A stretch of DNA of 53,141 nt. It comes from a virus. Lineage: Duplodnaviria; Caudoviricetes. Position numbers and translations under genes: made by a program. The notes beneath the pieces were generated by a model that was given only the letters and a program-made list of their open reading frames with translations, was not told the origin of the DNA and did no database searches. The stretch lies in the IMG/VR virus record IMGVR_UViG_3300047564_007050, positions 1 to 53,141 of that record. The stretch is one strand, 5' to 3'. Numbering within the stretch: position 1 is the first letter of the stretch; each line of letters opens with the position of its first letter. Below are positions 1 through 53,141 of the stretch, piece after piece.

Positions 1-189
1 ATTCTCATCTATCAATATATCTTTAGATATTGGCGGGTTTTTTCTTCTGTTGGTTATCGGAATATCGTAGTGCTTAAAGAGATTTCTTACATATTCTCTA
101 CACACTGAAAATTTCTCAGCAATTTCTCTCTGACTCATGTTCTTAGAAACACATTCAAGTAGTTCTGCCTTTTGAATTTTTATAATCAT
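1..189 (-). CDS. Partial HTH-domain protein, possibly the N-terminus of a free-standing homing endonuclease (runs off the window; not in ORF track)
   Basis: Manual translation from ATG at 189: MIIKIQKAELLECVSKNMSQREIAEKFSVCREYVRNLFKHYDIP..., open to position 1. SQREIAEKFSVCREYV is an HTH pattern. Confidence 0.6.
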   Translation of the reverse strand, partial: MIIKIQKAELLECVSKNMSQREIAEKFSVCREYVRNLFKHYDIPITNRRKNPPISKDILIDEN

Positions 190-234
190 AATTAAGTATT
201 CCAATAAGTACCAAATCACATTTAGTATCATGAT

Positions 235-266
235 ACAAAGAAAGGGGCAATTGCCCCTTTCTTTGT
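235..266. terminator. Intrinsic terminator after gp23 (perfect 32-bp palindrome, likely bidirectional)
   Basis: ACAAAGAAAGGGGCAATTGCCCCTTTCTTTGT is its own reverse complement, has a GC stem with T-rich tails and lies just past the gp23 stop. Confidence 0.85.
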
Positions 267-288
267 TGGTTACAAATCAACTCTAAAA

Positions 289-1632
289 TTAGAGGAGGTT
301 TGTTACTTTCACTTTGCGATAATATACGTTGTTACCAGCATTAATTGAAGTAGCAACGTTAAATGGTGTAGTTGCCGAAACCGCACCGAATGGATTAGAA
401 ACAAGCCCGTAACGAGTCTTGAAACCAATCTTAGGCTGAAACGAACCAGGGTCAATTGCCCTAACCATTTGGAGGGGTACATAAGGACAATAGAACAGAC
501 CAGCATCATACTGATTTGCGCCCTTAAACCCAACTACAAAGAAGTTTGGCTGATTAGCCGAACCAACAGGAGCATAAGGATCAATATAAACCTTAAAGCG
601 ACCATTGAGAACGCCAACAAAGGTGTTTCCAGTATCGTCAACTGTTAGAGAATCCTTAAGAGCCGAACCGCAATCAAGAAGACCAGCTACGCTAAGAGCA
701 CTAGCAGTATCGCTATCGCAGATAATCATGTTACCACGACCACGACGAGTTTCCTTAGCAATTGCATTAGCCTCACGCTCAATCTGAACCATGAGACCCT
801 TGTACTTCTCAACCGACCAACGACCATTAGAATCAACATCTAGGTCAAATGTGCCAGCAGTAGCAACGCCATAAGTAGCACCAGGCTTTGCGCTTCTATA
901 TACAGTGCGAACTACCTCACGGTTGATTTCAGCAAGAATCTCAGCCGAGAGAATATTAGCAAGCTCACTTTCAGCATCAAGACCGTGAACAGCCTTAAGA
1001 TCCTGAGCAAGCTCTAGTGAGTACTCAGCCTTAAGCGCACGAGTCTTGGCCTCTACGCTAACCTTCTCAATCGAGAAAGCCATCTGAGCAATGTCTGGGC
1101 TTCCGCCGCCTGTACCAAGAGCTTCACCATCACGAGTGAGGAAGCCAGTACCGCCAGTAAGATTACCAGCAGCAGTTCCGCCAGAGAATGGGTCAGTTGT
1201 GCCAGGTACCCATGAAGCATGAGGGCCGCCAGTTCCAGAGAAATCTGTGTCAGCCTCGTTAAATAGAGCCTCTGCGCCATCCTGTGCTGTGTAGCGAGAA
1301 CGCATAGCAAAGATAAGGCCAGTTGGTGCCTTCATTGGCTGTACGCCGCAGATATCAAATGCGATAAGATTAGGAAGCGCACGACGAAGCAGACCAATCA
1401 GAACTGGGTCATAGCCCTGCATCTGAGTATTTGCCGAGCCGCTATAGCTAGGATTAGTTAGTCCAGAGTTAGCTGGAGCTGCTTCTGAAAGCATTTCCTT
1501 ACGAGACTCGTTGATCTGGTTCTCAAGAAGAACGGTCATAACCGCCCTCTTGTGAGCATCACGAACCTCTGGCAACTCAGGATGATCGATTACTTTCGAC
1601 CACTTCTTTTCAAGTTCTTCGGTGAGATACAT
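289..1632 (-). CDS. gp23: Major capsid protein (T4 gp23 family)
   Basis: Motifs LIAFDICGVQPM, GLIFAMR, AKTRALKAEYSLELAQDLKAVHGLDAESEL, FQPKIGFKTRYG. AAGGAG SD. Probable maturation site LSE/A. Confidence 0.99.
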   Translation of the reverse strand: MYLTEELEKKWSKVIDHPELPEVRDAHKRAVMTVLLENQINESRKEMLSEAAPANSGLTNPSYSGSANTQMQGYDPVLIGLLRRALPNLIAFDICGVQPMKAPTGLIFAMRSRYTAQDGAEALFNEADTDFSGTGGPHASWVPGTTDPFSGGTAAGNLTGGTGFLTRDGEALGTGGGSPDIAQMAFSIEKVSVEAKTRALKAEYSLELAQDLKAVHGLDAESELANILSAEILAEINREVVRTVYRSAKPGATYGVATAGTFDLDVDSNGRWSVEKYKGLMVQIEREANAIAKETRRGRGNMIICDSDTASALSVAGLLDCGSALKDSLTVDDTGNTFVGVLNGRFKVYIDPYAPVGSANQPNFFVVGFKGANQYDAGLFYCPYVPLQMVRAIDPGSFQPKIGFKTRYGLVSNPFGAVSATTPFNVATSINAGNNVYYRKVKVTNLL

Positions 1633-1675
1633 TTTTATTCTCCTTTAATTAATAAAATATGAAACTTTATTATAT

Positions 1676-1683
1676 TATTTATA
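1676..1683 (-). promoter_or_regulatory. T4-type late promoter TATAAATA for gp23
   Basis: Exact consensus on the minus strand in the intergenic gap. Confidence 0.75.
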
Positions 1684-1694
1684 AAAATTATTAT

Positions 1695-2870
1695 TTACTT
1701 TCTTCCGCTTTTTGCACTTACCATTTTGGAAATTGCGGCGGCGAAAGCGTCGACTTCAGTTTTTGTTTCGGCACTCTCTTGTGGAAAGATACCACCCTCA
1801 ACTAAAAGATTATCACTAATATCTTTTGACTCTATTTTATTATTTGGAAAATAACTTTCCTTTATAACTTGTAGCTTTTTCTCAAAAGATTTTTCGTCAG
1901 CAAAAGAGACTCCCTCGCACAACTCTGAGAACTTAATGGCTTCGTTTTTACTCATACCATCAGACATAGAATTGACTATGATGCTCTTTTTTAAGCCGTT
2001 GTGCTGATTTTTTAACTCAACATTACGCTTAATCTCTTCATTAAGTTCATTCTCTAGAGCCTTAATCTTATTTTCTTGCTCTGAGAGAACATCTACCTTA
2101 CTCTCAGGAATATCAATAAAACTAGATTCAAAAAGACCCTTTAATCCCATAATGAAATTTTCAGTTAGCTCAGAGCGAACCTCAGAAACGATTGCGACCT
2201 CGTTATCCTTCATCCACTCTTCAACAACATAATTTAAATAGTTGTCTAACTTGTTAACTAAAGTCTCGCAAATCTCTTGCTCAGACTCTTTTAGCTTCTC
2301 TTCGTAAATTGTTGCCAGCTTTTCCTTTTCTGCCAGGATCTTCTTCTTGCTAGTTCTCTTTACCGAAGCCTCGAATATTGCAGAAACTTTCTCTTTGAAT
2401 GACTCAGAAAGCTCTTCACCATCAGTAAGAGCCTTTGTTGCCTCTTCAACGTCTTTCTTCTCATCATCAGACATCTCAGCAGACTCTTCCATCTCTTCTG
2501 GCTCTTTTTCAGCCTCTTCTTTCTTTATTGAGCCCATGTTTAAATCTGTCCAGCCCTCTTCTACAGAATCAGACTTCTCATCCTCATCCTCATCTTCGTC
2601 ATCAGACTCTTCTTTCTCTTCGCTCATTTCCTCTTTATCGTCGGTCTCGTCTGAATTTTCCTTTAGGTGATCTGGAATTTGAGCCGCTGCATCCGATGCA
2701 TGAACTGGAAGATCTGAAGCTGAAGACTCTTCTACAGTCTCTTTCTCATCTTCCATCTTATTCTCCTTAACTTCTTTCTTATCAGAAGATTCAGCAGCAT
2801 GTTGCTCTTCATCTTTCTTATGCATATTCATTTCAAGAATATCGTCCAAAAATTTTTTCGTTATGCTCAT
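1695..2870 (-). CDS. gp22: Prohead core scaffold protein (gp22)
   Basis: Acidic N-terminus; LSESFKEKVSAIFEA and YLNYVVEEWMKDNEVAI...FIMGLKGLF motifs; directly upstream of gp23. Confidence 0.93.
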   Translation of the reverse strand: MSITKKFLDDILEMNMHKKDEEQHAAESSDKKEVKENKMEDEKETVEESSASDLPVHASDAAAQIPDHLKENSDETDDKEEMSEEKEESDDEDEDEDEKSDSVEEGWTDLNMGSIKKEEAEKEPEEMEESAEMSDDEKKDVEEATKALTDGEELSESFKEKVSAIFEASVKRTSKKKILAEKEKLATIYEEKLKESEQEICETLVNKLDNYLNYVVEEWMKDNEVAIVSEVRSELTENFIMGLKGLFESSFIDIPESKVDVLSEQENKIKALENELNEEIKRNVELKNQHNGLKKSIIVNSMSDGMSKNEAIKFSELCEGVSFADEKSFEKKLQVIKESYFPNNKIESKDISDNLLVEGGIFPQESAETKTEVDAFAAAISKMVSAKSGRK

Positions 2871-2909
2871 TTTATGCTCCGAATTTTATTATATGCTTTA
2901 TAGCTTATT

Positions 2910-2917
2910 TATTTATA
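2910..2917 (-). promoter_or_regulatory. Late promoter TATAAATA for gp22
   Basis: Exact consensus, intergenic. Confidence 0.7.
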
Positions 2918-2922
2918 CATTT

Positions 2923-3276
2923 TTAATTTTCTCTAACTCTTACTAATATTTCTCTTTCCAACTTAGATGCGTTGTCAAAAGTCACTAATATCGTTACTTT
3001 ATAATCATAATTATGCTCTCCTCCGGTTAGTTGAATTCTAACTGCGGTTTTGCTAGGAGACAGTATAGTAGGAGTTGTAGAAACTAAAAATGAGTTTGCT
3101 GCTTCTTTAACATCTGGCACTTTTCTTTTCCATCTAACTGCGCTAGCTGAAGCAAGGGTTATTTCAGTTGCTCCCCTTGGTAAAACATGAAGTTTTCCAA
3201 ATGAAATGTCCATCGTTAGCACTTCATTAGGTTGCTTAACTTCAGCTAAAATTAGATTTTCAGTGTTGATATACAT
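2923..3276 (-). CDS. Hypothetical virion protein resembling phage fibre-tail adaptor proteins
   Basis: KQPNEVLTMDISF...GGEHNYDYKVTILVT...LEREILVRVRE pattern; tightly packed in the operon. Confidence 0.55.
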   Translation of the reverse strand: MYINTENLILAEVKQPNEVLTMDISFGKLHVLPRGATEITLASASAVRWKRKVPDVKEAANSFLVSTTPTILSPSKTAVRIQLTGGEHNYDYKVTILVTFDNASKLEREILVRVREN

Positions 3277-3279
3277 TAA

Positions 3280-3726
3280 TTATAGCTTAAATATTAATTT
3301 CTTATTATTATTTTGGTCCGGAGCCCACTCTATAGTTGCAGTAGATTGTGTTACAGGAAGTCCGGTTGTTATGCCAGTGGCAGTATCAATAAATGCAACT
3401 AGATAGCTAGTGGCTTCTGTGTCACCAGCATTTTGTTTTATTATCGCAATATAACGTATTGTTAATCCAGATGTGGTTGATAAGCCACTAAATGATGCCG
3501 GATTAGCCGAAGCCACGCCATTGGTTACGTCTTTTCCAGCAAGAGCGGCAGAAATGCCAATTCGAGCTGCACTAGGAATATCGCTTAAAGCAACATGATT
3601 TACCGAAGGTGTGTATGCATTACTAATTAATACTGCCTTAAATGTATCACCCAAACCACCAGTTCCCCAATTTAGCTGCCCGCTAAGAAACTTTTCTTTT
3701 GCTTTATTATATACAAAATTTGACAT
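3280..3726 (-). CDS. Hypothetical virion structural protein
   Basis: YNKAKEKFLSGQLNW...DTFKAVLI...HVALSDI...IFKL pattern, recalled from phage tail-module proteins; operonic spacing. Confidence 0.6.
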   Translation of the reverse strand: MSNFVYNKAKEKFLSGQLNWGTGGLGDTFKAVLISNAYTPSVNHVALSDIPSAARIGISAALAGKDVTNGVASANPASFSGLSTTSGLTIRYIAIIKQNAGDTEATSYLVAFIDTATGITTGLPVTQSTATIEWAPDQNNNKKLIFKL

Positions 3727-3737
3727 TTTATAAGTTC

Positions 3738-4397
3738 CTACTTAGACTCAAGAAATTTTATGAATTTAGTAAATGCGGCCACACTAGCCTCTTCTAAATT
3801 GCGCTTGGCGCTTTTCTGAATGTCACGTTTAATATTGGCTAGGTGTTTTTCTTTTAATAGTCCATTATCCCACACCCACTCTTTACCTTCCATAATGCCA
3901 TTAACAAATGCATCTGGAGCCGAAGGATCAGCAACAATATCTGCGGCAGTGGCTAAATAAAAATCGTCTTGAACAATCTGAATATCTCTACCTTCAGTTC
4001 TAAGAGAGCCCATGCCCCTAGATGAAACGCCAAGTCTAGCGCCCTCGTCTATTAAAGACTTAACGATATTTCCCATTGGCGTTGACATTATCTTGGCTTT
4101 TCCGTAAAAGTTATTTCCGTCAACTTTCATTTCGGTGATCATGTGCGATACACGGTCTAGGTTTATAGTTGGGCCATCTGGATGGCCAAGTTCTCCGAAT
4201 GCTCTATTTTTATTAACATATTCACGAGTATACCTAAGTATTTCTTTTTCAAGAAGTTCTCTAGGATACATTCTACCATTTCTGTTTTTAAGTTCGGCCT
4301 GAAGAAATATTCCCTCTATAAAATAATTTTTTGGAGATTTTTCAGCTCCCTCTTTTATTATTTTAATTTCTTCGGTAACTTCGCAAATTAATTTCAT
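3738..4397 (-). CDS. gp21: Prohead protease (gp21)
   Basis: MKLICE start; IEGIFLQAE, NRNGRMYP, GELGHP, GVSSRGMGS, DIVADPSAPDAFV. Confidence 0.98.
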   Translation of the reverse strand: MKLICEVTEEIKIIKEGAEKSPKNYFIEGIFLQAELKNRNGRMYPRELLEKEILRYTREYVNKNRAFGELGHPDGPTINLDRVSHMITEMKVDGNNFYGKAKIMSTPMGNIVKSLIDEGARLGVSSRGMGSLRTEGRDIQIVQDDFYLATAADIVADPSAPDAFVNGIMEGKEWVWDNGLLKEKHLANIKRDIQKSAKRNLEEASVAAFTKFIKFLESK

Positions 4398-4564
4398 ACC
4401 TTGAGCTTCCTAAATAGTTTTTTTGATAGTTCTTTCTTTTTATTTTTAATTGCCTTTCTAATTTTTATCAGCAAAGCATGAGTAACGTGCTTTTTTAATC
4501 CAGCAGCATCATCAGTTCTCAATGAAGAAATTGCATCATTTAGTATTTTTTTAGTATCACTCAT
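4394..4564 (-). CDS. Small basic protein, probable prohead core protein at the gp67/gp68 position (not in ORF track)
   Basis: Manual translation MSDTKKILNDAISSLRTDDAAGLKKHVTHALLIKIRKAIKNKKKELSKKLFRKLKV (56 aa). ATGA overlap with the gp21 start; TATAAATA at 4580-4587. Confidence 0.7.
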   Translation of the reverse strand: MSDTKKILNDAISSLRTDDAAGLKKHVTHALLIKIRKAIKNKKKELSKKLFRKLKV

Positions 4565-4582
4565 AATATCACCGTGTTATAT

Positions 4583-6139
4583 TTATATTTTACTTTTAAT
4601 GCCTTCTGGCGGAGGCTCTCCTTCTACACCAGGCAAGCCTAAATCGGCAGTCATCTTTCTTTCAACACCTATTTCATTCTCAATTCTCAATCGCTCATCG
4701 TTTGTTTGATGAAGAACGTTTCTCTTAACCCATTCTTTAGAAAAATACGTTGATGTATATGGTTCAATTTGCTGCAATAATTCTAATCTGGCCTTTAATA
4801 CTTCACCCTCTTTTAATTCTGCGTAGTGATTATCAGTATTGAAATCGTATTTAATTTCTTCTTTTATTGACGGCCACTCGTCTAGTTTTATTATGTTTTT
4901 GCTAACAAGTTGCTTCTTTAACAAATCATCAAACAAATGAGAAAACCTAAGTCTAATTCTATGAATAAACTTAGCAAATTTAACCTCATCTCTTTGTATT
5001 TCTGCGGCTCTGCCTATCTGAAACCCCTCGCCACGCTCTAGTCTAGAAAGGGGCACATTTAAAGCTCTATAAACTTTGCGCTGAAAGTATTCTACGTCAG
5101 CAAGCTCACCAAGGTTTTCGCCTCCGGGTAAAGTATCAATAGAAGTTCCTTGAGAACCTTCTCTTCGAGGTAGCCAATAATCTTCTAACATTGACATGAA
5201 GCGGCGGTCTTCACGCATCTCTCCGGTCTCTACATTATACTGCAACTTATTGCGGTATCTTTGCATTACAGTTCTGAGATATTCATCTGCTTTAGATTTT
5301 GGCAAATTGCCGACATCGACATAAAATATTCTTCGCTCTGGTGCTCTAGCAATACGATATATAACTAAAGCGTCTTCCATCATTTTTAACTGATTGATGG
5401 GCTTTATGGCTTTATGAATGTTTGATAAAATTGCAGACGAATATTTGTCAACTATACCAGAATGAACATAGCAAATTGAGTCTGGACGTATCTTTACTCC
5501 AGCCATAGTTGCTATGGTTGTATATGAGTTCGGAGCATTGAAATTTATGCCCCTACTGGCATATGAGTAATACTCATCTTTGACTTTTAGCAATTCAATT
5601 CCGCTTACAGGATCAATTGTTTTCTCAACCTCACGAATTTTCCTAATTTGTCTTGGGTCTACATATCTTAATTGAAGTATACCTTTATTGCCATCATCTA
5701 AAATGACGTGATAATAAATTCTGCCGTCTATATACCAACGACGAGCAATTTCATATGCCTGGTTGTTCCAGTCTAATAGAGTTAAAACGTTATCAAACTC
5801 TTCTTCTATTATTCTTTTTAATGGCTTGTTTAATTTTACGCTGTCTAAGTTTATTTTTACCGCATCTGTGGTGCCGTCCATTATCAGCATTTCATTGATG
5901 ATGTCGTCTATGGCATAATCAACGTCTGGCAACAGTGCTAATTCTCTATATCTTGTGATAAGCTCAAATTCATTTTTTATAGTTCCATCAAAATCTATGT
6001 ATGCGCCATATGCACCAGCTACGCCAGCAACATTTACTGCACCATCATAATTTTCCGGAAGAACAAATGACTTTGCATCTTCTTTTTTAATTTCTTCTTT
6101 AGTTTTTTTAAAATTCCAACCAAATAGATTAAATGCCAT
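4583..6139 (-). CDS. gp20: Portal vertex protein (gp20)
   Basis: RRWYIDGRIYYH, NQLKMMEDALVIYRIARAPERRIFYVDVGNLPK, MLEDYWLPRREG. Confidence 0.99.
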   Translation of the reverse strand: MAFNLFGWNFKKTKEEIKKEDAKSFVLPENYDGAVNVAGVAGAYGAYIDFDGTIKNEFELITRYRELALLPDVDYAIDDIINEMLIMDGTTDAVKINLDSVKLNKPLKRIIEEEFDNVLTLLDWNNQAYEIARRWYIDGRIYYHVILDDGNKGILQLRYVDPRQIRKIREVEKTIDPVSGIELLKVKDEYYSYASRGINFNAPNSYTTIATMAGVKIRPDSICYVHSGIVDKYSSAILSNIHKAIKPINQLKMMEDALVIYRIARAPERRIFYVDVGNLPKSKADEYLRTVMQRYRNKLQYNVETGEMREDRRFMSMLEDYWLPRREGSQGTSIDTLPGGENLGELADVEYFQRKVYRALNVPLSRLERGEGFQIGRAAEIQRDEVKFAKFIHRIRLRFSHLFDDLLKKQLVSKNIIKLDEWPSIKEEIKYDFNTDNHYAELKEGEVLKARLELLQQIEPYTSTYFSKEWVKRNVLHQTNDERLRIENEIGVERKMTADLGLPGVEGEPPPEGIKSKI

Positions 6140-6184
6140 AATTATTAGTTCCTAATATGCTCAGTATTACTATTTAGTTCTATA

Positions 6185-6907
6185 TTATGAGTTTGGTCCT
6201 ATAACCCAATAGTCATATTTAAATGTTACTGAAAATTCTTCTATTTTTTCATCTTCCCAACTAAGTTCTATCGAACCTACGGATATAGGAAACATGTTTA
6301 CAAATTTATAAGTTCTTATTGGAATTGGCTCAACTTCAGTCAATTTAGAAGTTGCAGAGTTTCTAGAAAATCTTCTATCTATAAATCTATCTGGATTTGC
6401 AGGATCATAAACATCACTTTCAAGAACGGTGCTTTCGTATTTAACTGGCTGCTTTATTGAATTTCTTTCTACGTATGGTGGTCCAAGAGAAGTTTGTGAA
6501 AATTGCTTAATAACTCCATCAACTTGATATGAACTTGGAGAAGAATTTACTCCACTATTTTTAATATTGCTGCTATGTCCATTCATAGCACCAACCCAAA
6601 ACTCAAAAGTTTTTCTTATATAAAAATCTTCATCATTGATTACCGTTATCGTAAACGGGTCAAAAACTTTAGTTCCTGCCGTATATACCTCTCTTCCTTG
6701 ATATGGAACCGTGACTGCATCTATTGATGTTGATGGCAAAAATGCACTTTTACACAGAAATTTTAACTTTCTAGAAAATTGATTTAATTCAACATTTTCA
6801 TCTGATATGTTTAATCCTGGGGGATAACCCATTTGAACTTCAAATAAGTTAGTTCTGGCTCCACCATACAGCAAATTAGATTTGAAGTTCTTGATGTTAA
6901 ATGACAT
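6185..6907 (-). CDS. Tail tube-like protein (second gp19 paralogue)
   Basis: GGARTNLFEV...F-PFTITVINDEDFYIRKTFEFW...FSVTFKYDYW is colinear with the adjacent gp19, with a roughly 45-aa insertion. Confidence 0.85.
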   Translation of the reverse strand: MSFNIKNFKSNLLYGGARTNLFEVQMGYPPGLNISDENVELNQFSRKLKFLCKSAFLPSTSIDAVTVPYQGREVYTAGTKVFDPFTITVINDEDFYIRKTFEFWVGAMNGHSSNIKNSGVNSSPSSYQVDGVIKQFSQTSLGPPYVERNSIKQPVKYESTVLESDVYDPANPDRFIDRRFSRNSATSKLTEVEPIPIRTYKFVNMFPISVGSIELSWEDEKIEEFSVTFKYDYWVIGPNS

Positions 6908-6925
6908 ACTCTCTCAAAATATAGT

Positions 6926-6947
6926 AAAACGCCTTCGTGAGAAGGCG
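6926..6947 (-). terminator. Putative intrinsic terminator between the two tube genes
   Basis: Minus strand CGCCTTC-TCAC-GAAGGCG followed by TTTT. Confidence 0.6.
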
Positions 6948-6995
6948 AATTACCCGTAACAAAACTCAACAACGCATTATATAAATGTGTTGTTA

Positions 6996-7598
6996 TTAGA
7001 GAACGCCAAGATCGTTGTTGTTTTCAATTACCCAATAATCATAGGCAAAAGTAACATCAAAAGTTTCAAGCTCATCGGTTCTATTCCAATCTAGTTCAAT
7101 AGCGCCAACTTCAGTAGGAAACAAGTTGATGAACTTGTATGCTCTAATTGCCAACTCTTCTGGACCCTTGCTGAACTGACGAACTATTGCAGTGGCCTGA
7201 TAATCTGCCGGTCTAGATGTAGCACCAGAGTTCTTAATGTTTGTCTCGTGGCCATTTATTGAAGCCAACCACTTCTCCATCGACTTTCTAATAATGAAAT
7301 CTTCATCATTAATTACTGTTATTTTCCAGGGCTCAAATGTTCTTGCTCCGGCAACCTTAACCTTACGACCAAAGTACCCAACATCAATCGCATCAACCTT
7401 ACTTGCTGGAAGACTTGTTGCGTTTGCTAAAAATGCAACCTTTCTCTCAACCACGGGGGCTGGAATTGCTGTTGCATCAGTAATACCATTGTTTACTGGA
7501 TCAGCCAAAGCTGGAAGGCTTAACTGAACCTGAAACAGAGAGGGGCGAGCCCCTCCGAAGGTCAGTTGGTTCTTAAATTGATTTACGTTAAATGTCAT
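6996..7598 (-). CDS. gp19: Tail tube protein (gp19)
   Basis: GGARPSLFQV, GRKVKVAGARTFEPWKITVINDEDF, FPTEVGAIELDW, FDVTFAYDYW. AAGGAG SD; AATAAATA at 7629-7636. Confidence 0.97.
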   Translation of the reverse strand: MTFNVNQFKNQLTFGGARPSLFQVQLSLPALADPVNNGITDATAIPAPVVERKVAFLANATSLPASKVDAIDVGYFGRKVKVAGARTFEPWKITVINDEDFIIRKSMEKWLASINGHETNIKNSGATSRPADYQATAIVRQFSKGPEELAIRAYKFINLFPTEVGAIELDWNRTDELETFDVTFAYDYWVIENNNDLGVL

Positions 7599-7634
7599 TG
7601 TTAAATCTCCTTAAAATATCGGTATATGTATTTA

Positions 7635-9590
7635 TTAAGCCTTTCCAACTATTTCAGAGAAATCAACACCAGTTCTAACAGCGATGAAGTTGAGTTGGAT
7701 AAAATTGATCGCCCTAGCTGGTTTTATGTAAATGTCACCAACAAACTCGTTTCTATCTATAACTTCTGCGGTATTATTTGACCTATCGCAAACAACCTTG
7801 AAGTCATATATACCACGACGACCCTGAACATCTCTCAAGAACGGCTCAACGAGATTTCTGAACTGCTGACGAGTAAACTCATCATTGAACTCGAACAACA
7901 TATACTTAGCCGCCCTTGCAATTGCCTTTTCAAGAACAATGAACAATCTGCGAACATTGATTCTATCAAATGCGCTTGGCTTTGACTGGAGAGTCTTGTC
8001 GCCGAACAATAGTGTGCCCTGACCAGGAGTAGAAATTACAGGATTTATACTGTTCAAGTATAAATCATCCCTCTCAGCCTTGTATGGGCTATATGCCAAC
8101 TTCACTACATTCTTGATTAAACCACGATTGTAGCCAGCAGGAGACCACCAAGGATCTTGATTAACATCTGTACGAACGCAGATACCGGCAATATCACCGT
8201 TTAATGGAATCCATCTGAATGTATCATTGTACTTATCGTACTGATATTTCCAGTTGTTGTCCATTACTGCGTAAGAAGTTGAAAGGTTCAAGCTATTCTT
8301 GAAAGCTATTGTATCAACAACCTCATTTCCTGAGTTATTTACGACATCTGCTCTCTCTGGCGAAAAGAATGCAACGCAATCAAGACGCTCTTCGCAAATG
8401 TTACCAACTACGTAGTTAACTGTGGCCGCATTTGCCTCACCCAAAAGAACTAGAGCAACGTCAACTTCTTCGGCATTCTTAAACAAGTCGTATCCAAGAA
8501 GACGCTTAGACAAAAATTCAGTTGTGGTAGTAGTGTTACCATCAACTCCACCACTAAGGCTATTGGTGGTTGGAAGTTGTGTTGCACTTGCTGCCAATGG
8601 CAAAAAGTCAACCGCACCAACAGGGCTTCCCCAGGTAGTTGTTTCTTGGTGGTCTAGCCAACGAATATACTGAGAGCTTCTATTTACTGCATCTACGTAA
8701 TATATTGATGTTCCATCGGCAGACTTGGCGTTAGACGCCTTAGAGAGAAATGCATATCGCTCAAGAACTGTGCCCTTGATACCGCTTATGATGCCATCTT
8801 CGTCAACCACAACAACGTGAAGTTCATCACGAGTACCACCGGCTGCTGCAACTACATCAGACGTGCCTGGAGCAATACCAAATACATCAGCATATTCCCA
8901 TCTTGCAGTTAAAGTTCCTGTAGTTATTGCTGTATTAAGAGCAACATCTATGGTTATAGTGTCGGTTGAAGGATTAATTGCAACAACTGTTCTTTCTTGA
9001 TTAGAGGCTGCATGTTTGATTATAGAGCCAACTACAACCTCATTTTCGGGCGCAGCTCCGGTTCCGGTTAATGTAGTAGAGCCCAGTGTTCCGGAGTAAG
9101 TGCCGGTCAGGGTCTTGTTAAAGGCTTGTGCACTTGGACAAATTGAAACTTTTAGAGTATTTCCCAAAACTCCTGGGTATTTTGCCGCCCAATTTCCAGC
9201 TTTTCCTTCTCCTGAAGAGTAACTCGTTTCATAATGAGCATCGTTTTTTATTAGTAGTCCGAAAGTTCTATTTTCTGGCAAAGGGGCAGAATCTTCATTT
9301 ACTGCGGCTGTTGCATTCTTTGCAATAGTCTCCTCAGCAACACGAACCAAGCGAAGTTTATCGCCATATGCCAAAAAGTTTGCTGCGGTGAAAAATGAAG
9401 TTGCCGTATTGTTATCTGGCTTGCCGAATCTCTTAACAAGAAGGTTTTCGTCTCCTACTAAAACTATTTCATTTAGTGGTCCCCATGTAAAGGCTCCTAC
9501 GAAAGCACCATCTGTTGTAGATACAGAAGGAACAATAGTGGTAAGATCCTTCTCGGTTACTACTACTCCTGGCGATACTTGAAATCCCAT
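7635..9590 (-). CDS. gp18: Tail sheath protein (gp18)
   Basis: SPGVVVTEKDLT, WWSPAGYNRG, FGDKT...SAFDRINVRRLF, FEFNDEFTR, YIKPARAINFIQLNF. Confidence 0.99.
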   Translation of the reverse strand: MGFQVSPGVVVTEKDLTTIVPSVSTTDGAFVGAFTWGPLNEIVLVGDENLLVKRFGKPDNNTATSFFTAANFLAYGDKLRLVRVAEETIAKNATAAVNEDSAPLPENRTFGLLIKNDAHYETSYSSGEGKAGNWAAKYPGVLGNTLKVSICPSAQAFNKTLTGTYSGTLGSTTLTGTGAAPENEVVVGSIIKHAASNQERTVVAINPSTDTITIDVALNTAITTGTLTARWEYADVFGIAPGTSDVVAAAGGTRDELHVVVVDEDGIISGIKGTVLERYAFLSKASNAKSADGTSIYYVDAVNRSSQYIRWLDHQETTTWGSPVGAVDFLPLAASATQLPTTNSLSGGVDGNTTTTTEFLSKRLLGYDLFKNAEEVDVALVLLGEANAATVNYVVGNICEERLDCVAFFSPERADVVNNSGNEVVDTIAFKNSLNLSTSYAVMDNNWKYQYDKYNDTFRWIPLNGDIAGICVRTDVNQDPWWSPAGYNRGLIKNVVKLAYSPYKAERDDLYLNSINPVISTPGQGTLLFGDKTLQSKPSAFDRINVRRLFIVLEKAIARAAKYMLFEFNDEFTRQQFRNLVEPFLRDVQGRRGIYDFKVVCDRSNNTAEVIDRNEFVGDIYIKPARAINFIQLNFIAVRTGVDFSEIVGKA

Positions 9591-9648
9591 GTCTATCTCC
9601 TATTATAATTAAGAATACCGTTTATATTGGTAGTTTTCTTTTGCTTTA

Positions 9649-9656
9649 TATTTATA
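9649..9656 (-). promoter_or_regulatory. Late promoter TATAAATA for gp18
   Basis: Exact consensus, intergenic; a second ATAAATA lies at 9699-9705. Confidence 0.7.
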
Positions 9657-9704
9657 AAAAAATGTTTCTTATGAAATGTCAGAACTATACGTGTTCTGTA
9701 TTTA

Positions 9705-12605
9705 TCACTTATATTTTTGCCAGAAATATTTATCTAAGTTATAGTAATCTGTAGTTTCGTCGGAAACTTCTTCCCAAACATTTCCTTCAGAATCTACGGT
9801 ACGTTCGGGCTCATATGAATCATTTATGTATCCGAAGGGCAAAACTTCTTCCTGCATGTTTTCAATTTTTTCTTCGGCTATCTTGGCCCTAACATTTATA
9901 TTGGTAATTTCTTTAAACGGTGCTTGTGTAGTTAACCACGAAAACATAACTAGGGTCATGACCAAATCGTCATGACATCCTGGCTCGGCAGAATATGTCG
10001 TATAATTTGAGACAAATGAGGTTAGCTCAGTTATAATATTATAATCTTGAACTAATAGCTTATTAGTTTCTATAAGCTCTTTTAAATTTGCACACCCAAT
10101 TGATTTTATTTGAGTGGTCATTTTTATGCCTAATTTTGCATTTTTTCTAAACCCAGCCGAAATTCTTTGTCCACCTCGACCCATATTGGTTGTTGCAAAT
10201 ACATTTTCATATTCTAAATCTTTATGTAAAAGATCTACTACTTGAGAGCCGATGCTATTACTCTCAATTAAACAATGCGCAGAATTATATCTCAATGCAG
10301 TATTAAATATAACTGATGGAAAAACCATCGGAGATATTTTATTATTGTAGTATTTCGCAACAATTTTATACGGCACTTCAGATACATCAACAACAGTAAA
10401 TGCTGAGTAGTCTAAATTTTGACCCTCTGACGTATCAACTGAGATAACATATATATGATTTGGCTTAGGGTCTTCATACACATCTAAGCTGTCTGCTATT
10501 TTTTTAATTGGGTCAATCCAAGTTAAAGTTTTTAACTTTGTTCCTGAAATTAAAGTGTTGGTCGATCCCAAGAATTCTGTGTTAAACTCTTGGTCAAACT
10601 TTTCTTTACCTAGCTGCTTTATTTGATCTTCAGCCCATCGCTGGTCTCTGCCAGGAACAACCGACCAATGTGCCTCTATGGGTTTATATAAGTTTCTGTT
10701 ATTGATAGCATCTGTCCAGAATCTATAAAATAAATTCATTCCATTTGGAGTAGACACCATTATAACTTTAGTCGTATTACCCGAAGAAATTGTTGGATAT
10801 ACTGAAGTGATGAATTCTTCGGCGATGTTTTGTGGCACGAAGGCAAATTCATCTAAAAATATGCACTGGTGAACTAAAAAGTTATTACAATAATAACTAT
10901 GAGTATCTTCAACTTCTAATAGATCATACACATCAATTTTTTTATGGCATTCTATGTTGGTGACTTCATAAAAATAACCATCAAAATTTAATATGCTTCT
11001 ACCCAAACAATCTTTAGCTTCAATATAACCAATGTCAGTAAATAGCATGTGCTCTGAGGTGCACACAATTTCGCCAGCATCACTAGTTAATTTTATCGTG
11101 TTTTGTTTTTTGGTTTTCTTTATTCCGCAAAAGTCTTTGTATCCTTTTTCTGTGAGAACTTCGATTTTTTTAAATTCTCTTTGTGGTCTTCTGTTAAAGG
11201 TTTGCCAAGTTTTGCCTGACGCATTTTTTCTAGAACTTCTTGAGAGTATATTCCTTTCTTCCCTTTGTTCCAAGGAACACGACCCTTTGCAGCGTCGCTC
11301 ATTCTTGTTCTCGACTCTTCTGAGCGTTTCATGCCACGATGCGTCTCTGCCATTTTTCGTATCTTTTCCGGATTCTTGTTGATTTTTGCAACATGTTCTG
11401 GAGATTTCTTTAGTCCAGTTAAGCCCCTCGATATATTCTCTCGATGCCTCTGTGTCTTGGGAATTCCTCTGAGTCTTCCCAAGTTGGCCTTGGATATTTT
11501 TTCCTTTGCTGTTTGAGATAGAGTTTTTCCTAATTGAATTTCTCTTAAACAATCTCGCAAACGAGCAGATTCTCGACTGCTTACCCTGTGGTATTGTCTC
11601 GTATGAGTCATCATGGCATAGGCCCACATCATACTTGTTTTGTACTCTTCGGTTACAAATTTTGTTAAAAGTCTGTGACAAATAATGTGATGTCTTGTTG
11701 GCAAAGCAACTAAATTTTCTAAAGAATCTGAGCCGCCCATGCTTCTTGGAATCATATGATGCTTCTCTAATCTCACATTCAGATGCGAGTAGTCTTTTGT
11801 CACTATTTTCATGTATAAGTTTTTGTATTTGTTCTCTATGAACATATTGAACCTCATTACCATAATCTCGTCTTTCATATTTAGACGAATTGGCAATTAC
11901 TTTATACAATTCTTTTAGAGAAATTTCAAACTCTTCACCATCGATTTTAATCTTGGTGATGGAGTCTCCTGATACACAATTAAATGTATTACCACGAGCA
12001 GAAGATGATGCGGTGGCTGCCGCAATAACTTTGGAACCATTTTCTAATTCAATGGAACCTTTGTTCCAAATTTGAACACCTTGCTGCATCCACATAGGTA
12101 TGTGCTCATATGCAAGCCTGAGCTTTGACAATATATCTCTGGCTGTTGATGCCTTATTTGCCAATATTGCTATGTTTTGCATCGGGCCGAACAATACTGT
12201 CCAGAGAATGTATGCTATGGTTACGGTTGAGTTGTGGCTTAAAATATTGTTGGTATAGAATCTATGGTCATTTGATTCTACCGTAAGATCAAACATATTT
12301 GATGACGAGTCTAGTTTTTTCACAGACTTAATGACTTCTGCGCCATCTTTAGTCTGTATTTTTGTTAGTCCGGCAATGCAATCTTTTAGATATATTTCAT
12401 CTAAGTTAGAATCAAATAATATGTGAGTATCGGCTGCAATTAAAGATTTGCCACTATCGGTTACAACTTCCCACTTATCATACTCTATTGTTTTATGAAT
12501 GTGGGTAAGAGGTTGCCATCCAGAATCAGTTAGAATCTCGAAATCACCAGTCAATTCTATCGTATCAATAAATTTTCTTTCTACTTGTTCAGAAAGCATA
12601 AACAC
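9705..12605 (-). CDS. gp17: Terminase large subunit, C-terminal gene piece: split-intein C-half + middle extein + cis intein 2 + ATPase/nuclease extein (likely start ATG 12599)
   Basis: Extein motifs ILANKASTA, WNKGSIELENGSK, IFLDEFAF (Walker B), STPNGMN, VDTSEG, HDDLVM. Intein end motifs ILSHN/S and LVHQ/C. Confidence 0.95.
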   Translation of the reverse strand: MFMLSEQVERKFIDTIELTGDFEILTDSGWQPLTHIHKTIEYDKWEVVTDSGKSLIAADTHILFDSNLDEIYLKDCIAGLTKIQTKDGAEVIKSVKKLDSSSNMFDLTVESNDHRFYTNNILSHNSTVTIAYILWTVLFGPMQNIAILANKASTARDILSKLRLAYEHIPMWMQQGVQIWNKGSIELENGSKVIAAATASSSARGNTFNCVSGDSITKIKIDGEEFEISLKELYKVIANSSKYERRDYGNEVQYVHREQIQKLIHENSDKRLLASECEIREASYDSKKHGRLRFFRKFSCFANKTSHYLSQTFNKICNRRVQNKYDVGLCHDDSYETIPQGKQSRICSFARLFKRNSIRKNSISNSKGKNIQGQLGKTQRNSQDTEASREYIEGLNWTKEISRTCCKNQQESGKDTKNGRDASWHETLRRVENKNERRCKGSCSLEQREERNILSRSSRKNASGKTWQTFNRRPQREFKKIEVLTEKGYKDFCGIKKTKKQNTIKLTSDAGEIVCTSEHMLFTDIGYIEAKDCLGRSILNFDGYFYEVTNIECHKKIDVYDLLEVEDTHSYYCNNFLVHQCIFLDEFAFVPQNIAEEFITSVYPTISSGNTTKVIMVSTPNGMNLFYRFWTDAINNRNLYKPIEAHWSVVPGRDQRWAEDQIKQLGKEKFDQEFNTEFLGSTNTLISGTKLKTLTWIDPIKKIADSLDVYEDPKPNHIYVISVDTSEGQNLDYSAFTVVDVSEVPYKIVAKYYNNKISPMVFPSVIFNTALRYNSAHCLIESNSIGSQVVDLLHKDLEYENVFATTNMGRGGQRISAGFRKNAKLGIKMTTQIKSIGCANLKELIETNKLLVQDYNIITELTSFVSNYTTYSAEPGCHDDLVMTLVMFSWLTTQAPFKEITNINVRAKIAEEKIENMQEEVLPFGYINDSYEPERTVDSEGNVWEEVSDETTDYYNLDKYFWQKYK
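11120..11845 (-). CDS. HNH homing endonuclease with NUMOD3-like repeats, nested in the +1 frame inside intein 2
   Basis: EKHHMIPRSMGGSDSLENLVALPTRHHIICHRLL (HNH); repeats GKTLSQTAKEKISKA, GMKRSEESRTRMS, PWNKGK, GKPLTEDHKENL. GAGGT SD 5 nt before ATG 11845; the ORF track extends it to 11896. Confidence 0.92.
   Translation of the reverse strand: MFIENKYKNLYMKIVTKDYSHLNVRLEKHHMIPRSMGGSDSLENLVALPTRHHIICHRLLTKFVTEEYKTSMMWAYAMMTHTRQYHRVSSRESARLRDCLREIQLGKTLSQTAKEKISKANLGRLRGIPKTQRHRENISRGLTGLKKSPEHVAKINKNPEKIRKMAETHRGMKRSEESRTRMSDAAKGRVPWNKGKKGIYSQEVLEKMRQAKLGKPLTEDHKENLKKSKFSQKKDTKTFAE
11878..11884 (-). promoter_or_regulatory. Possible internal late promoter CTAAATA for the nested HNH gene
   Basis: Same variant as upstream of gp20 (6171-6177); about 33 nt before the HNH ATG. 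Confidence 0.45.
12231..12599 (-). mobile_element. Split intein 1, C-terminal half (about 123 aa)
   Basis: EILTDSGWQP, block B AADTHILF, blocks F/G MFDLTVESNDHRFYTNNILSHN followed by Ser+1. It has no N-terminal Cys block and has its own ATG. Confidence 0.92.
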
Positions 12606-13618
12606 TCATCTATAACTTTTTTTGGATTTTGTTTGTATTCAGATTCCCAAATTATTAAATAATCATATCCATTATCCATCGCAAACTTTTGTTTGATTAA
12701 ATCAATATTCCATTTATCTTTAGCCGACATATTTAATCTGGCGTGAAAATAGTTGGCATCATATTTTGATGGATTGCAATGCCAGTAATCACCATGATAT
12801 TCAATTATCTTATTTTTACACATCATGTCATATATCCAACTAGAGCCAACTATCGATTGTTGAGTTTTTAAATCGAAATGTTTAGCTAGTATATCTGAAA
12901 GTTCTCTTTCAGCTTTAGAGATGCATATGTCAGGATTCATTTTTTTCTGATTGATTAAAGTTTTTTCTTCTGGACTTTTTGCATCTAACGTGGCTAACCA
13001 CTTTTCTTGTCTAGCTTTCCAGATTTCAGTTCCCTTTTCTTGACCAAATTTTTTGACACATTTTTCAAGAGAAAAGGTTGACTGGCGTTTAGACAGCTCT
13101 TTTTGTGCATCTTCGTGAGAAAATCCACGCTTAATATAAAATTCCGTCGTGGTGTTTGTGTTGTGCGACTCCTTACGCTTTTTTGATATTCTCTCATGAA
13201 TTTTTGCATCTTTACCGTGAATAAATTTTTCTGAAAATGGTGAATATTTTCCTCCATGCTGATACGCTGGATTCTTATCACCTTTAATTCTTTCAGATTG
13301 CTCTTTTAGGTAAGATTCACTTCTTATTGCAGAATTTGGAAATTTTTCTTTGTACTCATCAATAGTGCAGTGCATCCGCGTGATATGAGATGTCAAGTCA
13401 TTCGATTTCATTTCACAAAGCTCACACTTAACCGCATGGATTAAATTTTTATTTTTTTCGAGTTTGGCAACTCTCATTCTTTCAAGTTGTGCTTGATATA
13501 GTTGCTCTGTTCGTTTTTTCCTACATTCATCAGAGCAGCAAGCGCTTTTCGTGCTCTTCACAAACTGCTTTGCACAAACTAAGCAATTCTTCAAATTTTG
13601 AATCTTTGCAGATTTCAT
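12581..13618 (-). CDS. Free-standing Vsr-like (PD-(D/E)XK) homing endonuclease between the split-intein halves
   Basis: N-terminal Zn fingers CLVC...CCSDEC and CELC...H...H; C-terminal SKAERE...YD...IIEYHGDYWHCNP...YDYLIIWESEY. AGGA SD. Confidence 0.9.
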   Translation of the reverse strand: MKSAKIQNLKNCLVCAKQFVKSTKSACCSDECRKKRTEQLYQAQLERMRVAKLEKNKNLIHAVKCELCEMKSNDLTSHITRMHCTIDEYKEKFPNSAIRSESYLKEQSERIKGDKNPAYQHGGKYSPFSEKFIHGKDAKIHERISKKRKESHNTNTTTEFYIKRGFSHEDAQKELSKRQSTFSLEKCVKKFGQEKGTEIWKARQEKWLATLDAKSPEEKTLINQKKMNPDICISKAERELSDILAKHFDLKTQQSIVGSSWIYDMMCKNKIIEYHGDYWHCNPSKYDANYFHARLNMSAKDKWNIDLIKQKFAMDNGYDYLIIWESEYKQNPKKVIDECLCFLNK

Positions 13619-13967
13619 AAAGTTTTCCTATTTCTAAAGTTATAATATAAGTTTTTTTGTATCTTATCACAACTTTAGTATTTATGTCAACACATTTTCC
13701 AACCTGGCGCGGAAGTTTCGCTATGGTAAATCTATGATCAATATACGACTTCAATAACTCTTTTTGAAAATCATACAAATCAAATGGCACCAAACCTTTA
13801 TCGACATGAACAATTTTCATGTACTTTTGAATGAAGTAGAGTGGATCTTGAGTGCATCTAATTCTCTCTTCTATCTGCTCTCTGGTAAAAACGTACTCAA
13901 CACCAGGAGCCTTTAAAGTAGGATTGCCTTTGTATATTCTTATTTGATTTGTTGGTATTGCATTCAT
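13530..13967 (-). CDS. gp17: Terminase large subunit, N-terminal gene piece (91-aa extein + split-intein N-half)
   Basis: YKGNPTLK, CTQDPLYFIQKY, GLVPFDLYDFQ, LPRQVGK (Walker A first half), then CVDINTKV. Confidence 0.95.
   Translation of the reverse strand: MNAIPTNQIRIYKGNPTLKAPGVEYVFTREQIEERIRCTQDPLYFIQKYMKIVHVDKGLVPFDLYDFQKELLKSYIDHRFTIAKLPRQVGKCVDINTKVVIRYKKTYIITLEIGKLYEICKDSKFEELLSLCKAVCEEHEKRLLL
13533..13694 (-). mobile_element. Split intein 1, short N-terminal half (about 30-aa core, 54 aa to stop)
   Basis: Block A CVDINTKVVIR...IGKLY immediately after GK. The frame then closes with TGA TGA ATG TAG. Confidence 0.9.
13679..13685 (-). promoter_or_regulatory. Possible internal late promoter ATAAATA for the Vsr-like endonuclease and the downstream terminase half
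   Basis: Lies within intein codons I-N-T, about 60 nt upstream of ATG 13618. Confidence 0.45.
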
Positions 13968-13975
13968 ATTAAAAC

Positions 13976-14485
13976 CTACTCGCCCAACTTCTTCTTAGTC
14001 ATATTTGCAATGATCTCATCTAATTGTGCGGTGTTTCCAATGAAAAGATTGTTATTAACAATTTCGCTAGATTCAGATTTTCCCGAATCGCTTTCAATTT
14101 TGTTCTTATCTTTATGTATCGTCATTAAGTCTTTTTGAGCACTAGCGATAGTATTCACCATTAATGAAATTACTTCATATGCTCTCGGATGCTGACTTTG
14201 TTGCGCAATATCAACTAGGCTATTAAGAGCGTCGATTGACCTTTCAGTTATTGTATATAAGTTATTTCTTATATAATTATAATCAGTTTCTAAATGATTT
14301 GAGTTTGAATCTATTACAACTAAATCTGCTTTATGCTTATCTTCAGGTGTTTTTTTAGGCTCTACTTTTATATGCGAGTCTTCACCTTCAACCTCAAGAG
14401 TATTTTCAAGAATTTTTTTTAAATCATCTTCAGTAGCAATAAAATCATTGTCTAAAAATTCATATTTTTTCACCTTATCACTCAT
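13976..14485 (-). CDS. gp16: Terminase small subunit (gp16)
   Basis: DYNYIRNNL, QHPRAYEV, NNNLFIGNTAQL; immediately upstream of gp17. Confidence 0.95.
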   Translation of the reverse strand: MSDKVKKYEFLDNDFIATEDDLKKILENTLEVEGEDSHIKVEPKKTPEDKHKADLVVIDSNSNHLETDYNYIRNNLYTITERSIDALNSLVDIAQQSQHPRAYEVISLMVNTIASAQKDLMTIHKDKNKIESDSGKSESSEIVNNNLFIGNTAQLDEIIANMTKKKLGE

Positions 14486-14500
14486 TCATAACCTCATATT

Positions 14501-15391
14501 TTATTTTATGGTGGGTTTATATACTATTAGGTCACTCTCAATAACACCGGTTGCAATTTTATGTGTAATTTGAACATCTACTCCGGTTGCCGGATCTCTA
14601 ACCTTGTCGTCATTAAATGTTTCTACTGTTTCAATATATCCAAAGGTCTCGTCAAATTTTGCATCTGCCGGATCTATATCTGTAGTAACTCTAAACACTC
14701 TAGGTATAGTTTGCCTAACCATTGGATCATCTAGGTCAGCCGAAATTCTAGCTGCATATGTGTCTACTATAGTTTTAGTTATCAATTCTCTGCTCATTAC
14801 TGGACCATAGAATATGGCTTTAACTGTAAAGTTAAGGTTCCACATCACTTGTCTTCTACTAGACCAATCTTGAGAATATGAGTCGTCTAAAGATACATTA
14901 TTTAAAATTACCGGAACATCATCTTTATGATTTAATTCTGGTATTGTATTTACCGTTACAGTAAACCCCGGAGTAAACCAAGGTATAATTTGTTCAAAAA
15001 TTTGATTTGCCTCGTCTATATATTTTGATATTATTGTTAAAGTTATGCCAATATCATAGGGCACACCATTATATTGGTGATTAACTGTACCGCTAGAATC
15101 AGTTTTCGATATCTGCTTCTTTATAGTATTTAACTTTCTATCACTATCATAACTAATTGAAACTATTTCAAATGCCATTCTGGGCAATTTTATTGAATAT
15201 GTGCGGTCTAGATTAGGATCTGAATTTAATCTAGCTAAAAACTTTTCTGTTGGTCCATATGATAACGGCACTCTAAGACGCTCAACCTCATTTTCACCAA
15301 GCCGTCGAACAACAATAATATTGGAAAATATTAACCCAAAGCTGGCTATTATTTTTCTTAATGTTTGGTGATAAAATGGCTTTCCAAACAT
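14501..15391 (-). CDS. gp15: Tail sheath stabiliser / tail terminator (gp15)
   Basis: FYHQTLRK, VPLSYGPTEKF, LPRMAFE, QIFEQIIPWFTP, YGPV. Confidence 0.96.
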   Translation of the reverse strand: MFGKPFYHQTLRKIIASFGLIFSNIIVVRRLGENEVERLRVPLSYGPTEKFLARLNSDPNLDRTYSIKLPRMAFEIVSISYDSDRKLNTIKKQISKTDSSGTVNHQYNGVPYDIGITLTIISKYIDEANQIFEQIIPWFTPGFTVTVNTIPELNHKDDVPVILNNVSLDDSYSQDWSSRRQVMWNLNFTVKAIFYGPVMSRELITKTIVDTYAARISADLDDPMVRQTIPRVFRVTTDIDPADAKFDETFGYIETVETFNDDKVRDPATGVDVQITHKIATGVIESDLIVYKPTIK

Positions 15392-15396
15392 AAACT

Positions 15397-16275
15397 CTAC
15401 TCTTCAGAAAACGGATTAGACTCAGTAAAATCAATAAATTCAATATCATTAAAGGCTTTATTCTGACTAGAGTAATCATCTTTAATGTCAGATGTATCTA
15501 TATTTTCAGATAATGTTGCCTGAGCATTACTAATTGAGCCTTTTATATTGCCATTAATTGAAACAAAATCTCCGTAGACATCTTTTATTTTCATTTCTGT
15601 AGCAGATGCATACTCAATAAATCTTGCTCTGGATGTTGCACTTAAAATGCTATCGCCCTGAAATATTAATTCATTTTCAGTAAATGTTCCTGTAGAATTT
15701 TGTATCTTTAACACAAATACTTCAGAACCATCGGCAATATTTTCATCCAAATCTGCGATGCCAGTAGATATATTTTCATCTTGAAATGCATATTGTTCAC
15801 AGCGCAAGTCGAACGTGTAAAATTCTCCAAGATTATAGAATGTGCTTGCCTCATTAACAAACATAATTTCATATAAACCAACTGCTGTACTTAATGGCAA
15901 ATATATTAAATCTCCTTCTCTCGGTCGAGTCATCTCCGAGCCAAATACTTTAGAAAATGATCGCCTAGATATTGAAAAAGTTATCTGATTTCTTATCTCT
16001 AAACCAAATTTGCTTAATACGTTACCGTCACCTTGAAATCCATCAAAATCTCTTACGTATACTTCTATGTGGTGGTAATCATTAAAATTAGCTAAGGGGT
16101 CTTCTCTTAAAATAGGATCGACTTTTTCCAAATTTCTAGGAATATAGATAACATCTATCGCATGAATTTTTATTGATTCTTCAACCAAATCTTGCAATAG
16201 ATTTTGTTCGGTTTTTTGGCGGTATAAATTGAAGTATTTATTGCTAGGCACAGATAAATCCCCTAAATTAACCAA
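15397..16275 (-). CDS. gp14: Neck protein (gp14)
   Basis: EQNLLQDLVEESIK, YIPR, SKFGLEIR, RPREGDLIYLP, DFTESNPFSE. Confidence 0.96.
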   Translation of the reverse strand: MVNLGDLSVPSNKYFNLYRQKTEQNLLQDLVEESIKIHAIDVIYIPRNLEKVDPILREDPLANFNDYHHIEVYVRDFDGFQGDGNVLSKFGLEIRNQITFSISRRSFSKVFGSEMTRPREGDLIYLPLSTAVGLYEIMFVNEASTFYNLGEFYTFDLRCEQYAFQDENISTGIADLDENIADGSEVFVLKIQNSTGTFTENELIFQGDSILSATSRARFIEYASATEMKIKDVYGDFVSINGNIKGSISNAQATLSENIDTSDIKDDYSSQNKAFNDIEFIDFTESNPFSEE

Positions 16276-17497
16276 CTAAAAATTCTGGTGGAAATTCAAA
16301 CTCTTTCCTAACTCGGTCTCTAAGTATTCTTATTTCTTCAACGCCCTCATCATATATCTGTTGTCCGTTTAAAGTCACACCTCCGGGCAAAGATATTCCT
16401 GAATATTTTTTTAAATTCGCACCCCACTGCATTTTTAATAGCCCATATGCATATTCTCGAACAAATTCATCAGTATATATTTCAGTGTATACTGATGGAT
16501 TTAATGCTATCCAAGCCTCAAAGATAACCCACTTGTCTATCATTGATGGACGCAAATCTACATACACACGATCAGTTTTTCTGTTAAATCTTATGCCTTG
16601 AACTCCCCTAAACATAAATTCCCACATACTTATATATCTTTTATATATATCGTAAGTGACCAAATCGGTGGAGGCCAAATTAAACATATTATTGAGAGCA
16701 AATTGATACTGAAAATCAAACATACCACCAAGATTTCCACCAATAGTTGATGATTGTTGTGGAATTATATTGGTGATGCTAATTGCCTTTGTTCCTATAT
16801 GAATATATTTTGTATCTATGTTGCCTAAAGTTATTGCTAAATCTGTATTTTGTATTGTTACCGGATTAGCCACACTTTCTATAGTAACTTGTTCGCCCGG
16901 AATAAAACATTTATCATTGTTTGTATAAAACCTAATTATGCTACCATCCGTATTTTTGTCGTAAAAAGTTGCTATAGTGCCGCTTAGTGCCCCAACCATA
17001 GCTGCACCAACTTCAGGCGAATCTAATAAAGCAGTTTGCAACTTCATAGTTGAAGCTGTAATTTGATGATGTAAGTATGACCTTTGAATTCCGTCAAAAT
17101 GATAGTCTCTAAAATAAAGTAGCGCCTCATCAATGCGGTCTTCAATTTGTTGGTCATCTAAGTTTATATCTAATACCGGAGCACCTAATCTCCTTAAACA
17201 CCAATGAATTAAGTTTTTTCTTCCGGCAATTGAATTTGGTGTAGCTGCCTCGTCTGCTGGAGGAACATACACTTCGATCATGTAATTTGCCAATACAATA
17301 TCAGAAGAGTCAACATCAAAATTGAATGTTATGATGTTATCTTCTATTGTATAATCACTTAAGCTACTAGAATTTTGCAATAATCCATTTAAAAATATTG
17401 ACTGAGTTCCTTGTATCGGAAATTTAGATAATGTATATGTTCTTGCTCCTAACTTTTGTGGCGTTTCATTAGTAACAAAATATTGCTGAATAGACAT
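16268..17497 (-). CDS. gp13: Neck protein (gp13) with an N-terminal extra domain
   Basis: CLRRLGAPVLDINLDDQQIEDRIDEAL, YHFDG, QWGANLKKYSGISLPGGVTLNG; GATAAATA at 17527-17534. Confidence 0.96.
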   Translation of the reverse strand: MSIQQYFVTNETPQKLGARTYTLSKFPIQGTQSIFLNGLLQNSSSLSDYTIEDNIITFNFDVDSSDIVLANYMIEVYVPPADEAATPNSIAGRKNLIHWCLRRLGAPVLDINLDDQQIEDRIDEALLYFRDYHFDGIQRSYLHHQITASTMKLQTALLDSPEVGAAMVGALSGTIATFYDKNTDGSIIRFYTNNDKCFIPGEQVTIESVANPVTIQNTDLAITLGNIDTKYIHIGTKAISITNIIPQQSSTIGGNLGGMFDFQYQFALNNMFNLASTDLVTYDIYKRYISMWEFMFRGVQGIRFNRKTDRVYVDLRPSMIDKWVIFEAWIALNPSVYTEIYTDEFVREYAYGLLKMQWGANLKKYSGISLPGGVTLNGQQIYDEGVEEIRILRDRVRKEFEFPPEFLVG

Positions 17498-17538
17498 ATA
17501 TTAATCCGATGTTAAAAATATAATAGTATTTATCTGCA

Positions 17539-18492
17539 CTAAGCCGATACCGCAACCGCCAACTTAGCAGCATCAACAGCTTTTTGAGTTGTACTTTCTT
17601 TAGCTGGATCAGATGGTAAGTTATCAGTCTTGGTTTTAATGGCAGAAATACTTATATTATCTGGTGCGACATATCCTGAAATTGGCAATCTAGTAGTTAT
17701 GTTAGCATCAATTCTAGCAAGTTCAGTAGACAATTCAGTTCTAACTTGAGTTGCTATTTGAGTTGTTGTTGGAATATCACCTGTCGCAGCGGGACTTGAC
17801 GGTAAGTTATCGGTTTTTAATTTTATGGCTGCAATACTTGTATTATCTGGCGATATGTATGAAGAAATTGGCAATCTTGTACTAACCGCAACATCTAATT
17901 TTGTACTATTAGTATCAATTTCTTGTCTAATTTGAGAACTGGTAGGTGGGGTTACATATGTTGTTGTTGCAAGTCTTGTGCTAATCGGCACATCAATTCT
18001 ATCTAATTCTGTGGTTAATGAATTTCTAACAGCGGTGGCAATAGAGTTTGTTCCGCCACTAGAAAGTGTTCTAGTAGAATAGCTCCAAATATCTGCTGCC
18101 GAGGCACCGCCTCCACCACCACTGGTTGTAACTACTGTGGCGTTAGCAGACTGAATTAGGAGGGCTTGAACTCCGGCTGAGTATGCGATTGGGTCTCCGC
18201 TTGGACCTCCGATGAGGTTGCCTCCTGCGACACGGGCGATATAGTTCCCCGCCGCAAAACCAAGCTGCCACGTCCCCAATAATTCGACCGTAAGTCCGAC
18301 TTGGACTCCTGGGCCGAGTTGGTCAAGTCCTGTTCCTTTTGCGATTCTGTCATATATAATTCCTTCCTCCGACATTTGGGCTAATTTTACAGCATCATAT
18401 AATACGGAACAATCAACATCTGTGACTCCAGAGTCTATCTGTATCAAAGATGTGTCAAAATTAAATGTAAATGGTTCTATGTAATATGGCAT
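17539..18492 (-). CDS. Hypothetical fibre-like virion protein with internal repeats
   Basis: Recurrent TEL-RID--I-TRL and PDN-SI-AIK-KTDNLPS-PA units; sits upstream of gp13. Confidence 0.65.
   Translation of the reverse strand: MPYYIEPFTFNFDTSLIQIDSGVTDVDCSVLYDAVKLAQMSEEGIIYDRIAKGTGLDQLGPGVQVGLTVELLGTWQLGFAAGNYIARVAGGNLIGGPSGDPIAYSAGVQALLIQSANATVVTTSGGGGGASAADIWSYSTRTLSSGGTNSIATAVRNSLTTELDRIDVPISTRLATTTYVTPPTSSQIRQEIDTNSTKLDVAVSTRLPISSYISPDNTSIAAIKLKTDNLPSSPAATGDIPTTTQIATQVRTELSTELARIDANITTRLPISGYVAPDNISISAIKTKTDNLPSDPAKESTTQKAVDAAKLAVAVSA
17600..18030 (-). repeat. Degenerate peptide repeats (about 3 copies)
   Basis: TELDRIDVPISTRL / KLDVAVSTRLPISSYISPDNTSIAAIKLKTDNLPSSPA / TELARIDANITTRLPISGYVAPDNISISAIKTKTDNLPSDPA. 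Boundaries approximate. Confidence 0.75.
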
Positions 18493-18495
18493 AAA

Positions 18496-19938
18496 CTATA
18501 CGTCACTATTTCTTGATGCGTTTACTGAAGCTCCTGTTGAAGATACTGTTACCGTAGTTGCAAACGGTATAATAGGACTCACCCCAGAGCCATTTCTAAC
18601 ATCCACTCTAGCAGTAAATACTGTGTTAAAAGTAAAACTTGAAGCCAAATTAGTTGTGGTTGCTTGAGTGTCTATATATGGAACAAAAACATCGTCAGTC
18701 GTCACAATATTTTCTAATAAAGTTGGTGACAATCCATTAAAAGTTTTGGTTGCTGTTGTGTAGCTAGTGTATGTATATCGTTTATTTTTGATGCGAATAA
18801 CACCACTTGTTGGAGTATCAGAAGGAATACTTTCAACTATAGTTAATGCAGTTGCACCCGAACTTGCCGTAACCGGAGTAAATTGGTCTTTAATAATATT
18901 TCCAGAACCATCTGCTCTAGTAACCAAAACTCGATCTCCACTTACCAAGTTTCCAATATTTATTGTTGCTAATATTGGGGGTGATTGCGTTGTTCCATCA
19001 TGAGCTATTAACTGATACTTTGTAGATTCTGCTGGCAAAACTCCGGTTAAGAACCAACCTTGAGCTACGAAAAAAGTTCCTCCGGCAAAGGTCCCAAACG
19101 GTGCTGAAGCAATCTCAGGGTACGCCACATTTAATTTTCTATATCTCCAGCCAGGAATACTATTTATGGTATCGGTGCTATCTTCTCTGGTTATATATTG
19201 AAGATATTGATATGCTTCTTGTAGAGTGCAAGAGTTGGATAGAGTTATAGTTCCCTTATATAATTTAGGTCCGTTTCCGTTTCCTAAATCTTGAGTCGTG
19301 TCACCCGCAGTTATGGTAACTTTGCTACTTAATGCGGCAGCCTGAGCTTCAGTCAAAACTATAGCAGAATCTAAAGTTGTGCTTAAAGCTGCTGGAGACT
19401 CACCTCCAGCCGCAAGGTTGGTGTCGAAGTGAGAGTATGTTTGTCCCCACTTGCGAGAAAATGCAGTTACGTTTCCAGAATCAATAAAGGCATTTGCGGT
19501 TTTGACTTTAATCAAAATGCGAATGTGACCATCATCCCAAAACTTTGTAAGTTTAGCGTTATTCTGAACCACATACATCGGCGAGTTTTCAACAATACCA
19601 CCGATAGTTTGCAAACCCGAATATTGTACTGCTGTTCCGTTTTGCTTGATTGATCCGAAATTAATGTATTGAGCCGCAGTATCATCAATATTAAATGATA
19701 TTGCGCCAGATCCTAGTAAATTTAATCGAGACGCCACGTCCGGATCTCTAGGACCGTCTAATTTAGATGGATTTGGAGATAAAATATCAAGATTATCATT
19801 GTCTGAAAAAATCTCATTATCAGCCAAATCTTGAAGCCACTTATGCAATTCCAATACAGTATATACCTGCGTTCCCGAAATGTGCCTAATGTCACCAGTT
19901 GCGCTAATACTAAACTCTGTTGGGTTAATATCTGGCAT
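18496..19938 (-). CDS. Hypothetical virion structural protein
   Basis: 480-aa T/S/G-rich beta-type ORF with AAGGAG SD, in the late operon. Confidence 0.7.
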   Translation of the reverse strand: MPDINPTEFSISATGDIRHISGTQVYTVLELHKWLQDLADNEIFSDNDNLDILSPNPSKLDGPRDPDVASRLNLLGSGAISFNIDDTAAQYINFGSIKQNGTAVQYSGLQTIGGIVENSPMYVVQNNAKLTKFWDDGHIRILIKVKTANAFIDSGNVTAFSRKWGQTYSHFDTNLAAGGESPAALSTTLDSAIVLTEAQAAALSSKVTITAGDTTQDLGNGNGPKLYKGTITLSNSCTLQEAYQYLQYITREDSTDTINSIPGWRYRKLNVAYPEIASAPFGTFAGGTFFVAQGWFLTGVLPAESTKYQLIAHDGTTQSPPILATINIGNLVSGDRVLVTRADGSGNIIKDQFTPVTASSGATALTIVESIPSDTPTSGVIRIKNKRYTYTSYTTATKTFNGLSPTLLENIVTTDDVFVPYIDTQATTTNLASSFTFNTVFTARVDVRNGSGVSPIIPFATTVTVSSTGASVNASRNSDV

Positions 19939-19947
19939 AAAATCTCC

Positions 19948-22900
19948 TTATTCGTCCAAAATCTGATTGGCGGTCTGTGTATTATTAGAATTGCTTAAAA
20001 TTGTTGAGGTTTTCCACTCTTGATAATATGGGCTTGCTGTTCCTTTACGCACAACTATCTCAATCGGAATGTCTACGGTGTGCGTGTAGGTGTAAGCGAA
20101 GCTACCAGTAGTAACAGTCTGATTGGCAATCACGGCAAGCGTGTCGGTACGACGGATCAAGATGCGTGAATCGGTTACGATGTTACTGACCGTCAAGGTG
20201 TAGGAGGCTGCTGGAGAATAGTAGGTTCCGTCATCAGCTTGCATACGAGCGAACCCAGGCACTTCGTTGCCAGAGCCGTCTACTACTCGCACACCCTTTA
20301 GTGTCGCTCCTGCTGAGCCGTATAGAACTCCACGAGCGGTTTCGTAGCCAGTACCTACAGGAATTACCATCACTGGCAGAGCCGTATTATGGAACCCGCT
20401 AAGTAGGTTGTAGTCGTCTTGTGCAGTCTGCCACGAAAGATACTGAGCAATAGTTGCTGCACTAGAGCCGTCTGTGACTGTTACCGTGATTGACCATTGC
20501 TTGCTATTCCATGTGACCGGAGACGCTCCGTGATTGGTAATCGTAATAGCCTTAGCGCCTGGGTTGGTGTCAGGGATTGCATTGTCGAGCTGCGAAACTG
20601 GAATAGAAGCAACCCGTTCAGTGAGTGTAAATCCAAGGTCGATTGCGTCATACCCTGGTTTACGCACTCTCAACATTACGCTTGTGTTTGCATACCAATC
20701 GGGAATGAGCGTAACTGAAGCACTACCAGTTCTAGTTTCTAAACGCTTACCATCGGACACTCTAAAGATTGAATAAACGGAACTCGAAAGCCCATTTATT
20801 ACTGTGACCGGAGGATTGTTGTATGGATACGGATTAGCCGCACAAGCGACTGCGCTGGTTACACCGTATATGTGAATTCTTGTAAGTGTATTAGTTGCGT
20901 TTGAAGTGTTTACAAGCGCACGAACTCTTAGCCGTACACCAGTGGGTGATATGCCAGTTTCTGCGGAAAGGTTTGCTGCTGTAAGAGCTTTGAACGTACC
21001 ACTAAATCCAGAGCCTTTATCCAGGTCATATGTCAAAGTGAAGTTAGCAATGTTTGTGCCGCTTATAGCAGGAGTAGTGTTGGCAAACGAGGTCAACCCA
21101 AGGATAGCATAGCTCCACGTCCATGTGATTTGATTACCTGCTGTTGGCATTGCTAAAGCACCGTTACGAATCAGCGGACCACCGGAATCCTCTGTGTAAG
21201 CGTTTGCATCAAGCACCGAACCACTAAACTTTTCGCTTCCTGTGTTGATATAAAGACTTAAAGTTGTCGCTGACGTAAGTACATCAAGAAACATTGGTAC
21301 ACGGAGACCGCCACCAGCACCAGGCGTCCCCGCTGCTCCGATTACTCGCTGACCAATGCCCGAACAATACGTAGTGGCATAGGGAGCGGCTGCATACGAT
21401 AACGGATTGCCGCTTTCAGAAACGTAAAAGTCATTACCTGAGCCATTGGCCGAACCAACGGGAATGCTAGTGCTATAGCCAGCTCCAGGTACAACATAGA
21501 CTTTGGACATATGACAATCAGAAATACCACCAACCGAGATGAAAGCTCTAGCTGATGCTACTGTTGGGCCTTGTGCAGTAAACGGTGCGCTTGGTGTTCC
21601 AATATCTCTAAAGTGTACACGAGTACAGTTGTTGTTCATGGTGAAAAAATCAAAGAGCGGCCAATAAGGATAGCCTGGAACGTAATCCATGCCGATAAAC
21701 ACACCATCTGAACATGCTGTCAAATTTATCGCAGAGCCGTTACCGGCACTTAAACTAGGTAAAGTTGGGTGCAATCTCGATGAAATTTTTGTGTTTGTGT
21801 AAGTAAAATTAGAGCAAGCTGTAAGACTCAAAGAAAAGGCATTTGTAGCACTTCCTATCAACATCTCATTGTTAGCAGTGATATTTGAACAATAATTCAG
21901 TGCTACACTTGGAGCGTTTGCAGCATATACATAAAGATTATTTGATAATGTTATGTTTTTACAGTTGTTAATGCTTAATGCAGCACTTCTAGTGCCTCTG
22001 TAAAAAGTACAGTTTGAAATACTGACGCTACTTGATTCTCGAATAAAAACACCAGGGCTGGTAGTGCTAAAAACACCAATGCCGCAATTCGACAATATAA
22101 GTTGTTCTGTTATCGTAGCAGCATTTTCGGCATTACTAACGCCATCTAAAATTGCACTGTTAATGTAAGTTGCATAAAAAGCTTGTTTTTCTGGACGACC
22201 TGCGTGTCCCGCAAAAATAGCCTTGTTCATTGTAAACGGACCGCCACCTCTAAAGTGTGGTCTTTCTCGTGGTGCTACTGCTGTCGTTAATTGCGAGGCA
22301 TTACTATATGCACTTCGCATACAGATGTTAGGCACTTGTATTTTTGCGCCAGATGGAGGCAGTTTGCCCCATGTTGAGCCGCCGAAGGTAATTAGCCCCG
22401 TACTTCCGCAGGTAAATATCCTGTGCCCCGTGTCCATGTTTGTAGTGCTATCAACAGCACAATACCACTCATACACTCCGCTGCCTGACGCTGTTTCAAT
22501 TTGTACTGCTGGGCAGTAGTCACCTGCATAATGCTGTAGTGTCATTCCAGCAACACCAGTAGCCGTGCCTAATTCAAACCAATCTCCATTAAAGTTTACA
22601 ACCCCTTGGTATGTAGTTTGAATTCCGTTTTCAGCCTGGAAGTTTCCGTTTGACGCCATGTGGAACTCAAGCCAACCACGCTGGCCACCTGTAGCTGAAT
22701 TGACTGTCGCCGTTGCTCCACCTGCAAACGTCAGGACGTCGTTGTCGTTAATTGTGCCTGTTTTTCTGCGTAGCTTTACAAATCCGGTAGCTGGCATCGC
22801 AGTGCCAGGGGTGACTCTGACAGTGCCGAGCGCAGTATATACGCCGAGAAACTCTCCTACGTTCCCTCCGCTTACCGTTACGTCATCAGTGCCTTGAGTT

Positions 22901-23367
22901 CCTAATGCTGGAACATTTCCAGAAGACGCATCAAAGGGAATCCACCATACAGTAGTGCCATCAAAGTTAAGTGTTCCGTTGCTGACGCTGTAGTAATAGG
23001 GATACGCCGCTTGTTGCGAATAAAGATTGTCTGAATTAACGGTAAGAGTGGCACCATTAGTAATGGTGTAAATTTCTTGATTATTAAGCGCTAAATTGAG
23101 ATATGCAAAACCGTTAGTTGCACCAGACACCGTAGCAAGAGCATTAGCTGTGAGAGTTAGTTGTGTGGTGCTTTGTATAGAAAGGACGTTTCCAAGGTAT
23201 GTGGTGCCAGAGTAAATGGGACATCCAATAGGAGTATTTGTTGCATTAAACGCAGTTCCTACGCCGGTAATAATGGCACTTGAAGTAGATGAGGTGATAG
23301 AGCCAGCAAGCGCAGTAGCAAATGCGTCGTCAAAGTTTCTACTGGTTGTTGCTGTTACGTTAGCCAT
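19948..23367 (-). CDS. Tailspike / receptor-binding-like protein with probable right-handed beta-helix
   Basis: Periodic ISNCTF, INNCKNITLSNN, YCSNITANN, ACSNFTYTN, ACSDGVF units; A/G/T/S-rich; elevated GC patches. Confidence 0.7.
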   Translation of the reverse strand: MANVTATTSRNFDDAFATALAGSITSSTSSAIITGVGTAFNATNTPIGCPIYSGTTYLGNVLSIQSTTQLTLTANALATVSGATNGFAYLNLALNNQEIYTITNGATLTVNSDNLYSQQAAYPYYYSVSNGTLNFDGTTVWWIPFDASSGNVPALGTQGTDDVTVSGGNVGEFLGVYTALGTVRVTPGTAMPATGFVKLRRKTGTINDNDVLTFAGGATATVNSATGGQRGWLEFHMASNGNFQAENGIQTTYQGVVNFNGDWFELGTATGVAGMTLQHYAGDYCPAVQIETASGSGVYEWYCAVDSTTNMDTGHRIFTCGSTGLITFGGSTWGKLPPSGAKIQVPNICMRSAYSNASQLTTAVAPRERPHFRGGGPFTMNKAIFAGHAGRPEKQAFYATYINSAILDGVSNAENAATITEQLILSNCGIGVFSTTSPGVFIRESSSVSISNCTFYRGTRSAALSINNCKNITLSNNLYVYAANAPSVALNYCSNITANNEMLIGSATNAFSLSLTACSNFTYTNTKISSRLHPTLPSLSAGNGSAINLTACSDGVFIGMDYVPGYPYWPLFDFFTMNNNCTRVHFRDIGTPSAPFTAQGPTVASARAFISVGGISDCHMSKVYVVPGAGYSTSIPVGSANGSGNDFYVSESGNPLSYAAAPYATTYCSGIGQRVIGAAGTPGAGGGLRVPMFLDVLTSATTLSLYINTGSEKFSGSVLDANAYTEDSGGPLIRNGALAMPTAGNQITWTWSYAILGLTSFANTTPAISGTNIANFTLTYDLDKGSGFSGTFKALTAANLSAETGISPTGVRLRVRALVNTSNATNTLTRIHIYGVTSAVACAANPYPYNNPPVTVINGLSSSVYSIFRVSDGKRLETRTGSASVTLIPDWYANTSVMLRVRKPGYDAIDLGFTLTERVASIPVSQLDNAIPDTNPGAKAITITNHGASPVTWNSKQWSITVTVTDGSSAATIAQYLSWQTAQDDYNLLSGFHNTALPVMVIPVGTGYETARGVLYGSAGATLKGVRVVDGSGNEVPGFARMQADDGTYYSPAASYTLTVSNIVTDSRILIRRTDTLAVIANQTVTTGSFAYTYTHTVDIPIEIVVRKGTASPYYQEWKTSTILSNSNNTQTANQILDE

Positions 23368-23370
23368 AAA

Positions 23371-24435
23371 TTATACTTGTGTTTGTGTAATATTAGCCAA
23401 AGACCCATCTGGATTATAATTAAACACTTTAGTTATCGTTACTGTAGATTTATAATACTTTAATTCTGTTAAATTTCCTTCTGTATATGCAAATGTTTTG
23501 TAGTCACCGTTACTATAATCCAATCTAGTTAAAATTCCTGCCGTATATGTAAACACTGGACTTCTGCCAGGCAAATCTAAATTTATATCATCAACCACAG
23601 ATTTTTCTGCTTTGTTATCTTGCAAAGTTTTACCTTGATTTGCAGATAGAGCATCTGTGGCGCTTGTGCTAGTTAAATTATCAATTACTGATGGTATTAC
23701 AGGTTTATTTAGTATTTGGGCATCACCAATATTTGCGTTCCAATCAGCATTTACGTTTACTTCCGCACCAGCTTGAACGCCATCAAGTTTAACTTTATCA
23801 TCGAAACTCATGAATCCGGAAATGGTCTGAGTTGCTATAGGATGCGTATGATTTGCTTCAGCCGCACCAACATCTGATGCAGTCAAAATCACCACACCAG
23901 TTTTTGCGTTTACGCTGGTTACGGGAGCAGCCGGAGGAGAAACATTTTTCCATAGATTTGCGGCTGAGTCGTATGTTAATACTTGTCCGTTTAAATTGCC
24001 ACTGACTGCAACATCTGTGAGTTGGTCTAATGATAGCAAATCAATTCTTAAATTGGTTGTATTGTCGGCTGAAATTCGTTGATTCTGCTCAGTGTTTATA
24101 TTTTGTTGTAGAGTATTTTCTGCCTGAGTTGCACGAATAATTTCATCGCTTAAATCTTCGGCAACTTCTTGTATATCAGAGTCTAAATTTGCAATTAGAC
24201 TATCAACATACGATTTATTGGTAGCATCGTTACTGTTGGTTGGTGTCAATAAATTTATCAGTTTATTATTTCCGGCATCTATATCGCCAGTAAATGCGAT
24301 TGAGCCATTACGCTTAATAAGCTCTAGTCCTTCAGCCAACTTACTTAACTGAATGGCAGCATTTGCAGCCACCTCAGAGTCGGTAATTGTAAGCGGTTTA
24401 ATCTGTGTATTACCACGGATCTTGGTTATTGGCAT
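23371..24435 (-). CDS. Fibre-like protein
   Basis: Common fibre modules: DATNKSYVD, coiled coil, LTDV...GQVLTYD...W, VTSVNAKTGVV, GFMS--DKVKLDG, IDNLTSTSATDALSANQGK. TATAAATA at 24474-24481. Confidence 0.75.
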   Translation of the reverse strand: MPITKIRGNTQIKPLTITDSEVAANAAIQLSKLAEGLELIKRNGSIAFTGDIDAGNNKLINLLTPTNSNDATNKSYVDSLIANLDSDIQEVAEDLSDEIIRATQAENTLQQNINTEQNQRISADNTTNLRIDLLSLDQLTDVAVSGNLNGQVLTYDSAANLWKNVSPPAAPVTSVNAKTGVVILTASDVGAAEANHTHPIATQTISGFMSFDDKVKLDGVQAGAEVNVNADWNANIGDAQILNKPVIPSVIDNLTSTSATDALSANQGKTLQDNKAEKSVVDDINLDLPGRSPVFTYTAGILTRLDYSNGDYKTFAYTEGNLTELKYYKSTVTITKVFNYNPDGSLANITQTQV

Positions 24436-24481
24436 GGCAATTTAAGCTCTGTTGATAAACTATTGTTCTTTAGTATTTATA

Positions 24482-25021
24482 TTACAAAGGAACCATAAAT
24501 ATAGAATTTCCAGAAGATGCCAGTATAGACCCAGAATTATTTTTTACATAAAATCCAGATTGAAAAAATGATACTGGAATATTGTCAAACTCTAATTTTT
24601 TAGGCGATAGTGTGGTGGAAACTGACAAAGAATAATAATTTGTACCATTATCTATTTTTATAGTTGGTGTTAATGCAGTTGGCTGATATTCACCTAAAAT
24701 TATTATCACTTTACATACATCTGAGGTTCCAAAATTTAATCCAGAAATTGTCGAAGATTGCGAATTATCCGCTATAGAGTTTAATATAGTCTCACTTATC
24801 AAATATTGCTGAAATTCTGCAAAATTGTTTATGGTTTGAAGTGCATTAAATATTTTATTCGATGTAGAAGACCCAAAATTATTAACTGATAAAATAGTAC
24901 TTCTAGTATTGCTAGATAAGTAACTTAGTAGAGTTGTCTCTTCTAAGGTATAACTCAAATCTGTCGATGCTGAACCGTCAGGAGAAATAATTTCAACAGA
25001 AGTTCCTATAGGAAAAAGCAT
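24482..25021 (-). CDS. Hypothetical protein
   Basis: 179-aa ORF downstream of the holin; no recognised motif. Confidence 0.6.
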   Translation of the reverse strand: MLFPIGTSVEIISPDGSASTDLSYTLEETTLLSYLSSNTRSTILSVNNFGSSTSNKIFNALQTINNFAEFQQYLISETILNSIADNSQSSTISGLNFGTSDVCKVIIILGEYQPTALTPTIKIDNGTNYYSLSVSTTLSPKKLEFDNIPVSFFQSGFYVKNNSGSILASSGNSIFMVPL

Positions 25022-25045
25022 ATCTAACTATAAATCAAATATAAA

Positions 25046-25555
25046 TCAATCTTGTTTATCATGCCTAGTTGGTTTAACTGGCATCCTTTTCTCTCTTTCA
25101 TTTGACAGCAAAATTATTAAGTCTTTTATAACCCGATGAGAACTTATGCGATTTAAGTTTTCTAGAATTGATTTGGTTTCTGTTATTGCTATAAATCCAG
25201 AAACTATTGCTTCGATGGGCAAATCAAAATCTGCCAATAAATACTTATGAACTATAAATGAAACTATTATAGTAGTAGAATATATTAAAATCTTGCTGAT
25301 ACTTCTAGACATCTTAGAACTTGTTATGGTTTGCTTTTCCTTTAATGATGCCCAGACGCCAGTTATAAAATCTATCGATATTAAAAAATAAACAGCAAAA
25401 ATGGCAGATTTTATTGGTGCTAAAAGAGACACCGCAATAATTAGCCAGCTTTTTATAGCCGCAGCAAAATTACTTAAGTCAAAATAACTAAACACGCTTT
25501 TTAAATAAAATTTAATATGTTGAAGCATTATTATAGTTACTCCACTAAATGTCAT
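25046..25555 (-). CDS. Holin (phage holin 4 / toxin-secretion type); start may be ATG 25528
   Basis: Hydrophobic segments with IDFITGV, SSKMSRSISK, E-KSILEN; basic C-tail; TATAAATA at 25603-25610. Confidence 0.8.
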   Translation of the reverse strand: MTFSGVTIIMLQHIKFYLKSVFSYFDLSNFAAAIKSWLIIAVSLLAPIKSAIFAVYFLISIDFITGVWASLKEKQTITSSKMSRSISKILIYSTTIIVSFIVHKYLLADFDLPIEAIVSGFIAITETKSILENLNRISSHRVIKDLIILLSNEREKRMPVKPTRHDKQD

Positions 25556-25634
25556 ATAAATGTATATTGAATAACCACACCGGTTGTGATAAAATGCATA
25601 ATTATTTATATTATAATTTTATAAAAGGTAAAGA

Positions 25635-25796
25635 ATGTCAGACCCTACAAACACAATAAAGATTGAATTGACTATGCAAGAAGCTGAGTTTATTCTGAAT
25701 TTAATAAGCCAGCTATCAATTAGTCCGGTATCAAAAGATGCTGCGCAAATTGTTCAATTGGTTCAAACTTTGGTGGCCAAATTTAAGCCACAATAA
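25635..25796 (+). CDS. Small protein (53 aa), the only credible plus-strand gene (not in ORF track)
   Basis: MSDPTNTIKIELTMQEAEFILNLISQLSISPVSKDAAQIVQLVQTLVAKFKPQ; AAGGT SD; double TAA stop; fills the intergenic gap. Confidence 0.65.
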   Translation: MSDPTNTIKIELTMQEAEFILNLISQLSISPVSKDAAQIVQLVQTLVAKFKPQ

Positions 25797-25808
25797 TAAG
25801 TTGTACGT

Positions 25809-26387
25809 TTAATGTAAGTCAACCCAAGCTGTGCCATTATAAACACGCAACTTGTTTGTTGTACTATTGTAATATACATCACCGGCTTCTTCTCCGGACG
25901 GATCTGCCGACAACGGAACAAATCGAACTTGTCCGGTAGGCTTAACTATAGCACGTTCAATAAAAGAATTTAGAGAACTTCCGCTAGGACCTGCTGGAGT
26001 GGTTTTTAGTATAACTGAGCCGCCATTGGCGTTTCCTGTACTTTGTCCACCGCCAATAGTCATATCATTTCCGGCAGAATTTGTTCCACTTCCTGAAAAT
26101 GCCAAAATGCTATTGCCGATAGATGCAGAAGACATTTCTCTTCCTAAATAGAGTATAAACAACGAGCTTCCGGTTGTCGGAGCAGAAGTAAAAACAATTT
26201 GTGTGCCTCCATTAGACAAAGAATATTGAATATTTGGCTGTTGTATTGCACCAGCAAGAACTACCAATATAGAGGCGGCTGTTGATACTTTATAGGTCAA
26301 ATTAAATGTAGTTAGCACACTATTAGGCGTTAAAACCTGAGTGTCAAACTGACCATACGGCACATCTCTGCCAATATAATTGCCCAT
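25809..26387 (-). CDS. Short tail-fibre-associated protein
   Basis: YIG start, VVLAGAIQQP...IVFTSAP domain, GDVYYNSTTNKLRVYNGTAW end motif. Confidence 0.7.
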   Translation of the reverse strand: MGNYIGRDVPYGQFDTQVLTPNSVLTTFNLTYKVSTAASILVVLAGAIQQPNIQYSLSNGGTQIVFTSAPTTGSSLFILYLGREMSSASIGNSILAFSGSGTNSAGNDMTIGGGQSTGNANGGSVILKTTPAGPSGSSLNSFIERAIVKPTGQVRFVPLSADPSGEEAGDVYYNSTTNKLRVYNGTAWVDLH

Positions 26388-26388
26388 A

Positions 26389-28914
26389 TTATGAAGCCCT
26401 TATTATGTAATTTATGACTGTGTATGGCACGTTTATTGCGGTGCCTGAAGTTAGAACTGAAGAATTTTCTGTCATGTTTGTGCTAGGTGTGCCGCTAGTC
26501 ATTGCTGCATTACCATCTACGCCGCCAGTGACTAGACCAATAGCACCAGAGAATGCCCCCGATAAGTGAGTATGTGAGCCGCCAGTATCTTGTCTATTTG
26601 TTCCAGCATCTAATGCGTTTATGGTTAAAGTGTGGCTGTGAGCTGCTATTGTATGATTGTGGGTAGGATCACTTACAGTTATTCCAGGAGCTTCAGCATA
26701 AATTACGTGAGCATGATTTATATTGGCTGAAGCTGTTGTAAATGTGTGAGTGTGTATACCATCGTCATCAATATCACTTCTATCAGTTATGCCCGTTGAC
26801 GCAGAACTTTTTAAAGAAAGTACAGTTCCAGATCCCGCAGCACCCTCTACCCTAAGTGCATGATCGTGACTTCCTGCTTGATTCGTTGTTCCTGTGTGAG
26901 AGTGTGCAGGATCGGCAGCAGCAGTTGCTCCTCCGTGACTATGGGCTCCCTGAGACGCTGTTATTCCAGTTCCATTAGAGCTTGTTGATAGCTGACCCGA
27001 ATCGGTGAGAGTGTGTGTATGAGTATGGTTTCCTATATCAATAGTTGTCGTATGAGAGCCACTACTAGTAATGTTTAGTGTTGCGCCAGCTCCCATACCG
27101 TGAAAGTGTGCGGGTAAAGAGTGCGTGTGATTCGACATGCCATGAGCATGTGCCGGAACCGTATGTGTATGTGTTAAACTTCTAGAAGATTCTAGTATGC
27201 CATCTGTATTTCCAATTGGAGTTCCACTGCCGCTTCCTATAGGAACACGGCGTCTCATATCTGGAAGATTAAAATTGGCACCAGATCCTCCGTATGCATA
27301 CCCAATAGCTGCGTGTAAAGCTGGATACGCTGTCACAAAGTATGATGAACCGTCACACAAAACCCAGTTAGAATTTGGCACACCTCCTGCTGGCCATATC
27401 ATCATTGTGCCAATAGGAACTAAATTATTCACTAGAGTTTGCAAATTACTGACTGTTGTGTTCAAAGCAGATACATCAACTCCATCTACGGTGCCGCCAA
27501 CTGTAATATTGCCGGTAACATTTGCGGTTGCTGAATTTAATTGTCCAGATAAATGAACATCAGTAAACTTCTTTGTGCTTGACCCAAGAGCTATTGTTGA
27601 TGTTGTCTCTGGTGCTATCTGAGTAGAACTTATATTTACTGTAGTGGTTCCAGCTATTGCAAGCTGTGCTGTAGTTGGAGTATTTAAAACAAGCTGGTCT
27701 GAACTATTAAGAGTCAATGGCGAAAATATTGTTGTTCCATTAGATCTATAGCTTCTAAGAGATGTATTATTATTAAGTAATATTTTATCTGCGGTTACTG
27801 AATCTGCCGCAAGTTTAATGTTAGTTACTGCGCCAGATGCAATTTTGCTATCTATTACCGCCGATGTTGCCAATTCTGCTGTGCCAATACTACCTGCCGC
27901 AACAGGACCAGATTGCCCCGGAGATAACACAGCCCGTCTACTTACTGTGGAGAAGCCGAGGTGCAGAACTCTTATTTTAGCTCCGCTTGCAGGAGCAACC
28001 CTAAACTTTATTCTGTTTGGCACTAAATCTGTTCTTAATGCATAATCAGAATCGGCTGTCACTGAAGTTCCGTTCCACTCTTCACCTTCTTGAACTGAGC
28101 CATTTACCGAAACTAAAATTGCTTTGCTATTAACTGCATCTTGAGTTAACACAAATTCAGTGTTTGTTCCATTAACCACATTTGCTGGTGTGGTGGCCGG
28201 AGATTCAGAGCCCACTATTTGCTTTGTGAAATCTCTTAAGTTTTGACTCAATTGATTTGGACCAACCGAGTTATCAGATGGTACCAAATTATATGTTGCA
28301 TCGCCCTTGTGCACCACGTAAATTTTATCATCCAACTTTGGTATTTTGGAAAATGTAATTTGTTTATTTAAATTTGCGCCGGTGCCGCCAATAGTATAGT
28401 CGACATCTGGCTCTAACACTTCCCAGAAACCAGAATATCCTCTCGATACTGTAAGTGAATCGCCACTAACCGCATTTACGCCCTGTGATCCTGGTCGGGC
28501 TAACGTTATAGTAATAGTAGAGCCATCATACGTGCAACCAAGTATTTTGAATGTGCCATTATTAACAGTATTAGGAGAAGTAAACCCAGAAAGAGTTAGT
28601 GACTGATCTACATCGGCATATAATTTAATGCCCTCTTTTATATCAGATAGTGCGGCAGCAACAGATGCATTAGATGATTGAATTGTCCAGGTTGAACCCG
28701 ATGCTCCTCCTGGAGTAGTTATTGCGCCAGATATGCTATTAGTTATCAGTCTCTCGGTTATATATGACTGTTTAAAAACATACACATTGCCTTCATAACC
28801 ACCAGGAACTTCTTGACTTAGTGTAAATGTGGTTGTGCTATTGTCTGGAACAATGTCATCTCTAACATTAGAGCCCAAAACTAAAAGTGTTCTGCCGTTA
28901 CCAATATATGCCAT
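26389..28914 (-). CDS. Tail fibre with collar domain and His-rich needle tip
   Basis: Collar PIGTMMIW...WVLCDG...YPALHAAIG...FNLPDMR; about 13 HxH motifs; ends NYIIRA. Confidence 0.88.
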   Translation of the reverse strand: MAYIGNGRTLLVLGSNVRDDIVPDNSTTTFTLSQEVPGGYEGNVYVFKQSYITERLITNSISGAITTPGGASGSTWTIQSSNASVAAALSDIKEGIKLYADVDQSLTLSGFTSPNTVNNGTFKILGCTYDGSTITITLARPGSQGVNAVSGDSLTVSRGYSGFWEVLEPDVDYTIGGTGANLNKQITFSKIPKLDDKIYVVHKGDATYNLVPSDNSVGPNQLSQNLRDFTKQIVGSESPATTPANVVNGTNTEFVLTQDAVNSKAILVSVNGSVQEGEEWNGTSVTADSDYALRTDLVPNRIKFRVAPASGAKIRVLHLGFSTVSRRAVLSPGQSGPVAAGSIGTAELATSAVIDSKIASGAVTNIKLAADSVTADKILLNNNTSLRSYRSNGTTIFSPLTLNSSDQLVLNTPTTAQLAIAGTTTVNISSTQIAPETTSTIALGSSTKKFTDVHLSGQLNSATANVTGNITVGGTVDGVDVSALNTTVSNLQTLVNNLVPIGTMMIWPAGGVPNSNWVLCDGSSYFVTAYPALHAAIGYAYGGSGANFNLPDMRRRVPIGSGSGTPIGNTDGILESSRSLTHTHTVPAHAHGMSNHTHSLPAHFHGMGAGATLNITSSGSHTTTIDIGNHTHTHTLTDSGQLSTSSNGTGITASQGAHSHGGATAAADPAHSHTGTTNQAGSHDHALRVEGAAGSGTVLSLKSSASTGITDRSDIDDDGIHTHTFTTASANINHAHVIYAEAPGITVSDPTHNHTIAAHSHTLTINALDAGTNRQDTGGSHTHLSGAFSGAIGLVTGGVDGNAAMTSGTPSTNMTENSSVLTSGTAINVPYTVINYIIRAS

Positions 28915-28932
28915 AGCACAATTCTTTTAAAT

Positions 28933-29271
28933 TTATACGTCTTCTATCAATGAAACCACAACATCAACAGTTGAGCCTGCCGTATCGCAAATAAGCTCTA
29001 GTGCATCTAGCGACTCTAAAACTATTTTTTGACCATCTATTACTTGAATAGAGGAACCTACAGGAACTGGAGCATTTTTTACCAAGAATGCATAAGTTGA
29101 TGTGCTGTTGTCTTTGACTCGTATGGAAATCTGAACCCCGCTGTTTGCAATATTAGCAACATCACATTGTATCAGATATGATGTCTTTGTTGCCGGTGAA
29201 GCATACACTTGTGTCCAAGTGTTATTAACGCCAGTTTTAATTGCATTTTTGAAAATTCCGGTTGCTGCCAT
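28933..29271 (-). CDS. Small virion protein, hypothetical
   Basis: FKNA...VYASPA...LVKNAPVP-GSS...GQKIVLE...VVVSLIE pattern, typical of T4-like fibre modules. Confidence 0.65.
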   Translation of the reverse strand: MAATGIFKNAIKTGVNNTWTQVYASPATKTSYLIQCDVANIANSGVQISIRVKDNSTSTYAFLVKNAPVPVGSSIQVIDGQKIVLESLDALELICDTAGSTVDVVVSLIEDV

Positions 29272-29274
29272 AAG

Positions 29275-29727
29275 TTAACTCATTGCTATTGCTCTAATTA
29301 AAATTCTTCTAGACTCATCATCGTAAATTGTATTTATAGCATTTACTAAACTGATTGATTTGAGATTTTCATATGCTAAGTTAGAAAAAGTTGCTGGTAT
29401 TTTAGTCTCAATTCTTAATGAAGTATCTGAATATATTGCAGCAACACGACTTTCTATAGCTGTAGTATTTATAGTTATTTTAATTATATCACCAACTTCA
29501 ACACCAGATTGAAAGAATGTGCCAGAGCCGGTTATTGTATATGAATTTATATTTCCGGAAACTGTTCCTACTCTTGCTGTAGCTGAAGTTAATTGTGATA
29601 AAAGGGTTGAGCTTAAATCATTTAAATCACCTTCTTCTCTAGCCGCAATATTTGTCTTTTGAACCCAAACATTGAAGTTATCTTCATATTGTGTATATTT
29701 TTCTATGTTGGTTTTAGGATCTGCCAT
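29275..29727 (-). CDS. Fibre-associated hypothetical protein
   Basis: DNFNVWVQKTN N-terminal motif, ITGSGTFF beta domain, SLVNAIN. Confidence 0.65.
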   Translation of the reverse strand: MADPKTNIEKYTQYEDNFNVWVQKTNIAAREEGDLNDLSSTLLSQLTSATARVGTVSGNINSYTITGSGTFFQSGVEVGDIIKITINTTAIESRVAAIYSDTSLRIETKIPATFSNLAYENLKSISLVNAINTIYDDESRRILIRAIAMS

Positions 29728-29959
29728 TTGTTAATATATCCAATATTTTATTCATAGAAGTTTCTAGAGCTGTCATTTTTTGTTCAATGTTATTTATTCT
29801 ATTTTCTACATCAAGTTCGGCTTCTCTCTTTCTTTTAGCCAATTCTTTATTCTTTTTATGTAAAGAATATGCAGTATTGTCAATGTTTATTACGCCATTG
29901 CTATTGGCATCTCTAACGATTGAATTTGTATCTTCAAATTTTAAATATCTATTACTCAT
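29714..29959 (-). CDS. Small coiled-coil protein
   Basis: [15 protein letters not shown] followed by a heptad region; overlaps both neighbours. Confidence 0.7.
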
Positions 29960-32900
29960 CTAACGCAATCATTCTAAAATTCATAACTCTTGGTGCTCTA
30001 GCCGGATTACCACCACGCATAACCAGTTTTGCCTGAACCGCCACAAATGATGGAAGGTCACTCAATATCGAAGAATACTCTGAAAAATCACCAGAGAATA
30101 AATTCGGTGCTGGAGTAGCTGGCGAAATAGTTCCATTTATATCAATATTAAATTCGGCTTTTGTCCAGTTAATGGTGTCCATTGCCTGAATTGAATTTTC
30201 CGGCTTTAATTTATAATATAACTCAAATTCACAAGTTGGGTCTCTTGAACCATCAAACATAATTTTTAGTGCATTTGATGGTCTGCTTAGAGATAATGTT
30301 TTAGTTACATATTTAGAACTGCAACTTCCATTAGTTGGAGATATTTCATCAATATATCTGTCTAATTGAATTATTGTTACTGCGCTTACATTTTCACTTC
30401 TATAGTAGCCACCACCAGATACAGAAACCAATGGCGCAGCAGTTAGATTTAAAGATATGTCTGATGCTCTACTAGCTACAGTTCCTATCAACTGACCAGA
30501 AGAATTGTATAGCTGAAGCCCAACAAAAGCTGTGGTGAATGTGGTGCCAACTCCAGTTACGGTAAATGGACTAGTTGCAGTTGTTGTAATTGTACCAGCT
30601 TCTAAATTGGCCGCAGGATTATATAAAGTCTTAAAATCAATTTCAACTTCAATATATTTTGGAGACCCTAAATCAGAATCTACAACTGTATTATTTGGCG
30701 TATAACTAACTTTTAAAACTCTAGCTTTATCGGCTTCAGTTATATTTCTAGTTAATGCTCCATTAGATTTTGCACCAGAAATTTTTATATATTTTCCTAC
30801 ATCTAAATTGCTTAAATGCTTCGCAACAGATGCATTACCCGATTTTATTATTGTATTTCTAGGATTTATATATAATTTAGTTCCTGGAGTAGCACTAAGT
30901 GAAATATCAACTAAAAATTCAGTATCACTAATTACACTAGTAACTCGTCTGGTGTCATTCTGATCTGTTTTAACAATATCTCCGACACGAAGTTCAGATA
31001 AGAATTTAGTACCTGTTCCGGTTATTCTAGTGCTTTTAGCGGTGCCAGAAATATCTCCGGTTGCGGTTGGACTAGAATAAGAAAAGTGTATTGAGCCTGT
31101 AGTGGCCGCAGGAGCAATAGATGTCGGTACAACCTGATAGTCATCATATGCCGCATTTATTATAGATGCGTCAAGTAAAGGATCGCCAATTCCTTTAGGA
31201 TTATCTAGTCGATGAGATGCCAAATATGCGGTCATTCTAGACTCATCAATAACTGGCGATACATCTGAATTAGAACTCTTCAACACCGCTCTGATATTAA
31301 GAGATTTTCTATCTCCAATTTCAATCTCAGAAATTACGGTTGATGGACCACTAATAGCTTGATTTGTCGGATCAGTTGTACTTCCAGAAGGTGGAAGTTC
31401 ATTAATATAAGACCCAATGAGCATTGGATCATTAAATATTAATCTCTCATTCGGCAAAAATTCTACAGGATTTGTATATACATATTTTCCGTTAATCTCA
31501 ACTTTACTAGGAAATTTTATATATGTAGATGTTGTAGAATCATGAACGCCGCAACCGCTGGTTGTTTGCGCATACCAAGTTATAGAAGTATCTTGCACTT
31601 CTAGCGGAGTTGTGATCAACGTCATTTCCTCAAATCGCTTATTTTCGGTAGCTAAAATTCTGCTACCACCATATTTTCCTGAAACGATTGATGAGTTGTT
31701 GAAGCTGGCACTTCTTTGCTTTAAATCAATAATATAATAATCTAATTCAGTTCTCTTAATGTCATAGCCACGATAATCATAGAACAACTCAGCATCTATA
31801 ACGCCACCAAAATTTGCGCCAGTTGGAACGCCATACGTTGTACCTAAAAACCCAGAAAGCCCAGTAAAATCTGTATTAAATTTAGATGCAATAGTCAAAG
31901 AAGTTGAGCCTGGTGTGCCAACGACTCTTTTTTGTTCTCCGGTTATTGGATGTCTAATAAAACTATTTTCAACCAACCCAGCAAAAGTTCCTCCAGTTAT
32001 AGTCACAGAAGTTAGATTTGCGCTAACCAAGCCAGAAATTGTCAAATCATACACTGGAGAAAATACAACTTTACTCGATAGACCAATCGCAGGACTAACT
32101 CTAGCCGTCGTGTGTCCGTGATTTGGATGTAAAATTCTAACTTCTGATGATCCATTAACAAATTCAACTGGATCTGAAGTTAACAATTTAAAATCCAACT
32201 CATCATTTACATAATCTATTTCTGCACTGATAGAAGTGTCAAATTGAGCTTTCCAGATCTTGAACTTAATCGTGTCATTTTCCAATTCAATCCAGTTAAA
32301 TCCGTTTTGAGATTTAAAAAATGCTCCTTCTATAAACTTTTCAGTTATAGTTTTGTCAGTGGTGCCAATTTCAACGCTGGCCTCTCGATCTTCTTCTTTT
32401 TTAGTTAAGTCAGGACCAAATTTAGAATACCAAACATAATATTCATCGCTGTCTGATGTTAACACAAAGCAATAATACTTTTCTCCTCGCAAATATAGTG
32501 GCGATTCAAAAGTAAATCTTGTGGGCACCATTTGAGATGTGGCTTCTCCTAAATGTTCAAACTCTGACCCATTTGAGCGAGCTGATGTCGAGCTATAAAT
32601 ATTTACCGGTGAAGCTGCACTAAGTGTTGCCGGAGCATTAGATTTCAGTGTGATCTGAGTCGGACTATCAACAACATCAACAATTCCTATAAATCTGTCG
32701 TTCACATACAAAGAAGAACCAGGAGGAGTTGCTGTTACACTAAAGCTAGTTCCGGTGCCAGTAATGATCTTAGATGATATGCTTGAGCTTATTGTTCCGG
32801 ATAATAGAGTTTTACCCACAGCAACGCCATTTATCCAAGGTCCGGTTGTTGCTGGCACTGCTGGTATTGTTGAGTCTTGACCCAAATTTCCGGTTATTGT

Positions 32901-35900
32901 CATTTTAGCCGGACCAACGCTATTTACCACAACTTCTGGCATTTCTTTTAGAACCACGCTCATTGGCAAGATTCTAACTGATGGTAAACCTTGGTCTCCC
33001 ATCTCTCTAACCTCTAGAGAAACTGGAGGTTGAAAATCACCAGTTGGTTTTTTGCTAAAAAATACATCGACCGAGGTAATAAAACATCCGGCCTTCTCAT
33101 ACACATAAAAACTTTGTGCCAAAGGATCTCTAGGACAAGGATCGGTGTATGATAAAACATTTGATGTTACAATAGAAATATCTTTGGCGCTTTCTACTTT
33201 ATTCTGCGCAATCGTAAATAGTCTAGTTGAGTAGGTTGTTTCTTGCTTAGTGTCAATCCAGCCTCTAGCTGTGTATTTAACTTGACCAGCAGATTCTGGA
33301 GATGGATCTAAAATATTACCTGAGCTTGTGGTCAATCTAAAAAATCTATCTCCGGTTTTAAATCGTATTGTGCTATTATTTGGTATTGTAAATATACCTT
33401 CAATCCTACCACGACCGTCACAAATTAAAGGATCATTATTTTGGCCATAAACGCCAGTAGTTAAATTTTTTGGTCTACAATATGCAGAAACATCTACGCC
33501 ATCAAAAAACGGATAAACCCTAGTTCCTGGTTTAAATGTTTTTCCTTTGAATTCAATATCTCTAGAGCGAATGTACTCAATTAATGATGTATCTATGACC
33601 CTACTTCCCATTGATATTGGAGCAGAAAAGCCCAAATCTTGAAATGTGGATGTGAATGATGTCGTTATTTCTTGACCACTCATTGTTGTGGTTGTTCTTA
33701 GTTCATCTGCAATAAATGTTTTTGTGCCAACTCGAACTTCAGCGCCAGAATTAACATAACCAGCAGGAGCAGGCAATGTCGCTTCATTTTGCTTCATTTT
33801 TTTCCATTGCTGGTTGCTCTTTCCGTACATGTCTTTAAATTCAGACCTGCCGAGCTGCACTATTTTTTGTCTACCTGTAGGTTCAGTAGTTGTAGAACTA
33901 GAAATCCAGTTATTGAATGTTGTTTGGTAATCTACTTTTGTGCCACTAACGCCGTAGGTATTTCTAGTGGCGTTCCAGAGAGATGAATCTTGAACGTTTA
34001 ATGGTTCTGCATATTTTACCTCTCGCCACTCATCTGTCCAGGGGGTTATCGATACATTTCCAAGATAAACTGGAACATTTGATGGATTAACACTTATTGA
34101 ATTGCTCGCCTTTGTCTGCGATTTCATTTCAACATTAGAATATGGCAAAGTATATAATTGTCCAGTTTTTTGATAGTTGTTATTTGCCCTATAATTATCA
34201 ATTGCGTTATCTCCGGTCTGTAAAAGTGCCTTTTCAGATAAGTGAACGGCATCTTCATATATAATCGGACGCATAACGCCTAAAGTTCTGTCTAAGCTAC
34301 ACAGATAATCAGATGAACCAAGATCGCTAGATGTAAAAGATTTAAAGTTATCAACTAAAAATCCATTTTTAAATCTATCGAATCCGGCAGCATCTTGAAT
34401 TTTTAATGCACTAGTGTCTTTCTCTAATAGCGAAAGTGTTGTGTAATACTCAAGATTTTTTATTCTCGCCTCTAATTTTCCAATATCACGCATTGTGTAG
34501 CGCTTATTATCTCGCATTCTTGGAAAAATATTTTTAGGCGATCCTGTATATGGCTGCAACTCTAGCTCATATAAAGTCATTCCGTTATCTGGATCATCTG
34601 GAAAAAATGCCTCTTCATTAGGACTTCCAGATTTAATTGAAAATTCTCCTAGATAATTCAAAATTAGTTTATCTTTTCTAGGCAAATAGAAGTGATAATC
34701 ACAGGTGAAATTTGTTTTTGGTATGCCCAATGAAGTTGCAAATGTAGAATTGATTCCTCCTGCGCCAACAATCGGCCTAAAATCAAGACAGTCTGAGAGT
34801 GAATAAGATGTGCCATCTGATGCAACATACTCAGGAATTTCTGAGTAGTCCATAGATGGAGTAGCACCGGAAAAAGGATAAGAATTTACTGAAAAGTAGT
34901 CTCCGGTTGTTGTGTTATGTGTAAAATAGTCAAACTCAACTCGCACCTGCCCTCTTGGTCTTTCTACACCAGGTCGCAGAGTAACCTTTGCTATGTCGTA
35001 GTAATAGTCACGCTGGCCATTATCTAATATATAAAGTCCAGTTATATCTTTATGTCCCGACGGAAGAGTCTCAAGAGTACTTGGGGCAGTAGAGTAAGAT
35101 GGACTTTCAACTATTCGTGTAAGTCTAAGAACATCTGGCTTACCCAAGCTAATTTCATTCACGTCAGCGCCAGAACTTACCGCAAATCCATCGCCCTGAT
35201 ATGTTCCTCCACTAAATGAGCCCTTTATTAGAGTTTTAATTCTCTCTTTAGATGCTGCTCCACTCGGAGTTGACTCCAACCCACCACTCTTTCGTATGAT
35301 AGAATGAATTTGAAATGTTCCAGTAGTTCCTGACGGAAGAGTTATCTGCAAACTTGATGGTTGAGCATTAACAAAACAAGTTCCGGCGGCAGGACTACCC
35401 CCAGAAGCGGGCAATACCTGAAGCCACTGAGAAGTGCTTTCATTTATTACAGCATAATTAGAAATAGAAAAATTTTCAAACTCTGTTCCAGTTTCAGGGC
35501 TCAGTGATAATACATTGCTAGTCGGAGAAATGCCAAAGTCTGTTTTCCGTACAGTATACTTAGCATCTATCATTGTACCATCAGGTGAACCGTCTGATGT
35601 AGCTCCCCTTAATGTAGATACAAATTCATCTGGCAATTTATACAATAGACCCGCATTTGCAGAATTTGTTCTTAGTGTTGCATATAGATAATCTATATTT
35701 GAACCATCTGGCCAAGAAGATCCTCCAACCGATGATGACAATTTCAATATTGTATCGGCGCTAGGATTTTCGGCAACCTTATAAATCGCAGATGTTGCTT
35801 GTCCAGAATTTATTTCTACATAATCCCCGGCAGATAAAATTTCTTGAGGGTCATTTCTCCACACCGTTCCAGCGCCAACGATAATTGTATTATCTGATCC

Positions 35901-37994
35901 CTGCGCAAGACTAAATGTCAATGTTGTGGCACTTGAGGTTGTTGTTGCATTTGCACTAAGAGTTATTTGAGTTAAACTTCCAGAAGTAATAGAAAGAATT
36001 GTTGCAAATGGAGAAGTTTCCCCCTGTGCAGTAACCGACATTCCCACCCTAAGATTTGAGTAGGTGGTGGTGCCTGTGATTGTGGTAGACGCCGCAGAAG
36101 ATGACGTTGAGAGGTTGTATGTGCCGGTTCCTCCTGTTCCTGTGCCCAATGATGTTATAGTAGTTCCGGTAGTAACATTTGCGCCACTAATAGCTGTGCC
36201 CACTGCCAAAAACCCAGAAGTGACTGCACTTACGGTCAATACTGTTCCAGATATAGATCCTGTAACAACCGCAGTTGTTATTCCAGCCGATATATTTCCA
36301 GAAACTATATTTACGGTTGCACTTCCCGATGTGGTTGAACAGGTTCTAGTTGTAGAAGTTACTGACCGAGAAACAGACCCAGTGAGCCTATAGCGGTCAA
36401 GACGAACATCACATGTAAATGTCGGAGCATTTGAATATACTGATTTAACTTTTTCAAACTTGGTGTCACCAATCATTTCTATATTAAATAAAAATAATTG
36501 ATAAACTCGATTATCTACAGTTGTGCCGCTTTCTTTGAAACCACTATAAAAATCTACGGCAAGAACTCTTGCAGTTCCTATTTTTGTTCCAGATTGAGTT
36601 CCCGGAATTGATATTGGTTGGTCATACAAATCTACCGTGTCATAAGTTTCTGGCCTAAGTGCACCATACATATTTTGCACAAATATGTACGTGCCCAACG
36701 GAGTATCTGTTGTCTTATTGTTTCTATACTTTGTCGTTCTTGCTTTCTTAAAATCAACTATTGCGGTAGATGCCTTTTCAATTCTATAGCCTTTGACGTA
36801 TGCTCTGCCAGGATCAACTATTATGCTAAGACGCTCTCTACACAGTCTAAAAAATTCATCTGAGGTGTTTCCCGGAACCCACCCACCAGCATATGTTGCT
36901 GCCGCAGGAACCTCTAGCCCAAAAATTTCAGTTGATGCAAGCTCGGCTTCTGCTTGAGTTGAATATATAAATTCAGATATGTTGTGACCACCATTTGCGC
37001 CACCTTCACTGAGAAAATTTTTAATCTGAATTTGAAATGGTATTACAGTATAGTCTCCAGACTCATCATATGTTCTGGTAGCCAAAGTCTTATCTAATTC
37101 ACTGTATCGTGTTTCAGGAACACGAAGCCTAACGTTACCATCAATTATTTTGACAAGCTCTACAAAATTTTCTTCTTCAGCATTCAAGTCTAGCTGCATG
37201 GCCTGAGCATCAATGTGAAGTCGATCTGCTCCGGGTCCACCAATATTGGGTGTTCCGGTAGCATTGTCTAAAAGAGAATTATCATCTGTCCAAGAAATGA
37301 CACTTTCAATAAACTTTAAGCCAATTTTAGCTGTTGGTCTAACATTCCATGCCGATGGAGTGGCAATATCAGATTCAATTGGAGTTATAAAAACTGTTTG
37401 CTCATCAACTAAAACGAATCTTCCTCTGTAAAAATAAACTCCAGACTCAATTTTTACCGACTGTACGGCTCCTACAGAAAATTGTGCTGTTGATATATTG
37501 GCATTTAAAACTAATGCCGGATTTGTTTCAACCGTTGAAACAACCTGACCTTCAGAAAACCTCTGTTGAAGCCCTGTGGTATCTGCTATTGTGTATGTTA
37601 AGAATAATCTGACTAACCCGGCAGAATTTATTGGCTTATATCCAATAACAACAGCAGAAATTCCATTTACGCTTTTAATGGTTTTTCCGATCCAGTAAGT
37701 CTCAATTTCAGCATTTGAAGATGTTTTAGCTGCGCCAGAGCTTTCAACTAAAATAAAGCCAGCGGCATTATTAATCTTTACTGCTTCTCCTTTCTGGGAA
37801 AAATTTAATACCAAAGATCCATCTTGAAAAATATGTTTTCCAAAACGATTAATTTGATTTTGAAGTTGCGTCTGAATCTGATTTAGCTCTCTAGCCTGTA
37901 CCGCTCTTCCAGGACGAAAAAGTATTTGATAGAATTTTTTATTCTCAGAAAAATCATCGAAGTACGGAGATTGATTCAGATTTACAGTTGTCAT
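29952..37994 (-). CDS. Large baseplate/structural protein, DUF4815 (VrlC-like)
   Basis: SPYFDDF...[70 protein letters not shown]. Confidence 0.88.
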
Positions 37995-38011
37995 ATTTGT
38001 ATAACTTTATG

Positions 38012-39670
38012 TTAAAATTCTACGATGGCTTTAATGTCTTCAATTTGATTTTGCGACCTAATAATTGCTCGCCTATTCTCTATATATATTATATTTCCTG
38101 CGCCCTTTTTAATTTCTTCATTAACAACACCATTAGTTGAAGCTATTTGAGCACTAAATGTAGATTGAGTTATTGTCGAGCCATTTGTAAATGTGCCATA
38201 TCCTGTCGTAGGATTTTGTATAAAAGTCAATGTGCCCGTTTCGGGCGAGACTCCTTCAGCACTAGTTTTTGTATATTGCAATGCAACGCCCTGTATAGAT
38301 GGTGATATCTGAAAAATCTGGTCATATACCAATGCATTTGCATTAGTAACACCAGTTAAATTTAATTTTTTGGTTGAAATTCTAGTGGTATCGGTGGCTA
38401 AAGTGCCATCATAATTTCTTACATCTCTAATAATTCCCAATTGGCGGTAATCATTGTCTGTTGGAAAATCTCCCTCACCTTCAGCATATTGAAGTTTTGC
38501 GTTCATCATTATAAAAATTGAGTTTAAGTCTTTCTCAACATCTTTACCCAAGCCATCTAAGTCTGATAAAATTGGCCTAACTATGGCTCCGGTGCCTCCT
38601 AAAGAATTTTCAACCGATACACTTATAAAAGTTGAATTTGAACCTCTAGTAATTGGTAATATTTTGGTTATGGCGCCAGATAAATTCACCACCGGACGCA
38701 ACTTAACGTCTGTGCCATTAGTAACAACATTTAACTTAGGAAGAATCTGGCAGGTGTTTCCTGTGGTTACATTTCCACTCCAGGCGGCAGTTAGAATTAT
38801 TTGCTTAGTGCCACCAATATAATCTTCTATTGTGTATATTTCATTTATACCAGAACCAGAGGTTATGTGTATTTGACCATTGTTATAAAAATCATCTGCT
38901 TCCGATGGTGATCCGGTGCTAAGAATTGCGGTGCCCTTTCCTTGACCATTAGTGCCTATTGTTGTAACTGTGCCCGTATATGTTCTTGTATACCCAGACC
39001 CGCCATTTTCAACAACCACAGACATAACTTCGCCCGGAACTGCTGCGGCCTGAACTGTCCATTGAGAGCTGCCATCATTAGCGCTTAAGGTTTTAACAGG
39101 AACCCAGCTATCTGTTAAAAATTTTGATGCATTAGCAGATGATACCGAGGCCACATATTTCCAAACATATCCGTCTTGAGCATAATATATTAAATTAGTG
39201 GCAGGATTTTGCTTTTCGGGCTTTACTGTACTTGCCGCATTATTGCCATTCTCTAAACATACAAATATATCAAGAGTATCTGTTATGACATAAAAATTTC
39301 CAGCAGGTGTAGGAGATAATGCAGTAACCCTCGCTTGCGTGGGTTGGTTATGCAAATCAGCATCTCGGTCATCGTATATTGCATATACAGTGCCCTCTGT
39401 CCAATCTGAACGTCTAATAACCAATGATGTTGTTGCCGAATCTATCTTTTTTAGACCAAGCATCTCATCCCAAATTCTGGCTTCAGACTCATAAGTATCT
39501 AACGGCGCAGGAGGAGACAACTCAGCGCTTATAGAGCCGGTTCCCCAAACTGTGGGTTTTCCGATAAATAGATAATGATTTCTACTGGTTGTGTGTGCCG
39601 AAGAGTTAAAATTATCTAAAAAATCTCTGGCGTTTTGAAGTCTGAATTTATTTTTTATAATAGCGGTCAT
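38012..39670 (-). CDS. gp8: Baseplate wedge subunit (gp8-like)
   Basis: YLFIGKP--W, FYVITD---FVCL-N, DGYVWKY, NDYRQLGI, GNIIYIENR--I-R...EDIK-IVEF. TATAAATA at 39702-39709. Confidence 0.9.
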   Translation of the reverse strand: MTAIIKNKFRLQNARDFLDNFNSSAHTTSRNHYLFIGKPTVWGTGSISAELSPPAPLDTYESEARIWDEMLGLKKIDSATTSLVIRRSDWTEGTVYAIYDDRDADLHNQPTQARVTALSPTPAGNFYVITDTLDIFVCLENGNNAASTVKPEKQNPATNLIYYAQDGYVWKYVASVSSANASKFLTDSWVPVKTLSANDGSSQWTVQAAAVPGEVMSVVVENGGSGYTRTYTGTVTTIGTNGQGKGTAILSTGSPSEADDFYNNGQIHITSGSGINEIYTIEDYIGGTKQIILTAAWSGNVTTGNTCQILPKLNVVTNGTDVKLRPVVNLSGAITKILPITRGSNSTFISVSVENSLGGTGAIVRPILSDLDGLGKDVEKDLNSIFIMMNAKLQYAEGEGDFPTDNDYRQLGIIRDVRNYDGTLATDTTRISTKKLNLTGVTNANALVYDQIFQISPSIQGVALQYTKTSAEGVSPETGTLTFIQNPTTGYGTFTNGSTITQSTFSAQIASTNGVVNEEIKKGAGNIIYIENRRAIIRSQNQIEDIKAIVEF

Positions 39671-39757
39671 TGACTATATACCTTAGAATTTCATTTATAA
39701 GTATTTATATCAAAACATTTAATCATTTTTAATATTTAAGAGTTATTAAACAATTAT

Positions 39758-41287
39758 TTACGTACTAGTACTAGTAATAATAACCGCATCTGGCATAATA
39801 TTAGTTTTTGCCGTTGGCGAAGTCACTAGGTCAAAAAGTCTTATTCCTAATTCGTCAATAGAACTTATGGTAGTTAATGGCTTTTGTTGAGCCAAATTAC
39901 CATATTCACCAAAATAATTAGGAATAGCCAAGATTTCCTGATTTGCATCATATTTAGCTACTGGCTTGTAGTTAAATTTATTGTTATTTAATGAATTGCT
40001 ATTTGCACCAAGCGGATTAGAAACTTCTGTAGTTTTTAGAGTAACTGTAGATGCAATTGACTTTACTGCTGCACTTACCGCAACGCCATCATCAACTAAT
40101 GTGACGCTTGTATTTGAGCTTTCAGTTGCAATATGAATTTTAGCATCAAGCAACTTCTGAGTTCTAAAGCCTCCGTATAATTTTAAACCGGCAGGATGCA
40201 AAAGTTTTTTTACAGCAGATTCGTACGTAGAATACGACTCATCTACATATATTACATACGAAAACGCTTGATAATATTCACCATCTTGCAAATATTTTAA
40301 GGTTGATATTTGACCGTCTTCATTTAAATAAAATCCAGGATAAGATATTAGTGCATCATATTCAATATCTATTACAGCACCCTTATCTGATAAAAGATAG
40401 TTTTGTAGTGGAAAATAACTTTTATAGCCAATGCCATAATTTACTATTTTTAATGAAGTTATGCCCCCCGAACTTGATACTGACTGCACTTCTAGTTTTG
40501 CGCCATTTCCGACAACATTTATATTAAATGTTTCTCCGACCGAATAATTACCCCCCGCAGATTTTATGGTTATAGCAGACGGAACCGCCGACACTACAAC
40601 TTGAATTGAACCATCATCTGAAATCAATGTCTCTTGAGGCAAAAAATTTCCGGTAATGCTTGAGCGATTTAACGATAACTCAACCCCAAAATAGCCACCT
40701 TCATTTACCGAGAAAACCTTTTCAACATATGCGGTAGAATTGCTATCAACTCCTCTAATTCGCTTTGTGCGCAATGCTAATGCATCGCCGACAGATGAAA
40801 ATACTCGCAAACTTTGTTGCTGAATCCATTTTCCATCAGAAACTTTAAGTATATCAACTCTAGGATAATAAAATTCAGGATTTAGCCCATAAGCCGCACG
40901 AAAAAATAACTCAAATGATTTTTCAGTACCCTTAGCCCTATAAAAATCTCTAACATTTTTTAGAAGAGTGCCAACATCAGTCTCTAGCGTTCTAGGAAAA
41001 TGTATCAGAAATTCTTTATAAAATTGCTCAGTATATGGCTCTTTAGTAAAATCTATGTCTTGATAGCTTTTTAGTCTTTTTGAATCGTTTAAAACATTAT
41101 TTTCGCTTTCCATCCACTCATAGTATGCTTTCATGAAAGTTATAAATCTTTCATGATCTTCTCTAACAAATTGTGGAAATTGATTCTGAAGATAAGGACT
41201 AACACCAGCCAACGGAGAAGACAAAAACACCAAGGGTAGGTAATCTTGAAGTGGTGAGTCTATTGGTGATGCTAAAACGATTAACAT
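39758..41287 (-). CDS. Baseplate wedge subunit (gp7-like)
   Basis: QFPQFVRED--FITFMKAYYEW, FYRAKGTEKSF, LQDGEYYQAFSY, LLHPAG; lies between gp6 and gp8. Confidence 0.8.
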   Translation of the reverse strand: MLIVLASPIDSPLQDYLPLVFLSSPLAGVSPYLQNQFPQFVREDHERFITFMKAYYEWMESENNVLNDSKRLKSYQDIDFTKEPYTEQFYKEFLIHFPRTLETDVGTLLKNVRDFYRAKGTEKSFELFFRAAYGLNPEFYYPRVDILKVSDGKWIQQQSLRVFSSVGDALALRTKRIRGVDSNSTAYVEKVFSVNEGGYFGVELSLNRSSITGNFLPQETLISDDGSIQVVVSAVPSAITIKSAGGNYSVGETFNINVVGNGAKLEVQSVSSSGGITSLKIVNYGIGYKSYFPLQNYLLSDKGAVIDIEYDALISYPGFYLNEDGQISTLKYLQDGEYYQAFSYVIYVDESYSTYESAVKKLLHPAGLKLYGGFRTQKLLDAKIHIATESSNTSVTLVDDGVAVSAAVKSIASTVTLKTTEVSNPLGANSNSLNNNKFNYKPVAKYDANQEILAIPNYFGEYGNLAQQKPLTTISSIDELGIRLFDLVTSPTAKTNIMPDAVIITSTST

Positions 41288-41294
41288 AAATTTA

Positions 41295-43097
41295 TTATGA
41301 TATCTTTAGTCTTGAAACATCTATAAGAGTTAGATTTACATCTTCATCTTCAAGCAAAAGCATTTGCTCTTTTAATGCAACAACATCTAAAACCTTGGGC
41401 TTAACTATAAAATCAATGTAGTTATTACCATCTTCAATTGAACTTACTAATAGATTTGAAATTGTTATTGTGCCAGTTTCATAATCTACGGTTCCAATTT
41501 TGCCATCAAGTATAATTTTAGTGTTATCTGTCGTGAAATAATAGACAAACATGTTTCCTTGACCATCATCAGATATGTAGACTTTGACATTATTAATGTA
41601 GAATGGACTGGTTGTTATAGACGATATATCATTATTATAGTCGCCGGTGTCTATTGAATTGTTTAATTGTATGGTAAAACTGTTTCTTAAATTTAAACTA
41701 GGAATAACTCTATATTTTATTTTAACTGAGGTGTTATTACTAACTATAGATGGGTCTGCCGAATCTATGTAAGAGCAAAACTTTGAAAATCTAAAATCTG
41801 AATCAAATCCGATAAGTTGTTCAGACTTATAAGTTTCAATTGCCGCTAATACTTTTGTGGTTAATATCTCAGAAGTTTCTGCTGTTTTTGCGGAATTAAA
41901 ATTTATGGTAGAGTCAACCATCAATCGTATATAATCAGGATCTACTATTACAACATCTACTGTAACTAAACTTCTCGGAAGAATAAATGAATTTACTAAG
42001 CGAACTTTATCTTCGTAATTTAATGTTGTGCCTGTTTTTGGCTTTATAGAACAAAAAACTTTTCCGTATTCGGGCGGCACGTTATCTTCGCCACCCCAAA
42101 CTCTAACATGTTCAACCAATGAAATGTCTTTTTTAATTAAAGTTTCATAATCATATTTTGTAACGGCCCTATTTTGGGAATCATAAGTTCTTGGTGCAAG
42201 AAGTTTTATTGAATCTATAGATTCTTGCTCAGAGTATCCGGTTGCGATGCTTTTTGTAGTTAAAGTAAAAGACTGATTTTCACCAATATTAGCGGAAGCC
42301 AACCTTTCAGCTCTAAACACACTTGCATTAGTTGCTCCATCTCCGGTCGACACAACATAATCAAGTTTTATTATGTTTCCGTTGCTTGGACGTTTACCTA
42401 ATATATTATCGCCAAATATAATTTCAAAAAGATTGCTTTCATATGCTTGCAAAAAATATTTGGCATCGGTTTCTTTAGTTTCAGTTATGTCGGTATTTAA
42501 AGAATAGTATTCTATATTTGTGCTAGCAGAATTTTCTTGAACTACAACATTAAGAGTACTGGTGTCGACATTTTCATTTGGTATTATATATCTCTGCTTT
42601 ATTGGTGAATTATTGTCTACTGTATATGAATGAGTGAACCTTTTACCTTCAAGCAACTCTAAGTTTGTTATTTTGTATCGCCCAGTGTCAATTTTGGTGA
42701 AAAACGTATTTTTGCTAGGATAGAATGTATACCTAATTCCATCTACTGTAGTAAAAAATTGGTGCGTATTTTTTAACAGTAAACTTGCGGGTTCAAAATA
42801 TATTTCATAATCAACCACAGCACGTAAGGTGCGGACTGAGCGAGGAGTATATCCCAAATGCTTTGCCCTAGACACAACACTCTCTCGTAGAGATGCACTG
42901 TCTAAAAACATTTCACTCGCAAGCATGTTTAAATAAAATGCATTATACCCAGTATTGTAGGCCAGAATATCTAGCAAAATTGATAGCGATGAACCATCAA
43001 AATTATAATCTTTAAATCTATCTTGAGATTTTAAAAATGTTTTTAAGTTCTCTTTTATTAGAGCAAAATCAAGCTCGGTATATTTAATCTCAGACAT
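41295..43097 (-). CDS. gp6: Baseplate wedge subunit (gp6)
   Basis: LDF--IK-NL, DYNFDGS, LAYNT, EMFLDSA, FGDNILG, QNRAVT--DY, WGGED, GTVDYETG. Confidence 0.96.
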   Translation of the reverse strand: MSEIKYTELDFALIKENLKTFLKSQDRFKDYNFDGSSLSILLDILAYNTGYNAFYLNMLASEMFLDSASLRESVVSRAKHLGYTPRSVRTLRAVVDYEIYFEPASLLLKNTHQFFTTVDGIRYTFYPSKNTFFTKIDTGRYKITNLELLEGKRFTHSYTVDNNSPIKQRYIIPNENVDTSTLNVVVQENSASTNIEYYSLNTDITETKETDAKYFLQAYESNLFEIIFGDNILGKRPSNGNIIKLDYVVSTGDGATNASVFRAERLASANIGENQSFTLTTKSIATGYSEQESIDSIKLLAPRTYDSQNRAVTKYDYETLIKKDISLVEHVRVWGGEDNVPPEYGKVFCSIKPKTGTTLNYEDKVRLVNSFILPRSLVTVDVVIVDPDYIRLMVDSTINFNSAKTAETSEILTTKVLAAIETYKSEQLIGFDSDFRFSKFCSYIDSADPSIVSNNTSVKIKYRVIPSLNLRNSFTIQLNNSIDTGDYNNDISSITTSPFYINNVKVYISDDGQGNMFVYYFTTDNTKIILDGKIGTVDYETGTITISNLLVSSIEDGNNYIDFIVKPKVLDVVALKEQMLLLEDEDVNLTLIDVSRLKIS

Positions 43098-43098
43098 T

Positions 43099-43506
43099 TT
43101 ACCTAATCCTCTCTAAAAATATTTTAACTGTATCTACCTGAGATATGTTATCAATTGCAAACAGCAAATATACATTATAGCCAAGGAGGTCTTGGTCTAG
43201 ACTAACTTGCAAATCAACAATAGAAACTCTTGGCTCATAAGCTCGTAAAGCATCATGAATTAGAGTCTTTATACTAACCGCAGTCATTGGGGTAGCAGGC
43301 TCAAATAATAACTGCTTTAAATTTCCTCCGAAATCTGGATTAAATGGACGCTCATATAAACCCGTAAACAGTATATTTCTAACTGAGCGTTTAACGGATG
43401 CAGAATCTTTTAATAGAGTTATGTCTCCTGAAACTGGGTGTGGAACAAAGTCCAGATCGATATCTGAAAATGTGGTAGCAACTTTATTAATTAGAGTTTG
43501 AGCCAT
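43099..43506 (-). CDS. gp25: Baseplate wedge / sheath initiator (gp25)
   Basis: FSDIDLDF, SVKRSVRNI, ERPFNPDFG, LFEP, YEPRV. TATAAATA at 43529-43536. Confidence 0.95.
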   Translation of the reverse strand: MAQTLINKVATTFSDIDLDFVPHPVSGDITLLKDSASVKRSVRNILFTGLYERPFNPDFGGNLKQLLFEPATPMTAVSIKTLIHDALRAYEPRVSIVDLQVSLDQDLLGYNVYLLFAIDNISQVDTVKIFLERIR

Positions 43507-43560
43507 ATAGATAATAGATAATCTTATATATTTATATCGAGAATATATTTTTTTTTAAAT

Positions 43561-45564
43561 CTATTCAGCATTGTTCTCATCGGTAGCATCCCTAACGGTG
43601 GTTAAATCAAAATTAATCACATTGTCATATGGCACCTCACATTGATGTCTATAGCCACTATTCAATATCAATATAGGATTTCCATTATTCATCCAGAAAA
43701 GCTGCTTTGGATATTGCTCTCCCGGCTTTGAAAATCTAGCAAAGAATCTTGTTCCGTCTTCAAATAAGTCTGTTGTTGTCGGAGAATCAATTAGCTTTCC
43801 AGGAACATGTATTGGTCTAACAACTTCCCATTCAGTTATCTTTCCACTTATTGATTTGTGTTTTATAATGACAGACTCTAACTGGGCTGTAGGTAAGGCT
43901 TCTCTCAATTCATGAGCCACGCCAGCAGAACTCAACACTACAAGATTTCCATCGCTATCAGATATCGGCTTCCAGACATCTCCAGTAATTCCGTTGGGAA
44001 TTAAATACCCATATTTAGGAGATCCATCGGCGGTAGCCATTAAATCTTTTAATGTTTCATCTAAAGTTTCAGCTTGATTTTCTGTGGGCACAGATGGTGG
44101 AGAACTTATATATGAATCTGTTATCGGCAATGGCAATAATACACTTTCTGCAATCTTAGCTCGCAATCTTGCTTCTCCGGTAACTTCTAAACTTCCGGTA
44201 ATTTTAACGTCTCCTATTATTTCAATATTTGGCGCATGAATCTCTACTTTTGTACCGGAAGTTATAATTACGGCATTTGTTCCGTATAATTGAATGGTTT
44301 CTAATCCTTTAGAATATGAATTTGTTGCAAGTTCACTTTTAGTTTCGCCAATTAATTCATTTGAGTTTTGGCCAACAGCAACATTTTTAGTTGCTCCGAT
44401 TTTACTATTTGAATTTGATGTGACTGTAGCATTAAGACTGCCGCCAACTTGTCTATTATGGTCTGAACCACTTTTTATATTGAATGTTAATCCGGACATC
44501 ATTCTGACGCTTTGTTTAGCATCTAGATTGTAGTTATATCCAACGCTGCAATAATGGTCTAAGTATACAAAATTATACTGATGATTAACCGACTTATTGA
44601 CTTCAAGCCCGCTTGGGTGTATTTCCTTAAATGACCCTGACCTATGATACCAGTGTAGTCTCTCTGCGCCCGGAGTATCATCTACCTCAATCACATGACC
44701 AGATTCGCTTTCATAAACATGGTTATATGGATATTTTGCCGCATATGGAGTTTTGGGCTCTGCAAATGGAAAAGCTGGTTGCTCTTGAGCACCCAATGAA
44801 TTTCCCTCAAACCCAGCTCCTTCTCCACCACTAATCATAGATGTTTTTGAGGCAACTATTGTTTGAGTTATATTCTCGTTTCTTGCCAATCTTGATGTCG
44901 ATGGCTCATTTAATGAATCTTCAAGTGGATATCTTGATATAGAAACTTGAGCCACATCAGTTGTGCTTTTTACTTCTCCGGTAAACAAAACTTCTTCATT
45001 CACCATTTGGTCAACATCTACGGCATCAAATTTACCATCTTTATTCAGGTCAAACTTGTAGTTATCTGCACTGTATTCAGATGTTAATTGGCCAAATGCC
45101 ACATTATCTTCGGGTAAAAAATTGGGACTAAATCCATCTACGCCAGCCTCAAGAAATTCTTGTTCATAGTTGGCCACCGGAGACATTCTAGGAGGTCTAG
45201 GAACAATATCTGAGTTAAGTTGGTCATTTGGCGTTGGGTCATAAAACCCAATATCTGGATTAGATGCGCTTTCATCTATACCAGGAATATAACCAACAAC
45301 TACTGGTTTTTGAGCATCAGTATCATCTAAGAAAAATCCCCAACACCAATCGCCCTCTTTAAGTCCAACAGAATTTTTACCATTGTCTATTGGCAAACTT
45401 GGCATTGCCCAGGGTAGATCTTCAGTGGGTAGCAATGACTTATCTTCAGTGTGCCAGCCAAATATTCTAACTCGAACTCTTCCGAGGAAAATAGGATCTT
45501 TTCTATCTTCAACAACACCTTTCCACCAAATAAATCCATTTCGTCCAAAAAAAGATGTGCTCAT
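43561..45564 (-). CDS. gp5: Baseplate hub / central spike (gp5) without a recognisable lysozyme domain
   Basis: OB-fold WWKGVVEDRKDP--LGRVRVRIFG-H, LPWA; YPYNHVYESESGH--E-DDTPGAERLH; beta-helix repeats. TATAAATA at 45595-45602. Confidence 0.93.
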   Translation of the reverse strand: MSTSFFGRNGFIWWKGVVEDRKDPIFLGRVRVRIFGWHTEDKSLLPTEDLPWAMPSLPIDNGKNSVGLKEGDWCWGFFLDDTDAQKPVVVGYIPGIDESASNPDIGFYDPTPNDQLNSDIVPRPPRMSPVANYEQEFLEAGVDGFSPNFLPEDNVAFGQLTSEYSADNYKFDLNKDGKFDAVDVDQMVNEEVLFTGEVKSTTDVAQVSISRYPLEDSLNEPSTSRLARNENITQTIVASKTSMISGGEGAGFEGNSLGAQEQPAFPFAEPKTPYAAKYPYNHVYESESGHVIEVDDTPGAERLHWYHRSGSFKEIHPSGLEVNKSVNHQYNFVYLDHYCSVGYNYNLDAKQSVRMMSGLTFNIKSGSDHNRQVGGSLNATVTSNSNSKIGATKNVAVGQNSNELIGETKSELATNSYSKGLETIQLYGTNAVIITSGTKVEIHAPNIEIIGDVKITGSLEVTGEARLRAKIAESVLLPLPITDSYISSPPSVPTENQAETLDETLKDLMATADGSPKYGYLIPNGITGDVWKPISDSDGNLVVLSSAGVAHELREALPTAQLESVIIKHKSISGKITEWEVVRPIHVPGKLIDSPTTTDLFEDGTRFFARFSKPGEQYPKQLFWMNNGNPILILNSGYRHQCEVPYDNVINFDLTTVRDATDENNAE

Positions 45565-45615
45565 ACTAGATATTGAAAAATAAAATGCTGTGTATATTTA
45601 TAGCGTATGTGGTCG

Positions 45616-46482
45616 CTATAGAGAATTAAATATTGACACCAATTGAGTGGCATCTTCAGCAGAAAGTTCTTTATCATCACCCAAAATAGAATCAACCTTG
45701 TGTAAGAAGTCTAGGTAGTGATATTTTTCTAATAACTTGTATATAACATTTTCAGGAAGACGATTTTTATCTCCGTATGTTTTAATTTCTTTTTTACTCA
45801 TGGGACGGTCAAATGCAGCATTGCGAGCTTTTTTTATTTTATAATATATGTTTGAAAGCTCTTTAGCATCATCTTCAAGGCGCTCTAAGATAGAAAGTCT
45901 GAGATACTTAAGTTCTGCTGTGGTTGCATTATTCAATGAGTCATAGTCAAATAAATCTCTGACTAGATTGTGTGTGGCTGAATCTATAGTAGAAATTACG
46001 GCATTAAATTGCTTTAAGTATTTCTTAATATTAAATTTTTTGAATATTGGCCGTCTTCTAAATCGATTCTTTTCAACATCAAAAACACCATCGGCCAACG
46101 ACAATTTTCTAGTATAATCTTCTGAATTATTAACTATAAAATAATTTATGGGATGTTCAGTAAACTGAACCAAATTTCCGTTTATTATCGGCAAGATAGA
46201 TTTAATTTTTTTAAATGTAGCATCACTTGCATCAACTAAGACGGTGATGTCGAGGTCTGATTGCTTCGTGTATCTTCTGGTTATTATGCTTCCGATTAAA
46301 ACATAATCAACTATTTTGGCATATGCAGAAATTGCCTTTAACCCCCCATGAATTTCGGAAATAACCGTCAGTTTAAGCGTAGGAGAATCGCTTCTAAAAT
46401 TATCAAATATATCAGAAGATAGGTACGGCTGAACCGGATCAACTATAGATTCAGAAACTATATGTTTTTTAAATGGTATCAT
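45616..46482 (-). CDS. Nucleotidyltransferase (Pol beta superfamily)
   Basis: LIGSIITRRYTKQSDLDITVLVD matches the hGS...DhD signature; GATAAATA at 46511-46518. Confidence 0.75.
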   Translation of the reverse strand: MIPFKKHIVSESIVDPVQPYLSSDIFDNFRSDSPTLKLTVISEIHGGLKAISAYAKIVDYVLIGSIITRRYTKQSDLDITVLVDASDATFKKIKSILPIINGNLVQFTEHPINYFIVNNSEDYTRKLSLADGVFDVEKNRFRRRPIFKKFNIKKYLKQFNAVISTIDSATHNLVRDLFDYDSLNNATTAELKYLRLSILERLEDDAKELSNIYYKIKKARNAAFDRPMSKKEIKTYGDKNRLPENVIYKLLEKYHYLDFLHKVDSILGDDKELSAEDATQLVSIFNSL

Positions 46483-46521
46483 ACTATGGCATTAGAATGT
46501 ATTGCCTTAGTATTTATCAAA

Positions 46522-47037
46522 TTAACTATCAAACCAACATACAAATCTGACTTTGCACGTTGGACAAAGTTTTAAAAGACTTTCCATTATAACTATAGAA
46601 CAATAAAGTCCGGTGTTTTCATATTCGCCAAATGTATAGGTAAATATAGAATTCATTGCCGACTTAGATTCAGATAATGCAAGTATGTTTCGGTCTGTTG
46701 AGCCACTAAATTCCAAGTTGGTTTTTATATATGCGGCTCTAATTAATTTAAGTTCGTCTAAAGTCAACCAAGTGGCGCTGTGAGCACCTACCCCATAATC
46801 GTCAAACTTTTCTTTACAGCACCAACTTGAAGGAAACACTGAAGAGTCTCCGTTTTTAATACACTCATCAGGAAACCCTCTTGGCGAAACTATCGGAGAA
46901 GTAGCGCCCCTAACACCGGCAATTAAAGAGAATAGCTCATAGTCTCTTCCGATGTGTAGCTCTGAGTCAGTAAATGAATTGGTGATCGTCTCACCATCAT
47001 AAGCATATTCTATAAATGCGTGTATATCACACCCCAT
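46522..47037 (-). CDS. Conserved phage hypothetical protein (MGCDIH type)
   Basis: MGCDIH...RDYELFSLIAGVR...PRGFP...HSATWLTL-EL...RFVCWFDS; AGGT SD. Confidence 0.75.
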   Translation of the reverse strand: MGCDIHAFIEYAYDGETITNSFTDSELHIGRDYELFSLIAGVRGATSPIVSPRGFPDECIKNGDSSVFPSSWCCKEKFDDYGVGAHSATWLTLDELKLIRAAYIKTNLEFSGSTDRNILALSESKSAMNSIFTYTFGEYENTGLYCSIVIMESLLKLCPTCKVRFVCWFDS

Positions 47038-47049
47038 AATAATGCACCT

Positions 47050-47334
47050 TTAACTTCTAGTTAACGATAATATCTTTTTCATTTGTTCTTCGATAGCAGG
47101 CTTTCTGTTTGGCCAATAGATATACTCTTTATCAGAAGTCTTAAGCAACTTCATGAAAAAAGGAATAATCAGCTTTTCAACTTCAGACAACTTCTTCTTA
47201 TATACATCAACAGTTTGTTCTGACTCAAGTATAACTGAATTATACTCTTCTTCGCTGACAGCAGAGAACCCAAAATCGTTATCTAATGTAGAATATTCAC
47301 TTAATATCTTCGATATGTCTAATGTGTCTGTCAT
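47050..47334 (-). CDS. Conserved T4-like hypothetical protein
   Basis: DFGFSAVSEEE...KEYIYWPNR motif. Confidence 0.75.
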   Translation of the reverse strand: MTDTLDISKILSEYSTLDNDFGFSAVSEEEYNSVILESEQTVDVYKKKLSEVEKLIIPFFMKLLKTSDKEYIYWPNRKPAIEEQMKKILSLTRS

Positions 47335-47341
47335 GCTTAAC

Positions 47342-47524
47342 CTACAGTTCTATGCTTAATATATTAAAAGTTGCGGTTTTTAAATTGAAAATTTGTGATT
47401 TGGGTTTAGTTTCCTGAAGTCTAATTATAAAGTATGCCGAAATGTCATCTCTAAAATTATAATTTGGTTTTAAATCTAAGCACAAAAAAATAAAATTTAA
47501 TATAATCAAAAATGCAGATTTCAT
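47342..47524 (-). CDS. Small hypothetical protein with hydrophobic N-terminus
   Basis: ATGA overlap with the upstream ORF; fills the gap. Confidence 0.45.
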   Translation of the reverse strand: MKSAFLIILNFIFLCLDLKPNYNFRDDISAYFIIRLQETKPKSQIFNLKTATFNILSIEL

Positions 47525-47850
47525 ATTGAATATACCTTTTCACCCAACTTGTCAAGTTTACCGTGAAGAGATGTGCAATACTGAGCTTCTTTTTGCCAAA
47601 AATAATCCAAGTCAATTAAAGTTTCTTGCAAAAAATAAAGAAAATGTCTAATTGTACTAATTTCCAAATCGTTCAATTCAGCACAAGTTCTTTTATCACA
47701 ATTTCGTTCGACGTTTTTTAACAACAACTTTGTTTGTTTTATATGGGTGTGATATCGTTTTCTCTTTTCTTTTAGCTCATGTATTCTAGACTTGCAACTA
47801 AAAATTCTAGCTCTAATCTCAGATGGCGATAAATTCTCGGCTATGTCCAT
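47521..47850 (-). CDS. Hypothetical coiled-coil protein
   Basis: 109-aa ORF overlapping both neighbours. Confidence 0.6.
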   Translation of the reverse strand: MDIAENLSPSEIRARIFSCKSRIHELKEKRKRYHTHIKQTKLLLKNVERNCDKRTCAELNDLEISTIRHFLYFLQETLIDLDYFWQKEAQYCTSLHGKLDKLGEKVYSI

Positions 47851-48440
47851 AAAAATGCTCTAATATCAATAACGATTTTCATCATCTCGGATTCTTCATT
47901 TGCATATTCTTCTTCAATCTTTATAATTTTGTCAAATATTCTCTTCTGCTTTTTTTGAACGTACAGTTTAGAATACTTACTTTTATTCTTCATGAACGCC
48001 GTAAACCCAGAAGCATCTTCTGGACTTTTTCTATTCGGATAAGTATTTTTCCACCAAAGGTATACAGTTTTAATTTTTTGATACGCATTATTCCACGCAG
48101 CATCATTCAATTCAATATCAGCATTTTTTGCATCTTCACCACTATTGGAAATAATATTGACATACTCATCAATATACTTTAATCCAAGATCTGCATTTCT
48201 AACTTGGGGTCTAATTGCCCAAGGCACATAACTCAAAAGTTTATTTTTATTGGTGCAAGCCTCATAATGAGCAGACAATTCAATCTCCACATAATCAACA
48301 ATCAATTGCATTATTGAATGCAACAATATAGTATCTTTATCATAGTAATTGGGCGGCAAAGATTGTATTTTTACGATATTATATCTCTTAGTAGTTCTAT
48401 ATGCTATAAAACTTATAATCTGTTTAATATAGTAAAACAT
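47841..48440 (-). CDS. Hypothetical protein
   Basis: 199-aa ORF with YYDKDTILLH, LYLWW-like and IR-FLWT motifs. Confidence 0.7.
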   Translation of the reverse strand: MFYYIKQIISFIAYRTTKRYNIVKIQSLPPNYYDKDTILLHSIMQLIVDYVEIELSAHYEACTNKNKLLSYVPWAIRPQVRNADLGLKYIDEYVNIISNSGEDAKNADIELNDAAWNNAYQKIKTVYLWWKNTYPNRKSPEDASGFTAFMKNKSKYSKLYVQKKQKRIFDKIIKIEEEYANEESEMMKIVIDIRAFLWT

Positions 48441-48441
48441 A

Positions 48442-48699
48442 TTAATCTAATAAATCATAGTCAAAATTGAACTTGTCATACGTTGAAGTTTCTATAAAGA
48501 ATGCGATTTTAATAAACAACCAACTAAATTTATACTTTAGCAAATCTGGTTCATACAGCCAATCATCAGCATAGCTAGGAATTTTTATAAACAAAGGAAG
48601 TAATGTCCAGGTTCTCGGATTAATTGAAATTGAAACAATTACATTAGAATTTTTAACTCTATATATAAAATTTTTAACACCAGTAGAAATTGAAATCAT
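48442..48699 (-). CDS. Hypothetical protein
   Basis: 85-aa ORF with ATGA overlap. Confidence 0.55.
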   Translation of the reverse strand: MISISTGVKNFIYRVKNSNVIVSISINPRTWTLLPLFIKIPSYADDWLYEPDLLKYKFSWLFIKIAFFIETSTYDKFNFDYDLLD

Positions 48700-49133
48700 A
48701 GTTTTTTCGCCTCTAACTCATATCTATCAACTATAGTTAACCACTGCTTAGTGTCCATGTCCATGCCAATAGAGCCAAACTTATCTTTATGCTCTAATAT
48801 CTCTTTGACATATAATTGCTTGTCGGCATCTGAAAGGTTATTCCAAGCCATATGAATTGACTGAACTACATAATCAACAACATAGGTTGCCCTACCCAAA
48901 GCATATCTAAATGCACAAAATAAAATCATATCATAATTTGCTGGACCAGATTTATCTTCACTAGGTTTATTTACCATCTGAAGCACAACATTTATAAACT
49001 CTCTAGCAGCCTCAGTTAATGTAACATCATGGGCAATTACTACATCAAAAGTATCGTCTTTAGGTATTATTCTAAGATACTCTTTTGCTGGTCGAGACCC
49101 AATAACTTTAAATTTAGAATACTCTTCGCTCAT
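48696..49133 (-). CDS. Hypothetical protein
   Basis: 145-aa ORF with AFRYALGR-TY motif, recalled from phage hypotheticals. Confidence 0.7.
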   Translation of the reverse strand: MSEEYSKFKVIGSRPAKEYLRIIPKDDTFDVVIAHDVTLTEAAREFINVVLQMVNKPSEDKSGPANYDMILFCAFRYALGRATYVVDYVVQSIHMAWNNLSDADKQLYVKEILEHKDKFGSIGMDMDTKQWLTIVDRYELEAKKL

Positions 49134-49158
49134 ATTGAATAGCCAACTTAGTTAGGTT

Positions 49159-49231
49159 TGTCTCCAAGGGAAATCGAATCCCTGTTCCCTCCGTGAAAGG
49201 GAGGTGTCCTAGGCCGCTAGACGATGGAGAC
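49159..49231 (-). tRNA. tRNA-Glu(TTC), CCA not encoded
   Basis: Acceptor GTCTCCA/TGGAGAC; anticodon arm CCTCC-CTTTCAC-GGAGG; T-loop TTCGATT. Confidence 0.92.
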
Positions 49232-49282
49232 AAATAAATTAAAATAATCCTCTTAATAAAATATTTAACACTTATAATTAAT

Positions 49283-49645
49283 TTACTTCGTATATGTAAT
49301 CGTGTCTAGACCATCTGTAGTAAATTCAATTTTAGTTGGCGGTACCATTTGTTGAACATCTAAGTTTATTGCAGAAGAGTTCTCATTAGAATTGTTTGCA
49401 ATAAAAGCTACGCCCGCACCAACAATCAATAAAAGCACCACAAAAAGTTGCATTACATTAGAATATAGCTTAACCTGTTTACTATGGCGTTTAGTCACTT
49501 CTCTATGACAAGCCATAAAGCCCAGTCTAGCCATAGCCATATATGTAGCTAGTTCAGACGGCTTAGACTTTTCATGCTCAGGCAGCTCGCTTTCATCAAA
49601 AGTCTCTCGCAACCACTCTTCGCACAACTCTTCAATCGTTTTCAT
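49283..49645 (-). CDS. Hypothetical membrane protein with duplicated N-terminal module
   Basis: Start at MKTIEELCEEW after GGGG SD; one TM segment LFVVLLLIVGAGVAFIA. Confidence 0.7.
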   Translation of the reverse strand: MKTIEELCEEWLRETFDESELPEHEKSKPSELATYMAMARLGFMACHREVTKRHSKQVKLYSNVMQLFVVLLLIVGAGVAFIANNSNENSSAINLDVQQMVPPTKIEFTTDGLDTITYTK

Positions 49646-49652
49646 TTTATTC
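49505..49652. repeat. 148-bp imperfect direct repeat, copy 1
   Basis: Aligns without gaps to 50381-50528; encoded peptides are 38/47 identical. Confidence 0.9.
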
Positions 49653-49980
49653 CCCACATATTGTCACCGATAAACCGTTCACAATTTACTCCACCAGTGC
49701 AATTTCTTTTTCCATCAGAAGAGCCGCCACACTCGGCTATTCCATGCCCAGTATCAGTTCCGTTTATGTCACCAAACCCGCTGCCAGAGCCATAACCGTG
49801 ACCGTTGATGCCACACCCACCATCACCATAATTTCCTTGTTGGCCAAACCCGTAGCCATAATCATCATCGCTATTTGAACAATCTGGTTGACATCTCGTA
49901 TCTGGATCAACGGCTTCTGCCTCACGAGCCATACTCTCGGACATTCTTTGTTCAAGACTTCGTGTAATTGCTTTTTTCAT
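49642..49980 (-). CDS. Gly-rich low-complexity protein
   Basis: GYGFG...GNYGDGGCG...GYGSGSGFGD repeats. Confidence 0.65.
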   Translation of the reverse strand: MKKAITRSLEQRMSESMAREAEAVDPDTRCQPDCSNSDDDYGYGFGQQGNYGDGGCGINGHGYGSGSGFGDINGTDTGHGIAECGGSSDGKRNCTGGVNCERFIGDNMWGIK

Positions 49981-50002
49981 ACTCTATGAAATCATTCTAA
50001 AG

Positions 50003-50521
50003 TTAGGCTTTCCACTCAGGCACACCCAAAATACAGTTTACCGCTTTTGGTGTGCATGGTATAATCTCAATGGCTTCGGTCAAAATCATTTTTGGCACCG
50101 TTACGCTAAATTTACACAAATTTGGCTTAGTAACTCCATCAACTGCCAGTTGAGAAAGAGTTGCAGCACCTTCCCAATACCAAATACGCCTTGCATCTTT
50201 TAACCAAACCTCTTTGCCTTCTCGCTTGGTTAATATACCAAAATGAACTCCAGCCGAGTATGCTCTAATTAAAACATACTCAGATCCCGTAATCTTTTCT
50301 TCGCTGCATACATCATACGGAAAATTTTGCAAAGTTTCGACTCTTTTCTCAACGTCTTTCAGTTTAGCTTCGTACAATGTATGACAAGCCATAAAGCCAA
50401 GTCTAGCCATAACTTTATATGTAGCCAAATCAGATGGCCTAGTTTTTTCGTGTTCGGGCAACTCGCTCTGATCAAAAGTATCTTGCAACCACTCTTCACA
50501 TAGTTCTTCAGCCGTTTTCAT
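50003..50521 (-). CDS. Hypothetical protein: duplicated N-terminal module fused to a DUF6948-like domain
   Basis: Start MKTAEELCEEW after GGAG SD; C-terminal YVLIRAYSAGVHFG...ARRIWYWEGAATLSQLA-DG...EIIPC. Confidence 0.72.
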   Translation of the reverse strand: MKTAEELCEEWLQDTFDQSELPEHEKTRPSDLATYKVMARLGFMACHTLYEAKLKDVEKRVETLQNFPYDVCSEEKITGSEYVLIRAYSAGVHFGILTKREGKEVWLKDARRIWYWEGAATLSQLAVDGVTKPNLCKFSVTVPKMILTEAIEIIPCTPKAVNCILGVPEWKA

Positions 50522-50528
50522 TTTATTC
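50381..50528. repeat. 148-bp imperfect direct repeat, copy 2
   Basis: Aligns to 49505-49652, including GAATAAA before the ATG. Confidence 0.9.
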
Positions 50529-50813
50529 TCCATCACAAATTTTATTAGCCTGAGCTTCGCTAGAGCCCGCTTCACCACTCAGTCTATCATACTCTTTAGA
50601 TTTAGTCAAGGTCTTTTCCCACACCTCATCAAAGCTAACATTAACACTAAAGCCAGCCTTGAGCTTTTGCTCACGCCGCCAAGACTCACTTCGGTGAATG
50701 TTCTCGGCTTGTTCTCTAACCAATTTTTTAAGTCTAAACAACTCTAAAGCATATGCACTAAGAGCTTCTTTAACTTCATCTAGTTCTACTTCGTTCCAGT
50801 CAATGTCAATCAT
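50523..50813 (-). CDS. Hypothetical protein
   Basis: 96-aa ORF, tight operon spacing. Confidence 0.6.
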   Translation of the reverse strand: MIDIDWNEVELDEVKEALSAYALELFRLKKLVREQAENIHRSESWRREQKLKAGFSVNVSFDEVWEKTLTKSKEYDRLSGEAGSSEAQANKICDGE

Positions 50814-50814
50814 A

Positions 50815-50943
50815 TTAACACGAAGCCAACTTTATAACTTTTACAATGAAAAATATGCCGATTAGCTTAACCATTAGCCAAACAAGCAAGATAAACAATA
50901 TACTACCAATAATAACAATCAAATCTTTTGTATCTTTATTCAT
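50815..50943 (-). CDS. Small membrane protein (42 aa; not in ORF track)
   Basis: MNKDTKDLIVIIGSILFILLVWLMVKLIGIFFIVKVIKLASC; ATGA overlap upstream; ends 1 nt before the next start. Confidence 0.55.
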   Translation of the reverse strand: MNKDTKDLIVIIGSILFILLVWLMVKLIGIFFIVKVIKLASC

Positions 50944-51164
50944 ATTCTAATCTCAATTCTATTATTCACTATTGTTACTTGAGAAGAAGGTATTTTGTAT
51001 CGTGACACTATATAGTTTTTAACTCTATTTTTCTTTTCTTCTGTCGCATCAAAATCAAGCTCTATGAGAGAATACCCAATTCGACGCCGATATTGCCTAA
51101 TTAAGCCACCGTAATATGCCTCAATTAGTTCATGTTGCAACTCAATAGGAAGCGACATATTCAA
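50940..51164 (-). CDS. Hypothetical protein
   Basis: 74-aa ORF with overlapping start/stop. Confidence 0.55.
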   Translation of the reverse strand: MNMSLPIELQHELIEAYYGGLIRQYRRRIGYSLIELDFDATEEKKNRVKNYIVSRYKIPSSQVTIVNNRIEIRI

Positions 51165-51358
51165 CTCTCAGACGTTTCTTCTTCATAAACCAAACTCAAT
51201 TCTTCATATGAACCAAGTTCGCCTTCTCGTCTTAGATAGTCTTTGCCGCCGTCTACAAAAACCGACTCGCATGAGCAATATTTAAAATCATGTCTATCAA
51301 CACTCTCTATAATATCTTTACAATATAGACATTTAATTTTATTAGATATAATCTTCAT
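51161..51358 (-). CDS. Small Zn-ribbon protein
   Basis: NKIKCLYCKDIIES--HDFKYCSC--VFVDGG--YLRR. Confidence 0.72.
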   Translation of the reverse strand: MKIISNKIKCLYCKDIIESVDRHDFKYCSCESVFVDGGKDYLRREGELGSYEELSLVYEEETSES

Positions 51359-51537
51359 AGGCCCAAGTGAAGTTTTAAAAGTTTTGCAAAATCTTTAGGA
51401 TCTCGAACTTTAACAAATATCAACAATATGAATAGACATAAAACAAAATTATGTATACTTATATCATTTGGTATTTTTACATCTAAGCCGGTATCAGATT
51501 TTTGCAGATTTAAAATAACATCTTTACGAGTAATCAT
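51355..51537 (-). CDS. Small hypothetical protein with one hydrophobic segment
   Basis: 60-aa ORF with ATGA overlap downstream. Confidence 0.55.
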   Translation of the reverse strand: MITRKDVILNLQKSDTGLDVKIPNDISIHNFVLCLFILLIFVKVRDPKDFAKLLKLHLGL

Positions 51538-51543
51538 TAACTA

Positions 51544-51572
51544 AACATACTATAAAAGATGAAGCATGTCAA
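51544..51572 (-). promoter_or_regulatory. Putative sigma70-type early promoter
   Basis: TTGACA-17 nt-TATGTT with an AT-rich upstream tract. Confidence 0.55.
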
Positions 51573-51621
51573 TTAATTTTTTGAGACGTGGTGAAATAAA
51601 TATCCGGGCAAAAGAAATCGG

Positions 51622-52212
51622 TTAGTTATTTTCTGCTCCACAAACTTTCCAGAGGTATTCTTTCTTGTCTGCAATTATTATGAAGTATCTACTTAGAGCA
51701 AACAATAGATCACTAAGTCTGTTCACGTAGATTAGAGTGTTGCTTGACAAATCTGTTTCAACAGATTTTAGAGCCCATAGGTTACGCTCAACTCTTCTAC
51801 ATACGGCTCTTGCAATATGTAGAAATGCGTTTAGCTCGCTGCCGCCAGGCAATACAAATGATTTTAATTCTGGCACGACATCGACCATCTCATCAATTGC
51901 ATTCTCTAAAAAGCTGATGTGGGTCTCATTTATAAAGTCAAGTTTGGTTCTATACTCGTCACCACTTTCAGTTGCAATATATGCGCCAATATCAAACAAG
52001 TCATTTTGAATTTTAGCCATTATAGAAACAATGTTGGGTCGATATTCACTAAGCTCAATTTTAGTTCTAACTAGACCAAGATGAGCATTAAGTTCATCAA
52101 GTTCACCAACGCAACACATCTTCAATGATTGCTTTTCAATCATTGAGCCGCCGACCATATGTGTTTTTCCGGCATCGCCATTCTTAGTATAAATTTTATT
52201 GATTTTTACCAT
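51622..52212 (-). CDS. pduO: ATP:cob(I)alamin adenosyltransferase, PduO type
   Basis: KIYTKNGDAGKT, GELDELNAHLG, IQNDLFDIGA, FVLPGGS, LHIARAVCRRVER, YVNRLSDLLF--SR. Confidence 0.95.
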   Translation of the reverse strand: MVKINKIYTKNGDAGKTHMVGGSMIEKQSLKMCCVGELDELNAHLGLVRTKIELSEYRPNIVSIMAKIQNDLFDIGAYIATESGDEYRTKLDFINETHISFLENAIDEMVDVVPELKSFVLPGGSELNAFLHIARAVCRRVERNLWALKSVETDLSSNTLIYVNRLSDLLFALSRYFIIIADKKEYLWKVCGAENN

Positions 52213-52240
52213 AACAAACAATTATAAACTATTATAGCGA

Positions 52241-52248
52241 TATTTATA
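52241..52248 (-). promoter_or_regulatory. Late promoter TATAAATA upstream of pduO
   Basis: Exact consensus in the short gap between tRNA-Arg and pduO. Confidence 0.55.
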
Positions 52249-52255
52249 CAGATAA

Positions 52256-52333
52256 TGGCGCACCTAGCAAGACTCGAACTTGCGACTTCTTCCTTAGAAG
52301 GGAAGTGCTCTAATCCAACTGAGCTATAGGTGC
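52256..52333 (-). tRNA. tRNA-Arg(TCT) with encoded CCA
   Basis: Acceptor GCACCTA/TAGGTGC-G-CCA; anticodon arm CTTCC-CTTCTAA-GGAAG; TTCGAGT. Confidence 0.95.
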
Positions 52334-52341
52334 GTGTGTAT

Positions 52342-52414
52342 TGGGTCCAGTGAGACTTGAACTCACAACCTGCGCCTTAAAAGGGCGTTATTCTACCAGT
52401 TGAATTATGAACCC
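52342..52414 (-). tRNA. tRNA-Lys(TTT), CCA not encoded
   Basis: Acceptor GGGTTCA/TGGACCC; anticodon loop CTTTTAA; TTCAAGT. Confidence 0.9.
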
Positions 52415-52423
52415 ACAGATTAA

Positions 52424-52510
52424 TGGTGGGGAATGAGGGAATCGAACCCCCTTGCGCAAAAGCGCATCAGGTTTACAGCCTGACGTCAATTCCAGTATGA
52501 CCTATTCCCC
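52424..52510 (-). tRNA. tRNA-Tyr(GTA) with long variable arm and CCA
   Basis: Acceptor GGGGAAT/ATTCCCC-A-CCA; TCAGG-CTGTAAA-CCTGA; variable arm GCGC-TTTT-GCGC. Confidence 0.92.
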
Positions 52511-52547
52511 ATAAATTGAGATGTCAACTTGACACCTCAAACAAAAA

Positions 52548-52790
52548 TTACTTGGCACGAAGGCTTTTAAGGTAGTAAAACATGCATACTGCATCAACAA
52601 GAAGTCCGATTGAGTAGGCAAGAATAGTACCAAAAAATATATCGAGAGCAAAATACTGCCAACTAAACTCACCAGAGTAAGTAAGAAAGCTAGAACAATT
52701 GCCAAAAAACACAACTGCAATTAAAGATATGACAATACCCAAAGTATATCCGATCCAGCGATTCAAGAACAAAAATGTAGTCATACTCAC
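52548..52790 (-). CDS. Small membrane protein
   Basis: Two hydrophobic segments; GTGA overlap with the upstream small ORF. Confidence 0.6.
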   Translation of the reverse strand: MSMTTFLFLNRWIGYTLGIVISLIAVVFFGNCSSFLTYSGEFSWQYFALDIFFGTILAYSIGLLVDAVCMFYYLKSLRAK

Positions 52791-52933
52791 CTATATAATT
52801 TAAATTTATTTCTCATTCGTTGCAATCTTCGTTTTCGTTTAGCACTCAACCTTCTATCAATACTTAGAAGTTTAAGCCCACACGCAACAGCAAAACCGCC
52901 CAACAATATATACAGTATATCAAAACTAATCAT
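52787..52933 (-). CDS. Small membrane-anchored basic protein (48 aa; not in ORF track)
   Basis: MISFDILYILLGGFAVACGLKLLSIDRRLSAKRKRRLQRMRNKFKLYR; overlaps both neighbours. Confidence 0.55.
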   Translation of the reverse strand: MISFDILYILLGGFAVACGLKLLSIDRRLSAKRKRRLQRMRNKFKLYR

Positions 52934-53141
52934 TTGTCAACACTGAAATTGCAGGCAGCCGAGTTTCACTAAGTTCTTCAATATTATTCATATCACCATA
53001 CCTACGAAGTTCTTTAAGACCACCATCAACAGAAGTTTTACCGCAACCACAGATATTCAAATGAAAGTCGCTTTGACTTTCAATTATCCAGTTGCAGATG
53101 CGGCACTTAACTTTATTAGAAATGATATTTGAGGCTGGCAT
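52926..53141 (-). CDS. Small Zn-ribbon protein, paralogue of 51161-51358 (start at the window edge)
   Basis: NKVKCRICNWIIES--DFHLNICGCG-TSVDGG--LRR. Confidence 0.7.
   Translation of the reverse strand: MPASNIISNKVKCRICNWIIESQSDFHLNICGCGKTSVDGGLKELRRYGDMNNIEELSETRLPAISVLTND

Follow-up and report, generated by a model that had tools for sequence, protein, structure and literature searches.

[quoted passage not shown]

The gene for the terminase large subunit (TerL) of a T4-like phage, analyzed here within a window of 53,141 nucleotides (the whole stretch of DNA under study, IMGVR_UViG_3300047564_007050), contains two inteins that are interrupted at equivalent points by out-of-frame homing endonuclease genes (HEGs). 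At the first intein the TerL frame is full of stops across the HEG, and at the second it is kept open by selection across an unrelated HEG. We assign a probability of roughly 0.7 to an overall account in which intein 1 would be split and spliced in trans, intein 2 would be overprinted and spliced in cis, the two would result from independent colonizations, and split forms would derive from stop-free forms. This account is based on the anatomy of the locus, on selection for the open frame, on purifying selection acting on the HNH frame of the second HEG and on the presence of all of these states among relatives; splicing, HEG expression and activity, and the direction of change are what we infer.

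Results

TerL is a T4-type terminase large subunit encoded on the minus strand from position 13967 to 9705. Three ORFs on this one strand make up the locus: 13967-13530 (N-extein and IntN), 13618-12581 (HEG1) and 12599-9705 (IntC and C-extein). The N-extein (13695-13967, 91 aa) ends in the P-loop (...PRQVGK) and gives PHROG terminase large subunit matches (E 1.1e-19), the middle extein (11979-12230, 84 aa) matches extein 2 of all relatives, and the C-extein (9705-10865, 386 aa plus stop) begins with the Walker B sequence CIFLDEFAF and contains Pfam Terminase_6N and Terminase_6C. The insertion sites are two ATPase motifs, with intein 1 at the P-loop and intein 2 at Walker B.

A first-pass annotation of this DNA had claimed that the terminase pieces share one frame with both endonucleases at +1, that the exteins add up to 561 aa, that both inteins are interrupted just past an L-Y helix at residue 25-30 rather than at the customary B-F endonuclease site, and that both endonuclease 3' ends overlap the start of IntC-coding sequence. 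These features are all borne out. The two TerL ORFs, which start at 13967 and 12605, share a frame (offset 0), the endonuclease ORFs at 13618 and 11896 are each at +1, and the ORF lengths give 91+84+386 = 561 aa. L-Y is located at residues 25-26 of intein 1 and 24-25 of intein 2, and neither intein is interrupted in the B-F slot because block B (ADTH and TSEH, respectively) is downstream of the interruption in both. The overlap with IntC-coding sequence is 19 nt for HEG1 and about 16 codons for HEG2. The interruption points are also equivalent, as had been supposed, since residues 21-122 of IntC1 pair with residues 273-370 of intein 2 when aligned (31% identity, E 2e-9). Production of the mature 561-aa TerL would require one trans-splice and one cis-splice.

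Intein 1 starts with CVDIN and is interrupted after about 29 residues. IntN1 (13530-13694, minus strand) consists of 54 codons and a TGA stop, with the first ~29 residues (CVDIN...KLYEIC) supplying the HINT block A strands plus helix and the last 25 codons forming a tail that is read across the start of HEG1. IntC1 (12231-12599, minus strand; 123 aa from the ATG at 12599, with an in-frame GTG at 12605) carries blocks B (ADTH), F and G and ends in ...ILSHN, followed by Ser+1. Cys1, ADTH and the SHN/S junction are the splice residues of a class 1 intein. IntC1 has a sequence match to residues 21-128 of the gp41-1 intein (E 3.7e-5), and phmmer matches to CatC (6dsl_B, E 0.024) and VidaL (E 0.69) that make it a candidate relative of the characterized split TerL inteins; from its sequence we assign intein 1 a predicted HINT identity.

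HEG1 (12581-13618, minus strand; 345 aa, +1 to TerL) encodes a putative Vsr-like homing endonuclease with a predicted restriction-endonuclease fold. Its ATG (13618) is inside the IntN1 L-Y-E codons, giving an 89-nt overlap with IntN1, and its stop (12583-12581) lies beyond the IntC1 ATG. Some of the 246 HEG1 homologs are named very-short-patch-repair endonuclease by a source and the homologs bear the Pfam marks DUF559/MTES_1575/ROS_MUCR; HEG1 itself scores 17.1 bits against DUF559, which is weak and under the 20.6 cut-off. A HEG1 model (pLDDT 87.1) has as its best Foldseek matches Vsr (1vsr, E 0.012, probability 0.99; 1cw0) and I-Bth0305I (3r3p, probability 1.00, TM-target 0.75), none with E<=0.001; I-Bth0305I is an endonuclease of the 'EDxHD' type. 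The Vsr-like +1 HEG occupies the loop past the first helix, where stops fill the TerL frame. Since the TerL frame is stop-laden across HEG1 (42 stops), TerL would be made as two polypeptides, and the halves (a functional IntN of ~29 residues and an IntC of 123 residues) would be joined by trans-splicing. Intein 1 can thus be classed, as judged from its anatomy, as a putative atypically split intein of the Dassa-2009-terminase/AceL-TerL kind.

Intein 2 (10866-11978, minus strand) is contiguous: its 371 aa begin at Cys1 (CVSGDS) and end in ...FLVHQ, just ahead of Cys+1. Its Cys1, TSEH (307-310) and VHQ/C are likewise those of a class 1 intein. In the window's clade the intein ends in Gln, where most relatives have Asn; a terminal Gln is functional in some inteins. 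In an AlphaFold model, residues 1-29 and 270-371 (pLDDT 82-97) are predicted to make a complete HINT fold, with the VidaL intein 6vgv as the best match (Z 20.3, rmsd 1.5 A, 133 aligned) and with NrdJ-1 (Z 20.1) and gp41-1 (Z 18.8) matched among other solved inteins. Residues 30-252 and 255-267 have pLDDT <50, and residues 30-267 constitute a low-confidence linker that is the TerL-frame reading of HEG2. Gene callers label the entire 966-aa ORF as a single hypothetical protein.

The HEG2 insertion spans intein 2 residues ~29 to ~270, upstream of block B. HEG2 (11120-11857, minus strand, +1 to TerL) has an ORF that is open from 11896, likely starts at ATG 11857 or 11845 with GAGG upstream, and stops (TAA, 11122-11120) within the structured C-part of intein 2. 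The product has Pfam HNH (22.8 bits, cut-off 21.4) and NUMOD3 (32.1 bits, cut-off 20.4) domains and matches PHROG 655 homing endonuclease (E 4.2e-24), and the motif E-x-HH-I-I-P...N...H...H as well as the NUMOD3 motifs are kept in 15/15 relatives. An HNH-NUMOD3 HEG at +1 sits in the loop equivalent to that used by HEG1, with the TerL frame held stop-free. Because of this stop-free frame intein 2 would be translated as a single chain, which would carry a ~240-residue disordered passenger loop and splice in cis.

The open TerL frame is not explained by chance. There are 0 TerL-frame stops over the 258-codon HNH ORF against about 17-25 expected (means of 24.9 from synonymous resampling and 20.7 from codon shuffling; 0/20000 stop-free in each), and the longest open run in the same relative frame of 22 other long ORFs in the window is 60 codons. 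Coverage of intein 2, linker included, is 99-100% in 18 of 21 protein homologs at 29-94% identity. An insert of 1020-1149 nt, free of TerL-frame stops and encoding 234-274 aa in a +1 ORF, occurs in 11/14 measurable IMG/VR loci and 9/12 measurable metagenome loci, several contigs being present in both sets. Each of the 15 distinct relatives available as DNA keeps its HNH ORF intact and shows 0 TerL-frame stops, with 11.0-20.5 expected from within-gene synonymous permutation (stop-free in 0/5000 for each). In 105/105 pairs the HNH frame exceeds the TerL frame in amino acid identity (means of 52% and 29%, respectively), and differences at HNH codon positions 1/2/3 number 895/645/1673. Thus, the HNH frame is under purifying selection and the TerL-frame linker is not.

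Codon choice indicates how the frame is kept open. In the +1 geometry a TerL-frame stop would always take the form of NNT followed by AA, AG or GA, and since NNT and NNC are always synonymous, an open TerL frame would cost the HEG protein nothing. Pyrimidine-ending codons before AA/AG/GA in the overprinted HNH genes comprise 250 C and 0 T, versus 188 C and 789 T elsewhere. The corresponding counts are 16 C and 0 T in the HEG of L148, an overprinted site-1 relative, and 14 C and 42 T in the window's HEG1 from the split intein. The overprint at site 2 is therefore real and its open TerL frame is under selection.

The states found among relatives at site 1 (81 rows) are split with a HEG1-like match (60), split without one (14), cis mini (3) and cis overprinted (4). 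L148 is a cis intein with a homologous Vsr-like HEG at +1 and 0 TerL-frame stops (15.6 expected); its ATG is in the same F/L-Y-E codons and its stop is over the same M-x-x-L-S-x-x-V-E-R-K-F. A second cis overprinted form with a Vsr-like HEG, L162, is clipped by a contig end, and only two distinct overprinted site-1 sequences are represented by DNA, as L147, L148 and L152 are identical over the HEG span. Three further cis site-1 proteins with full coverage (P0142, P0146 and P0148) are probably overprinted by a +1 HEG, as judged only from the look of the linker. Stop counts in the 35 distinct HEG-bearing site-1 loci are 0 in 2 and 20-58 (near expectation) in 33. No split locus among these 35 has an intermediate count, so a recent transition from overprinted to split was not caught.

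At site 2, HNH-bearing inteins are cis in 15/15 distinct cases found, and the split site-2 inteins found all have a GIY-YIG HEG or no HEG. HEGs also appear to be lost, as several mini-inteins are near-identical to HEG-bearing alleles. For example, the L008 mini-intein is nearly identical to HEG-bearing L012 with a 684-nt cassette missing, starting at TATAAATA; P0016 versus P0009 and P0017 versus P0014 are similar pairs. Additionally, a deletion in L163 fuses the HEG start to IntC.

On the intein tree the sequences form site-specific groups, with site 1 a 100/100 clade on a long branch. The idea of a conversion depends on overprinted and split forms occurring as relatives, and at site 1 the cis overprinted clade is sister to split forms. 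Since this lineage holds cis overprinted forms with the same Vsr-like HEG, frame and overlaps, the two states are relatives. Mapping the states onto phylogenies for both sites, as the first-pass annotation envisaged, upholds this kinship, with the sites remaining separate and with 15-16 open forks in both backbones. The same annotation had read inteins 1 and 2 as two stages of a single lineage, which is not sustained: the HEGs are unrelated (Vsr-like versus HNH-NUMOD3), the inteins share 31% identity and they fall in separate site-specific groups. Sequence comparison instead points to independent colonizations of TerL by different HEGs.

Discussion

We propose that one TerL intein family colonized two ATPase motifs, and that the loop past the first helix (~residue 30) would serve as the HEG slot. 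The conversion of overprinted to split forms stands to the extent that both states are kin in the intein 1 lineage; its direction comes from an argument of irreversibility, with 0 intermediates. Naive parsimony on the midpoint-rooted tree, where the overprinted site-1 clade sits among split forms, would read split to overprinted. However, dozens of stops cannot be purged again, which makes a stop-free origin of the split forms most likely. If the overprinted and split cassettes share an ancestor at the site-1 position, that ancestor would have been stop-free, since no stop-laden cassette can be the source of a stop-free one.

A rather unlikely alternative involves no conversion of states. A stop-laden HEG cassette would invade a contiguous intein, or home from a split locus, to give a split intein in one step, overprinted cis forms would be separate rare insertions of already stop-free cassettes, and the shared geometry would reflect site-specific homing plus HINT loop tolerance. 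The tracking of state by HEG family at site 2 and the bimodal stop counts without intermediates favor this alternative, as does the classic fractured layout of L095 (an IntN stop inside TATAAATA and then, after a spacer and AAGGAG, a HEG that the IntC start overlaps), and step II of the model of Dassa et al. (2009; PMC2677866), as outlined there, already has the invading element bring a stop and a start. Yet site-1 overprinted and split forms, kin on the intein tree, share a homologous HEG, the +1 offset, the placement of the HEG ATG within the Y-E codons and the overlap at the 3' end, and a stop-laden cassette cannot yield a stop-free one. Furthermore, the HEG1 ATG (13618) is 89 nt upstream of the IntN1 ORF end (13530) and so leaves no spacer, in contrast to the 27-51-nt non-coding gap between IntN stop and HEG in the fractured genes described in 2009.

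It is very improbable that the HEG2 segment is removed or bypassed (through a group I intron, ribosomal bypass or a +1 frameshift that fuses the intein N-part to HNH) such that a cis intein with a 240-aa loop is never made. HEG2 is at exactly +1, and both introns and translational bypass are familiar from T4-like phages, but an ATG of its own, preceded by GAGG, is present in HEG2, and RNA-level removal would end the need for a stop-free TerL frame that is nevertheless strictly maintained. A search of positions 9500-14200 for Rfam intron families at E<=1 returned no match to them, the sole match being an unrelated sRNA (E 0.28). Least credible is that a frameshift in the assembly created the open TerL frame over HEG2 artificially, or that this frame is the relic of an HNH pseudogene that decayed within a real in-frame intein domain. 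The origin in a single metagenomic contig and the annotation of one hypothetical protein might suggest as much, but this reading is contradicted by recurrence in 15 distinct, intact and stop-free sequences from independent assemblies, by purifying selection on the HNH frame and none on the linker, by the linker pLDDT of <50 and by HNH and NUMOD3 scores above Pfam cut-offs.

Parts of this system are already known. Dassa et al. (2009; PMC2677866) described fractured genes, the Lake Gatun gp17 terminase locus among them, in which a split intein is combined with a free-standing HEG. Like intein 1, these have an N-extein-IntN ORF, a HEG and an IntC-C-extein ORF on one strand, and the HEG, Vsr-like as predicted for HEG1, has its 3' end over the IntC start; this overlap is 6-69 bp in 15 of their loci and thus a feature shared with the 19 nt seen here. 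[quoted passage not shown] The model as presented in that paper goes from invasion to fracture or in-frame fusion, without an out-of-frame read-through state. AceL-TerL, GOS-TerL, Cat-TerL and VidaL are atypically split TerL inteins, with IntN of 25, 37 and 30 aa and IntC of 104-115 aa (PMC11766414). Intein 1 resembles the AceL-TerL/GOS-TerL class in having an IntN with block A only (~29 aa) and an IntC >100 aa with blocks B, F and G, but differs in the 25-residue overprint tail of its IntN ORF. The review (PMC11766414) characterizes this class as trans-splicing tools, and its treatment of them does not extend to genomic context or to cis relatives with a HEG across the split point.

Inteins with a HEG in another frame or strand are also known (Gosselin, Arsenault and Gogarten, bioRxiv 10.1101/2025.01.02.630785; Phillips et al., bioRxiv 10.64898/2026.09.14.751524). 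As described in these preprints, the host frame is open across the HEG and the in-frame product has no recognizable structure, as in intein 2, which shares with them a stop-free host frame across a selected HEG ORF. Their authors propose a secondary invasion of mini-inteins by free-standing HEGs, with terminase among the hosts. Their HEGs include an endonuclease VII-like one in frame 3, antisense LAGLIDADG or VSR-like ones and a +2 ORF in dnaX, and occupy the HEN region of actinophage and cyanobacterial inteins, a canonical position (blocks B-F) that HEG2 does not share. In contrast, those reported here are HNH-NUMOD3 and Vsr-like HEGs at +1 in the post-first-helix loop of T4-like TerL inteins, with split relatives that have the same HEG. 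The ShiLan element, as reported, places an HNH HEG out of frame within a phage methylase, with the host frame free of stops (Arsenault et al. 2025, PMC11855218). Like HEG2 it is hidden in another frame, but it lacks a splicing domain and the peptide read in frame remains part of the host protein, whereas the passenger peptide of intein 2 would leave with the intein.

A HEG-free state exists in cultured phages. Ackermannviridae such as Klebsiella phage Magnus (intein annotated as 159 aa) and Vibrio phage Kuja have a TerL cis mini-intein of the same lineage at the same P-loop site, with no HEG and no split and with TerL as a single CDS; IntC1 matches 309 phage records (~40% identity).

At somewhat short of even odds, we suggest that AceL-TerL-class split inteins are the decayed end state of cis inteins with a +1-overprinted HEG in the post-first-helix loop. 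Such inteins would splice in cis for as long as the choice of NNC over NNT keeps the frame stop-free. One stop, or a deletion as in L163, would be tolerated because the halves can trans-splice, and stops would then accumulate irreversibly. If this is true, then one class of HEG cassettes has a heritable adaptation, namely being stop-free in the host frame, through which free-standing nucleases can colonize coding DNA, and the AceL-TerL class, which is used in protein engineering, would have an overprinted cis ancestry.

Two interrupted inteins in one terminase gene

The T4-type terminase large subunit (TerL) gene lies on the minus strand (13967-9705) and encodes exteins of 91, 84 and 386 aa (561 aa together), with a PHROGs match to terminase large subunit in the first piece and Pfam matches to Terminase_6N and Terminase_6C in the last. 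The order of its putative neighbours resembles gp14-gp15-gp16-gp17-gp18 as annotated in Klebsiella phage Magnus. The source record is a 53-kb IMG/VR fragment, ~37% complete, that is classed as a provirus by IMG/VR, yet the genes seen are T4-like. Most of the window has a GC content of 0.32-0.37, with several 2-kb bins at 0.41-0.46 within 18001-28000.

Intein 1, at the P-loop site (site 1), is split. Its N-terminal half (IntN1, minus strand) follows ...PRQVGK and consists of CVDINTKVVIRYKKTYIITLEIGKLYEIC and 25 further codons to a TGA at 13532-13530. The homing endonuclease gene (HEG) of this intein, HEG1 (minus strand, 13618-12581, 345 aa), is read in the +1 frame from an ATG inside the L-Y-E codons, and its final 19 nt overlap the start of the C-terminal half (IntC1, minus strand, ATG 12599), which has 123 residues, carries block B as ADTH and ends in ILSHN followed by S. 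IntC1 aligns with the gp41-1 intein (residues 21-128, E 3.7e-5), with engineered CatC (6dsl_B, E 0.024) and weakly with VidaL, and thus the N piece supplies only the fold's first ~20-30 residues. Among the 246 homologs of HEG1, some are named at source as very-short-patch-repair endonucleases, with DUF559, MTES_1575 and ROS/MucR Pfam marks; the Pfam matches of HEG1 itself fall below cut-off, and no sequence relative was found among solved structures at E<=10. The HEG1 model (pLDDT 87.1) comes nearest to two structures, Vsr (1vsr, E 0.012, prob 0.99) and I-Bth0305I, a homing endonuclease (3r3p, prob 1.00, TM-target 0.75), with no structural match at E<=0.001. The TerL frame contains 42 stops across HEG1, matching the permutation expectation of 38.1, and there is therefore no stop avoidance in HEG1.

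Intein 2 is a contiguous minus-strand intein of 371 residues (CVSGDS...FLVHQ) at the Walker B site (site 2), between ...GNTFN and CIFLDEFAF. HEG2 (minus strand) is a +1 ORF that is open from 11896 to a stop TAA at 11122-11120, with a likely start at ATG 11857 or 11845 preceded by GAGG. It encodes an HNH-NUMOD3 protein, with both Pfam domains above cut-off and PHROG 655 matched at E 4.2e-24. Both frames are open throughout, the TerL frame having 0 stops across 258 codons where 24.9 are expected by synonymous resampling and 20.7 by codon shuffling (stop-free in 0/20000 trials of each), and the longest open run in the same relative frame over 22 further long ORFs in the window is 60 codons. Nowhere in the 53-kb record is there an extra copy of HEG1 or HEG2 or a third HINT domain, and an Rfam search of the TerL/intein region returned zero intron families.

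The motif TATAAATA, which we take to be the T4 late promoter consensus, has 12 copies in the window on the minus strand, which is the gene strand, and a single copy on the plus strand. A one-mismatch copy, CATAAATA, lies ~70 nt upstream of HEG1 within IntN1 codons 4-7, and another, TCTAAATA, lies at 11885 and precedes the HEG2 start by ~30-40 nt.

An AlphaFold model of intein 2, resting on 17 aligned sequences, is confident at residues 1-29 and 270-371, with pLDDT <50 at 30-252 and 255-267. The confident parts form a complete HINT fold that superposes on VidaL (6vgv) with Z 20.3 and rmsd 1.5 A over 133 aligned residues, and the model also matches NrdJ-1 (Z 20.1) and gp41-1 (Z 18.8). Residues 21-122 of IntC1 align with residues 273-370 of intein 2 at 31% identity (E 2e-9). 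From fold and alignment it therefore follows that the interrupted loop is equivalent in the two inteins, lying behind the first helix and ahead of block B, as the first-pass annotation had proposed; its anatomical description of the gene, including the frames, the loops and the 561-aa extein sum, was borne out in every point.

The last codon of intein 2 (10866-10868) encodes Gln rather than Asn, a clade-specific change at the residue that cyclises in splicing. The ending is common to the window, L001, L002 and L081 and to the split relatives L017 and L020, and the remaining 13 rows of the intein 2 alignment end in Asn.

Conservation and selection of the site-2 overprint

Searching for proteins similar to the region of intein 2 returned 21, of which 18 cover 99-100% of it including the linker (29-94% identity). 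An IMG/VR scan with intein 2 as a single protein gave 31 pattern matches, 0 of them confirmed by tblastn, and relatives were found in IMG/VR only by scanning with an alignment of C-parts, from which 80 of 85 were kept. Fourteen IMG/VR loci allowed both flanking exteins to be located, and 11 of them are overprinted, with inserts of 1020-1149 nt, 0 TerL-frame stops and a +1 ORF of 234-274 aa; the other three are a mini-intein of 432 nt (L008), a split intein (L017) and an empty site (L037). A metagenome scan yielded 17 loci, of which the 12 measurable ones comprise nine overprinted (several on the same contigs as in IMG/VR), one mini (L092), one split (L095) and one empty. Among cultured phages, a nucleotide search matched 230 records over extein pieces only, none reaching 80% of the query and none with intein 2, and a protein search with IntC2, the C-part of intein 2, matched solely Campylobacter phage CP21 (2 records). 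The CP21 match (93348-93632, 35% identity, E 3e-9) falls in a stretch without an annotated feature.

Selection was assessed on 15 distinct sequences, namely the window and 14 loci with duplicates dropped. Within-gene synonymous permutation predicts 11.0-20.5 TerL-frame stops, and for each of the 15 sequences 0/5000 permutations were stop-free. The HNH ORF is intact in all 15, with catalytic and NUMOD3 motifs conserved. In 105/105 pairs the HNH frame is better conserved at the amino-acid level than the TerL frame (mean identities 52% vs 29%; the pairs are not independent), and in the 18 pairs with >60% nucleotide identity, differences fall 895/645/1673 by HNH codon position. The HNH frame is under purifying selection and the TerL-frame linker is a passenger. 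How stops are avoided is evident from the sequence: with a HEG at +1, a TerL-frame stop always takes the form NNT|AA, NNT|AG or NNT|GA, and NNT and NNC are always synonymous. Across the 15 genes, pyrimidine-ending HNH codons before AA, AG or GA end in C 250 times and in T 0 times; in other contexts the counts are C 188 and T 789. The overprint at site 2 is conserved and selected.

Other states at the same loop

Allelic comparisons bear on the loss of the HEG. L008 and L012 are ~95% identical on both flanks of a 684-nt block that is missing from L008, beginning at a TATAAATA and ending within the last NUMOD3 repeat, and the protein pairs P0016/P0009 and P0017/P0014 have the same TerL with differing in-frame internal HEG deletions. 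HEG-bearing alleles thus give rise to mini-inteins, although L008 could alternatively be an empty target site. L008 also carries an unrelated 330-aa cis intein at the P-loop site (3333-4322), with an Ala start and an in-frame LAGLIDADG-type domain.

The post-helix loop of site 2 accommodates other endonucleases as well. L026 has an in-frame GIY-YIG domain there, and L017 and L095 are split with GIY-YIG HEGs; in L095 the IntN stop lies inside a TATAAATA, followed by a spacer, AAGGAG and a frameshifted GIY-YIG gene that overlaps the IntC start. Over their NUMOD3 part, the HEGs in L095, L104, L114 and L131 share 44-62% identity with HEG2 (residues ~115-211), and site-2 HEGs therefore have a common DNA-binding module. 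Two loci (L020, L021) are split without a HEG, and the HNH-bearing forms are all in cis. A third TerL site, QEFx then C at extein-3 residue 95/96, has relatives split ~25-35 residues in, with HEGs that are Vsr-like in L037 and L092 and GIY-YIG in L096, and in P0003 and P0007 the IntN is fused in frame to GIY-YIG. In L016 (3919-6083) and L019 (3910-6101) a TerL C-piece with a site-3 IntC directly follows a ~351-aa exonuclease-like ORF resembling a 5'-3' exonuclease/RNase H gene, and no TerL N-piece was found upstream within the 5 kb examined; the halves of this split TerL may be encoded at different places in the genome.

Overprinted and split relatives at site 1

An IMG/VR scan with an IntC1 alignment kept 80 of 150 relatives, giving 81 rows with the window. 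Sixty rows are split with a HEG1-like match upstream and 14 are split with no HEG1-like match, several of the latter being visibly HEG deletion remnants. Three are cis mini-inteins (L130, L149, L179), and four are cis with a HEG1-like gene at +1 (L147, L148, L152, L162). L148 reads ...PRQSGK then CFGINTT...KFYERF..., ~300 stop-free codons and ...SRMSELSESVERKF...ILSHN then S. Its Vsr-like HEG has 279 codons, with the ATG located within the F-Y-E codons and the stop over MSELSE, exactly the geometry of the window; across this HEG the TerL frame has 0 stops where 15.6 are expected (0/5000 stop-free), with 16 C and 0 T in the risky codon context. Since their HEG spans are identical, L147, L148 and L152 are counted as one sequence from three assemblies; L162 is a second, partial overprinted sequence, with 43/38/74 differences by HEG codon position. 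Used as a protein query, the L148 intein gave 152 matches, including three more full-coverage cis forms, P0142 (97%), P0146 (42%) and P0148 (35%), which, judging from the linker only, would carry a +1 HEG.

L149 is the L148 allele minus its HEG by deletion. In the IntC1 tree the overprinted rows and L149 form a 100/96 clade that is sister (94/88) to L163/L164, where a deletion fused the HEG start codon to IntC, and that is nested in an 88/81 clade alongside 17 split rows; at least 3 changes of the cis/split character are required. From tree and alleles, overprinted and split site-1 forms are therefore relatives with a common HEG, frame and junctions. Cultured Ackermannviridae have a HEG-free cis form of this intein (309 matched records), annotated in Magnus as an intein of 159 aa. 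Separately, six proteins marked as SbcCD/SMC-type ATPases (PF02463; P0161-P0163, P0166, P0190, P0199) have IntC1-like parts covering 27-31% of the query at 46-57% identity, and by this resemblance the site-1 lineage may also occupy the P-loop of other ATPases.

Discussion

The first-pass annotation read the two inteins of the window as successive stages of one process, an overprinted cis intein turning into a split one. As a literal statement about these two inteins this does not hold, as their HEGs are unrelated and they fall in site-specific clades. In a C-part tree of 44 domains (HMM positions <=12 to >=95 covered; 14 duplicate or partial loci left out), the three rows from site 1 are united in a long-branched 100/100 clade and 6/7 site-3 rows in a 98/84 clade, with a site-2 backbone that is without resolution. 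As a general route, the passage from overprinted to split draws support from the close relationship of both forms at site 1; the intermediates that it implies were not found. Across 35 distinct site-1 loci with a HEG, stop counts follow a bimodal distribution, with 0 in the 2 overprinted loci and 20-58, near expectation, in the 33 split ones, and no split locus with few stops occurs among them. Because of this gap, the order overprinted to split is an argument and not an observation. Purging dozens of stops would require a selective gradient, whereas one stop or one deletion is enough to go from overprinted to split; on this reasoning, if homologous cassettes at this position descend from one ancestor, that ancestor should have been stop-free. 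That the N and C pieces of split loci lie in the same frame (19/22 distinct) was considered as a fossil of read-through and rejected as independent evidence, because a HEG ORF stays intact only through indels whose length is divisible by three. An alternative, following the 2009 model, is that split loci arose in one step as stop-laden cassettes invaded or homed, with stop-free cassettes being a separate kind. The empty interval between 0 and 20 stops is what this account would lead one to expect, but the common HEG, frame and junctions of both forms speak against separate kinds, and we consider it unlikely. A link between overprinted and split inteins is plausible.

The split half of these observations is already known. 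Dassa et al. (2009, PMC2677866) describe fractured genes, the Vsr-like HEG family and 3' overlaps, as well as a gp17 terminase locus with an IntC of 122 residues that is broken "at an unusual point", the one exception to breaks coinciding with the endonuclease slot. Among atypical split inteins, AceL-TerL, GOS-TerL and Cat-TerL are established examples (PMC11766414). The Gogarten group has described actinophage inteins with out-of-frame or antisense HEGs (bioRxiv 10.1101/2025.01.02.630785), a cyanobacterial dnaX intein with an out-of-frame endonuclease (bioRxiv 10.64898/2026.09.14.751524) and a methylase with a stop-free out-of-frame HNH insertion (PMC11855218), and has proposed secondary invasion of mini-inteins. 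In the main texts of the open-access papers searched, we found no report of a T4-like TerL intein whose post-helix loop holds an HNH or Vsr-like HEG at +1, nor of cis-overprinted relatives of atypically split TerL inteins. The overprinted half is a variant, not described in those texts, of a recently described kind, and the finding is real and well observed.

A further set of unrelated contigs (L053, L055-L057, L059-L064, L071, L074, L076, L077, L079 and L080) contains long, oddly composed open frames that run for hundreds of codons into intein blocks F/G. These may be additional inteins with an out-of-frame or antisense gene in the canonical endonuclease slot.

These results join three so far separate literatures, those on fractured genes, on atypical split inteins for protein labelling and on out-of-frame intein endonucleases. 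They also bear on annotation, as such TerL genes are called as hypothetical proteins of 900-970 aa and the nested nuclease gene is missed by gene callers. The codon rule is simple and lets an overlapping +1 gene be carried without any cost to the protein it encodes. Matched cis and trans relatives provide material for asking what makes inteins trans-competent, for which cultured Ackermannviridae phages with the HEG-free form are a possible bench system. One intein family presents a natural series at one loop, comprising mini, overprinted-cis, in-frame, split with HEG and split without HEG forms, and offers a concrete reason for these TerL inteins being split ~25-30 residues from the N-terminus.

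Follow-up and report, generated by a model that had tools for sequence, protein, structure and literature searches.

The window analysed here is the whole 53,141-nucleotide stretch of a Caudoviricetes virus (IMG/VR record IMGVR_UViG_3300047564_007050, positions 1 to 53,141). On its minus strand, the gene encoding the large terminase subunit (TerL) carries two inteins, the features of which are listed in Table 1. Residues 1–91 of the ORF containing the N-extein align with intein-less TerL homologues. The endonuclease gene between the two halves of intein 1 gave sub-threshold Pfam matches (MTES_1575, 0.015; DUF559, 0.089), and its 3′ end is overlapped by the start of the intein 1 C-piece. In that C-piece, which is missing from intein-less TerL homologues, the Pfam Intein_splicing match covers residues 89–125. 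Intein 1 is arranged as a fractured gene of the Dassa type, with a stop after the N-piece, a free endonuclease and a separate start for the C-piece; intein 2 does not fit this arrangement. The middle extein is 86–90% identical to its counterparts in loci L056–L061, where it is contiguous with its flanks, and the C-extein, which contains Walker B, the remaining ATPase and the nuclease domain, is 46–71% identical to nine TerL loci (L056–L064), matched from its first residues.

Table 1. Features of the terL locus in window coordinates
Feature	Position	Strand	Details	Basis
TerL N-extein and short N-piece of intein 1	13530..13967	-	intein begins CVDINTK...	ORF terminated by stop
Free-standing endonuclease gene amid intein 1 halves	12581..13618	-	345 aa; Vsr/DUF559-like	weak family assignment
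Split intein 1, long C-piece	12231..12605	-	125 aa; ends ...SHN/S	own GTG start
Middle TerL extein, between inteins 1 and 2	11979..12230	-	84 aa	homologue alignment
Intein 2	10866..11978	-	371 codons, single open frame; Cys1...His-Gln/Cys+1	motifs and homologues
Intein 2, N-terminal HINT part	11832..11978	-	residues 1-49	pLDDT 79-93
Intein-frame shadow linker	11178..11831	-	residues 50-267; basic, predicted disordered	pLDDT, Pfam, composition
Intein 2, C-terminal HINT part	10866..11177	-	residues 268-371; block B (TSEH) and C-terminal blocks	pLDDT 82-96
HNH/NUMOD3 homing endonuclease gene	11120..11845	-	241 aa and stop; +1 frame of intein 2	ORF, Pfam
GAGGT, Shine-Dalgarno-like	11851..11855	-	5 nt ahead of HNH ATG	sequence inspection
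TCTAAATA, candidate late promoter for HNH gene	11878..11885	-		one mismatch vs TATAAATA
A7 run where HNH frame meets resuming HINT frame	11165..11171	-		sequence inspection
TerL C-extein	9705..10865	-	386 aa and stop	Terminase_6N, Terminase_6C

Intein 2 is inserted immediately ahead of the Walker B strand CIFLDE of this T4-type large terminase, and the 966-aa ORF at 9705–12605 (minus strand) runs through the 10866–11978 stretch without a stop. Since the intein-less flanks are contiguous in 9/9 related TerL loci that include the upstream part (L056–L064), the insertion is precise and in frame. All splicing residues are present, namely Cys1, the TSEH motif with T307 and H310, His370-Gln371 and Cys+1, and C1, T307, H310 and H370 are invariant among the 20 sequences aligned. 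Most family members have Gln in place of the C-terminal Asn; Gln at this position is compatible with splicing, but splicing is slower than with the usual Asn. Pfam PT-HINT matched residues 279–365 of the intein frame at 19.3 bits, below the cut-off of 27.7, and the middle of the frame gave no Pfam domain match. Sequence matches of the C-terminal HINT part in the PDB included the gp41-1 intein (2.2e-5) and the consensus atypical split intein CatC (6dsl_B, 2.5e-5), the CatC alignment beginning at chain residue 15, the exact point where HINT sequence resumes. Structure prediction of the intein frame yielded pLDDT values of 79–93 for residues 1–49, below 50 for residues 50–259 and 262–267, and 82–96 for residues 270–371, with both high-confidence HINT parts predicted to be beta-rich. 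The linker is 23% hydrophobic and has a net charge of +24. An initial reading made from the sequence alone had noted that the middle of the intein frame contains no Met, and indeed the first Met is residue 311, beyond block B. Judging from the motifs, the predicted fold and the modest sequence matches, intein 2 is most likely a contiguous class-1 (HINT) intein at the terminase Walker B site. An RNA intron was ruled out by the C...HQ/C boundaries, the HINT-sequence flanks and the open frame.

The sequence-only reading had further described a 371-codon contiguous intein with a 241-aa HNH/NUMOD3 ORF (11845–11120) in the +1 frame, preceded by GAGGT, an anatomy confirmed by ORF and Pfam analysis. 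The ORF matched NUMOD3 (7.4e-8; 32.6 bits, cut-off 20.4) and HNH (1.2e-4; 22.6 bits, cut-off 21.4), and residues H29, H30, N44, H53 and H57 of the HNH motif are invariant in 19/19 family members. The gene's own ATG and N-terminus are conserved in the family, and its best database relatives are annotated as T4-like phage homing endonucleases. The model predicted for the HNH frame has a mean pLDDT of 79.9, with residues 1–80 at 91–96; a Foldseek search of this model against the PDB found nothing at E ≤ 0.001, and its best-ranked rows were HNH domains at E 0.2–2. The gene's final ~15 codons run into the C-terminal HINT part. Conservation of the Shine-Dalgarno sequence is incomplete, as several relatives show only A/T-rich sequence ahead of the ATG. 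The TATAAATA motif is found ahead of genes in the window, and its variant TCTAAATA upstream of the HNH gene is a possible late promoter. The A7 run lies in a phase suited to a −1 slip out of the HNH frame; among relatives it is not conserved as A7.

A danger context is an HNH codon followed by an AA, AG or GA codon; a T at the third position of such an HNH codon creates a stop in the intein frame. About 68 Lys, Asn, Asp and Glu sites had been counted before; with AGN codons included there are 86 contexts, and the reported absence of stops holds for all of them. T-ending codons occupy 0/86 danger contexts of the window HNH gene vs 53/155 positions elsewhere (Fisher p = 1.5e-12), and the T fraction is 0.30–0.55 in each of the window's 32 other ORFs that reach 150 aa. 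The neighbouring Vsr-like gene, the equivalent frame of which had been described as closed, has T in 42/132 danger contexts and hence 42 stops. The synonymous-shuffle check that had been suggested was performed under two schemes, and neither produced a single open frame in 100,000 trials: when the HNH gene's own synonymous codons were shuffled, stops averaged 15.7 and never fell below 5, and with codons taken from window usage they averaged 22.6 and never fell below 9. In codon families that allow only T or C, pooled over 27 loci, danger contexts contain 0 T and 251 C, a zero that is partly by construction because the 26 relatives were chosen for their open frame; outside danger contexts the same families contain 668 T and 181 C, and in danger contexts of other window genes 678 T and 248 C. 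Two controls lack the effect. Twenty homologous free-standing HNH genes hold 30–57 stops in that frame, and the endonuclease genes of 14 split alleles at the same site have T in 536/1566 danger contexts vs 846/2339 elsewhere.

The intein frame is kept open by selection, not chance. A general avoidance of stop trinucleotides was ruled out, as the other four frames carry stops: 25 in the third frame of the window HNH region and 4, 16 and 10 in the antisense frames, with ranges across the 27 loci of 12–31 and 1–23, respectively. A change of genetic code was also ruled out, as the intein frame is without any stop. Because the plain insertion of an HNH gene brings at least 5 and typically 16–23 stops, a simple stepwise path by which the frame could have become open is not apparent.

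The overprinted layout is a real and widespread family. Among database proteins, 17/20 matches span 99–100% of the intein frame at 29–94% identity. In IMG/VR, searched with an alignment of C-pieces, 26/80 retained loci combine an open intein frame with an HNH gene in +1, and their HNH proteins are 36–54% identical to that of the window; L071 and L081 are assigned to the contiguous class. When the whole intein frame served as the IMG/VR query, 0 of 31 pattern matches were confirmed, and megablast of 9705–13967 found nothing in the phage collection. A contig from another study (X5) spans 10645–12230 with 84 substitutions and 0 gaps. Among the sequencing runs listed as containing this stretch, none is of RNA. 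Across 34 pairs with 75–99.9% nucleotide identity, differences at HNH codon positions 1, 2 and 3 number 1298, 738 and 2462, and in the intein frame substitutions peak at position 1 and are rarest at position 3. Amino-acid identity is higher in the HNH frame than in the intein frame in 348/348 pairs. The substitution pattern fits selection acting on the HNH frame alone; together with the open frame in 26 diverged loci, this agrees with what the sequence-only reading had proposed to test on homologous loci.

These data also weigh on the idea that selection maintains the linker as a functional polypeptide in its own right, which might for example delay or regulate the maturation of TerL. In keeping with such a role, the layout is old and stable, and intein-frame motifs such as ANSSKY and ..LEQR.. 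recur in the family, but the recurring motifs sit under conserved HNH or upstream DNA. Protein-level constraint would give the opposite of the observed position pattern, and the lower intein-frame identity in every pair likewise speaks against it. Considering also that the linker is predicted to be without structure and that alleles lacking it through in-frame deletion exist, we regard a functional linker as very unlikely.

[quoted passage not shown] Near-identical pairs with and without the HNH part were found three times (P0011/P0018, P0016/P0019 and L079/L080), and a more divergent pair, L095 and P0021, differs by the same in-frame deletion. Split alleles account for 27/80 retained IMG/VR loci; in three of them (L103, L106 and L107) the N-extein and intein N-piece are in frame with the endonuclease. 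The existence of split alleles at this site, together with the resemblance of the C-piece to CatC of an atypical split intein, could suggest that intein 2 also works in split mode, with the C-piece and C-extein made from an internal start, splicing in trans, and the open frame either incidental or serving ribosome delivery. Such a mode is at odds with the absence of a stop after the N-piece and of any intein-frame Met before residue 311, and an uninterrupted frame yields one chain by definition. Moreover, stop avoidance is absent from the endonuclease genes of split alleles and complete in contiguous alleles. Split-mode expression of intein 2 is therefore less probable still.

On the C-extein tree, the window nests with a support of 100 among six intein-less TerLs, and its HNH groups with loci whose exteins sit elsewhere; the HNH element is scattered sporadically over the extein tree. 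These patterns point to mobility, and the sporadic distribution is indirect evidence for homing. Some cos-type terminases are assisted by HNH proteins, and the HNH here is encoded within terL in a frame under purifying selection, so one might consider it a domesticated packaging helper of the terminase instead of a selfish homing enzyme. Its sporadic distribution argues against this, as do the NUMOD3 DNA-binding module and the annotation of its best database relatives as T4-like phage homing endonucleases. The absence of the element from the closest TerL relatives (9/9) and the in-frame HNH deletions indicate that TerL works without HNH, and we rate the helper role lower again.

Programmed frameshifting would make the precursor a canonical intein whose HNH domain is in frame: beyond the N-terminal HINT part the ribosome would slip +1 into HNH, and at the A7 run it would return by a −1 slip. 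The heptamer A AAA AAA does stand in the HNH phase at 11165–11171, where the frames meet, and fusions of N-piece and endonuclease exist in nature in the split alleles mentioned above. Frameshifting would not, however, require ~240 open intein-frame codons, yet these are open in the window and 26 loci, and it leaves the 0 T against 251 C at T/C-only danger sites unaccounted for. The heptamer is not conserved, no +1 shift site is evident upstream, and the HNH has a conserved ATG and N-terminus of its own, leaving frameshifting with only a very slight probability. An assembly or sequencing artefact, in which two compensating indels displace an in-frame HNH domain, is practically negligible in spite of the homopolymer runs beside the 3′ junction and the metagenomic origin of the contig, as it could not create a stop-free second frame (0/100,000 shuffles) and would have to recur with identical frame geometry in 26 other contigs and, with 0 gaps, in X5.

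The reading that we prefer, with a probability of roughly 80%, is that of a contiguous HINT intein in which an HNH/NUMOD3 gene occupies, in the +1 frame, a loop after the first splicing block, with a linker produced by read-through, cis-splicing, separate HNH translation and homing. Its observed base comprises the anatomy, stop avoidance, HNH-only selection, family-wide conservation and the allelic series; the functional steps we infer from the sequence as follows. A gene of free-standing type would sit in a surface loop just past the first splicing block of intein 2, and ribosomes translating TerL would traverse it in the intein frame, producing a basic, disordered linker of ~218 residues that tethers the HINT N-piece (~49 aa) to the C-piece (~104 aa). 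The two pieces would co-fold like those of atypically split inteins, and cis-splicing would excise the entire 371-aa insert, joining FN-CIFLDE. The HNH would be translated separately from its own ATG, with GAGGT upstream and perhaps a late promoter internal to the intein, and would cut TerL alleles that lack the element, so that intein and HNH gene spread jointly. Because TerL is essential, any intein-frame stop would be lethal, and selection would purge T-ending HNH codons ahead of AA, AG and GA codons. In this manner an essential gene would force a selfish one to remain 'transparent' when read in another frame.

As to origin, we suggest tentatively that one HNH cassette lineage may long have inherited its stop-free shadow frame, a trait that would have arisen once and travelled with the intein among terminases. 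Overprinting, fusion of the N-piece to the endonuclease with a separate C-piece, and full fracture might then be alternative stable outcomes of invading one HINT loop, and atypical split inteins a sister state of the tethered form. If true, the allelic series would open the origin of split inteins, and that of inteins bearing an endonuclease, to direct testing.

An independently expressed endonuclease, its shadow frame kept open as a disposable loop removed by protein splicing, had been proposed in the sequence-only reading, and this mechanism is supported at the sequence level by stop avoidance, HNH-only selection, the low-confidence linker opposite a confidently modelled HNH, and the 26 loci. 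The accompanying claim of an undescribed 'third design' fails, as out-of-frame endonucleases in contiguous inteins have already been reported in two preprints (bioRxiv 10.1101/2025.01.02.630785 and 10.64898/2026.09.14.751524), both of which cite Gorbalenya 1998. In the first, Gosselin, Arsenault and Gogarten describe actinobacteriophage inteins whose homing endonuclease is read in a different frame and propose that a free-standing endonuclease gene invades an intein; the terminase large subunit is among the hosts named for the non-canonical inteins. As in intein 2, the parts considered here report a contiguous intein with an endonuclease ORF overlapping the region that separates the splicing parts, in-frame text of no recognisable structure and an other-frame ORF that folds as a nuclease. 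The types set out there are endonuclease VII-like in frame 3 and antisense LAGLIDADG or VSR-like, with HNH described only in frame, whereas intein 2 has an HNH/NUMOD3 gene (T4 Mob-like) in +1 right after the first splicing block, and its family belongs to T4-type phages of freshwater and other metagenomes. In the second preprint, in the sections considered, Phillips, DeSimone and Gogarten report a cyanobacterial dnaX intein with an out-of-frame LAGLIDADG endonuclease. It shares with intein 2 a disordered, low-confidence intein-frame stretch, an overlapping ORF with a Shine-Dalgarno motif, purifying selection on that ORF with a relaxed intein frame, and coexisting full, mini and intein-free alleles; it differs in its bacterial host gene, its LAGLIDADG enzyme and the +2 position of the ORF, and the counts of stop avoidance made for intein 2 have no counterpart in those sections.

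Fractured genes, in the account of Dassa et al. 2009 (PMC2677866) as far as considered here, involve GIY-YIG and Vsr-like genes and not HNH, and the atypically split terminase inteins AceL-TerL, GOS-TerL and Cat (structure PDB 6dsl) are covered in the summary in PMC11766414. From what these sources describe, intein 2 resembles them in its TerL host, in a break after block N1 only and in a C-piece of ~104–122 aa, and resembles fractured genes in having the endonuclease gene at the break point with its 3′ end overlapping the C-piece start. Unlike in fractured genes, there is no N-piece stop and no separate C-piece start, the pieces being tethered by the translated shadow of the endonuclease. The ShiLan domain, a hidden out-of-frame HNH endonuclease within a phage methylase gene (Arsenault et al. 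2025, PMC11855218), likewise places an HNH gene in another frame of a stop-free host ORF, but in the passages considered no intein is involved and the in-frame text is thought to remain in the protein as a loop; the insert of intein 2 would be removable because HINT parts flank it. In the literature that our search covered, including main-text passages of the two preprints, no +1 HNH gene within an intein of a T4-type terminase is described. What appears to be new here, judged by sequence, is the combination of an overprinted HNH/NUMOD3 gene, its +1 frame and its place at the atypical split point.

The window, 26 contigs and 17 database proteins form a large, deeply diverged natural data set in which the signature of stop avoidance is very clean. 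With mini, overprinted, fused-split, fractured and empty alleles at one terminase site, models of endonuclease gain by inteins and of split-intein origin can be compared and tested at the bench, and the overprinted form points to a naturally occurring relative, tethered by a linker, of the atypical split inteins employed in protein labelling and engineering. For annotation, such an intein is called as one long ORF and its endonuclease gene is overlooked.

The window, a 53,141-base IMG/VR virus record with an estimated completeness of 37%, resembles T4 in the genes it carries, among them those for the tail sheath and the large terminase, and all its long ORFs lie on the minus strand. Its large terminase (TerL) gene carries two inteins, and the part of TerL following intein 2 matches Terminase_6N and Terminase_6C (Pfam). 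Both intein boundaries are fixed, because the three extein pieces are contiguous in all nine related TerL loci that include the upstream part (L056-L064; C-extein identity to the window 46-71%). Intein 1 is a classic fractured gene: its N-piece is short, a free-standing endonuclease gene of 345 aa comes next, and the GTG start of the 125-aa C-piece overlaps the stop of that gene. Relatives lacking intein 1 include the database protein P0004 and contigs in two comparison sets (X5 and X6) that join across its site; a contiguous mini form occupies that site in L143/L144. Intein 2, at the Walker B site, is built differently: an HNH gene lies in its +1 frame, whereas intein 1, a fractured gene of the ordinary kind, has its break at the corresponding loop.

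Coordinates of the features discussed (window positions unless a locus is named)
Feature	Position	Strand	Remarks
TerL N-extein and short intein 1 N-piece	13530-13967	-	followed by a stop
Intein 1	12231-13967	-	
Free-standing 345-aa gene within intein 1	12581-13618	-	weak Vsr/DUF559-type matches only
966-aa ORF	9705-12605	-	order: 125-aa intein 1 C-piece, 84-aa extein, intein 2, rest of TerL
Intein 2, 371 codons	10866-11978	-	Cys1 ... His-Gln, then Cys+1
HNH/NUMOD3 ORF, 241 aa	11845-11120	-	+1 frame of intein 2
TAAATA-core site, TCTAAATA	11878-11885		
AAYTCNTCTARRWA	11878-11893	-	ANSS(K/R)(Y/N) in the intein frame
Seven-A run	11165-11171	-	HNH phase A AAA AAA
TATAAATA, example sites	9649-9656, 24474-24481, 45595-45602		
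Fused N-fragment/endonuclease	L103:2539-3381		HNH
Fused N-fragment/endonuclease	L106:428-1609		HNH
Fused N-fragment/endonuclease	L107:2200-3498		GIY-YIG
P-loop intein of L080	L080:1830-3878		LAGLIDADG-like middle

The HNH ORF scores above the Pfam cut-offs for both NUMOD3 and HNH and is preceded by GAGGT 5 nt 5' of its ATG, while the intein frame gives only a weak HINT match at residues 279-365 and its middle is empty. In tblastn against phage records, the HNH protein matched 737 entries, every one below 60% identity, the top ones being proteins annotated as homing endonucleases in T4-like and other phages. HINT sequence sets in again at ..KKIEVLTEKGY...; the alignment with the consensus atypical split intein CatC (6dsl_B) starts exactly here, at CatC residue 15 (2.5e-5), indicating that the HNH gene sits in the loop after the first splicing block; the gp41-1 intein aligns to the C-piece at 2.2e-5. 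The same break point is described for an unusual terminase split intein (Dassa et al. 2009, PMC2677866) and for the AceL-TerL, GOS-TerL and Cat inteins (PMC11766414).

In the intein frame, a T-ending HNH codon would create a stop if the next codon started with AA, AG or GA; a position followed by such a codon is called a danger context here. In the HNH gene of the window, T-ending codons occupy 0 of 86 danger contexts compared to 53 of 155 other positions (Fisher p = 1.5e-12). T is found in 30-55% of the danger contexts of the 32 other window ORFs of at least 150 aa, in 42/132 of those in the neighbouring 345-aa endonuclease gene, and the remaining four frames across the HNH region contain 4-25 stops. 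Permuting the gene's own synonymous codons produced a mean of 15.7 stops (minimum 5), and drawing codons from window usage a mean of 22.6 (minimum 9), with the intein frame open in 0 of 100,000 shuffles under either scheme. The sequence-only reading, which had described an HNH gene overprinted in intein 2 and a stop-free shadow frame, holds in every particular of its observation, and the openness of the frame is far beyond chance.

The overprinted intein is not an isolated case but belongs to a family. With the intein frame as the query, 20 proteins were found, of which 17 are long TerLs covering 99-100% of the frame including the shadow, at 29-94% identity. Using an alignment of C-pieces (A1) as the query, we collected 80 IMG/VR loci; 26 of these have an intein frame that runs without a stop between the two exteins, together with a +1 HNH gene 36-54% identical to that of the window. 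The absence of T in danger contexts at these loci (0 of 75-98 each) is a consequence of selecting open-frame loci; the finding proper is the existence of so many diverged loci. When T/C-only codon families were pooled over the window and these 26 loci (27 in all), danger contexts contained 0 T and 251 C and other positions 668 T and 181 C; for the other window genes, the danger contexts held 678 T and 248 C. Both natural controls are free of stop avoidance: 20 free-standing HNH homologues have 30-57 stops in the equivalent frame, and where the same site holds a split allele (14 cases), the endonuclease genes have T at the end of 536/1566 codons in danger contexts and of 846/2339 elsewhere.

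Differences between contiguous alleles number 1298/738/2462 at HNH codon positions 1/2/3 (34 pairs, 75-99.9% nucleotide identity), and in all 348 pairs compared, identity is higher in the HNH frame than in the intein frame. Residues H29, H30, N44, H53 and H57 of the HNH motif do not vary among the 19 family members aligned, nor does the NUMOD3 core. Together these results imply that the HNH protein is conserved and that the intein frame is constrained only against stops. AlphaFold2 models built with family alignments agree with this picture: the HNH frame is predicted with a mean pLDDT of 79.9 (91-96 for residues 1-80), while the intein frame reaches 79-93 at residues 1-49 and 82-96 at 270-371 but stays below 50 at 50-259 and 262-267. 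The intein-frame linker is 23% hydrophobic with a net charge of +24. Foldseek comparison of the HNH model with the PDB gave no significant match, the top rows being HNH domains (E 0.2-2). The best-supported explanation, to which we assign a probability of roughly 0.8, is the mechanism proposed in the sequence-only reading, that the HNH protein is made independently while its shadow is kept open and removed by protein splicing; splicing of intein 2, separate HNH translation and homing are what we infer.

Expression of the HNH gene could start within the intein. The sequence TATAAATA, which we take to be the T4 late-promoter consensus, is found at 13 sites in the window (7.45 expected); the coding (minus) strand carries 12, most of them directly 5' of ORF starts, a distribution that would fit T4-type late promoters. 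Of 27 contiguous alleles, 24 have a TAAATA core no more than 75 nt 5' of the HNH start codon; judged by eye, the core belongs to an exact TATAAATA in nine, making it a candidate late promoter from which the HNH gene may be expressed. The Shine-Dalgarno sequence of the window is missing from some relatives. The intein-frame motif ANSS(K/R)(Y/N) is kept in most contiguous alleles and deletion minis and absent from short-loop minis; the underlying AAYTCNTCTARRWA may act at the DNA level, as a signal belonging to the endonuclease cassette, and not as a motif of the protein. The seven-A run, located exactly where the HNH and resuming HINT frames meet, matches the pattern of a -1 slippery heptamer and is not conserved in relatives.

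The Walker B site shows an allelic series. By classification, 24 of the 80 loci are contiguous with a +1 HNH gene (26 including L071 and L081), 7 are contiguous without an HNH match, 27 interrupted, 10 truncated and 12 other or unclassified. In-frame deletion minis keep the 5' end of the HNH gene in L095 (versus P0021), P0018 (versus P0011) and P0019 (versus P0016), while L080, compared to L079, has lost the HNH start region and retains only the 3' tail; three of the four full/mini pairs have a short repeat at the edges of the deletion. Short-loop minis (L105, L133, L143/L144) have a loop of only 5-8 residues. Of the 27 interrupted loci, 17 have an N-extein and intein N-piece that continue in one frame into the endonuclease, followed by a C-piece in the -1 frame that starts at a Met of its own; such alleles (L103, L106, L107) would be split inteins with the N-fragment fused to an endonuclease. 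L113 and L114, also interrupted, share the frame geometry of the window, but their N-piece ends in a stop, the endonuclease is reduced to a NUMOD3-only remnant, and a Met precedes the C-piece. A small contig in set X1 joins 10862 to 11984 and represents a relative without intein 2, and a contig from another study (X5) spans 10645-12230 with 84 substitutions and no gaps and lacks intein 1.

In the HNH tree, a branch (support 96/88) sets the 24 distinct proteins of contiguous alleles apart from 3 split-allele and 11 free-standing relatives; this unrooted tree of a small sample allows a single origin. In a quick FastTree of 53 C-exteins, the window's C-extein nests (support 100) among six intein-less TerLs, a set chosen by likeness to the window, and the label 'HNH in +1' requires at least 10 changes, with truncated loci counted as 'other'.

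In the literature, supplementary files excepted, we found no account of a +1 HNH/NUMOD3 gene within a T4-type terminase intein or of the Walker B allelic series. The design as such, which the sequence-only reading took to be undescribed, is already in print. Gosselin et al. (bioRxiv 10.1101/2025.01.02.630785) report actinophage inteins with the endonuclease in another frame or on the opposite strand, name terminase among the hosts and propose invasion by a free-standing gene as the origin; Phillips et al. (bioRxiv 10.64898/2026.09.14.751524) describe a dnaX intein with an out-of-frame LAGLIDADG gene, a disordered in-frame stretch and frame-dependent selection. Gorbalenya 1998 is cited in both. 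The hidden HNH gene that Arsenault et al. 2025 (PMC11855218) describe in a methylase gene differs from intein 2 in that no intein is involved. What makes the present case interesting is the size and age of the family, its clean signature of selection and its connection with atypical split inteins.

Further inteins were observed in related TerLs. In L080, a mini-intein occupies the Walker B site and a long intein the P-loop site; the latter seemingly begins with Ala (..GK|ALSLDT..) rather than Cys/Ser. In the C-terminal parts of P0006, P0010, P0013 and P0014, a third intein site lies after ..QEF(G/N/E)C, where the protein runs on as an intein N-piece; this piece is fused to a GIY-YIG domain in P0006 and P0010, while P0013 and P0014 end shortly afterwards, which suggests that the nuclease half of TerL has a further site at which the gene is fractured or fused.
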